DNA from: Marsupella aquatica
Taxonomy: Eukaryota; Plantae; Marchantiophyta
NCBI GenBank assembly: GCA_973895155.1
Contig: OZ316892.1
Location: 30,200,932-30,264,931 of the forward strand
Length of the DNA: 64,000 bases
Direction: 5' to 3'
Below, one piece after another: positions 1-64,000 of this stretch. The notes under the pieces are model-generated. The model was not told the DNA's origin. It saw only the letters and a list, made by a program, of their open reading frames with translations, and ran no database searches. The position numbers were made by a program, and so were the translations under genes. Position 1 is the stretch's first letter; each line of letters opens with the position of its first letter.

Positions 1-1
1 C

Positions 2-3000
2 ATGCATAGCGCGGGGACCACGAGTCAAGCAGTTACTGTGTTGCAGAATCGTCTACAACGAGGCATTACTACGAACTCGTACACATATGTGAAAGTTCTG
101 CAGATGTGCTCGAAACACAAAGACCTTTTAGCCGCGAAGCAGGTGCAACACCACATCATCCAGAGTGGGATGGACAAGAATGAATATGTGGCGGTAACCC
201 TCCTGAATGTGTATATCAAATGTGGGGCATTGTTGGATGCCCGCCGAGTTTTTGATCAACTTGACAAGAAAAGTGTTATTACTTGGAACAACATGATTGC
301 AGGATATGCTAAGAATGATCATGCTGAATCTGCACTAAAGCTTTTCAATCAAATGCGCCAAGAAGGCGTACAGCCTAATGAGAACACATATCTGAGCATC
401 CTGAAGGCATGTGCCTACCCGTCAGCTCTAAAATGGGGAAAGGAAGTTCATGTGTATATTCGACAGACTGGCTTTGAATCAGATGTGCGTGTAGGGACTG
501 CCCTCCTACTGATGTATGCAAAGAGTGGCACTATCGATGACGCCCGACTAGTTTTTGACAGAATGGAGAAACGTGATGGAGTGACATGGAATGCGATGCT
601 TAGAGCATATGCAGAAACTGGTCATGGTGTGGAAGCATATCGACTATTCCTCCAAATGAGACGGGAAGGATTCGAACCAGATGCAATCACTTATCTGAGC
701 ATCCTGAATGCATCTGCAAGTGAGGGTGCTTTGGAATGGGTGAAGGAGATTCATGGCCACGCTAGCAAAGCCGGACTGGAGTCGGATTTGCGTGTGGGCA
801 ATGCACTCGTTCACATGTATGCAAAGAGTGGCAGTATAGATAATGCTCGACTGGTTTTTGACAGAATGGAGAAACGCGATGTAATCACATGGAATGTAAT
901 GATAGGAGGACTTGCACAAGATGGATGTGGGCATGAAGCATATCGATTGTTTCTCCAAATGAGAAGGGAAGGCTTTGAACCAGATGCATTCACTTATGTG
1001 AGTATTCTGAGTGCATCTGCAAGTCCGGGGGCTTTGCAGTGGGTGAAGGAGGTTCATGGCCACGCTAGCAAAGCCCGACTTGAGTCGAAGTTGCGTGTGG
1101 GCAGTGCACTCGTTCACATGTATACCAAGAGTGGCAGTATAGATGATGCCCGACTGGTTTTCGACAAAATGGAGAAACGTGACGTTGTAATATGGAATAC
1201 CATGATTGGGGGACTTGCACAACATGGATGTGGGTATGAAGCATATCGATTGTTTCTCCAAATGAGACGGGAAGGCTTCGAACCAGATGCAATCACTTAT
1301 CTTAGCATCCTGAATGCATCTGCAAGTGCGCGAGCTTTGGAGTGGGTGAAGGAGGTTCATGGCCACGCTAGCAAAGCCGGACTGGAGTCGGATTTGCGTG
1401 TGGGCAATGCACTGGTTCACATGTATGCAAAGAGTGGCAGTATAGATAATGCTCGACTGGTTTTTGACAGAATGGAGAAACGCGATGTATTCACATGGAA
1501 CATAATGATCGGTGGACTTGCACAACATGGATGTGGGGAGGGAGCATATAGACTGTTTCTTCAAATGAGACGTGAAGGCTTCGAAGCAAATGCATTTACT
1601 TATGCTAGTATTCTCAATGCATCTGCAAGTGAGGGGGCTTTGGAATGGGTGAAGGAAGTTCATGGCCATGCTAGCAAAGCGGGACTAGAGTTAGATTTGC
1701 GTGTGGGTAGTGCGCTGGTTCACATGTATGCAAAAAGTGGCAGTATAGATGATGCCCGACTGGTTTTTGACAGAATGGAGAAACGCGATGTATTCACATG
1801 GAACATAATGATCGGTGGACTTGCACAACATGGATGTGGGGAGGAAGCATTTAGACTGTTTCTTCAAATGAGACGTGAAGGCTTCGAAGCAAATGCATTT
1901 ACTTATGCTAGTATTCTCAATGCATCTGCAAGTGAGGGGGCTTTGGAATGGGTGAAGGAAGTTCATGGCCATGCTAGCATAGCGGGACTAGAGTCAGATT
2001 TGCGTGTGGGTAGTGCGCTGGTTCACATGTATGCAAAAAGTGGCAGTATAGATGATGCCCGACTGGTTTTCGACAGAATGGAGAAACGTGATGTTGTCAC
2101 ATGGAATATAATGATCGGTGGACTTGCACAACATGGATGTGGGCATGAAGCATATCGACTGTTTCTCCAAATGAGACTTGAAGGCTTCGAACCAGATGCA
2201 ATCACTTATCTGAGTATTCTGAGTGCATCTGCAAGTGCGGGGGCTTTGGAGTGGGTGAAGGAGGTTCATGGCCACGCTAGGAAAGCCGGACTGGAGTCGG
2301 ATCTGCGTGTGGGCAACGCACTCGTTCACATGTATGCAAAGAGTGGCAGTATAGATGACGCCCAACAAGTTTTTGACAGACTCGGGAAACGCGATGTAAT
2401 CACATGGAACATAATGATCGGTGGACTTGCACAACACGGACATGGGCATAAAGCCCTGGAACTTTTCCGGCAAATGAATGCAGACCATGTGAAGCCCACC
2501 GAGACGTCATTCATAGCTGTGTTGTCAGCGTGTTCTCATGGAGGCCTTGTTGATGATGGCCGTAGAATGTTTTCAGCTATGACGCAAGATTATGGTATCG
2601 AGCGTACTGTTGTTCACTATAACCTCATGGTGGATATTCTTGGGCGGGCGGGACACTTGGAGGAAGCAAAGCAGTTCATCAGTAAGATGCCGATCGAACC
2701 AGATGATGTGACTTGGACAGCCTTGCTTGGGGCTTGTAGAACTTACGGTAACGTGGAGCTGGGTGAACGGGCCGCTAACGAGCTTTTCAAGTTGGAACCC
2801 GGTAAGGCCTCTACATATGTGCTGCTCTCCAATATCTATGCAACAGCTGGGAAGTGGGAGAAGGTGTCATCTGTGCGCACTATGATGCAAGAGAGAGGTG
2901 TTCGGAAGGAACCAGGACGTTGCTGGATTGATGTTGATAACAAGATCCATGAATTTGTTGTGGGGGATACATCTCACCCAGAAGCGGAGGCGATCTATTC

Positions 3001-3319
3001 TGAGCTGAGTAAATTGAGTGAAAAACTGAAGGCTGAAGGCTACATTCCGGATACCAAGCTTGTGGTGCATGATATTAATGAGGAGGATAAAGAGCTAGCT
3101 CTTTGCTCGCATAGTGAGAAGTTGGCTATTGTTTACGGACTCATGCACCTACCTTTGGGAGAACCAATTCGTGTAAATAAGAACCTTCGGGTGTGTTCAG
3201 ATTGCCACTCAGCGACCAAGTACATCTCTAGGGTGACAAGACGCGAGATTATTGCGAGGGATGCAAATCGGTTCCACCATTTCAAAGATGGAATGTGTTC
3301 TTGTGGTGATTACTGGTGA
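2..3319 (+). CDS. PLS-class pentatricopeptide repeat protein with E1/E2 and DYW cytidine deaminase domain (organellar C-to-U RNA editing factor); 5' end may lie upstream of the window
   Basis: 1105-aa uninterrupted ORF with about 26 P/L/S motifs (WN.MI.G.A..G, ALVHMYAKSGS), PG box PGRCWI, HSEKLA (HxE), CSDC zinc ligands and C-terminal CSCGDYW. Confidence 0.97.
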   Translation: MHSAGTTSQAVTVLQNRLQRGITTNSYTYVKVLQMCSKHKDLLAAKQVQHHIIQSGMDKNEYVAVTLLNVYIKCGALLDARRVFDQLDKKSVITWNNMIAGYAKNDHAESALKLFNQMRQEGVQPNENTYLSILKACAYPSALKWGKEVHVYIRQTGFESDVRVGTALLLMYAKSGTIDDARLVFDRMEKRDGVTWNAMLRAYAETGHGVEAYRLFLQMRREGFEPDAITYLSILNASASEGALEWVKEIHGHASKAGLESDLRVGNALVHMYAKSGSIDNARLVFDRMEKRDVITWNVMIGGLAQDGCGHEAYRLFLQMRREGFEPDAFTYVSILSASASPGALQWVKEVHGHASKARLESKLRVGSALVHMYTKSGSIDDARLVFDKMEKRDVVIWNTMIGGLAQHGCGYEAYRLFLQMRREGFEPDAITYLSILNASASARALEWVKEVHGHASKAGLESDLRVGNALVHMYAKSGSIDNARLVFDRMEKRDVFTWNIMIGGLAQHGCGEGAYRLFLQMRREGFEANAFTYASILNASASEGALEWVKEVHGHASKAGLELDLRVGSALVHMYAKSGSIDDARLVFDRMEKRDVFTWNIMIGGLAQHGCGEEAFRLFLQMRREGFEANAFTYASILNASASEGALEWVKEVHGHASIAGLESDLRVGSALVHMYAKSGSIDDARLVFDRMEKRDVVTWNIMIGGLAQHGCGHEAYRLFLQMRLEGFEPDAITYLSILSASASAGALEWVKEVHGHARKAGLESDLRVGNALVHMYAKSGSIDDAQQVFDRLGKRDVITWNIMIGGLAQHGHGHKALELFRQMNADHVKPTETSFIAVLSACSHGGLVDDGRRMFSAMTQDYGIERTVVHYNLMVDILGRAGHLEEAKQFISKMPIEPDDVTWTALLGACRTYGNVELGERAANELFKLEPGKASTYVLLSNIYATAGKWEKVSSVRTMMQERGVRKEPGRCWIDVDNKIHEFVVGDTSHPEAEAIYSELSKLSEKLKAEGYIPDTKLVVHDINEEDKELALCSHSEKLAIVYGLMHLPLGEPIRVNKNLRVCSDCHSATKYISRVTRREIIARDANRFHHFKDGMCSCGDYW
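480..2450 (+). repeat. Tandem 303-bp (101-aa PLS triplet) coding repeats
   Basis: The AKSG-encoding segment recurs at ~518, 821, 1124, 1427, 1730, 2033 and 2336; units ~1480-1780 and ~1783-2085 are almost identical at DNA level. Confidence 0.9.
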
Positions 3320-6300
3320 ACCCAGCTGTGTTGGGCTGGCTGGAAAGTGATCTAAAGCAGTACTCACTGGCAGCGCAGGTACAATCAGGTGTTCGTTGCT
3401 GCAATTCTGTAACATTAATTTTGAGATTCTGCAATTTGGGTTTGTAACTAGCCCTCTTCTGGCTGAAAGACGTTTTCATGTAAGAGAAATGTTAAGGGGA
3501 TTTACTTTTGAGAGTCGAAATCATAGATGCGTGAAATCAAGCTCTTGGCCCGCCATGTAGAAAGTTCGTTTGATATCTTGGTTACATTTTGTTGTTAGAT
3601 TAGAAGAAGGGTTCGCATACAGTAGCTGCCTTGCCATGAACATAGTACTGGACGGGAACTTACTTTGCTAACACGAGACATCAAGGACATGAAGATAAAA
3701 TTCGCCGATGACAACCTCCACCAGCATAAAACTTTGAGCAATCAGTTTCAGACTTGCAGAGAAAGCCCTGCACTCAACCAAAGATATGAAGTTTCATCTG
3801 CAACTCAACTGTTCTGAGCTTCGCAGATTCACAAGATAAGGTCGTGAAAGGTGCTCTAAAGCATGTTAACTACTCCGGGTTTTGGGAAGGAGGAAGTCCT
3901 GAAATTATGCGAGAATGAGAATGATGCACTGTACACTGCTATCCTCAAGGATCATCGGACAAGGCAGGAAAGTGGGCTGTATTTGCAGTAGAAATTTTGC
4001 TACGTTGATGGCATGATTGAAATCTGAAAGCTCATAAACAGTGCATGTGAACGGAGAAGGGAGCATAGTTTTGCAAGGAAGTGGATGAGCATGTCTGTTG
4101 CTTCTGCCGGGCCCATGCCTACTTAAAATCGATTCATCTTGGAGAAGGTCTTAAGAGGGAGATTAATCTGTTATCTCTTCTTTTTGGTTTGAATTTGCTT
4201 GGGTGAGATTGATGTCGAAGACGTCTGGTGGAAGAACACCATTCTTCCTTTGAGCTAACGTAACAGCATTCAGGCAGCAATCAATCATGAACTGTAATTT
4301 GTGCATGTTCTTGACAGTAGAATGCCAATGTGAGTTGTGAATTGTTCTCCTCAATTGTTGGCAGTCAAAAGTCACCCAATGAGGTATTGTATGATGCAAG
4401 CAAACAGGAAATTTCGCTAGCAAGAGTGGGAGTGGCCGGCAATACCCTACTGCAGCTGAAAATCCACTGATTGCTCTGAGTCCAACCTGCCCACTTCTCA
4501 TCTTTTTGTGGTGAAGTCTCCACTGTTGCTTCAAACTCACGTCCCATCTGGTTTTGGCTCCTTTTTGCTTGGTGTTGCTGTTGTGGGATTCTTGACTCAT
4601 TAAGCCTACCTAGCCTTCTTTGGTGCCCCATAGGCCTCAGCATTACTTCCTACCTTTCCATTCATTGTGTACCAAGGTGATTCACCTCCAAGAACGATCT
4701 CCTTTGTCCAAATCTACAGTGGCCCTGATGGCTTCCAATGCTTGGAACACCTCTAGATGGCCTCCCTTATGCCTGCTACACTGACCTTGCACAATAATGC
4801 TGGTCAAGTTGTGTGTGGTTCCAGAGGAAGGTTCATATCTTCTGGTCAGTGTGCATGCAATGAGGCTGGTCTTCAGGCCATTTCAGAGTATTTGCGGAGT
4901 GTTGTGCACGGTCTCTTGCATGCGATGCTGAGTGTCCACATTTAAGCATTTGGACTCTCATAACATTGTTGTTTAAACATTAAGGCTCCCATGGAATTGA
5001 TGTTAAAACCTTTAAACTCGGCTAGTATTGATTATCTGGGGGCAATGTTAGACTCCCATAACATTTTTGTTATGTCGTTTAAGCACCACTGGCATCAAAG
5101 GTGACTCATCCAGTTGCATTCTTAGACTCCCATGACATTTTTGGTTAAACTTTTTATCTCCTGTAGCTTTGATGTTGAAACTTTCAAGCTCCGATAGCAT
5201 CCAAAGTGTCACCATTTTAGTGTTGTAAAATATTCAATTTTGTACGTCGGACAAGAATTAATTAAATGTGGCACAGTCGGGAGCCGGGATATATACTGTA
5301 GCGGACTCAATGTCAATCTACACCACATCTAATCTAGCCACCATTCAGCGTTGCTAACATCAATCACCACCCTTGCAACCAACTCAACTCACCGCCACTC
5401 ATGGCCCCATCGCCGCAGCACATCCACAATGCCAAGGCACATGACCTTCTTGAATTCCTGTCGCGTTTAATTTGCTTCCTCAATGTGCTCATCGCCTTGG
5501 ATTCCCCTTCAGCACTACATCCATGGCTGCGGAATTCATACTTTGTTACTCACCTCCATCTACGTTGTTATTCCATTCACCCATAGGACCCAAATCGCCT
5601 TCACTGTCCTACTCACCATACACTACTCTCATATAGAGCCTCCATTTGACGTCTATTACAGATGTACTTCACATTCAGAATCACAACGTTGGTGTTTTGG
5701 TCCGGAATCAGTGTGCCCGGGTGTTTTGGTGACAGTATGGACTTCCACGTTTATTCTTCCTGCCCTGTTCACAGACAAACATCAAATGAATCTCACGGTT
5801 AGTTGTTATCTGGGCGAAAATAAATCCAAAATGAGAAGTAAACTGAAATTTATACATGGTCACAATAGTGTGATATGCAACGCAATGGTTGGTAGTCAAA
5901 TTTCTGCAATAGATGTTACTATAGAGGCTGTGTATGACATACGTATAGCAGCAGAGCTCTAGTACTCACTCAGTGGTTTTGTCAACAGTATGAAATATTT
6001 GATTGAGTATGAAACAAGCAATAGGTGAGCATTGTGTCTGTTCCTTAGAATCAAATGGACACCTTCCTGGTCAGTCATTTGTAATAGATCCCTATCCAAG
6101 CCAATCATTGGTCTAGTCACAGTTTGGATCTGTGTTTAACTCCCATTTCAGGGATGTCTTCTTCATCAATTCACAAAGATTTTACACAGTCATGGTATCA
6201 TAGCCATAACTCTGAAATCTGCACCGCATACTTTAAGATGTCTTCTACAACAACGATCACATTCTCTTATATATCAATGGACTAGTAAGACTAATATTCA

Positions 6301-6539
6301 TTTAGAGCAAATCATGAGAGAAAGATTGGTGATACATAGTAGATCTAACAATGTCTCCTATCTCAGACATCACACAATGGAGGTGGGCCAATCGGGCTCT
6401 ATAGGTGGTGCTCAACAAACACAGCCACATTCAAATAAATGATCTGGCAGTTTTGGGAATCCAAATTCTAGTCTGCAATCTGGCCTGCAATCACTACTGG
6501 CCCCTAGTCAAATCCCTACCAAACACTTGTCCTTGTCCA

Positions 6540-8990
6540 AAGCGCGGCTCAAACTCATCTTTGGCTTGTCCGAAGGCACGGACAGGGCATCAAGGGGGGA
6601 AGGGGGCCAAGTACCACTCATCCAGTTTCACGCCCGACGGGTCCATGGACAACGGCTTCCTTCTCAGAACATGTATCAGGCCAAAGGTTGCGAAGTGGCT
6701 TGACTTCCAGCGGTACGCACTCCACATGATGGAGACTCACGGAACTCGACTACCTTAACACTTAGCTCCGGTGTCGTTGACTCCGACGCCGAGCTCCTCT
6801 ATGGTCCAAGCCCGGAACAACCATCCGGTGAGGACTAAGCATGGGGAGACTAGTGGGCAATGAGGCATTGCACTAGCGAGAGCAAGGCACTGAGTTGGTG
6901 ACGCACACTAAGGACTTAAACTAGCTTGGGGCTGGTCGGGTCATAAAGAGGGCCTGGCTCAAGGTCGACCGTCCGGACCCCCGGACGGACTTTGAGTTCT
7001 GAGGGCTTGAGTGAGAGCTCCTCTTGGGCCCAAGGCTAATGGAGTTTACTTCATGCGTAACGGACGCTTGTGGCATGAGATAAGGCCCGGTCCAGGTGTG
7101 GCCGCCCGGGGATCCCACGCGATGACAAGTTCTGAGGGGCCTCGGCATAAGCACAACGAGCGTCTAACTAGAAAGTTATGGGCATAGCCAGCTAGTGGCG
7201 TGCCCATACGTGTGGGTTGGGGTCCAGGTGGGGGGACCAAAGTAGGTCTGGGGCTGGCAGGTCTCCCAAAGCATGTATGAGGGGAGTGGTGTCTCCCTAG
7301 GGGACAAGGGCAAGCCCAAGTTGTGAGCCATGGCGGTTGCGACACCAAGGGGTGACGCCAAACGGAAACGGTGATAACTTCCCAACGGGAAGTCCGTTGG
7401 AGGACTTCTTGGGTGCATTGGAAATATCTCAATGAAGACCAAATCCTCTTGAGATCAGATGGGTATAGGGGTGCCATGGATTCTTGGGGCTTCCGAGGGC
7501 TAGCTTGCTCGCTTGCCAAATCTTGTCGAAACAACAGCCAAGCTGCGTTCAGTTTCCCATGGGAGTTTGCATTGGGGAGGCAAGGCCAAGTAGGCATGGA
7601 GTTTGATTTCCAAGTGCACTTGGCCCCTAGGCTATCAGTTGAGTGAGAACCGTGAGTTGGTTGCTAGAGTCAGGGTCATTCTGGTCCCAACGTTTTAGAA
7701 CAAGCTACGCTATTTGGGCCATGAGCATGTCCTAGGGGAAGGCAATCAGCCAGTGATGGATATGTACGTAGGGGAGCCCGGGCTGCACCCAAAGAGGGGT
7801 TGTTCTGGACAAACAATGGGTGTCAATTCTGGCTCCCGCTTATGGCAAGGCCACGCGGGCCAGGGAGGACCTATTTGCTGACCTACTTACCCATGTTGAG
7901 TTTGAGTTAGGATGCTAGACTTGGGAAGCCTAGATCCTTTGGGTTACTTATCGGAGTGTCTGGTTTCTTGTGCAAAATAGTGAGGACCGTTGAGCAATAG
8001 TCGTGTTAGGGAGCAAGTGCGGCTTTGTATGGGAGGGGCTGCTCGGGGTGTAAGAGGCATCAAGTTGCTTGCTCAAGGAGTTCTGTGGAGGCGTTAAGGC
8101 ACCAAGGGCACTTAGGCGTGGGTGTTGGGATTGGTGAGGGTGCTGAGCGGAAAGGTCCACCACTTGGAGCCTAGAGAAGAGATATTTGCAGCCCAGGTAA
8201 TTTAGGTAGAGAATTATCAACCAAGGAAGTGGACTTCCTTCTTTGCTAAAAAATTCCACAAGGAGATGGAGTGGTGTCGGAAGACATTCTATATTGGGGG
8301 CAAGGCGTACCTAGCCAGCCACATTGAAAATCATCTTGGAGTGGTATGCATGTTTTGACCTACAGATGCTCCCGTGATGTAATGAGCCGAAGATTAGCCA
8401 GTCCAAGTGGGTCTTCCCAGCAGAGAGGAGACCCCAGCCCAAAGCCAAGAGCCTGGTACCCGTGGCCCCCACCCAAGCTTGAGGCCGACCAATGGGGCCC
8501 CTTCCTCGTTGCCTAACACCGTTGTCATTGCGGCACTAGAGGCACAAAACCAAGCCATGGCAAACCTTGCTGCCTGGCCGATCCAACAGATGGTGGAGGT
8601 GGGTTGAGAGAGTTGGAGTGCTTGATCAAGAAGGTTTGTATTCTATACTCTATTGTTGACTTCTGCAACCCAGGAAGGCTGGTAGAAGGATCTAGAGGAC
8701 ACCAAAGCACAGTCACAGAGAGACGGAGCCCAGGTTGATGCCCTCAAGGCCAAAGTGAATCGACTGCAATAGGAGGCCACAACCCTAGACCAACTTGTGG
8801 CTTAACTAACGAGCGACGTGGGTTAGAAGCGGCGGAGAAGGCAGACGCGTCTAAGTGAGAGTTCAATTTGACTCCTTGAATGAGCAGGTCCGGCTATTGA
8901 AGTAGGACATCAATCGGCTGAGGAGTCAGTGTGATGCAAGGTCTGGGTCTGGTTTAGGTGGAGTTGGCAAGCGCCCCATTCATCAGGGGC
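6540..8990 (+). pseudogene. Degenerate copy of the retroelement accessory-type ORF seen at 11559, interrupted by a ~1.4-kb insertion (~6745-8185)
   Basis: 6540-6745 encodes ARLKLIFGL...GGKGAKYHSSSF...DNGFLLRTC...FQRYALHMME, matching ORF 11559; homology resumes at ~8195 (VENYQPRKWTSFFAKKFHKEME) and in the coiled-coil tail at ~8730-8930, with stops. Confidence 0.7.
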
Positions 8991-11532
8991 GTAGTTAGAG
9001 TTAGTTAGGTTTGTCAGCAGCGTGGGTAGGCGCCAAATTAGTTAGCGCACTGTTCTTTGAAGCCAACATAATCTGAAAGTAGAATCTTAGTATACGATGT
9101 GCCATTAGAACTCTGACACCTAGGTTAGATTAGGACCGTTGGTTCAACCCAGGCCACGACGCTTAGATAGTATTTAGTGCACCCCGATAGGAGCAAGGAG
9201 GGAGATTTTAGTTTAGTGTGGTGCGTCCCATGGCTCCCAAAACCCAAGAAACCCGCTTGCACAAGCCGATTCCCGTAGGTTTTGCCCTTGGCAAGGCCGG
9301 TTTTGCGGCTTAGCGGCATGGGACGCTGCTAACCTCCTTCTACTAACATTTTACACACATATATTGGACAGATCCTTCATTGGGTCATGAGATACGTAGC
9401 CGGCCTCTTCTATGTCTTCCCTTGGTCTCCTCTCTCGGTCTTCCTTTAGGTATGTTTGGATTCCGCCGCCAAAATGATCCCCAATTGGCTTGGGTAAGCC
9501 GCTAAGACCTCTCTCAGCTCGACACATCCAACTCTTACTACCTTGCTTACTCCCTTCTCTTGGTTGATGTGGGCAATCTTCAAACAAGTTAATGCGACAC
9601 ACAAATAGCAAAATGACTCCTTCTGACTGAGTTATACCATGCACTTGCCATACAAACAGTACTTCTCATACACAAGATTTGCGAACTAAGCCGTGAGGCC
9701 AACTCTATTCATCTCTTAGGCATGAGGAAACGTGAATATACACAAGGGTCACAATATAACCTCGAGTATAACTAATTGAGAGCTTCTTTTACTACCTGAT
9801 CCCAGCCCTGCTGGTGCACTAAAAACTTGCTAAAGAAGAAGGCCCTCAACTCCCCGCAGCCCAGGTACTTATCCTGGCAGTGGATCCGCCTAATTCTTTG
9901 CAGCGTAAGCCTAATCTACCTAACTGTAATCTACCTATGTACAACGAGACAGGAGCACAAGTGTTGCTCTTACCAGTGGATCCGCAATCCCACTAATCTA
10001 AGTGTCAGGGCCACCTCCTGGTCCTGATCCTAATTCTAAATTTGGAGATCTGAGCCCACCCTGCCCACTCACGCCTCCTCCCTCCACGTCCGCCCTCCTT
10101 AAAAGGAGCGGCCCTCCACCACCGTCATGGTAGCGGTGGCTGATCCTCAATGGATGCCCCCAACGCTTCTTCTGCAGCCACTGCCATAGGTCCATCCTCT
10201 GACAGATTACCTGCCCCGGACCGAGTCAACTCTCCATCGGCCTGATTGGGTCCACCCTCGGCTTCGGTCTCACCTGCTTGATTGTAGGACTGTCGGGCTG
10301 GTTTGGTTTCTCTGTTGCCGGCCTCTATTCCGGAACCTCCTCTAGTGCCCTTGCCTGCAGTGGAAGTACCGGGGCAAAGATCTAACTTCGGGCATACTAT
10401 GACGCTGCCGGTACGGCGGGTAATGAGTAATTCGGTCTAACCGCGCTTAGCACGCTCGTTAGGGGTATCTTAGGCCGTTATTATTAGCATAACAATAGTA
10501 CTTAGGTAGCCATTATGAGTAGGAAATCATTAGTCAATAAGGGGAATCCATGTTCGGGCTGGCGGCGGGTCGCCATTCGCACGCCCGGGTTGCAAGCGTA
10601 TAATGGGCCCTTTTTCCCCCTCCCTCGGGTCCATATAACAAACTCCGGAGGCGGCCATTGACACGAGCTGACCCGGACTGGAGAAGGGGCCGGTACACTG
10701 TGAGCGTGAAAGGCTCGACCTATAAGCGATGAGGAGGCGTCGGGCAATTGACGAGCTCTCAGGGTATAAAAGGGGGCCGATCCTTTGCAATGCACCAAGC
10801 TCTCCAGTCCACGCGCCAGCTTCGATCCCAGCTCTCTCGTATTTCCTTAGTCACCTACTATCTCTCCTGAATGTCGCACACGATCCTTTCCAGTTTGGCC
10901 ATACGATTCTGGACTCAATTCCTGTCTATCGGAGGGCACTTGGCGACTCATTGAAACACGCCAATCCGCGCTGATATGAGATCGAACGCAAATATGAGAG
11001 AGCCATCCGCCTAGCAGGCCGCCACCATTATCTCCTTAACTTTGAGTACTCGTCACAAAGTGAGCTTTACCGACCCGAAGAGGTATTAGGGTACTTCTTT
11101 GACGGAGGCAAATACATCGGCTTCTGGGAGGCACTGCTTCGGCTTCCGAACGAGGATTCAATATTCCGGGCACGATCAACTTACAGCAGCACCACTTCGA
11201 CCACATCCCTGCTTGGGTCTGGGCCATCATCAACGGCGAGTTCAACACTACCCGATCGACAGGACCATCTTCACTTGCGTCAGAAAACCTCCACCGGCAC
11301 TTGCAGAACTTCATGGCAACTCTACCATCAACAACCAGTGCCGACCAACCCGTGCCCGTACCCACACCTACACCTCCTCGGCCTCAGCCAAGCTGGTCCC
11401 CGCCACCGGTTCCACCACCTCTCCGAGTACGATCCGTGGTGAATGCGGTACATATCAGCTCCAAAGACGAGGAGGCTCACCCTCCTCTGAATCGATGACT
11501 GCGGGGTACGAACAACCCCACACCACCCCAGC

Positions 11533-11557
11533 TTAGGGTTTAGGGTTAAACCCTAAA
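11533..11557. repeat. Inverted (head-to-head) plant telomere-repeat palindrome
   Basis: TTAGGGTTTAGGGTTAAACCCTAAA immediately before the ATG at 11559. Confidence 0.8.
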
Positions 11558-11558
11558 C

Positions 11559-13501
11559 ATGGTAACACTAGCAGCCCCGGCACCAATACTCATGGCAGTC
11601 GCGTTACCACCACCTGACCAAGAGGATGGAGAGATGTCCCCTTCTTCTAGTCACCTTGGGAATCAGTCTCGGGGTAGGAAGAGGAAGGAGCCCGCAACCG
11701 TATCCGGGTTGCCTTTGGCCACGGTTGCGGTAGCCAAGCTGACCATGCATCGCATGGGGGACAACATTCACAAGAACATCCTCCACCCCAAGCATGCATG
11801 CTATCTGAAGACCCAGGGGTTTGAGCACCTCGCCTTTCTCCCTTGGAACAGGAGCAGGTATTACGGGCAGGATATGACAAAGTTCATTCAGAACTTTGAC
11901 GAGGCTCGTCAACAACCCCGAGCGCATGGGAGAGTGATGTGTCTCGATGAGGCACGTCTGAAGATGATTTTTGGCTTACCCGAGGGGATAAACCGGGTAG
12001 AGTCGCGGGCTCCTGGGGGCAAGGGAGCTAAATACCAGTCATCTAGCTTCCCGGCCGAAGGGGTAGTGGACAATGGGTTCTTAATGAGGACGTGCCTCAT
12101 CCCGGAGGTAGCAGAACGCCTAGAGTTCCAGCGGTATGCCCTCCACATGATGGAACCTAGAGGAGAAATATCGGCCGCTCAGGTCATTCAGGTGGAGAAC
12201 TATCGGCCCAGGAAGTGGGCGTCCTTCTTCATCAAGAAGTTCTACGAGGAGATGGAGCAAAGAAGGAAGACTTTGTACCTTGGTGGGAGGGCGTACTTCG
12301 CTAGCCACATCGAAATCATCCTCAAGTGGTACGCTCGTTTTGACCGCCAGAGCCTCCCACGTCTCAATGAGCCCGAGCTGACCCCGCCAAAATGGGTATT
12401 CCCAGCCCAGGTAAGGCGACCGCAGCCCGAGGCCCGAGGCCCGAAGTCTGGCAGCTGCAAGTCCTGCTACCCCGGCCCCGCAACCCGCCGCTATCGCCCC
12501 GCTAGGCATACCCATTGACGTTATCGCGACCTTAGACGCGATCAATCGGGACAATGCCATTGAAGTCGGGCCGGATGAAGCCGTACTTGAAGTAGATGCC
12601 ACGGTAGCCGGGGAGATTCCTCCACCCCCCCACGGTTGTGCAGGAGAACCACCCACCTCCAGTGGAACCAGCCCCTTTGACCGACTTACCTCAAGGGCTG
12701 GATGTGTCCACTCCTACTCCCGCACGGGTTGGAGTCTGTCCGTGCCCAAATCCCGGAGGACATAGTCTAGACCATCCGGAACTCTTTGCGTCAGGCATAT
12801 TTCTGAACGAGTTGTTGGGAGATTTCTCGCAATAGATCTCTTGGGACACCGGGGAATACATGGCCCGGAGGGTGGCCTACTTCTTCAACCAGGAGTTGGT
12901 TGCAGCAGTAAGGGCAGGAGATGTGTAGGCAGAGACCGCGCAAAGAATAGAGCGATATCAGGTTGAGTCTGCGTACCTGAAGGACAAAGTGGCAACCCTG
13001 GAGGCTGAACTCCAGCAACTACGGCCTCAAGTAACGGCCACGGAAGACCAGGTCGCCGAGGCTAGAGCCCAAGCAGCGTTGGCAGTATAGGCCGGGCTCG
13101 AAAAGGACGCCGAGATTGCGCGGCTCCAAACCAAGATTGACGGTTTGCAGGGGCAAGCCGTCATTTGGCAGAAGGATCTGGAGGAAGCTGACTCCAGGTC
13201 TCAATGGGACACAACCAAGATTGACACCCTGAAGGCAAAGGTGGCACGGCTTCAAGGAGAAGCCACAAAACAGGCCCAGTTGGTGGACAAACTAACGAGC
13301 GACACCCAACAACTGGAGGAGGCATGCCAGGAGGCCGCGGAAGAGGCAGACGCGGCGAAGCGGGAAAACAAATCTCTGCTGGACCAGGTCCAACTACTCA
13401 AGCAGGACGCCGACAGGCTCAGAAGGCAGCGGATAGCCATTCCCACTCAGGCGGCTTTGGCAAGCGTGCCAGGCATTAGCGGTGGAGTAGGATTAGAGTA
13501 G
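11559..13501 (+). pseudogene. Retroelement accessory-type protein: putative plant transposon protein-like domain, Pro-rich linker and coiled-coil tail; frameshifted
   Basis: ORF 11559-12518 has KFIQNFD...AHGRVMCLDEARLKMIFGLPEG, a pattern typical of LTR-element extra ORFs; coiled-coil ORF 13145-13501 follows; paralogous pieces occur elsewhere in the window. Confidence 0.55.
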
Positions 13502-14329
13502 AGTTAGGAATAGCTCAATTAAGCTATAGGGACAAGCACCTGCCCTAGTTAGCGCAGCACTGCCATGCTGTACAACCTGCGTAGATTAGGATCTTCAAAT
13601 AAAACAAGCCGTTTTCCGGCCTGACAGCCAGGACCTTAGTTAGCAAATCTTTGGGCGCAAGGGCACTCCGTTCCTCGGCCCTTAGTATTTAGTGCACCCC
13701 TCGGTAGAGGCAAGAGGGGGAGGATTTTTAGTCTCAGTGTTGGACATCCACGGTATGTGCGGGGAGTCCCGACCTTTGGGAGTGAAAGAGTACCAAGGGG
13801 AGGGTGTAGGACTAAGCTCACTAGGCAAGTGCGGAGCCGGGCTCCGTTGTAGTCTACACCCTCGGCCTCGAACCTGTTCATTCCAGGGCTTTCGGGTCAA
13901 CTAAGTGTACGCATATGTCTCCTTTGTAGTAAAATCCTTCCCCACTACTTCCTTCGTGTAAATCGAGATTGTATGCTTGTGCTTATGTATATGTGTGAAT
14001 CTCGTGTATAGGTGCCAACGCTTGGCCAAACGCACTACCCAAGCTGTGCACGGGGTGCAGCTTGCGGGTAAGTGGTTGCGAGCCCGGGTTTGGTACCGAG
14101 ACCATCGAATCTGGATCGAAGGCGGACAGCACGAAGGCTTAGAAGCCCGTCAGCCGGGGTCAATCCTGCTATCGACTGAGGTATGTTCCGGTGGCGGAAC
14201 ACAAATCATACCTAGGAGGTGTCCGTATATGACCATAGGCGCACTTAGTGCTAGTTTATGTGAGTTAGGTGCATTCCGTGCATCCCTCCCTGCCCGAACC
14301 CTCATTTTGACGCAGGATGTGCCTGTCTA

Positions 14330-15650
14330 AGCCAAAGCCCAGGTTAAGGCCTAGGCTGACGATCTGACACATACCGGCACAACAGCGGCATGTGATAGCC
14401 AAGCCGGGACACACTTCCCACGCCGATCGCCTGTTGTTCCTCCTTCAAGATCTTCTTCAGTTGGGTGAGGAGGTACCCGTTGTAGTCCTGGCTTGGGTCT
14501 GGCCTTTCCGTTGGGTAGACCTGTGCCTTCCCGATCTCTGGCCTTGGCAAGTTGCAGTGCATGGTTACCCGCAAGAAATCATGATCTCTCCTATGTGCGG
14601 GTTGGTGCAAGTGTTCCGAAAGAAGCCATTCTTTGTTGATGACCCTGGGAACGATCAGAACTCCTTGTCTGGCAAGGTCTTCTGGGTATCCACTTTGGTC
14701 TTATTGCCCATTGACAAGCCAAAAACTTTGGCAATCACCCGGGGAGTGAGATAGAAATCCTTCCCATATACCCTTGTGGAATTGGTCTCGGGTTCCCATG
14801 ATCCCACAAATTCTAATAAGTCTGAATCCGGCACCTTCGGCTTCAGCCATCTTGGTAATTTCACAAAAGCTTCCAAGCCGGATCCGGCCATGAAGCCCTG
14901 GTACTTCCGAGTCTACATAGCCATAAAGCATGCATCCTCTTCACGTGCAAAGTGTAATTGCACTTCCTCGGGGAGGGTCGCCGCCCAGCCTTTCCAGGTG
15001 TCATCTCTTGTTGGAACGACATTGATGGGGTCGACCTCCTCTTCTTTGGCTTTGTCCTGCCTCCTGCTCCCTTGCTCGACTGGCTTCCTTGGTGCCACCG
15101 ACCTCGTTCTCTTTGTAGGGGTGGTCACTTCGTTGGCATTCCCTTTCCTCTTCATAGCTGCTGCCGTGGATGTTTCTCCTAGTGCCATGGTTTCCTTCAT
15201 CCACCCCTCCGTGCTACCCTTCAACTCCCAGTGTATGTCGTTGCAGCGGTTGATGGCTTCCCAGATGCCAACTATTCTGTTCTCACAAAACAGAAGATTG
15301 TCGAGTTCGTTGCTAATAGGTGTCCACACGAATTTAGCCGTGATGAGTTCTCCTCCTAAGAAGGCAGACTTCTGCAGCTCCCACAGTCAAGCAAGCTCCT
15401 GCCGTTCTTGAGTGGCTCTCTCCAATTCTTCATCCTCGTAGGTCCCAATGTACTCAGTTGCCCGTTCTAACAGGCATCCCCCAAAATGAGCAGCCTGATT
15501 GACGTTGCTCATACCCTTCCTTGAATTGATAGTCGGTATATGCTCCCTCCCCAAGTGCTTGCCTAAGCAGTTGACAGTAGTTGCTTCACGTAGTCGTCTG
15601 CTTAGTTCGTGCTTGCAAATGAGCCACCATTCCTTGCAATCCATCCTTAC
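14330..15650 (-). pseudogene. Diverged paralog of the accessory-type ORF, antisense, with stops
   Basis: LEFVGSWEPETNSTRVYGKDFYLTPRVIAKVFGLSMG aligns with the EFI.NFD...G..L....L..IFGLP.G motif; upstream Lys/Arg-rich ORF 14913-15329. Confidence 0.5.
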
Positions 15651-16214
15651 CCCCCTGCCTGGCCTTCCTTCCCATTAGTTATCCATAGCCGCTGGTACTT
15701 AGCGCGCCCTAACCCTAATCGTGTTCCCTCTCTCGACGTCCTTACTTCCAGCCTCGGCTCAGGTTCCATAGTCACCCTTAATTGTTTATATTTTCCTTGT
15801 TTTTGTTACTATACTAATGTGTTTCTAGGGTACACTCCTGATTTTACCATTTAAACTGGCCTAGTGATTCCTGGCTAGGCATCACATAGCTCCCCACTTA
15901 ATTGTGAAGCATCCTTGTGAACAACTTCATCTTCGTCCATATAGTATTTCTTGAGGCGGTCGTAGTGAATGCGAACTGGGTACACCTCTCCAGTTATGTT
16001 GGCCAATTGCACGGAGCCATTGGAGAACTTCATGGTTACCCTCAAGGGTCCTTTTGTTTATAAATTTGTTTATTCCGCTTGAACCCCACGGAGAGGGAAA
16101 CCAGCAGCCCCCAAAGGCAAAAAAAGCCCCGAGGGCAGTAAAGATTTTCCACAAGACCCTAAGCCAAACTAACAGCACCTTGGTAAGAATCCTTAGATTT
16201 CAGTCTATAGTTAA

Positions 16215-16263
16215 GTTTAGGGTTTAGGGTTTAAACCCTAAACATAAACCCTAAACCCTAAAC
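16215..16263. repeat. Inverted plant telomere-repeat array
   Basis: GTTTAGGGTTTAGGGTTTAAACCCTAAACATAAACCCTAAACCCTAAAC; contains the perfect palindrome GTTTAGGGTTTAAACCCTAAAC. Confidence 0.85.
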
Positions 16264-16399
16264 GGCACCGGTGCGAGTGTCGTGGCTTGTCTTTCGGCCA
16301 GTACTACTCCTGGAAACTTGGTTGCCCCAATTAGACTTGATGAACTCAAGCCAAGCACTTAAATACTGTGGCTTGTTTCTTTGGTCGCTCCGTTTGGTT

Positions 16400-17450
16400 G
16401 TTGGCTCGCCGTTGTAAGTTCTCCATCTTCCTCGTGCTTTCCTCCAACTCCTCCTGCACTTTGTCCAGGTCCTTGCACGCCTCCTCGAGCTCCTTCTGGG
16501 CTTCCTCCAATTCCTTCTTTAAGTAGCCCTCTCCTCCTAGGTTGCTCTTAGCTCCTTGTCAAGCTCCGCTACGACCTCAGACTCCATTTATTCATCTAGG
16601 CATAAGTCTGATCGAGCTGGTCGTCTTTCTCATGCAGGTCAGCCTTGAAGCTGGCCGTCAGGGATGCAAGCTCCTGCTGCAGCACAATAATCCCTTGATA
16701 GGATTTCCCTAACTCGGCCTCCTTCTGCTCAAGGGCTTCACGGATATCCTCGAGTTCCCCCTTCAAAGCCCTTTCCCTTCTCTGAGTCTCCGCCATGGCT
16801 CGATTGTTGGCTGCTATGTGGGCCTCCTCTGCGTCCCTCAGCTCCCGCTTCCACTTCTCCCTTTCCTTGACCGCAACGGCCAACTCCCCTTGGGTCCGAG
16901 TTAGTTTATCCTTGATAATCTGATTATTAGACTGAGCGGTATCCAATTGCCCCTGCATGATGTTTAGCTCATGCCGCTTAATCCGCAACTCATCTTGGGC
17001 TTTCTTGGCCGCCTTGAGGTCTTCCACCTTGGCTTCGCTTGCCCTAAGTCGACGGATGACCTCGTCTTTCTTTCTTCTCTCCAAAGCCACCGCTTCTTCT
17101 AATCGGCATTTTTCCAACATCTTCCTCTGGAAAAAAGGTCCCTACTCCAACTCCTCCCTAAAGATGTTGAGCGCAAGTTCCCCACACATCTCCCCGTACT
17201 CCATGGCTCTTTCTTTAGCATAGGTGGAGTGAGTAGAAGTCATCGACATCAACCACCGTGGCCTTTGTTCCCAAGTCACCTTGTGGATTTCTTCTATCGT
17301 GGTTGGAGGGCTGCTTTGTTTTTCTACAAGCCGCTGATGTCCTCTGGCCATTCTCCCCTTGGTAAATCTTTCTCCCTAGCCAGGGTTGCCCTCTCTTCCT
17401 CCTTGAGTCGCTCCTGAAACTCTTGTGTCGTCTGTTTTATGCCGTCAAAG
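16400..17450 (-). pseudogene. Coiled-coil protein fragment, probably the tail of a TE accessory ORF
   Basis: ORFs 16596-17120 and 17142-17351 are E/K/R/L heptad-rich and broken by stops/frameshifts. Confidence 0.45.
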
Positions 17451-18038
17451 CTCGGGGGAGCGACATCTGGCGGGGGGGACTCGGGGCTTGTGACATGGGT
17501 AACGTGTTACTTAACCAAGCGCAGGTCCTAGATTAGGACTTATACGGTCATTAGGACCGTAGCCGTAGCGTAGAGTAGTAGCAATAGCCGTCTTTGCCAT
17601 TATGAATAGATTAGGAGTAGGTTAGTTGACCAAATGATTACAAATTAAGGAAGGGGATTATTACAATCAACCAAGGTACAGTGGCGGGGGCGGAGTAAAA
17701 ATCCATTAGAAGATCACGCTTGGACCGAGACGCCAACTTCAGCTCATTATCAGTGACCAAAATGGCCTTGCCCTCTCACACTCAAGCTCACCCCGCCACC
17801 TCCATAAGAGCATAGTCGATGGCACTGCGGGCCATTTGCTCATTTCTACCTTTCAAAATTTGTGGACGTTGCCATTCACTCTTGCCTTTTGGTCACATCA
17901 AGCTACCTTTACAAGGAACTTATCAAGGGTTAAGAGCGGATTGTGGCGGGATTTAGTCAGGGCGAGTAAGGCTGCCACCAGCAAACGGAACTGCCGGGTG
18001 GGAACGCGGACTCAACGAACCAGACTACAAAGGTTAGT

Positions 18039-19260
18039 ATGACCCTTACAGCCTTGGGATTTTGGACCTTGTTTGGCGAGGTAGGTGCTAAGTTCTCCGA
18101 GACTTACTGGTACTCTTACCCCGTGAAAGCCGCTTACAAACAAAGATACGCGAAGTTGGTGGCCAATGTAGCACAGGTTAATTGTGAGAAGACGGCCATC
18201 ACCAGGGATTCCAGTTACAACGAGCTGCGGGATTACATCACCGAGCTATATATCACTGAGGAAGGGTTCAGATCGGTGGCAGAGGCGATTCTTGAAGTTC
18301 TCGCAAAGTTTTTTAGGCTGAGGGGGAGCCAGAGACTGACTCTAGTGGAGTTCAACAAGATTCCGGGATACATCGACCAACAGATTGCAACCGAGAAGCG
18401 TGAAGAAGACATCAGCAGACAACGGGAAGTGGCGCATAATCTTACGTTCCTTGGGGAAAGCTCCAACACCTTCAACTGGGATATGGCTACCCCGACACCA
18501 CCCCCAACCCCTCAGCCGATGACCACTGGCGTACCACCAAACCGGTCCCAAGTTCGTCCCATGAACAACACCGATGTTCCTCGGGTTCCGAATGTGTTAG
18601 TCTGTAGCTTGAGCAGCGTTCTCAAAAGCAGGCAAGGACGACGCCGGCCCCCGAACCAACAACGCAAACCAACGCCACCCCTACACCTGCCCTGACAACC
18701 CCCCCAACAAACCAGACCCAACGGCCCTCGGATAATCCAAAGTCTAACTTATTACAGGTAATCCGCGTCCCCAAGGTAGTCTGGATTGCAATCAAGGAAC
18801 TCGACCATGCGGACTATCTCAAGGAGCATCAGTTGGAGTAGTTCGCTCACTTACTATGGAGACCGTGCGCAGCTGGGCCAAAGGAAATTTGTGAGTTCAT
18901 CTCCAATTTTGACACTGACGCATTGACCACCAAGGTTTCAGGACAGACCTTATCACTCACGGAGCATCGGCTGGGACAGATATTTTGTCTGCCAACCGGG
19001 CCGGTGTCGGTTGAACTCCAAATTCGGGATAAGGAGTATACACCTTGGCACTTCAAACCCAAAGGTAAGACAGACAACGAATACAAGCAGGGGTCATGCA
19101 CCAATTTAATCTGTATGGAGCGGCTTAACTTCATATGGACTACCCTACACATGATTGAGCCACGATCCAAGATCTCCCTCTGCACGATCGTATAGGTGGA
19201 ACAGTACAAACGGTGGAACTGGGCCCAATTCTTTTATCGTAGGTTCTCGGGGGAGCTTAA
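18039..19260 (+). pseudogene. Unknown ORF (18039-18695) followed by another paralog of the accessory-type domain
   Basis: ~18890-19260 encodes EFISNFDTDALTTKVSGQTLSLTEHRLGQIFCLPTG...ERLNFIWTTLHMIEPRSKIS...WNWAQFFYRRF, colinear with ORF 11559. Confidence 0.55.
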
Positions 19261-19453
19261 GCGGGCTCAGGGAGGTATGGCTATCAGGGGGAGGACTTAC
19301 CTCCGTGATGGGGTAAGTTTGACCAGCTGGCTGCGCATGGGAAAAGGGCGGAAGAGCTCGCAGAGAGAGGCTTCAGCCAAACTGGGGGCTTTGGAGTGTG
19401 AGAAGAAGCTGCAAGAAGTAAGGAAAGCCAACCATGAGCTACCTAGGTAAGGA

Positions 19454-21150
19454 TGTTTAACTCTGGTTAGTGGTAGACTCAACCTTGGGTTATAACACTC
19501 CCCCTTGGGTGCACCATGTGAATGAAATGGTGCAACCATCAAGTCTACCATATTGGGAGTTAAATGTTTTATTTCTAGGAAATTTCTTAACTAAGAATGA
19601 GAAGGAGGGGGGATGTAACCTCATTAAAATCCCCCCTACTTTCTTTTGAGGTGTTTACAAAAGACAGCAAACAGGAAACAGATTTAATAACAGAAACTGG
19701 TAACAGGAAAAAAAACTAGTAACAGAAAAATGGGTGGAAATTTTTTTGAAATTTATTTTGAATTTATTTTTTTCGGTCGACCAGTTTTTTTTGCTAGCGC
19801 CCGGCGCTGCTAATAGTAGCGCCCAAAGCTAGCCAAAAATGTTGCATTGTTAATTTTTTTGGAAATAACATGTTTTAGGAGACATTTTAAATTGTCATGT
19901 TTCCTGGTAACAGTGATTTTTTCCTGGTAAGAGCATATTAAAAACAGGGAAAAAAATTCCTGTTTACCTGTCTCCGTCGCTATACCCCTTTCTTTTGGGA
20001 GGAAAGAGTGTTACCATCCCCCATATACGTTTAGGTATTTGTAAAGAGGGGAACTCTTTGGTGGGTATAGACTAAGTGATTTTTAGGTGTAACTAGTTTC
20101 CACTAGTCTACAGTGTAGAGAATGTAAGTTAAAGGGCGGATTGTAATCTAGGAGGAAGGAAAAGGGACTTGTAGAAGTCCCGTTGTCTTCGTTGGTCGTG
20201 AGGTGTACATGAGAAACAAAGCGCATTTTTCATTGTAGGGTACCGAAGCACTTCATCATGGAGGATTGAGATTTGGTGGTGATGGTCGTCAAGTGTGCCT
20301 TTAAATGTCAGCATAGTATCACCCGTGGTGCGCAATCCTGTCTTGGTGAGTGTTTGCTCCCCCTGGATTGAAGAAGCGTGATTTTGGAATTGGGAGGCCA
20401 TGTTTCTCCTGAATCTTGAGAGGCTCGTAACTTTGTAGAGTTGGATTTCTTTTCCAGTGCTGGTGTCTTTGTGCAAGGTATGATTCCTGTTTGCGGGGTG
20501 CAGTGGTTGTTGAGGACTAGTGGTCGTTATGCCGGCTCAGGTGCATTGACATGGTCGTGGGTATGTATTGTAGTGTGTCCCTTCTGTTTTCTTGATGTTG
20601 ATTTCTATTCAGGTTCTGGTAGGTCCTGCAAGAAAATTGTGGGGTGACAAATTTTAGATGGACTGTGCGCGGGTGATGGATTCCCAGAGGAGATCGCCTA
20701 GATGCATGTCGAATGGGAAAGGTTGATGGGTGGAGTCTGTATTCCACTTGGGGCTGTGACTCGAGCCCAGGTATACTCGTGTCCATCTCCCCCTGAACTT
20801 GTCATTTGCTGGTAGTGCAATGCTTCAAACCGGGCTCTACGGGCTAGGAAAGAAGATAATCTAAGTAGACCAATAGATTTTGTTAGTTCTCTATGAATAG
20901 ATGGGGGCAATGCCTTGGTTAGGAGGTCGGCACAATTCTGTTGGCTCGGAATCCATTTTACAGTAATTGTGTAATCCAATTGTTTGTGAGTGAAGAAAAT
21001 TTTTGGGGCAATTTGTTTTATCGCCTTTAATGAATCCAACAACGATTTCTTCTACAAATGGGCAATTATCTTCAAAAATAATTATTAGAGATGTAAGTTT
21101 GCTCTGACACATGATTGATGACATTTTGGAGCCAGATACACTTGTCAACA
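19454..21150 (-). mobile_element. 3' remnant of a Copia (Bianca-like) element: RNase H fragment, PPT and short LTR remnant
   Basis: WIPSQQNCADLLTKALPPSIHRELTKSIG and IFEDN motifs at 20700-21150; PPT AAGGGGGAG (19498-19506, minus strand) followed by a TGTT...AACA segment at 19454-19497. Confidence 0.6.
19648..19988. mobile_element. MITE with degenerate TIRs and 8-10-bp TSD (Mutator/hAT-like)
   Basis: Ends GAGGTG...AGACAGCAAACAGGAA and TTCCTGTTTACCTGTCT...TATACCCC; flanked by direct repeat (C)TTTCTTTT; internal AACAG(G)AAA repeats. Confidence 0.5.
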
Positions 21151-21583
21151 GCTTGTATGAGAACTAATAAGTTAATTATCCCTAAATATCTTATAATACT
21201 CTTGTTTAATGTCAACCAGGTCCTATTGGAGGGTCCTCCTTGGAAATTTATTGCAATTATCTCAAAACAATCACACTCATAGCCAGGTAGTTTTATTTCC
21301 GCCACTAGAAATGTAGATTCTGCTTGAAACTACCTTCAACTCACACAATCAACTCTCATCTTTTTGCCATAAAACAAAATCATTCATAGCTGGACTCACC
21401 TATGAATCATCTTCCTTCCCTATCCTACTTAATGACCTTAGTACTTGTGCGGACCCCATTTTTTTTTGGTTTTTTTTCAGTAAAATGTCATTATTACCCT
21501 AATACGGTTAGGATAGCCATAATATGTACTTAAGGTACCGTCACCAAACGAAGGAAGGGGAAGCTGCGTACACAGCCACAATA

Positions 21584-23612
21584 GGTACCGTAGTAATGTC
21601 TCTTTAATATTGGTTCCATCATTGGTAATCTCCAAAATTTGTAGTGTGTCCTCTTCATCTGTCTTTGCCGTTCGCAGTTGGTATTTATTAGCGACTACGT
21701 CCCGAAAGCTTATCAAATTTCGAGTAGCTCGTGGGGCAAAGATTGCTGCATCAATATCAATAACTGTTCCTTGTGGGAATGTCACTGTTGCGGCTCCCTT
21801 ACCTTCTTCTATCTGGTTTATACCCAAAATTGTGGTCATTGATCGTGTAGATGGGGTGATACTGTGGAAGTACTTCTGGTCTTTAAGAATTGTATGTGAT
21901 GTTCCGCTGTCAATTATCCCAAGGTTGGGGTCATCTAATGAGGTGTGTATTGATGCTGGTGTTACCATATGGGTCTCCTGTTCTTCAGGTTGTTGTGTAG
22001 GTGTTTCTTCCGGGTCCTGATAGTTAGCTAAGTCTTCCTCCATCTCCATATAGTTGCCTTCTGGATTTTGCTTTAATTGGGCCCTTGCTTCTGCATGTCG
22101 TTTAGCTGCTTGGTCTGATGCCCAGCAGTTCTTCTTTATGTGTCCTAGTTTACCACACCGGTAACACAGCCTATCTTCTCTGATGTTATCAGGTGGGGTG
22201 TTTTGTCTGCTGTCTCGGCCGCTTGCTCCTCGACCCCGTGAGTTGTATGAAAAATGATTTCCTCGGCCTCTGGGATTTTGATTCCTGCTTCTGTCTTGAT
22301 ATCCGCCTCTGCCTCTTGATCTGCCTCGTCCCCTTTGGTTCTCATATTATAATTTGTTTCTGGTTTTTGTGGTGGTGGGGCTGATCCTGCAGGTCGTTTT
22401 CTAGCGTTCTGCAGGGCAACGGTCTGCTGCTTCTCTTCTACCAGTAAATGTGCAATGAGGTCTGAGTAGACTGTAAATCTCATATTTCTGTACTGTGTAC
22501 GAGGGCTATATTTGCTTCTGGGAATGTGCTTAGTGTTTTGTTGATCATATCTGCATCAGGGACCGGATGGCCACACAACTCCAATTGGGATGTGATTCTA
22601 AATAATGCGCTGTTGTAGCTGGCTATTGATGTGTAGTCCATCACTCGCAGGTTATACCAATCACGGCAGGCTTCTGGGAGCCAGACTTTGCGCATATGGT
22701 CAAATCTTGATTTTAATTTATCCCATAGTAGGCGTGGGTTGACCTCGTTCATATATTGGGTTTTGAGTGGAGGAGCCAAATGCTGGCGTAATAAGAAAAC
22801 GGCCTTAGCCTTCTGTTGTAGTGTCAGATTATTATCAGTTATCAAAGTATCTTCGAGTTCCAGTGATGCAAAATATGTTTATGCATCTACTGACCACGTT
22901 AGGTAGTTGTTGCCGTCTACTGAAAGGGCCTGAAAATGCAATTTCTCCAATGTTGCCATATTTCTTGCGCTTGTACTCGGGATTGTAATGCTCGGTGTGG
23001 TGGTGTATATATATAATACTTGGGTCTATCCAATTGGTAAATATATGCTTCGGGGAGTTATAGGTGCTGGTTCGAAGCACCTATAAGTCCAATTTTGGGA
23101 TTTCACCGTAGCATTGTTGTTTCTAATTTGGCATAACGGCCATTCCCAAATCCTGCATTGGATTCCTTGATGAAATAAGTTGGATGGAACAAAAAAAATA
23201 GACAAATCCGTCCTTACGGCAATGAAGATTGAGATCGCTAATGGATGCCTTCCTCATAGCAATCTGATGTCCGGGCTCAATTTTTGCGTAAACTAGCATC
23301 ACTTTTTAGGTGGGATTGTACTCAATTTTGGGGTAGTTAGGCGATTACATAGGATTTTGGTGCCAAAACGCAACATTCTTGGTAATTTTCTATGTAAAAA
23401 CTACGATCTCTCAATATGTCTGTTGGGGCAGCCTAGGCAAAAAAAATCATTGAGCCAGTCGTGCTAATAACGTGTTGTAAACAAAGTAGATGATTGTAAT
23501 CTTCCACACACTTCCATTATATCAAGGACTTATATAGTCCTAAGAGGTTAACATATTGGGTTAAGGTTAACCTACTCTAGTCTAGGGTTAAAGTAAACTA
23601 TGGTTTATGACA
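21584..23612 (-). mobile_element. Bianca-lineage Ty1/Copia, 5' half (LTR, PBS, gag, protease)
   Basis: 140-bp LTR 23473-23612; PBS CGTTATTAGCACGAC; gag AKAVFLLRQHL...LWDKLKSRFDH...YNSALFRITSQLELCG; protease IIDSGTSHTIL; frameshifts present. Confidence 0.88.
23473..23612 (-). repeat. 5' LTR of the Bianca element
   Basis: Exact reverse complement of 32806-32945; TG...CA ends; followed by TSD TTTGC. Confidence 0.93.
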
Positions 23613-26600
23613 TTTGCCACTTTTAAGGAGTGGAAAGCCCAAGTTGAAAATCAGACTGGTAATAAAGTGAGATATCTTTGATCGGATAACGGCGGAGAAT
23701 ACAATTCCGGTGAATTTGGAATGTATTGTAAGGAGCAGGGGATTATCCGCCATCTCACAACAAGCTATACTCCTCAGTAGAATGGTGTTTCTGAGAAACT
23801 CAACCGAACACTATTAGACCGCTCGAGGAGTATGTTGAGTCAATCATGCTTACCACATGAGTTTTGGGCTGAAGCTGTCAACACTGCAGCTTATTTGGTA
23901 AATTTTTCTCCATCCAGTTCTATTGGATTCAAGACGCCATTTGAAATGAGGTACGGGCGTCCAGCAGATTACTCACATCTGAGGATTTTTGGATGTGATG
24001 CTTATGTGCTTACACTTTCCCAGCTTCGATCCAAGCTAGAGTCCAAGTCAAAGAAGTGCATTTTCCTTGGCTATCAGAAAGGTGTTAAGGGTTATAGGTT
24101 ATGGGATCCAGTAACCTGTAAACTAATTGTCAGTATAGATGTATCATTTAATGAATCTAGATCATCAAAGGAGGGGGAGAGTTCTCAAGACTCCCATACT
24201 GACAAGGGGAAATCTCCCATCCCGGACCGGGTTGAGGGGGAGATTAGTCATGATGCAGTTCATGATAGGAGAGATGGAGAAGCTCTGGGCTTGGAGCTGG
24301 TTCCTGTGATGGAACAAGAGGAGCAGATTGTTACTAGGGTACCTCAAATTCAACCAGCAACAGCAACAAATTAGCCTGCATCATCTACTAGAAGAACTTC
24401 CAATCGTTCTACTAGAGCTCCTACCAGGTATGGTCAATGGGCAGACTCATCTAAGCTAGATGATATTGACATTGCACCTGATGAAGATGATATGGCTTTG
24501 ATCTTGGAAGAAGGAGAGCCTTCTTCGTATAGTGAGGCTTGTGCTTCAAAGCAGAAGCATGAGTGGAATGCAGCAATGCAGAGGGAGTTGCAATCTTTGA
24601 GTGACAACAAGACATGAGAACTGGTGGAGCTTCCAAGAGGTCAGCAAGTGGTGGACAGCAAGTGGATTTACAAGTTGAAGGATAGTCCTTCAGAGGGTGG
24701 AGACAAGATCTACAAGGCAAGGCTTGTTGCCAAGGGATTCACTCAGGAGAAAGGAGTGGATTACAATGAGGTCTTTTCACCGGTGGCTAAGTATTCCACA
24801 ATACGGATCTTGTGTCAGCTTGTTGTGTTTTTTGGTCTGGTGATGGATCAGATGGATGTTGTTACTGTTTTTCTCTATGGAAACTTGGAAGAGTTGATCT
24901 TCATGAGACAGCCACTAGACTTTATGAAGAAGGGCCAAGAGAACTTAGTTTGCAGATTGCTCAAGTCCTTGTATGGATTGAAGCAGTCTCCCAGACAGTG
25001 GAACAAGCGGTTTGATGATTTCATGCTTGCTCAAGGTTTTACAAGGATGGTGTATGATCCTTGTGTGTATACGAAAATCAGTCAAGAATGATGTATTCGG
25101 TTTCATCATTCTGGTGATCTATGTGGATGACATGCTAATTGTGGCTAAAGATCAATCTGAGGTTGACAGTCTCAAGGCGAAATTGAGTGATGAATTCAGG
25201 ATGAAGGATCTTGGTAAGGCCAAGAGGATCTTAGGGATGGAGATTTTTAGGAACTCTGAGACTGGACAGTTGTGCTTGAGTCAAGGCCAGTATGCAAGGA
25301 AAGTACTTGCACGATTCAACATGGAAAACTGTAAGCCAGTGAGTATTCCTTTAGCTTCACATTTCAAGTTATCATCGGCTTTCTCTCCTACGGATGCTAT
25401 GGAGAAAGGTCTGATGGCTAAGATTCCTTATGAGAAGGCAGTAGGCAGTCTGATGTATTTGATGACTTGTACTAGGCCTAACTTGGCCCTAGCGATGGGC
25501 AAGGTTAGCAGATTCATGTCAAATCCAGGGAAGGTACATTGGGAAGCTGTGAAGTGGATTCTCAAGTATCTGAAGGGAACACAGGACTATGGATTACTAT
25601 TTGATAACAAATCAGATAGAACGTTAGTTGGCTATGTAGATTCTGACTATGGAGGCTGTCTGGATACAAGGAGGTCTACAACTGGGTTTGTATACACTCT
25701 TGGAGGAGGATGTATCAGTTGGAAATCTACCTTGCAGAAGTGCATTTCTCAGTCTACTACAGAAGCAAAGTATGTTGCAGTAGCAGAAGCAGCAAAGGAA
25801 GCAATTTGGTTGGATAAGTTGATCGCGGAGATGGGTTTAGAGCATGGCAAAATGACTCTAAACTGTGATAGTCAAAGTGCTCTTCACTTGGCTGCTAACC
25901 AGGTAATGGATAGCAGGGTGAAGCACATTGATATCAGATACCATTTTATCAGGCAAACAGTGTCTGATAAAACTTTTGAGCTAGTCAAGATTGATGGAAA
26001 GCTCAATCCCGCCGATGCCTTTACCAAAGTGATTCCTTTGGAGAGTTTCTCAAGACACCGTGCTACTTTGCAGGTTTTGCTGTTGTAGTGCAAGTAGAGT
26101 TATTTAGCAATGTGTGACTATTTGTATATGGATTACTCATTCCTGTTAGGCTACGGCTTAGTTCTAGTTAACCCTTAGTTAACCCTTGTGGTTTTTAGGG
26201 GGAGACCTGGTTTGGTGATTGTCTAGAACTTCCCGTTGAGGAATCCATATGGTAACATTTAGTGCAGTCCCCAAGACAAGAGTCAAGGGAGAGTTTGTTA
26301 GATAGTGCTCTAGTCTTGTGACTCATGAGCTAACCATAGTTAGTCTAACTCGGGTTAGGACTTAGCTAATGTTAGCGGTAGTGCTGTTGTGTATATAGCC
26401 AGGGCTGATGCCAGACCCTGGTGGAACTTAGGCTCATTGTTACGGAGCTAGTTGAGAGATAGGGAGAGCTTGTGCTGTGGATGCTTGGTATGGCCGATCG
26501 GCCTAGAGTGCAGTAAAGCTCTTGTGTGTTCCCATGGATGTAGCCTCATGTGGAGGTGAACCATGTATCTCTGTGTGTCGACTATTGTGCGTTGGATGGT

Positions 26601-26654
26601 TCATGGGCTTGCCGTTGCGAATGTCGTCTATGCTCAACATGTACGTGCTTAACA
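23613..26654 (+). mobile_element. Ty1/Copia host element, 3' part (integrase core, RT, RNase H, PPT, 3' LTR); degenerate
   Basis: FWAEAVNTAAYLVN, KARLVAKGFTQ, LYGLKQSPRQW, YVDDML, KHIDIRYHF, NPADAFTK; PPT AAGGGAGAG; stops and a frameshift near 25080. Confidence 0.92.
26296..26654 (+). repeat. 3' LTR of the host Copia (359 bp)
   Basis: TGTTA...TAACA directly after the PPT; TATA-like TATATA at ~26391. Confidence 0.7.
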
Positions 26655-29058
26655 CAGGTTAGTCGTATTACTGATTACCTGTCGTGCTGGCGGCGTCACA
26701 TAGCCCCCTACTTAACTATGAAGCGTCCTTGCGAACATCACTATCTGTAGTATCGTCTTGATGATGGTACTTTTTCACATGGTCGTAACAAACTCGCGTG
26801 GGAAGTAAATCGCCGGTGTATGTCACAAGTTTGATGGATCCATTTGGGTAGATTTGATGACAAGGAAAGGTCCCAACCAGCGAGTATGTAATTTCCCAGG
26901 AAATTGTATGTACCAACTATCGTACAGGAGGATGAGGTCCCCTGTCATGACGTCAACCTTTTGTAGTCCTTTGTTGTGCTGCTTCTTGGAAGTTGCCTGT
27001 TGCTCCGCTACGTGTCGAGCGGCTAAGGTTTGGGCTTCTTCCAATGCCTCAATCTAGTAAGCTCTATCTGAAGAACTTTTGGCTTGGGTAAGTGATCCCA
27101 AATACTTATCCATGGTGTGTGAACTTCAAACTTGACTAGGACCAAAGAGTGTTGTCCAAACACAAGAAAGTAAGGACTATGATTGTTAGTAGTCTTGTAG
27201 GCCAAGTTGTACGAGTACACAGCGACGTACAACTTGTCATCCCAATCCGTCTTGTGAGCGCCTACCGTTTTGTTAAGCATCTTCCCGATGATTCCGTTAG
27301 CCCTCTCCATCAGTCCGTTGGCCTTAGGATGGTACGGGGTCATTTTGCAATGTTTGACCAAGTACCACTTAATAAGCCGTTCCACTATCTCATTGATGAA
27401 CTGTGTACTCCGGTCACCGACTAACTCCAATGGGGGTCCAAATCGGGTGAAGATTTGTTCGCATAAGAACTTGGCGCTAGTGGTCGCGTCATCCTTCATG
27501 GTAGCCCAAGCTTCCACCCACTTGGTTGAATAATCGATGGCAAGTAGGATGTACCTACATCGACGTCGGTGAGTGACCAGTGTAAATGGCCCAATGTAAT
27601 CAATGCCTCATTTTTTGAATGGTGCAAGCGGGAGTATGGAGGTGAATGGGTGATTGTGTGATTTCCTCGGGGTGCCGGCCCATTGGTATAAATCGCACCC
27701 TTTAATAATGCATTGTACATCACAATGTAGCGTGGACCACCAATATCCAAAGTCCAGGATCTTGCGGGTAGTAGTGATGGCTGCAAAATGGCCCCCTGCT
27801 TCCTCTTCGTGTAAGGCTCTCATAACAATGAGCGTTTCCTTGTATTTGAGGCAACGCCATAGTTTCCGGTTAACGCCTTCTTTGTGCAAGTGACCTTGTA
27901 TCATCATGTATGGCCCTGCCTTACATAAGAACACAACTGCAAGTTTTGGGTTAACCCTGTCGGGTATCCTTCCAATTAGGAGAAACATAATGATTGCTCC
28001 ATACCAAGTAGGTGTACCCTCCCCTATATGGAATACCTCCTCATGTGGGAAAGCATTGTTGATAGACTGATTGACAGGCACGCCATCTAATCGTGAAAAG
28101 AAATTGGCGTTGAGGTGTGCCTTCCCTGGCCAAACCCAAACTTCGTAATTAAACCCCTATAAGAGCAAAACCCATTTGGCTATCCATCCCTTGACATCTG
28201 CTTTGTTTACCATGTACTTTAGACTATCGTGATCCGTTTGGAAAATGACTTTGTATTTGAGCAGGTAGTGACGGAATTTCTTACACAAATAAAGAATTCC
28301 AAGAGCCTCTCAATCCATAGTGGAATAATTTTTTCTCGATTGTGAATAGCTGACGACTAGCAAAATAGATCATGACCGTCCCCCGGACCGTCCTCGTCAA
28401 GTTGGCTTAGTACGGACCCAATGCAAAACCCCAAAACGTCGACATATACATGGAATTTTTTATTTTAATCCAAAGTCACCATGATGGGTGTTGTGGTGAG
28501 TCGACGCTTGAGTTCCTCAAAGGCAATGCATCTTTGGGGATTTTCTTCAATCACCGCATCCTTCTTCATCATCTCCATTAGTGGTAGCGCAATTTTGGCA
28601 AAATCCTTGATGAAGCAATGATAGTAGCCTATACATCTGAGGAATGATTGTATTGCTTTCTGATCAACGGGGAATACTACCACCATCCAGGCCGCCACCT
28701 TCTCTTGATCCACCTTGATGCCTTGTTTTGAGACACGGTGCAACTTCAAATTTACTGCATTGTTGCAATGTATGGCGTAAATGCTCAAGGTGCATGGCGA
28801 CCGTACCAAATATGGCAAAGTCATCAATGAATATTTCTAAGAATTCTCGCAAGAAGTCATGGAAGATATTCATCATGAGTCTCTGGAACATGGTCAGGCG
28901 TTACAATCCGAATGGCATTCTACAAAATGCAAATGTCTCCCATTCAATGGTGAACGTTGTCTTAAGTTGATCCGACAGTCACATCCAAATTTGATTATAG
29001 CCCGAATACCCGTCTAGAAACGTGTAGATTTCATTACGGGCTACCATGTCCGAGACCA
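26655..29058 (-). mobile_element. Degenerate non-chromovirus Ty3/Gypsy pol (RT-RH-INT) with PPT and start of 3' LTR; same lineage as the 45757-58246 element
   Basis: FLDGYSGYNQIW, FIDDF, EEEAGGHFA, PYHPKANG, KLHTRWLGPF; PPT region TAGCCCCCTACTTAA at 26701 matches 48920. Confidence 0.9.
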
Positions 29059-29173
29059 TGTGAAGTGCCTTGGTCAAGTGGCCCAATTCTAACAATCCTA
29101 ATCACGACGTTATTCTGGGGGCGCTCATGATTGCCTCTTTACTCATGACTTGGTAAAGGTAGTTTACCACTCA

Positions 29174-32100
29174 TACCCCCCGGTCTCTATGCGACTCAAA
29201 TTACTGTAAATTATTCTACAACTGAATCATCAGAAATAACACACCTATGGCACTACCGACTGGGACACCCAGGAGTAAATATGTACCGGAGAATTATCAA
29301 GGACTCCAGAGGAATCCCACAAGGAGTCAACCCATCCACAATGAAACAACAATGCTTAGCCTGTTCTCAGGGGAAGCTGATTACAAGACCACCATTACCA
29401 AAGACGATCCATGCTATCCCGAATTTTTTGGAACACCTGAACGCAGATGTATGTGGGCCAATACACCCACCCAGTGGACCGTTTAAGTACTTCCTGGCCA
29501 TAATTGACTCATCGACTAAATGGTTACAAGTATCCCTCCTTTCTAGTCGAAACTTAGTCTTTGCACGAATCTTAGCCAATATATTAAAACTTAAAGCACA
29601 GTTCCCAGAAAATCCAATCCAGAAACTGAGAGTGGATGGAGCAGGGGAATTTACCTCCAAAGTATTCAATGATTTCTGCTGGACGGCGGGAATTGACACA
29701 GAATACTCAGTTCCCTACGTCCATTTTCAAAACGGAATTGCCGAATCCGTTATAAAGCGTATCCAAATGATTACTCGACCACTCCTACTGAACTCCAAGT
29801 TACCCCTCTCCGCATGGGGACATGCAGTCCTCCACGCCACCACATTGTTGAAGTACAGGCCCTCAACGTTTAATACCAAAACTCCACACCACTTAGTGTT
29901 CGGATTACCCCCTGACCTGTCACATCTGTGCGTCTTTGGATGCAAAGTGATGGTCCCCATCCTTGGGCCAAAGCGCACTAAAATAGGACCTCAAAGACAG
30001 GAAGGCATCTACGTTGGCTACGACTCCTCATCCATAATCCGTTACCTGGAACCGACCACTGCAGACCTATTTAAAGCCAGATACGCAGACTGTCACTTCT
30101 ATGAAGATTCATTCCCCCAGTTACTTACAGAAAAACCATTGACGAGGGATACACCTCCACAAAGCATAAATTGGAACAGTCGAAACTTACTCAACCAGGA
30201 CCCGCGAACGAAGCGAGCGGATGAGGAAGTCCGCAGACTACTACACCTCCAAGAAATGTTGGACAAGATCCCCGACGCCTTTAATGATGCAGCCAACATT
30301 ACAAGATCCCATGTAGAGGCAGCAAACGTACCAGCTCGATTACAACCTGCCACAAAATCAGCAATGGAGACCATGGCAAAGAAAAAAAGAGGTAGGCCAC
30401 CAGAATCTAGAGACTCCCGACCACGCTAGAGACTCCCTCATCAGGTACTACCTGAAACCACGATGCATGCTATTACTAATGAACCAGATAGATCTAACGT
30501 ACCAGATAATGAAGAAATGGCCATCCCATACCAATACATCGGACAAATCTATAAAAGACCCAACACTGTCGTTGATGCACAATTCGCCTATCACATAGCT
30601 CAGCAAATATCAACTGACACTCCGGACCCCCTAACCATTAAAGAAGCACAAGCGAGGTCGGATTGGCCACAGTGGCAAGAGGCCATTAACACTGAAATGG
30701 ATGCATTGATCCGTAGGCATGTCTTTGGCCCGTTAAAACAAGTCCAACCTAACAATGATTACACAGACAGCAGATTCACATTTGTCAGAAAGAGAAATGC
30801 CAAAGGAGATGTCATTAGATACCGCGCACGCTTAGTAGCGAAAGGCTACACTCAAATCCCGGGAAGGGATTATGATTTGACCTATTCACCTGTTATGGAT
30901 GTGACTACATTCAAGTATCTTATAGCTTTCTCTCGAAAACACCAACTCTGTAATATACTAATGGACGTTGTAACAGCGTACCTATATGGAGTACTAGACT
31001 CCAAAATTTTCATGAAAGCCCCAAAAGAACTACTCGCAAGAGTGACAGAACATGTCCAAGGGAAACATTTCCAGAACTTGAGTAAGGACATGAAGTTGGG
31101 AATACGACAGATTGTACCAAATGAGAAGCTCAAAGGCCTAGTGTTGAGCAGTGGCAACACAAATAAAGATCCACTCCAGCACCCCAGAAAAAGTGGGACT
31201 GGACAGCAGGCGTTTGCTGTGCAAGTCCTGAAATCCATCAACGGGTTAAAACAAAGTGGACGCATCTGGTACCAGAAGTTTAAAACTGAGATGCAAACCC
31301 TTGGATTTATCAACAACGATATCGCACCGTGCATATTCATCAAACACATCGATACAGAATTCGTCATCCTCGCCCTATACGTCGACGATGTCAACTTATT
31401 TGGTACTCCACAACTCTTACGCAAAACTATTAATACAATGAAGAGTATTTTTGAGATGAAAGAAATTGGAGAGCCGACATACTGCTTAGGACTACAATTT
31501 GAATACCTGCAAACTGGCACATTTATTAGTCAATCAACCTATACCAAGAAGATCATTCGACAATTTCATATGCACAATGCATATCCTGTGTCCACACCCA
31601 TGGAGATGCGGTCATTGGACACAGCTAAGGACATGTTCAGGCGACGACAGGAGAATGAACCAGCCCTTGACTCGGATAAGCCATACCTATCAGCCATTGG
31701 CGCCCTTCTCTACCTGGCAAACAATACAAGACCGGATATCTCCTTCGCAGTAAGCTTACTGGCACGACACAGTGCACATCCAACTATTCGGCATTGGAAC
31801 GGCGTGAAAAGGGTATTCCGCTACCTTCAAGGCTCAATAGATATGGGCCTTTTCTTCCCAAACGACAACCCAGATGAACTCATCGGTTATGTAGATGCGG
31901 GGTACCTCTCTGACCCACAGGACTCGAAGTCACAGACTGGCTACGTTTTCCTGCAAGGGAGAACTGCCATATCCTGGAGGAGTACGAAACAGAGCATGAC
32001 CACAACCTCCTCGAATCACGCAGAAGTCATCTCTCTCTATGAAGCATGTCGTGAGGCGATATGGCTCCGCAGTATTATCAACTATATCCTGAAACAAACA

Positions 32101-32945
32101 GGCAAAACGATATTGACCAAACCAACAATTATTTACGAAGACAATAAAGCATGCGTCGACCAAATTGTTGCAGGCTACATGAAGACAGATCGGACCAAAC
32201 ATATTGATCCAAAATTCTTTTTTACGCACGAACAGAGTGGAAACCAGATCCAGGTGAAGTGGATCCGTTCACAAGACAATTGCGCCGATCTTTTTACGAA
32301 GCCCTTACTTGCGGGACCCCATCGACAGCACGTTACCGCCATTGGAATGTGTCGACTCTCTACCCTACTTTCCCCCACTGCCGATGCACCCCACCAAGCA
32401 GATGCTTGAAAAACGAAACGAGGACTTCGGAATTTGGGTTTCGACCTTTCCCCCCAACACCTCCCTGTTTACCAAATACCCGACCTAAACTATACACATA
32501 TACCTCCGACTTTACACCATTACTTCGATTCAATTAACCATTCGGGCATAAGACATTATACTTTTAGACATAGTGAACTACTCTTACTCTAAAGTTACCC
32601 TAAATTTTAACATACCTTAGAATTTAATAGGATAATTCATCATATAGAACATACATTTTATGGACCAAAATTCTAATGATGGTAGTACTCTTCCTTGAGA
32701 AGAAAGCAACAAGTTTTAATGAGGCTACATCAAAAGTGGATTCCATTTTACACTAGGGTTAAAAGTGTGGTTACTTGACACCCCGTCCAATTAACCAAGG
32801 GGAAGTGTCATAAACCATAGTTTACTTTAACCCTAGACTAGAGTAGGTTAACCTTAACCCAATATGTTAACCTCTTAGGACTATATAAGTCCTTGATATA
32901 ATGGAAGTGTGTGGAAGATTACAATCATCTACTTTGTTTACAACA
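29174..32945 (+). mobile_element. Bianca-lineage Ty1/Copia, 3' half (integrase, RT, RNase H, PPT, LTR)
   Basis: LWHYRLGHPG, ADVCGP, RVDGAGEF, RARLVAKGYTQIPG, YVDDV, KHIDPKFF; ORFs 29281-30429 and 30463-32409 share a frame across one TAG; PPT AAGGGGAAG. Confidence 0.93.
32806..32945 (+). repeat. 3' LTR of the Bianca element
   Basis: Identical, inverted copy of 23473-23612; followed by GCAAA (reverse complement of TTTGC). Confidence 0.93.
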
Positions 32946-33259
32946 GCAAAAACATCAAACTTATTGTGTAGAAAGTATATCCACACATACCTTGAGTAAT
33001 CGTCAATGAACGTGACATAGTATAACCGTCCAAAATGTGAGGGAGTAGGGGCGGGGCCCCACACATCACTATGTACATACTCAAGTACCTCTTTGCTGGT
33101 GTGAGTTCCAACTCCAAAGGGTTTCCTGTGCTGCTTCCCTAGCACACAGTGCTCACAAAATCCAACTTACAAGATTGCAAATTAGAAAGTAATCCTTTCT
33201 TCTGAAGAATAACCAAACCTTTTTCACTCATGTGGCCCAAACGGAAGTGCCATAGCCGG
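32946..33259 (-). pseudogene. GAG-pre-integrase/integrase N-terminus of the host Copia
   Basis: LWHFRLGHMS...CEHCVLGKQHR...VHSDVWGP...FIDDYSRYVWIYFLHNKFDVFA joins FATFKEWKAQVENQ at 23613. Confidence 0.88.
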
Positions 33260-33827
33260 TGTCATGAGGTTTCCATCCTAAAGGAAGAATCCTCATGTTT
33301 TGTGAAGGAAGTTGAAACCTATTTTGCTTCTAACTTGGGCAAGTTGACTTGACTTGAGCTAACTTGACCAAGGTGAAGGAGGTTGTAGAGTTATGAGGGT
33401 CAAGGTAGGGATGAGGTCAAGCCTACCCACCCTTGTTACTATTGTGGGGTATGTTTTTCATTTGTGACCAGCGATTAAGTTATCATTTGGCGGATTGGCG
33501 GAATGGAGGTTGCTTGCTCAACAAGCAAGGTATTTAGGGTTTTGGCAACATGGTGACCAGGTTCATTGAATACATGGAGGAGGTGACCAGGTTCAAGGCA
33601 TGTAAGAGGGTTTGGTCCAAGTGCATCAGTTTTGTGAGATTTGGACCAGATTCAGATTTTTGTGTTAAATGGACCAGATTCAATGTATCTACTTCAACGG
33701 TGGATCTTGGTTTTGGTTAATGGATGGTTTGGATTGAAGGTGGAGATGTGAGTTAGGGCTTGGTGGAGGTTGTGGCTTTTTCAAAAAGATCAGCCTATTC
33801 ATTAAAAGTGTATTATTATTTGATTTA

Positions 33828-34152
33828 TGTACATTTGGGCAATGAAAAGTGTACTTTGGGGCTTGGAAAAGTGTACATTTGACCAATGAAAAGTGTACAT
33901 TTGGGGATAAAAAAGTGTACAATTGGTCTAAAGAGTGTATATTTGGGCAATGAAAAGTGTACATTTGAGCATCAAAATATGTACATTTGGCTTAAAAAAT
34001 GTACATTTTAGTACATTTGGCCTAGAAAGTGTACATTTGAGTGAAAAAAGGATACATTTGGCTTAAAAAGTGTACATTTCAATGCATTTAGTCTAGAAAG
34101 TGTAGCTTTGAGTGCAACAAAGAGTACATTTGGCCTAAAAAGTGTACATTTT
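33828..34152 (+). repeat. Left subterminal array, ~22-bp period, core AAAGTGTACATTT
   Basis: About 14-15 imperfect copies just inside the left TIR. Confidence 0.85.
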
Positions 34153-34372
34153 CCTGAAAACTTTTATTGTAATCATTTAAAATAAAGAAATTAATAAAAA
34201 ATATTTTTAATTATGCAGAAAAAATAAACATTCATATTCATAATAATCAAAAGTTTAGAAAATGAGTAGATAGTCTACTAAGTAACTAAACACTCAATGG
34301 CATGGTCTCACAATATATATAACTCTTACATAAAAACTAGTAACTATCTAATTATATCTTAGCTAGTGACAA

Positions 34373-36900
34373 CTAAGTGTACTTGTCCATCCTTTGGAGA
34401 TAACTTTGGACAGTTTGTAGAACATTTCGAGGAATCTTCAAACCTCTGCCAACCATGTTTTCTTCCTTCATTCCAGATTTAAAACCATACATTGCAGAAT
34501 TTGCATACTGCCAATGTTGAGTGTTCTCACCAAATCCTGGATCTCGTTCCCATGTCTTGGTGGACATGAAACAATTGAGATACCTAGCACTCTCACTCAC
34601 ATCAAGTTTAGAGTGTTTAGGCCTCCACCATTCCACGGGGAACATTGGAGCATATTGTTGAGTCAAAGGAGGGTCTCTTGAAGATGCAATTGGGACTTCA
34701 TGCTTAGGGTCCACCTGACCCAAAGCTCTCACCAACCAGAAATGACCTCCACCATTTTTCTTCTCCCAATCATCCTCGGGTCGAAGAAACACAAAGTTTC
34801 CTTCACAAATATCTTGGAGGGGAATCCACCGTCCTTGTTCTCTCTCAGCTCGAGATCCAACAAATGGTGCTGCTTGATCTTCCATCTCTTCCAAGACTTC
34901 ATTTTGAAGAGCTGTCATCTCTGCATTCTCCTCATCTTCACTTAGAGGACCACTCTGTTCGCATGCCGATTGGTTGACCTTGTAACCAGTGTTGTGGTTA
35001 GTCTTAGGCCAAAATCCATTTTTCAATGGAAATTGATTATTTCCCTCCCCTTCCATTGCAAGCCCATTTGACAACAGCTCCACAATTCTTTCCCAATATT
35101 TAACAAGAGGAAATCTTTCCTTATTTTCTGAACTGTCCCACAACCGACATCATATCCATCAATTGTCAAGGTCACATCATCACCTCTTGAAAACCTTCCA
35201 GTCATTCTCGGATTTAGTAACCTGCACAATTTTCAGAAAAACCATCACAAATCCGAATGACAAGAATTTGAAGAGACTCACAGTTATCCATACGGTCATT
35301 TGATTGCCATTCCGAGAATCCAAACATTGGCTCAACTATCACGCTTGGATTGGGGTGGTCCAAATCAAAACCATGAAGATTGTATTCTGAAGGTCAAATT
35401 TAAGCATCTTGCTTGAATTGGGATCGTCCGAATCCAAACCAACCTCTATCCAACACACCTTCTTGGATTTGGATGGTCCGAATCCAAACCCAGATGGGAT
35501 CCCAAAGGTCCCAATTCAACAAACGCGCTTGGATTGGGATGGTCCGAATCCAAACCCAGATTTTATTTCAAAGGTCCCAATTTGAGCACCGGGCTTGGAT
35601 TCGGATGGTCCGAATCCAAAACCAGATTGTATTTCAAAGGTCCGAATCCAACCCACCATCTTGGATTTGGATGGTCCAAATCCAAACACAGATTCTATCC
35701 CGAAGGTCCCAATTCAACAAACCGGCTTGGATTGGGATGGTGCGCGAATCCAAACCCAGATTGTATTTCAAGGTCCCAATTTAAGCATCGGACTTGGATT
35801 CGGATGGTTCAAATCCAAAACCAGACTGTATTTCAAACGCCCAAATTCAACCATCTCGCTTGGATTGGGATGGTCCGAATCCAAACTGAGATTGGATCCC
35901 AAAGGTCACAATTTAAGCATTGCACGCTTGGATTCGGACCATCCGAATCCAAAACCAGACTGTATTTAAAACGCCCAAATTCAACCATCTCGCTTGGATT
36001 GGGATGGTCCGAATCCAAACCGAGATTGGATCCCAAAGGCCACAATTTAAGCATTGCACGCTTGGATTCGGATGGTCCGAATCCAACACACCCTCTTGGA
36101 TTCGGACCATCCAAATCAAAAACCAGACTGTATTTACCATCTCGCTTGGATTGGGATGGTCCGAATCCAAACCGAGATTGGATCCCAAAGGTCACAATTT
36201 AAGCATTGCACGGTTGGATTCGGATGGTCCGAATCCAACACACCCTCTTGGATTCGGACCATCTGAATCCAAACCAAGATTGGAATCTGATCAGATGGTC
36301 CCAATCCTAGAAATGGATTGGATTTGGATCATCCAAATCCAAACAACAATCTAGGATTAGGACCATTATAATCCACACATCAAGTCTGGATTCAAATGGT
36401 CTAACTCCACAATGAAGATTATGTTGAGATGGATATATTGAGATTGAGATCTCTTCCTAATCAAATTTAGACATTCCGGGTTTTTCGGAACATTGGGTAA
36501 TTCATGAAATAATAATTGGGAAGTCACTAGAATGCAGAACAAAGTGAAAGGGTTCGTCTCTCTTCCCTAAGAACTCAAAATAAGCAAAGCAACTAAGACC
36601 ATAACTCACCTCAGCAGTCTTGTTTTTCCAGTATGTCTCCAAGGTTGGCTCTGCTACCTCTAAATTGATGAATAAGTTCATATCAATCTGACTAAGAAAG
36701 CTATCAAAGCCACTTCAAGTCTAAACTCCATCAGAGAGAAGAGCTGAGGAGGAGTTGCGTAGACCTGGATGCCCAAGTGAAGATATGAAACTAAAACAAC
36801 AATGATGTCCGCAGAGTACCTCTTATACTCGTGGGTTGGTATGTTCGGCCTTGAATGTGCGATCCGATAAGGTTGAGGCAACACCGAGTATCGCGGTTAG
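34373..36900 (-). pseudogene. Spliced gene remnant, possibly the C-terminal part of a transposase
   Basis: ORF 34373-35143 (KYWE...GFWP...PFVG...FVFLRP...FWLVRA...VEWW); phase-0 intron 36609 to 35222 (GAG|GTGAGT ... TGCAG|GTT) joins YWKNKTAE|VTKSENDWK; several TGA stops; no DDE core visible. Confidence 0.45.
35345..36345. repeat. Array of ~18 copies of a 25-bp palindrome with related ~10-43-bp spacers; intronic
   Basis: TTGGATT(C/G/T)GGA-tgg/cca-TCCGAATCCAA recurring mostly every 65-68 bp. Confidence 0.9.
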
Positions 36901-37325
36901 AACAATCATCCAATCCTTTTTCAATCCATTGTGTCAGACAATACAGCTAGCGTCCCACCCAAACTGATAGGACCAGATCCCTTCTTGGTCTCTATCCGTA
37001 CAGAGATGATCCGTACAGAGATGATCCGTGCAGCGATCATCCGTACGCAAACAAGCCTTTCAGGAGGGGGTAAAGGGAGGACGAGGTCTTCCACAGACCT
37101 CATTGTTGTTTTCTCTCTGTCGCTCCTCACTCTCGCTCCTCCCTCTCGCTCCTCACTCTCGCTCTAGCTCCTCATTCTCGTTCCTCGCTCTCGCTCTTGG
37201 CTGGCTGCCGCCGCTATCCCTTGCCCTTGCCCTAATTGCCTTCTTGCCCTAATCTGCTGCAACGCCCTAGATCTTGCCCATCTTGACGTGTCCTCAGTAT
37301 ATCCTGCCACGTGTCACTCCTAAAA

Positions 37326-40300
37326 ATGGAAGTTGCCAAGAAAACCGTCATCGTCCTGCTCGCCGAAGAATCTGATAACTTGGATCTCTCCTCTGTCGGT
37401 GATCTTGTGGCCCTAGCGCTTAGGGATTCCCAAGAATTTCAATCTCAAGTCCAAAGTAAGTTCCCGGAGGTTTATTCATGCATCTTAAGTTGTTGGATTC
37501 GGATGGTCCGAATCCAAGAGCGTTGTTTGGATTCGGACCATCCGAATCCAAGTGGGTTGTTTGGATTCGGATGGTCTGAATCTAAGAGGGTTGTTTAAAT
37601 TTGGACCATCCAAATCCAAGAGGGTTGTTTGGATTCGGACCATCCGAATCCAAGTGGGTTGTTTGGATTTGGATGGTCCGAATCCAAGAGCGTTGTTTGG
37701 ATTCGGACCATCCGAATCCAAGTGGGTTGTTTGGATTCGGATGGTCTGAATCTAAGAGGGTTGTTTAAATTCGGACCATCCAAATCCAAGAGGGTTGTTT
37801 GGATTCGGACCATCCGAATCCAAGTGGGTTGTTTGGATTTGGATGGTCCGAATCCAAGAGCGTTGTTTGGATTCGGACCATCTAAATCCAAGTGGGTTGT
37901 TTGGATTCGGATGGTCTGAATCTAAGAGGGTTGTTTAAATTTGGACCATCCAAATCCAAGAGGGTTGTTTGGATTCGGACCATCCGAATCCAAGTGGGTT
38001 GTTTGGATTTGGATGGTCCGAATCCAAGTGGCTTGATTGGATTCGGATGGTCTGAATCCAAGAGGGTTGTTTGGATTCGGACCATCCGAATCCAAGTGGG
38101 TTGTTTGGATTCGGATGGTCCGAATCCAAGTGGCTTGATTGGATTCGGATGGTCTGAATCCAAGAGGGTTGTTTGGATTCGGACCATCCAAATCCAAGTG
38201 GGTTGTTTGGATTCGGATGGTCCGAATCCAAGTGGCTTGATTGGATTCAGATGGTCCGAATCTAAGAGGGTTGTTTGGATTCGGACCATCCGAATCCAAA
38301 CAACCCACTTGGATTCGGATGGTCCGAATCCAAGAGCCCTCAATCTCACTTTGACAGTGATTTCTTAAAACAAATTTCATGGATTTGAAGTCTAATATGA
38401 ATTTTCACTCTCCAATGCAGAGAGTGATCTGGTGAATACAACTCTCGCCATTTCAGAGGCAGACTGCGACGATGGGCTCATTTTGGAGGACCGCGATCCA
38501 GGATTTCGGTGGGGACTTGAGTTCTCGCGAGTTAACTTCCGCCTGAATTCATTTAACATTCACGATCCAGTGTTATGTGTCAAGATCAGGACAGGCAACA
38601 ACCAAACATTGGTCATCGGACCCGTGGTCTCTGTGGGAATGATAGGAAGAGGAATGAATTCTATCATTGTAGAGGTGTCGAACACGATGAGGTGGGCAAA
38701 GTTGCAGCTCCCCACAAAGGCTTTCTCGGCCGAGTTCAATGTGGAATGGTATGCAAGTGGGGAATTAAGTGTGTTGTCGATGGGATTCTTTCCAAAATCC
38801 TACACAAAGGAGAAGATTATTGGAGGACTGAAGGGAATGCTTCCTTTGGACATTTTTTATGGGTTTCTTTATTTGAAACTCAACATTGTAAACAACCCAT
38901 CAAAGTTCTCTCTTCCATCCACATGGACTCTTAACAATTTGCTTGAGAAAGCAGGTCTGGTGTCACCAGACTCAAATGTTTGGATTGCCAAGGCACTAGC
39001 CTTTGCACACACGCTTGACCTGGAAAAAGCAAATCTATGGGTAGAGTCTTTGGTGAAGTTGAGGAAAAGTACACAACCACAGAAAATAATTGAGTCTACG
39101 CCAGCCAAAGGAACTCCAGCAACTACGACGGAGACAGCACAAACTACTGCAGCAACAACCATGGATAGAGCGGTAGGGAAGCGAAAGCAGAGGGAGAAGA
39201 AGCTTCTGGTTGAGAAACCTACTTCAGTTGAGAAGAAGATCACGGCTCCAGCCGAGAAGAAGAAGCTTCCAGCCGAGAAGAAGTCGAGGGAGAAGAAGAA
39301 ACAAAAAACCGACACCGGAGTTGTGAATTCAACTCCTATAGATTTTTCATTACATGCTGAAGATGAGGGTGATAGGCCACATGCTCCAGAGGAGAAAGAC
39401 GTCTTAGAAGGGAATGAAGTTCTTCAACAAATGGAGCAGTACTATACTTTTGGGATAAACAAAAATTTTCTGATCCCAGTTGAAAGTATTTTTGCCGCAC
39501 CAGCGAGACTATGCTATCGGATGATGAATTTTGATCATGTGCAAGACATTGCTGATTCCATGATCAAAACACCTGGGCATGAGCCACATGTCGCTGATTT
39601 GATTCCTTTTAATGTTGAGCGAAGAAAGGTACTCCACTTTGAGAATACGGAGTCGGACCGGAAGGATTTTTTGGCCGGAGTGAAAAAGGGCGAGGTCCAA
39701 TTTCTAGCCGTTAGTGGTCAGCACTCTGCGAGAGCTGCGAGATGGATTCGTGATAGGGCAACGAAGGATGCCAAGCTCACCCAGTTGGCCAAGAAGTTAG
39801 AATTCAGGAAATCCAGAATATTGTCTGATCGCACACCGTCTTCAATTCTTGTTGAGCACTCCATGAGATCGAACGCCATCAATAGCACGATGGTGTTTCA
39901 GTCTTGCTTTAAAGATACAGTTGTCCATGCGAGGCGGCAGTTTGTTGAATGTGGAAATCCAGACAAACCAAAACATGGCGACAACAAAACAAATGCTCAA
40001 GACAACCAAAAATTTCAGGTAAGAAATGTGATTACTTTGTATGCATTTCTCTACCATAGAGAGTAATTCTATTTTGGATTCGGATGGTCTCAGTCCGACA
40101 CGATTTGTCAAAGAGTATTGGAACTTTTGGAATGTTTAGTACGAGTTTTGTTTTTGATTGAGACCATCCGAATCCAAAACTATTATCGCACATTAGAATC
40201 CTTTTTTTCCAACCCTTGCGTTGGGGATAACTGACTAGCTTTCCTTTTGGATTGTAGGATTGGTTGGCTCTGGCAAGAATGACTATGGGCAGGAAGGACT

Positions 40301-42633
40301 TGCGAAATGTATACTGGCTACTTTTTGCGGACAACGATCTTTTTGAGTTGTGGCGGTTAGTCTGTGAGATGTGGTTGCATGGGAAACTTCCTGATGGAGC
40401 TGGGATGGAAGGAAATAACAAGTCCGAAAAAGCAATTACCGTTGCCATGTTTCGTCCCTTTGATGGTGAGTTGATCTCACAGAAAGACATCACAAAAATC
40501 CTGACACAAGTGAAGTCAGGAAAGGCATTGCTGAAGAAAGATGCCACAAATAAATCTGACATACCCTCAATAGAGGAGCTTGCGAAGGATGTGAAAAAAG
40601 TGAGGAAGCTCAAGTCTCTCATTGAGGAGTACTACTTCGGCAAGGATCCAAGGAATTTCCCTTCGGATACCGATTGGAAGAAAGTTGTAGAGGTTCTGCC
40701 ATTGTTGAGTGTTGACGCAGAATTCAGTAGATGCAGAAGAGCGGCTGGTGAAGTTTTTTTGTCAAATCTGTTGAAGCCAAATCATACCAGGGAGAGTGCA
40801 ATCTTGCCAATAGCTCTGGTGATGCGCCTTGATGACATTTATTGCTAGAAGTTTGGCGGAGGGACACATTCTCGGAGCCAACCGTGGGTCACGTTCTTTA
40901 GTGACAATCTAATGAAAACAGTTGATCCACCAGCAATAGAAGAATCATCTCCAACGTGCTCACTTGCCATTGTTGACTTCAGTCGAGATCACCAGAAGCT
41001 GTGGACGGAAGCAGAAGTTTTGGTCTTTCTGCAATACATTGTGGAGCTACCACGAAATCTTACAATCGTTGTAGCCATAACTGTTCATCCGGGGCCTCTT
41101 GCAATGAATGTCCTAAGCTCACTTTGAAAATTGGGACAAGAGAAATCTCTCACCATTCACATTGAGTATGGGAGTTATTCTCGAGAGGATCAACCGCACC
41201 CGCTTGATTCGTGTTGGGGAGGCGGAATTGAAGAAGTTATATTCGCAGGAATTTCTCGAGATGAAAATGTGAATTGGAATGATGTTTTCAAACCCAATCA
41301 CCCAAAGCCAAAATTCTTTTTTGGTTCAAAAGATACTGATTTTGAGGTCACCAAGATTGACACTGGGAAGGCAAAGGTTGACACAGACGACGTGTCAAAA
41401 CCCAAAGATCTAAAAATGATGCTGACCCCAGAAGAGGCGACCAAGGTTTTGCACATGGCCCCTCGATTTGAGATAGTTGGTGCTCATGGTGGTTGGGTGA
41501 ATCCACATGCCAAACCCATGCGGATGATACAGAGGATTATTGAATCCTTGTCAGAAGCTGGAGACTTGATTCTTGATTTTTTCTCGGGTGGTCAAGTGAT
41601 GAAGACAGCATTCTTGGTGCAACGCGAATGCTTTGTTTATTGTGACTCTCAAGATGAGAGACACTTTGTGGAAGCGTATGCTTCATTCCTTTGCGAGAGG
41701 GTCCCCTCAATCAAGGAAAATTGGGATCCTCGTGGTGGGAGTTCTAGGCATTGGAAACCCACTATTGCGGATGTTTCTGCCGAACATGAATTAGCTGATA
41801 ATTCCGAAGAAGTGGGCACTAAGTCAGTCAAAGATGATGGGGCATCAGAGGTGGCGTATGCAAAGAATTTGGATGACCGTGTAGGTCAAAGTGAAAGCAT
41901 AGAACCCTACGATGTTGATGATAACGTTGGTCTTGCACCACGCCCTTCATCACGTGCAGATGACGTCCCTTTGGAACCCTATGAAGTTGAGGTTGATGAC
42001 AACTTGGACAAGGATGGTCTCAATCCAAATGTGGTGCAACGAGAAACGGACGGAATTGGTGATCCGATTGACATTGATACATTTGAAAATCGTTCGTCAA
42101 CCAATTTGGTCACGGACGGTGGAGACAGACAGGTCAATTCGAATGAAGCTGACACCCAAAATTTGATTCCCGGGATGGCTGTCGAAGTACGTGAGATTCC
42201 CATGACCCCAGAAGCCCGTGCATCAGCGACTGTTGACAACCAGGCAGGTGCTTCAATTTGTCCTGACACACTCTTTTCAGCTTCTGATGACAAATTGGTT
42301 TTTGTTCGTTCACACTCGGGAAGTCCAGTTGTCCTTCCTCTCTCAAAGAAAAAAGGGAATAGAGTTGGATCAACCGGATGGAGGTCACTTGAACGTGATG
42401 CACGATGTTATGTGTGGAAAAGTGGGCCAAATAGAGGCCAAGAAGTTTCATTGGATGCTGCTCCATCGATTCTTAACAGGAAGGAGTATAAGAGAGGAGA
42501 ATTGGGATTGATAACTCCTGTTTGGACGTCACCTTATTGGGTAGAACAAAGTACTTCAGATGTCAATTTTGAAATCCAAGAGGAGCTGGGTGTTGACATT
42601 ATTGATGAATACGGATCTCTTTTTTCAGACTGA
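37326..42633 (+). pseudogene. Three-exon gene (~1367 codons): ParB/Sulfiredoxin-like domain + beta-class N4/N6 DNA methyltransferase-like domain + acidic tail; two in-frame stops
   Basis: Exons 37326-37455, 38421-40018 and 40258-42633 with GT-AG introns of matching phase (A|GTAAGT..CAG|AG; CAG|GTAAGA..CTGAC..TAG|GAT). ParB-like IPVESI...YRMMNFDHVQDIADSM...FLAVSGQHSARA. MTase-like SLAIVDFS...NPHAKPMRMIQRIIESLSEAGDLILDFFSGGQVMKTAFLVQR. Stops TAG 40846 and TGA 41125. Confidence 0.7.
37493..38333. repeat. Tandem array of 25 palindromes at exact 34-bp period, in intron 1 of the ParB-MTase gene
   Basis: TTGGATTCGGA(TGG/CCA)TCCGAATCCAA + 9-bp linker; 841 bp = 24x34+25. Confidence 0.95.
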
Positions 42634-42694
42634 GATCAAACCGTCTGACTTTCCATTTTTTCATACCAATCAAAAATACTTCTCGGTCTCACAG

Positions 42695-43906
42695 AATGCG
42701 GTCAGCAATTAGAGCCTCGATATCCACCTACGCTCTTTGGGGCTTCTAAAAATGGTATGTAGGTTTTCTTTGTTGTTAGTCATTGTCTTGTATTTTTGGA
42801 CTGAGACAATCTCAGTCCAAAGTTCAAATTTGGTTTTCTTTCTAAGAGTTGTATTTGTTGCACTTGCAGAATCGAGACCTTGTCCCATCAAGCGGAAGTT
42901 GCTGATTTTGGATCTTAACAAAATACTTTGGGATTCACTTGAATTCCAAAGCAAGGGCAAATCCAGAAACATTGTGACCCCAAATGGAGTGCATTGGGAT
43001 AGATCAAATGGAACTAGTCGCATGTATACACAGAGGCCAGGGTTCCATGAGTTTCTAAAGTTGGTTTTTGACCGGTTTGACGTTGCAATTTGGACATGTG
43101 CTGGGATGCCGTGGACAGTGAAAATGTTGAACATGATGTTCACTGTTGAGGAGCGGTTGAAACTGAAGTTTGTATTCACACAGGTGGAAGCCTTTGACAC
43201 AGGCATTCAAAGGCGTGACATTACAAATGGAAAGGCAAATGTGCTATTGAAGGATTTTCGGGTGGTATGGAGTGCATTTGGAAATCTATATGATGAAACC
43301 AACACACTCCTTGTGGATGACTCCCCCTTGAAGGCATTTGCCAACCTAGACATGACCGGACTATTTCCAGTGCCCTACACGCATGCCAATCGTGGAGACA
43401 ATTTTCTTCTAACAATTCTTTGGCCATGTCTTGAGAAGCTGTCACATGCAAGTGACATTCGTTGTTATCTTCTCCTAAACTCTCCAAAGTGGTCTCTATT
43501 GCACATTAAGAGAGACAAGGCAAAAAATGAGATTACTTATGATCAACTTAGTAAGAGATGTGCAGCAAAACTTTGGAAGTCACAGTATAGGCATAGTGTG
43601 CTGGACCTCAATAGCAATGAGATTCCTTGGGCTGTGAAGCACCGTATATGTAGCTTACGTCCTGAGGTGGAACTTGACGATGCACTTGTCACCTCACTTG
43701 CTAGATCATTTGTAGGACGGGAATATTCAGGTCTGTATAGAGAAAATCCCAGACACTTTTTGCGGGAGATTATAGCAGTTAGGAACAACACCACCAAATT
43801 TCATCTCCCTGAAGATAAAGGGAGTTGCAACCATGACATTAGGGTAGATAGTAAAGGAGACAAGGGCACGTGCTCAAATAAATATTGTAAGGAGCACTTT
43901 GTTTAG
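42695..43906 (+). CDS. FCP1/NIF-homology (HAD superfamily) phosphatase-like protein
   Basis: KLLILDLNKIL, QRPGFHEFL...FDVAIWT, LLKD, TNTLLVDDSPLKA; likely exons 42695-42754 and 42870-43906 with a phase-1 intron; Cys-rich C-terminus. Confidence 0.8.
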
Positions 43907-44164
43907 AGATCTGACTCATGTTAAGCCCATTAGATAGTAAAAATGGGTGCCAGCCCTGGATATTCATTGTAAGTTTGGACACAATTGTATATAATTATTT
44001 CACACATTATCAATCAATGGTCCTTGCCTAGGCTTCTTTGTGCGTAAATGTTTTTACAAGTATGATCTCTATCCCATGGTTCTTTGTGAACTAATAAGTA
44101 ATATAATACTATTATAATTATTATAATAATATAATATAATATAATACTAATAAGATTTGGCCTA

Positions 44165-44246
44165 TAAAGTGTACATTTAGGTATCAAAAAGTGTACATTT
44201 GGGCTTCTTAAAGTGTACATTTGGGGACATAAAAGTGTACATTTCA
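44165..44246 (+). repeat. Right subterminal AAAGTGTACATTT array
   Basis: Four copies at ~22-bp period, same orientation as the left array. Confidence 0.85.
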
Positions 44247-45756
44247 GGACTGATTTGTGAACAAAAGAAAATACACTTTTAATGAATAGGCTGATAAAGG
44301 TCGAAGCCCATTTGGTTTACAAGTTACTAAGGAGGGGTTTTTTGGCTCATTTTTGGCCGTTTGATCTAATTGGTGTGAGATTGAGGGCTGTGATTCAACG
44401 AGGATTAAAACCATAAGTGGAGGGGCTTGTGGGTGCCCTGGGCCTTCCCACGTGGGTACTAAAGGAGGAAGTTCGAGTGGCCAAGGGTTTGGAAGTTAGA
44501 TGCTGCTGAAGTGCTGTCGTTTTGCCATTTTGGAGTGTTAAGTCCCATTTTTAGTTGTAGGAGCGAACCTCTTGAGGGGAGCTCGAGCATGAGTGAAGGG
44601 GGAGCCCTCCTCCTTGGCCATGGCCTTAGGATTTTGAGGGTAGGAGATGTAGAGGCAATTTTGTGAAGAGATAGATGGAGTAGAAGCTTTGAATGTGAAG
44701 AGATTGAGTTTTGTGACGGTTTTTCTAGGGATTTGGAGAGAGGTTTCGAATGTAGGAGAGGCTGACTTGAAGCCTTAGGAAGGAGGTAGGATGTGAGTAG
44801 GAAGTATAAGGAGCTTGCATGAGAGATTGCCCACAAGAAGGCATACTCGAATGTAGGTTTGTTGCTTCAAGTTTTGAGGAGAATGGACTTGTAGGAGATT
44901 TTCGAAAGCTTAGAGGAGATGAGACCTAATCTTGTTGAAGCTTGGGAGTCTTGCATTAGAGATGGCTCACTAAGAAGGCCTACTCTCTTGTAAACTCCTT
45001 GACTTGAAGCTTCGAAAGTAGATTTGGTTGGTAGAAGGAAGTATGAGAGAAGGAGACTAGGGTTTTGAAGCTTGGATAGGCTATGGAGGGATTTTGAATG
45101 CTTGGTTGATGATTAGACTTGGTGATGATTCATTTTTGCTAGGAGGGTCTTACTTGTGACCCATGTTTTTACTTGGAGGCCATGATGCTACATGTGCCTT
45201 CTTGCTATGCATTTAGAGGAGAGGTATCCTCGTTTTTGAGATGTGTGTTGATGCCTTGCTTTGGCTATGAGTGATGGAATGGTTAGAATGAATGTCTTCA
45301 TGCCATTTTTGAATGTTGTTGTGAGCTTGAAGGTGTTTTTGAAAGTAGATGGGTTGGATGAAGGTACTTTCGAAAGTAGTTATTATGCATGAGGGAAGTT
45401 GCAAGAGTAAAGAGTGAAGGCATTTTTGATTGATGGAATGGGTTGTTTGTGGATTGTACTTGGTGGTTCTACTAGAGGAAGGGACTAAGGTCAATTCCAT
45501 GTTTGTTAAGGAGTTTGTTGACCAACCCTAGGTCACTTTTCAAAAGTAGTTTTCCATGTTTCAACAGTTGGATGTTTGAATGGTGCATAGAGATGCCTTG
45601 CATACCTTTGGATGTCCCACTTGTCTTAGCCACAACCAAGAGTGACCCTTAACTTGACCACATTGATGTAAGCTTGAACTTGTGTACCTTAGAGGGTTGC
45701 AAGGGATTGTGTGCAATCAAGTGTTGGAAAAGGAATGGTGACCAATTGAATGTTGG

Positions 45757-48700
45757 TGTCAAACACTTGCCAAGGAGCTTAAGCGGCTTTTCTCCCCAAA
45801 AGACTACCTAATACCTGCTCCATGTCATACCAGGGTCACAAAGGATTGACAAAACTTCTGAAGTGTGCTTACAATGTCCAATCACTCCATACATAAGTAG
45901 TTTCAACTCTCCACTTCTAGAGAGGTAGTCCCCTTGACTACTTTTGTACTCACCCCTTCCCCTCTCCTCTACTCCAAGGATCAGCAAGGGGGATCTCCGC
46001 TCCAAGCTGTCACCTTAGAGTAGATTCTCACACAAACACCCAAGAACCCAAAGTACTTTCCTCTTCAAGCTTAAGTCTCCTCAAGACCCTCAAAGTAGTG
46101 TTACCCCTCAACCTTGCCCCCCTGGCCTTGGTTTGGGTCCACACATCCCCTTTGAGCCCTAGAGAAGGCTCCTCTATCTAAGGACTCTTCCTCTTGTTCT
46201 TACTTCTTGTTAACACCACACACCAAGCAAAGTACTTTCCACCCTCAAGCTATAATCCTCTCTAAGTCTCAAAGTAATGCTATACCTTAACCTTGCCTCC
46301 TTGGCCTTGGTTTTGTACTAGCACATCCCCTTCAAGCTTAGACCAAGATTATACCATAGCATGGACTCTTCTCTTGCTCTCATATACTTCAAATGCACTC
46401 ACACTTAATGGTCACAATGAAGATTGGTAAGTCTCCTTTTATTGCATCACCTTTACAACAAAAGTTCACTACACATTCTCCACACTAAGCATGGACCACC
46501 TCTCCTTTCTCAAGCTTAGCCCTACCTTGGCAAGGTAGAGATTTCACTTAAGAGATGAGACTCCCGGTCCCTAACAAATGAAAACTTCCTCCTTATATAC
46601 TATCTCCTTCCACATCACACCAAGCTTGACCTGGGGTCCAACTATACCTCCCCCAAGTCCTCCTAACACACAAAGTCCAACTCTATAGTTCATAGCCCAC
46701 CCTACTACTTGCTATTTTGCCTCCTTCCAAGCCCTGGAATATGCCACACATGAGTGGTATGCTTTGACTTCCAAACCTACTCCCACTTATGGTCCTCCTC
46801 ACCAGCTTACCAACCCACTTGAAAGCTCGCAAAAAGAGTGAGTGAGTCTCAAGTTGTGCCTAGTCAAAGTTGGCCTTATTTTACTTGTAACCCCTTTACT
46901 ACCCTAAGTAAACTACCCCCTATATTTACTTTTCTTAACTTGATGGCCTTACACCTTTGGCCAAAGGTAAGTACCCTTCTCTAGAGCCTAACTCAAGTGG
47001 TATGGGTGCAAGAAAGGTCAGCCCCTAAATCTGGTATTCATTCCCCTATGCCGACTTTGGTTTGCAAGTTGTCGGGACTCCCTCGTGGCCTCGGTTAAAA
47101 ATATATTTGAGTGATTACTTTTCTGGGGTTCCACCTTCACCAGGGGTTGCCTTATCTTCCCCTAACTCAGCACAAAAAAATTTGGGCCCCAACGGATACC
47201 TCTAGCCAAAGTTATGCCCATTCTCCCAAGGCCTGTTTTTGGTGTAAAGCGGGTGTAAGCGGCGGCCCGATTACACTTACCTTACATGCCCCTTATGGGG
47301 ATTCCACGTGTCATGAGGGGAGAGCACTCTCATTATACTCATGTTTCTTATGAAGAATTTGTAAGGACAGCAATGTTTGCAGCCATTTCTCTCTCGTGAA
47401 TTCAATCTAAAACCACAGCATTCTCTATTGATTCTTTCTTGTGCAGCAGTCCAGCTGATCAGCCGCCAGCCCCTCAATTTCACAGCCACCATAGCTCACA
47501 GCCAGCCTAGTCAATTTCGCAGCTAGCCCACCTCTTCAATTTTGCCGCTAGCAACACAGTCAATTTCGCAGCTAGCAGCACAGTCACATCAGCGCATTTA
47601 CAGCACAACAACAGCAGATTTGAAGCACAGCAGCAGCAACCATAGCTTGATTCCTTCTCAGTCAAGCAGGTCTCTCTTCTCAATTTCGTAGCTGCCCACC
47701 TTTGCAATTTCGCAGCTAGCAGCAGCATCATTCAATTCAGCAGCATCAAGGCAGCAGCCAGCCAATTCTCATGAGCATCTCGTGCCTGATTAGTAGGAGC
47801 ACCTCTAATCTAGTGTGCAGCTGTCATAGCAGCAAGCAGCCTTCCCAATTCAAAGCCAGCAGCGATCCTAATTTGCAGCCATAGCTCTTTTCCTTCTCAG
47901 CAGCCATAGCTTCTTCAATCAGCAACAGCCCTTGCTTCTTCAATCAGCAGCAGCCATTTCAATTCAGCCGCCCTTCCTTCAATTCAGCCGCCCTTGTGCT
48001 CAATTGATTCCTCAAGTAATCATGCAGCACCTTTGGACAGCCTCCCGGTGCTTGACGTCCTCACCAGCCTCGTGCTTGCTCCTCCTTGCCTCGTGCTCGC
48101 TCCTCCTTGCCTCGTGCTCGCCGCGTGATCGTCGCCCACGCGGTTTACACTTAGAAAAAAATACATTTTTTTTTTGGAAAAACAGCATTTTGGGGCGATT
48201 TTGGACCCCCCTCCAAAACTCACACATAAGTCCAAAAGGACTTCTGAGTAGCTCCACTGATTCTATGGACATAGGACTATGTCCGGGTTTACTAAGATAT
48301 AAACAAAACCCTATAACAACTTTTCTAAAATTAGGCAAAGAGGGTCAAGTCTTTATGTCTTCCAAAATTCTTCTCAACTTTGAGATGCTCCCAAAAAGTA
48401 ACCAAGTGTGACAAAGTTGTCCCACAAGTTTCTAGGGATAGAGGGGACCATACTTAACCCACTTCCAAACTTGGAACCCCTACATTTACCCATCAGCTAT
48501 TTTTCCCGGGACCCGCTATTTGGTAACTTTGATTTTTGCCAAAATACTTATAACTCCTAGGTTAAGACCCCACTTGACTTCATACTTTTTCAGGGTTCCC
48601 TAGGGACCTCCCAGCACCCATGGGGGAAATATCAGCCAAAAATAAGATGTCCGGTGTCGGGTCATTTTTCGGTCCCGACTTAGTCGCCTATTATAACTAA

Positions 48701-48919
48701 GGACGGACTAGTTTCCTGCCCCTCCTATAGTAACTTGCTTACCCCTAGATAACTTTGCATAACTAAATTCCCTCTTACCTCTACTAAGCTTCCCTTCTTA
48801 CTTAAGTGCCCTAAACCTAGCTACTCTGATAGCACTAAAACTTTTTCCCTAACTATTTCCTCTTCTAAACGAAAGAATGTCATGTTTCTCTACACTAGCT
48901 GACACTGAGCCATCCCACA
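45757..48919 (-). repeat. 3' LTR (3163 bp)
   Basis: TGTCAAAC...CATCCCACA, duplicated at 55083-58246; adjacent PPT AAGTAGGGGGCTA (48920-48934, minus strand). Confidence 0.95.
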
Positions 48920-48959
48920 TAGCCCCCTACTTAAGTGTGCAGCGTCCCCGCAAACACAC

Positions 48960-51900
48960 TTATTCCTGATTAAAGTACCTTTTCAACCTATCATGATGCA
49001 CTCTAGTAGGGAACACCTCTCCTTCAAGAGTAGCAAGCTGAATTGACCCATTAGCATAAACCTGGTGAACAACATAAGGACCCAACCACCGAGTATGCAA
49101 CTTGCCTGGAAAATGAGCATACCTACTGTCATAGAGTAATACCAGTTGTCCAGCAAGTAAAGAAGTTGGCTTCTTCAACTTCTTGTCATGATGTTGCTTC
49201 ACTTGAGCTTGCTTCTTCTTCACTTGCTTGCTTGCCTCTTCCCGGATTTCCTCCAACTCCTCCAGCTGGTAAGCTCTCTCCATTAAACTCTGGTCAGCCT
49301 CCATTCTCTCCTCCACACTTACCCTCAAAGTAGGCACTTCAAACTCAACAGGTACAAGGGAGTGTTGTCCAAATACTAGGTAGAAAGGACTATGGCCGGT
49401 TGTGGTCTTGAAAGCAAGGTTGTAGGAGTACACAGCTGAGTATAATTTGTCATCCCAATCAGTCTTGTGTGCCGCCACGGTTTTGTTCAAGATCTTGCCA
49501 ATGATGCCATTAGCTCTCTCCGTTAATCCATTGGCCTTGGGGTGATAGGGGGTGGTCTTCCTATGCTTAATCAAGTAATGGTTAGTGAGCTCCTCCACAA
49601 CTTCATTCAAGAAGTGAGTCCCCCTATCACTAACCAGCTCTAGAGGTGGCCCAAATCTGGTAAAAATCTGTTGATACATGAACCTTGCTACTGTGAGAGC
49701 ATTATCCTTGCTGGTTGGTCTTGCCTCTACCCACTTAGTAGCATAATCAGTTGCAAGAAGGATGTATCGATTCCTTCTAGACCTGGTCACAGGAGTGATG
49801 GGACCTATGAAATCTATACCCCACTTCTCAAAAGGTGCAAGAGGTAAGATGGTGGTAAGAGGGTGATGCCTTGAGTGAGCTGGCTTACCTGTCCTTTGGC
49901 AAGGGTCACATCCCCTCACAAAAAGACTTACATCCTTATGAAGTGTTGGCCACCAATACCCTGCATCAAGAATTTTCCTTGCTGTTGTTGCACTTGCATA
50001 ATGGCCACCAGCCTCCTCCTCATGCATAGCTCTCATCACAATGGAGATTTCCTTCTTCTCCAAACACCTCCTTAGTCTCCCATCAACTCCTTCCTTGTGA
50101 AGGACACCCTTCACCAATAAGTAAGGTCTGATTTTTCTCAGGAAAACAGCAGCCTCCTCTTGGTTCAAATCTCTTGGTAGCCGGGTTGTGAGAAGAAATT
50201 GGATGATATCCAAATACCATGTATCTCCTCCACTTCCCACATGAAAGAGGTCTTCATCTGGAAACTGATCATCCACCTCCTTCAAGTCCTCTTCTCCTTC
50301 AATCCTTGAGAAGAAGTCTGCATTCCCATGCTTCTTACCAGGCCTGACCCTCACCTCATAATCAAACTCTTGGAGCAACAAGATCCACCTTGCCACTCTA
50401 CCAGTTACATCAGGTTTATTCACCATATACTTGAGAGCATTGTGATCAGTATGAAAGACCACCTTATAGCCCAACAAGTAGTGCCTAAACTTCTTACAAG
50501 AGTAGATGATTCCTAGAGCTTCTCTATCGGTTGGTGAGTAATTCTTTTCAGCTGGTGCCAATAGTCTACTTGCAAAGTAGATAGGGTGATCCCTATTCTG
50601 GTCATCAAGTTGACTAAGCACCACACCAATACAAAAGCCAGACACATCCACATACACATGAAATTCTCTACTCCAATCTGGTGCTATCAAGATAGGGGCT
50701 TCAACCAACCTGTTCTTCAACTCCTGAAAACTTGCTAGCCTCTCAACTGAGGGTTCAACCTCAGCCCCCTTCTTAAGCATGCTGGTTAGGGGTAAAGCTA
50801 CTTTAGCAAAGTCCTTAATGAACCTTCTATAGTAGTTTAAACATCCCAAGAATCCCCTCAACTCTGTCACTGAAGTTGGAAACTTGACAGCCATCCAAAC
50901 AGCAACCTTCTCTTGGTCCACTTCTATGCCCTTCTTGGATACCTTGTGGCCAAGTAGTATCCCTTCTTCCACACCAAAGAAGCACTTCCCTGGGTGAAGC
51001 TTCAAACCAACTTCCCTACATCTTTGGAAGGTCATCCTCAAATGTTCAACATGGTCCTTCCCCCTTCCAAAAACAGCAAAGTCATCTATGAATACTTCCA
51101 AGAACTTTCTCAAGTAGTCATGAAAGATATTCATCATCAACCTTTGGAACATACCAGGGGCATTACAAAGACCAAAAGGCATCCTCCGAAAGGCATAAAT
51201 CCCCCACTCAGTAGTAAAGGCTGTCTTCAACTGGTCCTCCTTCCTTATCCAAATCTGGTTGTAACCTGAGTACCCATCTAGGAAGCTATACACTTCCCAA
51301 CCAGCTACTAAATCAAGTACCATATCAGTAAATGGAATGGGATAGTGGTCCTTCTTAGTGGCCTCATTGAGTTTCCTAAAGTCTTGGCAAACTCGGATCT
51401 TAGGCTTACCATCCAAGCCTGGTTTCTTTGGTACTATGACAATTGGAGAAACCCACTCACTATTCAACACAGGATAGATGAAACCTGCTTCCAGCAATTT
51501 GTCTATCTCTTCCTTCACCATCAAGGAGTACTTGGGATTCATCCGATATTGCCTTTGTCTCACAGGTGAAGCTCCTAGCATCAAGTCGATTCTATGCTCA
51601 CCAAGTTCAGGGTTTACACCAGTAAGATCCAAGTGACTCCAAGCAAACACATCCACATATTCACCTAGCAAATCTTGGATAGTTTTCTCTTCACCTGATC
51701 CCAGGGCATTTCCCAAGTTGAAGGTCTTGTCTTGCTGGACAGAGATGGTTCTGTACTGCTCAGCTCGAATCACCTCCATCTTGTTCCTCATTGTGGAGTC
51801 AAAAGTGCCCTCAAGTTGTGCCAACCTCATGCCTCCATAGACGGGTGCATTTTCAGCACTTAACTCCTCCTTCTCCTTGCTTGAATGCTGGTCTTCCTGA

Positions 51901-54900
51901 GTCTCATCCTCCTCTGAGTTTGCAGCCTTCAATTGGTCCTCTAGCTCCTTTATCTTGAGCTTTAACAAGGCTAAGTGCTTAGCCTTTAACCTCTGGTCAT
52001 TACTCCTTGTCTTGATCTCAACTTGGGCAGCACCCTTGCTGGTCTGATCAACCTCCTGAGCCATTGTGATAGTGTCTTCTTGGTTGCTCTCCTTGGCTGA
52101 GGTCTCAGCCTGCTTCACCTCCTCGAGACTGGTCACTTCACTGAGACTGGGCAGAGGTGAATGGCTGGTAAGAGCCTCCTGCTCTTGCTCCTCTCCAAAC
52201 ACTTCTTCTTCAGTCCATTGGCTCACCATGTTCAACATGTATACCTCATCCTCATCAGATTCAGATTTGGTACTCAACTCATCGGAAAGTTCAGAATCAT
52301 ATTCATCCAACTCATCAGTAGTCTCTCCTTGATGCTTGTCATGACCCCATGAAACTGAAGTGGCTGGTTTGCCAAACCTAAACTCCTTCTTGCCCCAATC
52401 AGACACTACTTTGGCTCCATATAGCCAAGGCCTCCCAATCAAGATTGGGTAAGTAGATGGCCTTGCTGGTCTCATCACCAAGTAATTCAACAAGAACTCC
52501 TGCCCCCCAATGAGAGTAGGTACTTGAGTAAGTGTCCCCACCGGTAGCACTCTTGCTCCATTTGCTAGCCTCATTGTCCTTGCTGTTGGCTGAAGTTTCT
52601 TGAAACCTAGTTGTTGGGCAGTAGCCTCAATCATGATATTCACACCTGAGCCTCCATCAACTGGTACATACGAGAGTACACACCCATTTACTTGAACATC
52701 AATCTCAGGTGCTCCAAGGTCTTCACAAACCATCATCACATCAGCTGGGGTACCAACCTTTGGAAGCTTCCTTCTTCTCCTTCCTACCAACATCTCCTTC
52801 AGTTGCCTCCTATACAAAGGGTTGTCTTTGATCAGCTGCCCCACTGTAGCAGTAACCAAACAATCTTTCACATCCTTCTTGATGTCATAAGAGGGTACCT
52901 TGCTGGTCTCTTTCTTCTCTTCCACCTCAGCTTTTTCCTTCAAAGCTTTAGCAACCTTCAGGTCTTTGTTGATGGCCTCTTGATGCTCCTTAGCCTCCAT
53001 CTCCTCTAGTTGCCTCTTGACTTCCTCATTCACCTTGGGATAGAAGAGCTTCGGATGGTCTCTCTTGTAGTCACTATCTTCAGCTGGTGGGACTTGAACT
53101 TCTGCTCCAACTTCAACTTCGATTGGTGACTCCGTTGAGTGCTCCTTTCTCTCCTTCCTCTTCTTCCTCTCTTCCACTCTTTCCTTCTTTCTTGTGGACC
53201 TGGTAGACACCTTGTAACACACAGCTTCCTCCTCAGGTGTCTCCATTCCTGGTAGATCTGGCTGGTTCTCCCCACCAGCAACTTGTGTCACTCCATCTTT
53301 GGCCTCCTCTTGCCACTCCATACTCAAGAAGTTCACTGTGGCTTCACCGGGAGCCTTGGCAACCGCTGGTGGTGGTGCTTCTATCCTTCCTATCATCATC
53401 TTGGCAGCAGATCCAATAGGACAGTTGGCTGTGGTATGACCCTCCCTTTTGCACACAGCACAAAGAGGATAGGGAGCTCCTTGTCCCTGCCTCCTTGGTT
53501 CGGGGCAACTGTTGGAATAGTGCCCTGGTTTTTGACAGTTCCAGCAGATCACCACGGTAGTTCTTGCCACTCCCCCAGGTCCTTGAGGTCCCATTTGATC
53601 CACCATCCTTGGTTGAAGACCAGGCATCAGTTGAGGTGCCATGGGTGGAGCTGGTCTTCCTTGCAAAGTTCTTGGGCCTCCTGAAATCTGGTACACCATC
53701 TCCGGGGCTTCTTCATAGAAGTAGTCCACCACTTCACTTGCTTGATAAACATCGTTGGACTCTTCATTGACATACTGAACTTGATTCCTCCAACCTTGAC
53801 ACTCTTGAGGTGTATGGCCAAAACTCTTGCACTTGACACACCATACATGGGCTCTATTCACCGGCACTTTTCTCCTATCAGGTTGCACACCAGCAAAGTG
53901 AACTGATAGGGCCTTGAGTTGGTTGGTGATCTCACTCATCTTGTTATCCATCACCTTCTTCTCCTTGGTTGCTGGTGTAGAACCTTCCACCAAGTTGAAG
54001 GTTGCAGATTTGTGGTGCTTACCACCTGGCTTCTTCTTGCTGGCTCTCCTCTTCTGGTCGCTTTTTCTCTTTGCCTTCTTCTTCTTCTTCTTCTTCTTCT
54101 TCTCGGAGTCCTCCTCAGAATCAGATTCTGAATCAGAACTGGAACTACTCTCCTCAGATTCCGACTCAGAAGTATCCTCAACTGAACTACTTGATTCACT
54201 TGAGCTAGAAGAAGAATCACTATAAGCAAATCGCTTCTTCTTTCTCCTACTCTTGGAACTAGAGATCTCAGCACTCCTATAAGACTGAGCCGCCTCAATG
54301 GCCTCATCCAACGTATTAGGGTGAGATTGCCTTACTGAGACACCCATCTTCTTGGGTAGGCTTGCCACAAACCAAGCCAACAACATGGAGTCTACTGGTC
54401 TGGGGTCAAGCTTGGTAGCTAACCTTTGAAACCTTTGCAGAAACCTCCTTACTGACTCCTTGGATCCCATTCTGATCTCTCCCATCTTGATCAGAGCTTC
54501 CGATTCTTCTCCCACCTTCCTAAACTCCTGCAAGAATGCTAGCTTGAAGGCATCCCAATCATTCTTGATGGCATTTGATAGGCTATTGAACCAAGGTCTT
54601 GCTTCTCCTCTCAAGACCCCCGCCAAAGTGGTCAACTTAATATCAAACTCTCCATTGGCTTGGGCTGTCCCAATGAAGTCCTCCAACCAAGCATCAGGAT
54701 CCTCCTTGGGCTTGCCATGGAATGTCTTGTACTGAAATCTTGCTCTTTGAGTCACCACCATGGCTGCTTCTTGATCTTCACTTGTGTTGGTAGTGGAAGA
54801 AGATGTATCACTCCACCCTACACCAGGTTCCGCTTCAGCTTGCAAATGAATGTCCACCCAATCTGGTTGCTCCAACTGGTCACCAAAGTTGAAACTAAGA

Positions 54901-54938
54901 GAGGCTTCTTTTAGTGCTTGACTCCTTGTAGTGGGCAT
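48960..54938 (-). CDS. Gag-Pol polyprotein (gag, three CCHC knuckles, protease, RT, RNase H, integrase)
   Basis: Single open frame, first ATG at 54938; CX2CX4HX4C x3, VDGGS, FLDGYSGYNQI, FIDDF, DVSGF, GHY...CDPC, SDRGTHF, GPY. Confidence 0.95.
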   Translation of the reverse strand: MPTTRSQALKEASLSFNFGDQLEQPDWVDIHLQAEAEPGVGWSDTSSSTTNTSEDQEAAMVVTQRARFQYKTFHGKPKEDPDAWLEDFIGTAQANGEFDIKLTTLAGVLRGEARPWFNSLSNAIKNDWDAFKLAFLQEFRKVGEESEALIKMGEIRMGSKESVRRFLQRFQRLATKLDPRPVDSMLLAWFVASLPKKMGVSVRQSHPNTLDEAIEAAQSYRSAEISSSKSRRKKKRFAYSDSSSSSSESSSSVEDTSESESEESSSSSDSESDSEEDSEKKKKKKKKKAKRKSDQKRRASKKKPGGKHHKSATFNLVEGSTPATKEKKVMDNKMSEITNQLKALSVHFAGVQPDRRKVPVNRAHVWCVKCKSFGHTPQECQGWRNQVQYVNEESNDVYQASEVVDYFYEEAPEMVYQISGGPRTLQGRPAPPMAPQLMPGLQPRMVDQMGPQGPGGVARTTVVICWNCQKPGHYSNSCPEPRRQGQGAPYPLCAVCKREGHTTANCPIGSAAKMMIGRIEAPPPAVAKAPGEATVNFLSMEWQEEAKDGVTQVAGGENQPDLPGMETPEEEAVCYKVSTRSTRKKERVEERKKRKERKEHSTESPIEVEVGAEVQVPPAEDSDYKRDHPKLFYPKVNEEVKRQLEEMEAKEHQEAINKDLKVAKALKEKAEVEEKKETSKVPSYDIKKDVKDCLVTATVGQLIKDNPLYRRQLKEMLVGRRRRKLPKVGTPADVMMVCEDLGAPEIDVQVNGCVLSYVPVDGGSGVNIMIEATAQQLGFKKLQPTARTMRLANGARVLPVGTLTQVPTLIGGQEFLLNYLVMRPARPSTYPILIGRPWLYGAKVVSDWGKKEFRFGKPATSVSWGHDKHQGETTDELDEYDSELSDELSTKSESDEDEVYMLNMVSQWTEEEVFGEEQEQEALTSHSPLPSLSEVTSLEEVKQAETSAKESNQEDTITMAQEVDQTSKGAAQVEIKTRSNDQRLKAKHLALLKLKIKELEDQLKAANSEEDETQEDQHSSKEKEELSAENAPVYGGMRLAQLEGTFDSTMRNKMEVIRAEQYRTISVQQDKTFNLGNALGSGEEKTIQDLLGEYVDVFAWSHLDLTGVNPELGEHRIDLMLGASPVRQRQYRMNPKYSLMVKEEIDKLLEAGFIYPVLNSEWVSPIVIVPKKPGLDGKPKIRVCQDFRKLNEATKKDHYPIPFTDMVLDLVAGWEVYSFLDGYSGYNQIWIRKEDQLKTAFTTEWGIYAFRRMPFGLCNAPGMFQRLMMNIFHDYLRKFLEVFIDDFAVFGRGKDHVEHLRMTFQRCREVGLKLHPGKCFFGVEEGILLGHKVSKKGIEVDQEKVAVWMAVKFPTSVTELRGFLGCLNYYRRFIKDFAKVALPLTSMLKKGAEVEPSVERLASFQELKNRLVEAPILIAPDWSREFHVYVDVSGFCIGVVLSQLDDQNRDHPIYFASRLLAPAEKNYSPTDREALGIIYSCKKFRHYLLGYKVVFHTDHNALKYMVNKPDVTGRVARWILLLQEFDYEVRVRPGKKHGNADFFSRIEGEEDLKEVDDQFPDEDLFHVGSGGDTWYLDIIQFLLTTRLPRDLNQEEAAVFLRKIRPYLLVKGVLHKEGVDGRLRRCLEKKEISIVMRAMHEEEAGGHYASATTARKILDAGYWWPTLHKDVSLFVRGCDPCQRTGKPAHSRHHPLTTILPLAPFEKWGIDFIGPITPVTRSRRNRYILLATDYATKWVEARPTSKDNALTVARFMYQQIFTRFGPPLELVSDRGTHFLNEVVEELTNHYLIKHRKTTPYHPKANGLTERANGIIGKILNKTVAAHKTDWDDKLYSAVYSYNLAFKTTTGHSPFYLVFGQHSLVPVEFEVPTLRVSVEERMEADQSLMERAYQLEELEEIREEASKQVKKKQAQVKQHHDKKLKKPTSLLAGQLVLLYDSRYAHFPGKLHTRWLGPYVVHQVYANGSIQLATLEGEVFPTRVHHDRLKRYFNQE

Positions 54939-55044
54939 GCCACTCACAATCACCTTCTTATCTCCCTTCTTCTCTTGAACAGCAAACCTGCAAACACACC
55001 TCCAAGTCTTGTGGCTCCACTCCAACAAAAACTGTAAAGAGTTG

Positions 55045-55062
55045 TCCCCGGCAGCGGCGCCA
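55045..55062 (-). other. Primer binding site complementary to the tRNA-Asp 3' end
   Basis: TGGCGCCGCTGCCGGGGA on the minus strand, 20 nt inside the 5' LTR; one mismatch to the Athila-type TGGCGCCGTTGCCGGGGA. Confidence 0.8.
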
Positions 55063-55082
55063 AAAACAAGGGTGGGACTCTA

Positions 55083-58000
55083 TGTCAAACACTTGCCAAG
55101 GAGCTTAAGCGGCTTTTCTCCCCAAAAGACTACCTAATACCTGCTCCATGTCATACCAGGGTCACAAAGGATTGACAAAACTTCTGAAGTGTGCTTACAA
55201 TGTCCAATCACTCCATACATAAGTAGTTTCAACTCTCCACTTCTAGAGAGGTAGTCCCCTTGACTACTTTTGTACTCACCCCTTCCCCTCTCCTCTACTC
55301 CAAGGATCAGCAAGGGGGATCTCCGCTCCAAGCTGTCACCTTAGAGTAGATTCTCACACAAACACCCAAGAACCCAAAGTACTTTCCTCTTCAAGCTTAA
55401 GTCTCCTCAAGACCCTCAAAGTAGTGTTACCCCTCAACCTTGCCCCCCTGGCCTTGGTTTGGGTCCACACATCCCCTTTGAGCCCTAGAGAAGGCTCCTC
55501 TATCTAAGGACTCTTCCTCTTGTTCTTACTTCTTGTTAACACCACACACCAAGCAAAGTACTTTCCACCCTCAAGCTATAATCCTCTCTAAGTCTCAAAG
55601 TAATGCTATACCTTAACCTTGCCTCCTTGGCCTTGGTTTTGTACTAGCACATCCCCTTCAAGCTTAGACCAAGATTATACCATAGCATGGACTCTTCTCT
55701 TGCTCTCATATACTTCAAATGCACTCACACTTAATGGTCACAATGAAGATTGGTAAGTCTCCTTTTATTGCATCACCTTTACAACAAAAGTTCACTACAC
55801 ATTCTCCACACTAAGCATGGACCACCTCTCCTTTCTCAAGCTTAGCCCTACCTTGGCAAGGTAGAGATTTCACTTAAGAGATGAGACTCCCGGTCCCTAA
55901 CAAATGAAAACTTCCTCCTTATATACTATCTCCTTCCACATCACACCAAGCTTGACCTGGGGTCCAACTATACCTCCCCCAAGTCCTCCTAACACACAAA
56001 GTCCAACTCTATAGTTCATAGCCCACCCTACTACTTGCTATTTTGCCTCCTTCCAAGCCCTGGAATATGCCACACATGAGTGGTATGCTTTGACTTCCAA
56101 ACCTACTCCCACTTATGGTCCTCCTCACCAGCTTACCAACCCACTTGAAAGCTCGCAAAAAGAGTGAGTGAGTCTCAAGTTGTGCCTAGTCAAAGTTGGC
56201 CTTATTTTACTTGTAACCCCTTTACTACCCTAAGTAAACTACCCCCTATATTTACTTTTCTTAACTTGATGGCCTTACACCTTTGGCCAAAGGTAAGTAC
56301 CCTTCTCTAGAGCCTAACTCAAGTGGTATGGGTGCAAGAAAGGTCAGCCCCTAAATCTGGTATTCATTCCCCTATGCCGACTTTGGTTTGCAAGTTGTCG
56401 GGACTCCCTCGTGGCCTCGGTTAAAAATATATTTGAGTGATTACTTTTCTGGGGTTCCACCTTCACCAGGGGTTGCCTTATCTTCCCCTAACTCAGCACA
56501 AAAAAATTTGGGCCCCAACGGATACCTCTAGCCAAAGTTATGCCCATTCTCCCAAGGCCTGTTTTTGGTGTAAAGCGGGTGTAAGCGGCGGCCCGATTAC
56601 ACTTACCTTACATGCCCCTTATGGGGATTCCACGTGTCATGAGGGGAGAGCACTCTCATTATACTCATGTTTCTTATGAAGAATTTGTAAGGACAGCAAT
56701 GTTTGCAGCCATTTCTCTCTCGTGAATTCAATCTAAAACCACAGCATTCTCTATTGGATTCTTTCTTGTGCAGCAGTCCAGCTGATCAGCCGCCAGCCCC
56801 TCAATTTCACAGCCACCATAGCTCACAGCCAGCCTAGTCAATTTCGCAGCTAGCCCACCTCTTCAATTTTGCCGCTAGCAACACAGTCAATTTCGCAGCT
56901 AGCAGCACAGTCACATCAGCGCATTTACAGCACAACAACAGCAGATTTGAAGCACAGCAGCAGCAACCATAGCTTGATTCCTTCTCAGTCAAGCAGGTCT
57001 CTCTTCTCAATTTCGTAGCTGCCCACCTTTGCAATTTCGCAGCTAGCAGCAGCATCATTCAATTCAGCAGCATCAAGGCAGCAGCCAGCCAATTCTCATG
57101 AGCATCTCGTGCCTGATTAGTAGGAGCACCTCTAATCTAGTGTGCAGCTGTCATAGCAGCAAGCAGCCTTCCCAATTCAAAGCCAGCAGCGATCCTAATT
57201 TGCAGCCATAGCTCTTTTCCTTCTCAGCAGCCATAGCTTCTTCAATCAGCAACAGCCCTTGCTTCTTCAATCAGCAGCAGCCATTTCAATTCAGCCGCCC
57301 TTCCTTCAATTCAGCCGCCCTTGTGCTCAATTGATTCCTCAAGTAATCATGCAGCACCTTTGGACAGCCTCCCGGTGCTTGACGTCCTCACCAGCCTCGT
57401 GCTTGCTCCTCCTTGCCTCGTGCTCGCTCCTCCTTGCCTCGTGCTCGCCGCGTGATCGTCGCCCACGCGGTTTACACTTAGAAAAAAATACATTTTTTTT
57501 TTGGAAAAACAGCATTTTGGGGCGATTTTGGACCCCCCTCCAAAACTCACACATAAGTCCAAAAGGACTTCTGAGTAGCTCCACTGATTCTATGGACATA
57601 GGACTATGTCCGGGTTTACTAAGATATAAACAAAACCCTATAACAACTTTTCTAAAATTAGGCAAAGAGGGTCAAGTCTTTATGTCTTCCAAAATTCTTC
57701 TCAACTTTGAGATGCTCCCAAAAAGTAACCAAGTGTGACAAAGTTGTCCCACAAGTTTCTAGGGATAGAGGGGACCATACTTAACCCACTTCCAAACTTG
57801 GAACCCCTACATTTACCCATCAGCTATTTTTCCCGGGACCCGCTATTTGGTAACTTTGATTTTTGCCAAAATACTTATAACTCCTAGGTTAAGACCCCAC
57901 TTGACTTCATACTTTTTCAGGGTTCCCTAGGGACCTCCCAGCACCCATGGGAGAAATATCAGCCAAAAATAAGATGTCCGGTGTCGGGTCATTTTTCGGT

Positions 58001-58246
58001 CCCGACTTAGTCGCCTATTATAACTAAGGACGGACTAGTTTCCTGCCCCTCCTATAGTAACTTGCTTACCCCTAGATAACTTTGCATAACTAAATTCCCT
58101 CTTACCTCTACTAAGCTTCCCTTCTTACTTAAGTGCCCTAAACCTAGCTACTCTGATAGCACTAAAACTTTTTCCCTAACTATTTCCTCTTCTAAACGAA
58201 AGAATGTCATGTTTCTCTACACTAGCTGACACTGAGCCATCCCACA
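55083..58246 (-). repeat. 5' LTR (3164 bp)
   Basis: By eye differs from the 3' LTR only by a 1-bp indel (~56756) and one G/A substitution (~57951). Confidence 0.95.
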
Positions 58247-59054
58247 CCTGCATGTTTGTTTACTTATATTCATTCATGTACGGGCGGCCCACAATGCAAG
58301 GCATGCGGGGCAATTTTCAGTAATGGCTGGTTACAAACTTGGGGTTTAGATGATGAGCAAGGCTACAAAGAGGGCACTCATATAGCCCTGGAGCATCACC
58401 CAATGGCCATGGAAGTGGAGGACCTATATGGGAAGAACTGTAGGCGATTGGCCCAGAGGCGACACTTGGTGAACAATATGGTCTCAATTGAAGGAAAGGT
58501 ATCCACACTGGTCTGCACTTTAATTGCTAGTTGGCTTTCAATTGATGAATTTGCAATCTTTGGAGATTGATGGGTTATGAATGGATGTTGAGCACTGTTC
58601 ACTGTGTACTGCTTCTTATGGAACATGGTCTGCTATTGTGGAGCAGGATCTGCAAGAGATTGTTGAGCGGTGCTTGGCTTCTAGAATACCTTCTTCCACG
58701 GTTGAGGATGTAGCTACTGAGGGTTGCGGTGGTGAAGACAGATCATCCAAGATGGTCATGTTGTCACCAAAGGTTGAGGATGAGGATTCAGGGAAGAAAC
58801 GGAAGTGTGATGTAGATTCTAGCAGGAAGGTGAAATTAATACCGTTGTTGAGTGCTAAGCCTGGTCAAGATGTGCTAACGCCTAGTGCCACTCTCCCATT
58901 TTCCCCAGAGGCAGATGTCACCTTTAAGACATACTCTTCACTGAAGACTCCAAGCCCTTCTCGACCAACAATACCTCCACCAAATTGCGATGGTGTAGAT
59001 GCTAGGCCAAAGAAGAAGCTTTACAATATGCGTATGCCTCAGATAACGTTTTAA
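58247..59054 (+). pseudogene. Truncated gene fragment, possibly the C-terminal half of a RING finger plus a low-complexity tail
   Basis: PACLFTYIHSCTGGPQCKACG starts exactly at the LTR junction; ORFs 58256-58570 and 58581-59054. Confidence 0.35.
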
Positions 59055-59513
59055 GTGGTAGCTTATGTGGATGTTGAAGATCTAGTCTGCATTTTGCAAT
59101 CCGCATACCGTGATTTTAATGCCTTTTGTGGTTAAAACTTCCTCCATGCTCTTTGTGCAGCTTCGAAAGACCAGCCGCAAATCATATTTTTGAGCAATTC
59201 TCAGTTTCTCACTGGTAAGTCTTCACTAAACCCTCTTTTGGCAAATGTCATCTGCAAATGATCAATCCTGCCTTTTGCAATCTCTACTTGGTAATAGCAT
59301 GCTCACTCTCTAATCCGAGTAATCTTAGATGAGGGTCTGGTCCTTTTTGAAAGGAGTCTCCACCTGAAAAAGATGCAAGCCTTGCTTCAAAACATATTCA
59401 ATCATTGTAAACAAAGATGCAGTAGAGTTCAAATCGCTTACTGATGAACATGAAAGCTCGGACTGTACCCTATTGTAAGCCCTATTTGAATGTCAAATGT
59501 TCATAATGATAAA

Positions 59514-60727
59514 TTAACAAAATCTAACCTGGGTATCCTCCAGCCAATGCACCTGGTGCTCCTCGTAAACATTTCTACTCAATCTTAGTCTAGCCTTGTC
59601 CTTGGCGCAAGGAGAGATTCGAGTATTTGATTCCCAAAACTTTTCCACAATTGTTCGGACTTCAGCTGAAATTTTGTCGCTTCTCACTTTCCTTTCCCCC
59701 ATTGGAAACCTGATCGAACAATCGGAATCTATGGTCTTCCTCCTTCTTGAAGCTTTATATATGATTTGCCATTTGATACCCAAAGCCCCAGCCACCAAAG
59801 TCTGATACCTATTCACTACTGTCGCCTGGTCTGCCAATGCAACTGTCAAGATCTGCTTTGCACCTAGATGGTCTTTCCGCTTTGCAGTCTTCACTTTTTG
59901 CAAGCAATTCTTTAGGTCAGCAACTGCAGCAAGTATTGCTACATCTCTCCGACGAGTGCCAAAAACTGCAGGGAGGTACTTCATCAAGGAAGGATGGAGC
60001 ATAAACTTAGTGAAAAATAGTTCCTTGCAGACAAATTAAATTTGTCCAATCTACTCAAGATGGATGTCACCGCCATAGACACCTGAGACTGAACACTTCG
60101 TCTTCCCCTATTGGAATTCAATTTGTCTTCTCAATCACCAGCAGACTCACATTGCCGGGCGTCTGTGCGTGTATTACCCTTCTTCTCCCAGTATGCTGCT
60201 CGCTTCCTTTGAGCATCTCGTGCTCTAAATTCTGTTGAAGCAGAGGATTGACAGTTTGCTTGCCTCGAAGCTGAACTCTCCCGCTGCAGCTCTGAAGATT
60301 GGCCATGCATGCTCTCACGAAGAAGTTGCCCATGATGTATGGACCAAAGACGTGCTTCTTGACGCCCTATGCGATTGCGGAGAATGTGTCTTCTTTGTAT
60401 CAAATTGTCACATTGTAAATGTGCAGACTCTAGGATGTTAGTAGCTTGTGTACTTGCATTCACTATGATGTCGGTAGCCTCTTGGGAAGCCTCCGCATGA
60501 ATTCTACTCGCTTCATTCTCCGCAGATGAAATCATTTGCTGGCATTTGTTTCGCGCATCTTCCAACAATCCCTGTCCAGCCACATCATTACTATTACCAC
60601 CATGTGCAATCGATTGTCCATGGGTGTTCCGTTGCTGCCTATTACAATAGGACTTGCGTCTGCTAAGGTTTCGCCTTTCTGATCTCTCTCTTGCTAGGGC
60701 ATCATGGACTTCAGGAAGAGTAGCCAT
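59514..60727 (-). pseudogene. N-terminal part of a DNA-transposase-like gene (coiled coil, HTH-like region, RK.RSD...FW...R.SP..KD motif)
   Basis: RKVRSDKISAEVRTIVEKFWESNTRISPCAKDKARLRLSRNVYEEHQVHWLEDTQ then a GT donor; stop and frameshift between the two ORFs; oriented away from the TIR at 61542. Confidence 0.5.
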
Positions 60728-61433
60728 CCAATGTGAGGCATCGCATCAAGTACTAGACAGAACTTGGGAGGTATTGAAAGTGGGCTGCGGAGCATCAGGA
60801 GCATTCAGATTCTACTTGATACTAGGCTAATACTTCTAAACTTGCGTACCCATTTGATCCTGCGAGCACCATGGCAAAGCTCAACAATCGCCCGAGGTCC
60901 ACCAACGCTTCAATCACAGTGCTCCTCAATCTCCAAGATGCATTGCTGTAAATCCGAGATGAGAGATCCGAGATCCGAGATGAGAGATGAGAGATCCAAG
61001 ATTGAGATCCAAGATGAGAGATCCTTTGATGAGTAATCCGAGACCACCATAGCCATCCGCAAGATAGGAGCCCTTCGCTGTTGGTGCGTGCCCGTCCCAT
61101 GACCATTCTGACTAGAACTTGTGCTTCTAATCTAAGTAACAAAATCCGCGCGCGCTCGATCAATTTCAAACATCGACTATGAGTCCTTGCCCACTTCAGT
61201 CCTTATTTTCAAAAGCATCGACTTTGAGTCCTTGTATTCAAACACACTACGAGCCGCAACTTGCTCCATTAAATGACACGGGATCCAAGGAGAACATTTA
61301 AACGTCGTCCTTGCTAAAGTCCAAGATAGGAATTAGGCACATAGACTGTACTTCAACCAGTCCAAATGAATACTTAATGCATCTTTCATTCATATTCAAA
61401 TCCAGCCTTAGATTTGACCCTTCTACATCTTGG

Positions 61434-61542
61434 CCCTTGAGTGTAACACCCCCCAATTTATTGCAAAATTCACTAGGACTCACTCCTTTTGGTGGAGACT
61501 TTGGAGATCCTTTTTATGTACCCCTCAATCATGCTTTCCACC
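61434..61542 (-). mobile_element. Terminus of a DNA transposon, identical to the first 109 bp of the MITE at 62478
   Basis: Exact reverse complement of 62478-62586; ends ...GTACCCCTCAATCATGCTTTCCACC and abuts the RT codons ALNKQTVKNKYPLP. Confidence 0.85.
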
Positions 61543-64000
61543 GGCCCTCAATAAGCAAACGGTAAAGAACAAGTACCCGTTACCTCATATGGATGATCTC
61601 TTTGATTGCCTCTCCGGGGCTAAGAAGTTTTCAAAGGTAGACTTGCGGTCTGGTTATTATCAGATCCGCATGGCTAAGGGATCCAAGTATAAGACCGCAA
61701 TGCGCACAAGGTTCGGATCCTACAAATTTTTGGTTATGCCGTTCGGGTTGTGTAATGCAACCGCAACGTTCATGAAGATGATGAATACCATCTTTCATGA
61801 CTTGTTAGACCAAGGAGTGGTCGTCTTTATAGATGACATCCTAATCTACTCGACAACGTTGGAGGAACACGAGCAGTTGCTCAGAGAAGTGTTCTCTCGC
61901 CTTTGTAAGGCTCGTCTCTTTGCTAAACCTAGCAAGTGCGAGTTTGCGATGAATGAGATTCAGTTCCTCGGCCATACCTTTACCCCGGAGGGGATTACAC
62001 CTAGTCAAGACAAGCTTAAGGACATCAAAGAATGGGAGCGCCCGTCCAATGTAAGGCAAGTTAGGGCCTTCTTGGGTTTTACGGGGTTCTATCGGAGATA
62101 CATGAAAGACTATGCGAGGATCGCAAGGCCCCTAAATGCGCTAACGTTGAAAAACAAAGTGTTTGTGTGAACACAGGATTGCGAGTTAGCATTCCTAGAA
62201 CTTAAGCGGCTAATGATAATGCTGCCAGTTCTAAAGTTACCTGAGATGGGGAAACCGTTCGAGATTTGGACAGATGCAAGTGATTACGCCATTGGCGCCT
62301 GTCTTCACCAAGATGGGCGCCCGGTGGCCTTCGAGTCATGTAAGTTGGAAAATCATTGGATCACGCCGGAAAGGGAAATGTATGCGGTGATCTATGCGTT
62401 GAAGAAGTGGGAAATTTACCTTAAGAACGGTCCCAAGGTGATAATCCACACAGATAGCTCGCCGGCGGGGTACTTCAGGTGGAAAGCATGATTGAGGGGT
62501 ACATAAAAAGGATCTCCAAAGTCTCCACCAAAAGGAGTGAGTCCTAGTGAATTTTGCAATAAATTGGGGGGTGTTACACTCAAGGGTTGTGATCTTATTT
62601 TGGCACATCAAAGGCTATCATTTAACCTAGATCTTTGGAAGTGTGCCCCATCTTTGAGGAAGTGTACCAAACTTTTAGGAAGTGTGTCCAACTTTGAGGA
62701 AGTATGTCCAACCTTTGAGGAAGTGTGTCAATCTTTAATTTACTCCTTGCTAACCTCCTTTTTTAATGAGGACTATGAGATCGTGGAGCAAATCCAAGTC
62801 CTTTTTGCACTTTTTGGTACCCCTCAATCTTGCTTTCCACCTTCAGTTCTAAGCCAAGACTGAACCCCAAGGAAATGCGCTGGCAGATGTTCTTGGCGGA
62901 TTTTGACTTTGAAGTCCGCCACGTTCGAGGGAAGACAAATACGGCAGCTGACGCGTTATTGCGTAAGGACCATCATCGGGTCAATGGGATCATAATGATT
63001 GAATCCGAGTGGCCTAAGGTTTTGGCCCAAGCGTATGAGGATGACAGGTTAGCCAAGGAATGGCAAAGCAATGGGGGTAGCCAAGGCAGGGTGAGGCACG
63101 TATCTTTGGGGTTGGATACGCATAATGTCCAGTTATGGCGGTACAAACAAAGGTGTGTGTACATCCCAGAGTCTCTAAGGTTAGAGGTTCTGCAAAAGTA
63201 CCACGACTCGCCCTGGGGAGGGCATGGCAGACAAGCTGCTACGTATCGCAGCATGTCTAGAGATGTGTATTGGCAGGACATGAAGCAATTGGTTCTTCAC
63301 CACGTGCAAAGTTGTTACTCATGCCAAAAAACCGAACGGTTTATAGGGCAAAAGGAGGACTTCTGCAACCCTTACCAGTCGCTGCGGCTCCATGGGAGTC
63401 AATCTCCATGGACTTCATTGTTGGGTTACCTGAGTCCCACGGCAGTAACTCCATCTTAACAATTGTGGATTGTTTTTCCAAGATGGCCTATTTCTTACCG
63501 ACTACAAAAATGGTGTCAGCCAAGGAAGTTGCCTGTCTAGTATTTGACAATGTCTTCCGACTATGGGGATTGCCGTTGCATATCCTGTCCGACCGCGATA
63601 CCAAGTTCACAGGTCATTTCTGGAAGGCGTTGTTCCGGTTATCCGGAACAGACCTGACAAGGGGATCAGCGTATCATCATGAAACAAATGGCCAAACGGA
63701 ACGGGTTAATGGTATCGTGGAGGACTACTTGCGTCACTTTGTGATGGCCAATCAAAAGGATTGGGCAAAACACTTAACAATGGCCGAGTTTAGGTATAAC
63801 TTGACCAAGCATTCGGCAACGGGGTTTGCCCCGTTTGTATTGGCCACCGGGAGGACGCCGAGGGCGCCCTCCTGGTTCATAAATCCGGAAGCTTGGCGGA
63901 CAGAAAGCAAGGTTCCTTCTGCGGACAATTTTATTCGAGAGCGGCGCCTAGTTGTGGAAGCGGCTACCAAGGGGATGACCCTTGCCCAAAGTCGGTACAA
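61543..64000 (+). mobile_element. Degenerate Ty3/Gypsy (chromovirus-like) pol: RT, RNase H, integrase; runs off the window
   Basis: DLRSGYYQIR, MPFGLCNA, FIDDIL, TDASDYAIG, HDSPWGGH...CYSCQ, ISMDFI, SDRD; stops and frameshifts. Confidence 0.92.
62478..62841 (+). mobile_element. 364-bp MITE with 25-bp TIRs and 4-bp TSD TTCA
   Basis: GGTGGAAAGCATGATTGAGGGGTAC ... GTACCCCTCAATCTTGCTTTCCACC; TTCA on both sides; removal restores RNase H AGYFSSKPRLNP; internal ~20-bp CTTTGAGGAAGTGT repeats. Confidence 0.9.

Follow-up and report, generated by a model that had tools for sequence, protein, structure and literature searches.

A decayed ParB-methyltransferase-like accessory gene in a likely Sola-like liverwort transposon, and its putative palindrome-binding product

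The window, a 64,000-nucleotide stretch of the liverwort Marsupella aquatica, carries an element of 10,507 bp, bounded by terminal inverted repeats (TIRs) of 26 bp and a 4-bp target duplication, within which sits a gene for a protein with ParB-like and methyltransferase-like domains. The gene had been proposed from the sequence, and that proposal stands; what the original prediction overlooked is the context, in which a TIR transposon carries the gene as cargo and the introns contain arrays of a palindrome. The features, in window positions, are as follows.

33785-33788, no strand: left target-site duplication, AAAG, repeated at 44296-44299
33789-33814, plus: left TIR, 26 bp, perfect, begins ATCAG
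33828-34152, no strand: left subterminal repeats of about 22 bp with a TGTACA core
34373-35221, minus: last exon of the divergent gene, likely a transposase C-terminus, with 4 internal TGA stops
35222-36609, minus: intron of the divergent gene, GT-AG, phase 0 (donor GAG/GTGAGT, acceptor GCAG/), with 17 palindrome units
36610-36948, minus: remains of an upstream exon of the divergent gene, with 4 stops and an uncertain 5' end
37326-37455, plus: exon 1, 130 nt (43 codons and 1 nt), donor GTAAGT at 37456, homology weak
37456-38420, plus: intron 1, phase 1, acceptor AG at 38419-38420, packed with 25 palindrome units
38421-40018, plus: exon 2, with a PH-like N-terminal domain, a disordered basic linker and the ParB/Srx-fold domain; donor GT at 40019
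38453-38908, plus: PH-like N-terminal domain, weak predicted-fold support
39416-39955, plus: ParB/Srx-fold domain (predicted), SGQHS box with GQHS at 39716 where GxxR is expected
40019-40257, plus: intron 2, phase 0, site conserved in relatives, 2 degenerate palindrome units
40258-42633, plus: exon 3 (helical domain, methyltransferase fold, C-terminal domain)
40258-40857, plus: helical domain, aa 577-776, TAG stop at 40846
40867-41727, plus: beta-class amino-methyltransferase fold, aa 780-1066, model pLDDT 88, TGA at 41125 within
Motifs in that fold, plus: IV, DFSR with Asp at 40975; HAKP; I, DFFSGG at 41575; motif-II acid absent (41641)
42247-42633, plus: C-terminal domain after an acidic linker, conserved in alignments
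42713-43906, plus: FCP1/NIF phosphatase-like ORF, second cargo gene, Pfam NIF E 4e-15
44166-44244, no strand: right subterminal repeats of about 22 bp
44270-44295, minus: right TIR, 26 bp
44296-44299, no strand: right target-site duplication AAAG

The longest inverted match in 100 shuffles of matching flank composition is 14 bp, and 15 of the 21 TGTACA sites in the window fall in the two subterminal arrays. TIRs and a target duplication, the hallmarks of a cut-and-paste TIR transposon, are thus both present, on a single copy; the reconstructed empty site has no second match within the window. The divergent gene yields an Atlas lead to DUF7869 (score 0.87, 12% of members), albeit a weak one, and has neither a Pfam or NCBIfam match nor a DDE/DDD core; it is likely a decayed transposase remnant. 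We take DUF7869 to be linked to Sola transposases, and our literature search found no paper supporting this link. The element as a whole is likely Sola-like: its AAAG duplication fits the 4-bp target duplication described for the Sola superfamily (PMC10741241), yet a 2-bp AT duplication with ends beginning CAG fits too, and the transposase is present as a C-terminal remnant only. Ginger elements likewise generate 4-6 bp target duplications. Because its own transposase core is lost, this copy might transpose only in trans.

The ParB-methylase-like gene consists of three exons and two GT-AG introns, and its joined coding sequence of 4104 nt (1367 codons and a stop) is interrupted by two in-frame stops, a TAG (40846, aa 773) and a TGA (41125, aa 866), against a mean of 83 and a minimum of 60 in 500 shuffles. 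This bears out the predicted frame of about 1367 codons with two introns and two stops, and the motifs lie where they had been placed (GQHS 39716, LAIVDFSR 40963, HAKP 41506, GDLILDFFSGG 41560, AFLVQR 41608). Intron 2 is well supported and common to relatives. Indeed, most exon-2 homologues (7/8 clearly) end in read-through exactly at its donor, a metagenome locus (L001, 1.8 kb, too short to show its surroundings) has a GT-AG intron at the identical phase-0 site, and homologues P0033, P0003 and P0169 span the junction. The intron-1 acceptor agrees with the N-termini of five homologues, as judged from protein alone. Exon 1, whose score against the first Calypogeia segment is equalled by 139 of 2000 shuffles, is the least secure piece of the gene model. 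The proposal of spliceosomal introns in this gene holds. The M. aquatica copy is a pseudogene, unable to make the protein because of its two in-frame stops.

A ParB/Srx fold, expected from the sequence over about 39470-39900, is predicted at 39416-39955. Its best structure match (VIA) is PadC (Z 7.9, rmsd 3.1, 98 aligned), followed by KorB (7.7) and pNOB8 ParB (7.4), and the top seven rows among 48,161 chains are PadC, KorB, pNOB8 ParB, SerK, SbnI, Srx and Atu1540 (Z 5.3-7.9). The best Foldseek rows are Noc, Srx and ParB at E 0.016-0.6, none reaching E 0.001. Profile searches, proposed at the outset as a check, bear out one half of the fusion: Pfam N6_N4_Mtase matches the C-terminal half (E 2.9e-6; 27.8 bits, the cut-off being 26.7), whereas no ParB model in Pfam or NCBIfam matches exon 2 or 17 aligned members, and the ParB alignment, run against PDB sequences, returned nothing significant. 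The ParB assignment is thus one of predicted fold. The domain shares the N-terminal nucleotide-binding fold of the ParB/Srx superfamily (ParB, Noc, KorB, PadC, DpdB/DndB) and, unlike ParB systems, has GxHS for GxxR and no ParA partner; no HTH was identified. Its box reads GQHSARA instead of the CTPase signature GxxRxxA reported for ParB (PMC11229316), so that the ParABS-type CTPase motif is absent; Ser replaces the GxxR arginine in 17/17 members, and GxHR occurs in none. The Atlas neighbours of this part are DUF3723 clusters (score 0.95). Fungal DUF3723 is cargo of Starship elements.

For the C-terminal part, a SAM-methyltransferase-type fold was expected over about 40950-41700 and is predicted over 40867-41727. 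CcrM is the top structure match (Z 19.0, rmsd 3.4, 218 aligned), other beta-class chains score Z 15.6-17.1, identity to beta-class enzymes in the structural alignments is 10-17%, and HHalign to phage methylases gives 98%. The predicted structure is a circularly permuted Rossmann fold with motif IV ahead of motif I, an order and fold in common with CcrM, M.RsrI, M.MboIIA, M.PvuII and rotifer N4CMT, which upholds the methyltransferase-like assignment. The catalytic signatures differ: compared with beta-class enzymes, (D/N/S)PP(Y/F) is absent, motif I lacks FxGxG and is one residue shorter than in 6/6 phage enzymes, and the motif-II acid is missing. In the profile alignment, from which the motif assignments are taken rather than from residue-level superposition, LAIVD-FSR aligns to DCIITD-PPY. 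A proline at +1/+2 after the motif-IV Asp occurs in 0/61 aligned proteins, an aromatic at +3 in 1/61, and the motif-II acid, which contacts the SAM ribose, in 0/63. Replaced or deleted, in sum, are the two prolines, the aromatic that stacks, the acid that binds the ribose and the Ser/Thr of cofactor-carboxylate binding; in the published account of rotifer N4CMT, the residues at these places hold the cofactor and set the base in position (PMC10406627). Marchantia DN4MT1, known here by its motif alone, retains TSPPY, unlike the liverwort family. Other positions are kept across the family: the motif-IV Asp (57/61), Lys (68/70), motif-I Gly (64/68), Arg (58/63) and a downstream Glu (56/63).

The DPPY/SPPY motif had appeared degenerate in this copy, and the homologues extend this family-wide. 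We reject decay of this copy alone as an explanation of the unusual motif IV: relatives that are intact have it as well. On the aligned sequences, the degeneracy is a conserved family trait, and it goes beyond motif IV to motifs I and II and to the arginine of the ParB box. Of the two earlier suggestions, we prefer a dead binder to changed chemistry.

The gene has numerous relatives, which differ widely in sequence and lie scattered through individual liverwort genomes. Among the 30 homologues looked up (of 150 listed and 236 in all), every one with an organism name is from a liverwort and none from an alga; 17 are from Riccia sorocarpa, spread over at least seven contigs, and three from Calypogeia fissa. 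An uninterrupted 1009-aa homologue unites both domains, P0169 is collinear with query aa 367-1054 (33%), and six Riccia gene models combine the ParB box with methylase sequence, two of them with just the first part of the methylase. The NIF domain follows the methylase-like part in three Riccia gene models. A search for long relatives (932-2660 aa) of the ParB part found 0 among 400 candidates, weak evidence that P0169 overtakes. A peptide-pattern scan of viral contigs and GTDB genomes, sensitive to close relatives only, gave no relatives, and tblastn against phages gave weak matches to the motif-I half only (best shown E 5e-3). A quick, unfinished tree of 39 family rows over 180 aa and six phage rows sets the family apart from the phage enzymes and names no donor. 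Among the remaining domains, the C-terminal one has no convincing PDB, Pfam or structural match, and the helical domain has no fold match, in searches whose matches covered model residues 206-486 only and in which the domain formed part of a larger model.

The 25-bp palindrome (11-bp arms, 3-bp spacer) occurs in 44 units within the element, every one intronic, and in none elsewhere in the window. Intron 1 holds its units at 34-bp spacing (37493-38333) and the divergent-gene intron between 35345 and 36342, so that introns of both genes, cargo and divergent, carry the same palindrome. Among the units, which are not independent, 29/58 mismatches fall at 4/22 positions and reflect CG decay; this copy therefore seems to have been host-methylated in the past. 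Arrays and TIRs together are seen for this copy only.

The design of the fusion counts as known, because a ParB-like and N4/N6-methyltransferase accessory gene is already published for Ectocarpus Sola1-1_Ec32, where the 1104-aa protein is described as a proposed binder of its own element and a predicted active methylase (PMC12477816). The match is one of architecture, compared by description and taking the divergent gene as transposase: both domains in one protein of similar size, whose gene runs on the other strand from the transposase, within a large element that has TIRs and a 4-bp duplication. The liverwort element differs in its land-plant host, its length (10.5 kb versus 21.5 kb), its TIRs (26 bp versus 282 bp), its extra NIF gene and the family-wide loss of the catalytic motifs. 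Red-algal Plavaka elements, in the preprint's account, carry PF01555 and ParB-like domains with tandem inverted-repeat arrays next to the ParB gene, whereas PAG2 and PAG3 are two separate genes (methylase plus SET; ParB plus 2OG oxygenase) in EnSpm-type elements (bioRxiv 10.1101/2025.02.11.637652); the liverwort domains are fused, and neither SET nor 2OG domains were detected in the liverwort protein. VANC of VANDAL transposons is an element-encoded protein with tandem target repeats in the element's own non-coding parts (PMC5735166), likened here by arrangement, with homology not expected. The inactive methylase domains reported for DIRS1 are an earlier case of a mobile element retaining a dead amino-methylase, albeit one of a different structural group and within a retroelement polyprotein (PMC4738411).

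None of the relatives examined has the catalytic motif; the intact protein is therefore likely to bind the palindromes of the element and not to methylate DNA, and on balance we favour, with somewhat better than even confidence, an accessory gene whose intact product is a dead DNA-binding protein for the element's own intronic arrays. The beta-class fold would be retained as a module for DNA recognition and dimerisation, while the ParB-like and helical domains may help to load or oligomerise the protein along the 34-bp-spaced palindromes, which are reminiscent of parS. Arrays flanking the shared promoter region, once occupied, could sustain expression of the cargo genes and of the divergent transposase despite host silencing, in the manner of VANC. 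Ectocarpus Sola1-1, red-algal PAG3 beside its tandem inverted repeats, and VANC on tandem repeats would be precedents by analogy, as far as their published accounts go. The strongly conserved motif-IV Asp and downstream Glu would also be expected of an altered active site, which is a point against this reading; the weak Atlas basis of the transposase identity and the CG decay of the arrays are further points against it.

The catalytic pocket might instead be remodelled and still methylate or otherwise modify bases of the element, through a non-canonical D-F/L-x-R motif and possibly with the downstream Glu for the cofactor. The retention of Asp, Lys, DFFSGG, Arg and Glu in divergent clades would suit such an enzyme, as would a variant DIPY motif in two phage genes annotated as methylases; those variants keep PY, however, and the residues replaced or deleted here are the ones listed above for cofactor and base, so we regard this as quite unlikely. 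Unlikely too, if with a little more in its favour, is a structural cofactor of transposition that binds arrays or ends and unites termini or recruits the transposase, with no part in silencing. The gene and the putative transposase are arranged head-to-head, palindromic sites are apt for a protein that binds as a dimer, the element has two repeat systems, and Spm transposition is described as needing accessory DNA-binding proteins; but the palindrome arrays are internal, around the promoter region, while the termini bear a different 22-bp repeat, and the red-algal preprint describes similar cargo shifting among unrelated transposase families, which makes a transposase-specific role less likely. 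We give least credence to a passive passenger or captured host gene beside unrelated minisatellites. The present copy is dead and no autonomous copy was seen, as such a passenger would have it; against it stand the numerous, scattered relatives, the recurrent NIF neighbour, a palindrome confined to introns of both genes, and the same design in the algal transposons as described.

What is new here, as far as sequence comparison goes, is a liverwort-associated plant branch and a long-conserved loss of catalytic motifs. ParB-methylase cargo of eukaryotic transposons has so far been proposed to methylate its own element, and we found no experiment in the literature; nor did we find a description of this family in bryophytes in the literature searched. 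Because both folds are kept and both catalytic signatures lost across divergent liverwort lineages, the conserved job suggested is DNA binding rather than methylation, and we would not list the liverwort family with DN4MT1 as a second 4mC writer of plants. The 25-bp palindrome is a named candidate target and the relatives are in liverworts, a group with a genetic model, which opens self-binding and anti-silencing to direct test. More speculatively, and in our view doubtful, seed-free plants may harbour an old family of transposon-encoded proteins in which both enzymes are dead, the ParB lacking its arginine and the methylase its PPY. They would act in parS/ParB-like self-recognition, each element family evolving an intronic palindrome of its own together with a cognate binder as a shield against 5mC silencing by the host, or with the pocket reused for an undescribed base-reading or base-modifying activity.

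GANTC is the target of CcrM, and the palindrome contains two GANTC sites. Despite CcrM being the top fold match, we judge them a coincidence as a CcrM-type target, given that the scores of several beta-class enzymes lie within 2 Z units.

The gene at 37326-42633 had been predicted as an intron-containing fusion of a ParB-like part and a beta-class amino-methyltransferase-like part, and the gene model proved exact to the base, with its exons, GT-AG introns (phase 1 and 0) and two stops all confirmed and every quoted motif located as given.

37326-37455, plus strand: exon 1 of the ParB-methylase-like gene
38421-40018, plus strand: exon 2
40258-42633, plus strand: exon 3

Once joined, the three exons give a reading frame of 1367 codons that is interrupted by stops at aa 773 and aa 866, versus at least 60 stops in shuffled sequence. 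The intron 2 donor is the point where the exon-2 homologues stop, the homologous proteins P0033, P0003 and P0169 continue in register over the junction, and a 1.8-kb metagenome locus carrying a relative (L001) possesses the same intron; judging from these alignments, intron 2 is conserved. Exon 1 has a strong donor and weak homology (139 of 2000 shuffles were equally good). The window copy is a pseudogene, within a non-autonomous element.

The methyltransferase-type C-terminal part is borne out at the level of predicted structure. In the model of exon 3, built from 59 sequences with a mean pLDDT of 88, aa 780-1066 resemble beta-class amino-methyltransferases, best CcrM (Z 19.0, rmsd 3.4, 218 residues aligned), followed by BceJIV, HpyAVI, MboIIA, RsrI, PvuII and rotifer N4CMT. 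The exon-2 model (17 sequences, pLDDT 72) likewise supports a predicted ParB/Srx fold over aa 376-555: the best Z score is a middling 7.9 and all Foldseek E-values stay above 0.001, while the best rows of both structure searches are ParB-superfamily chains throughout. In the Atlas, this part adjoins fungal DUF3723 clusters. The N-terminus has a weak PH/PTB fold likeness (Z 4-5), and no match was found for the helical domain (aa 577-776) or the conserved C-terminal domain (aa 1240-1367). The fusion holds beyond the window copy, since P0169, one protein of 1009 aa, runs collinear with aa 367-1054 at 33% and six Riccia gene models contain both ParB box and methylase sequence.

The catalytic signatures are another matter. 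HHalign against six phage methylases aligned LAIVD-FSR to DCIITD-PPY (probability 98%), and the degenerate motif IV of the original prediction recurs among homologues: of the 61 aligned rows that cover the motif, 57 keep Asp, none has the following Pro and one has an aromatic at +3. Motif I, DFFSGG, is one residue short of DxFxGSG, an acid stands at the motif-II column in 0 of 63, and all 17 of 17 ParB boxes read GxHS (counts are from profile alignments that include fragments and close relatives). Asp, Lys, Arg and a Glu further downstream are conserved, which leaves room for another ligand. Published accounts place GxxR at the ParB-box site of ParB CTPases (PMC11229316) and describe the equivalent residues of rotifer N4CMT as contacting the cofactor ribose and carboxylate and placing the base (PMC10406627). 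The window protein falls outside both the active beta-class methylases and the ParB CTPases, and its family lacks the TSPPY that Marchantia DN4MT1 retains. Because the changes in motif IV, motif I, motif II and the ParB box are family-wide, the loss of methylase and ParB signatures appears to predate the diversification of the family, which has retained both predicted folds.

Searched with a profile, 1.84 billion representatives yielded 236 proteins with an E-value of 0.001 or lower (150 of them among the matches listed). Riccia sorocarpa accounts for 17 and Calypogeia fissa for three of 30 homologues looked up, and pattern scans of viral contigs and GTDB genomes found no family relatives. In a quick tree (39 family and six phage rows), the family forms several deep clades set apart from the phage enzymes, with P0002 and the Calypogeia proteins closest to the window protein.

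The original prediction described the gene correctly and overlooked that it lies in a transposon, a 10,507-bp element with perfect 26-bp terminal inverted repeats (TIRs), AAAG adjoining each side and 22-bp repeats at each end.

33789-33814 and 44270-44295: 26-bp TIRs
35345-36342 and 37493-38333: palindrome arrays, two GANTC sites in every unit
42713-43906: NIF/FCP1-like cargo, DLN at the motif site (DVE in Riccia relatives)

In a shuffle control the longest inverted match was 14 bp; the two flanks are alike in composition. Head-to-head with the ParB-methylase-like gene lies a decayed minus-strand gene (phase-matched intron, eight stops), likely the C-terminal part of a transposase, as suggested by a weak DUF7869 lead. 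The FCP1/NIF gene inside the element is also found downstream of the methylase part in three Riccia gene models. HAD phosphatases carry a DxD motif; because DLN (DVE in Riccia) replaces it, this second cargo may be catalytically altered too.

Of the 44 copies of the 25-bp palindrome, intron 1 holds 25, the intron of the minus-strand gene 17 and intron 2 the other two; exon 3 contains one looser match, and no copy was found in the window outside the element. Its 3-bp spacer alternates between TGG and CCA, so the units reverse orientation along the array. GANTC density is 21-40 per kb in the arrays versus about 4 per kb beyond the element. Half of the palindrome's mismatches (29/58) are transitions at CG sites, as host 5mC would leave.

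We consider it somewhat probable that the protein is a dead-enzyme DNA binder that recognizes the element's own palindromes, which lie on either side of the shared promoter region, and that this binding would sustain element activity against silencing. VANC proteins are described as targeting tandem repeats in their own elements (PMC5735166), and dead methylase domains are on record in DIRS1 (PMC4738411). That the protein is instead a transposition cofactor seems rather unlikely. An enzyme with remodeled chemistry is in our view unlikely, and a mere passenger gene is more doubtful still.

Such cargo is already published as a design. A 1104-aa ParB-like plus N4/N6-methylase gene is described in Ectocarpus Sola1-1_Ec32, with a transposase opposite and a 4-bp duplication (PMC12477816); red-algal Plavaka elements have separate PF01555 and ParB genes, the latter beside tandem inverted repeats (bioRxiv 10.1101/2025.02.11.637652). 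The window protein shares the architecture of the algal accessory proteins and would work like them. In our literature search, such proteins were not reported from land plants, nor was a catalytic loss across the whole family. The window gene is a new variant of this recently described cargo.

Copia and Gypsy elements are also present in the window; together with the liverwort relatives and a PPR-like array of 303-bp repeats, they indicate a seed-free plant as host, likely a bryophyte. A 150-bp inverted repeat (23473-23622 / 32797-32945; 98% identical, TGT...ACA ends) encloses 9.2 kb with two integrase/RVT_2 Copia-like blocks on the same strand; the inverted rather than direct arrangement is odd for Copia and reminiscent of Ginger-type termini, and the unit terminates 840 bp left of the ParB-methylase-like element. 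A very young Ty3/Gypsy element (45757-58246; 3.16-kb LTRs, 99.94% identical) has an intact minus-strand gag-pol frame of 2039 codons and strong CG depletion (CpG o/e 0.13). At 61434-62586, a perfect 109-bp inverted repeat, 935 bp apart in a Gypsy RT/integrase region, is possibly a small DNA transposon or an inversion. A plus-strand array of 303-bp (101-codon) repeats at 341-2540, units 72-88% alike, resembles a PLS-class PPR gene, and a short telomere-like TAAACCC run lies at 16232-16263.
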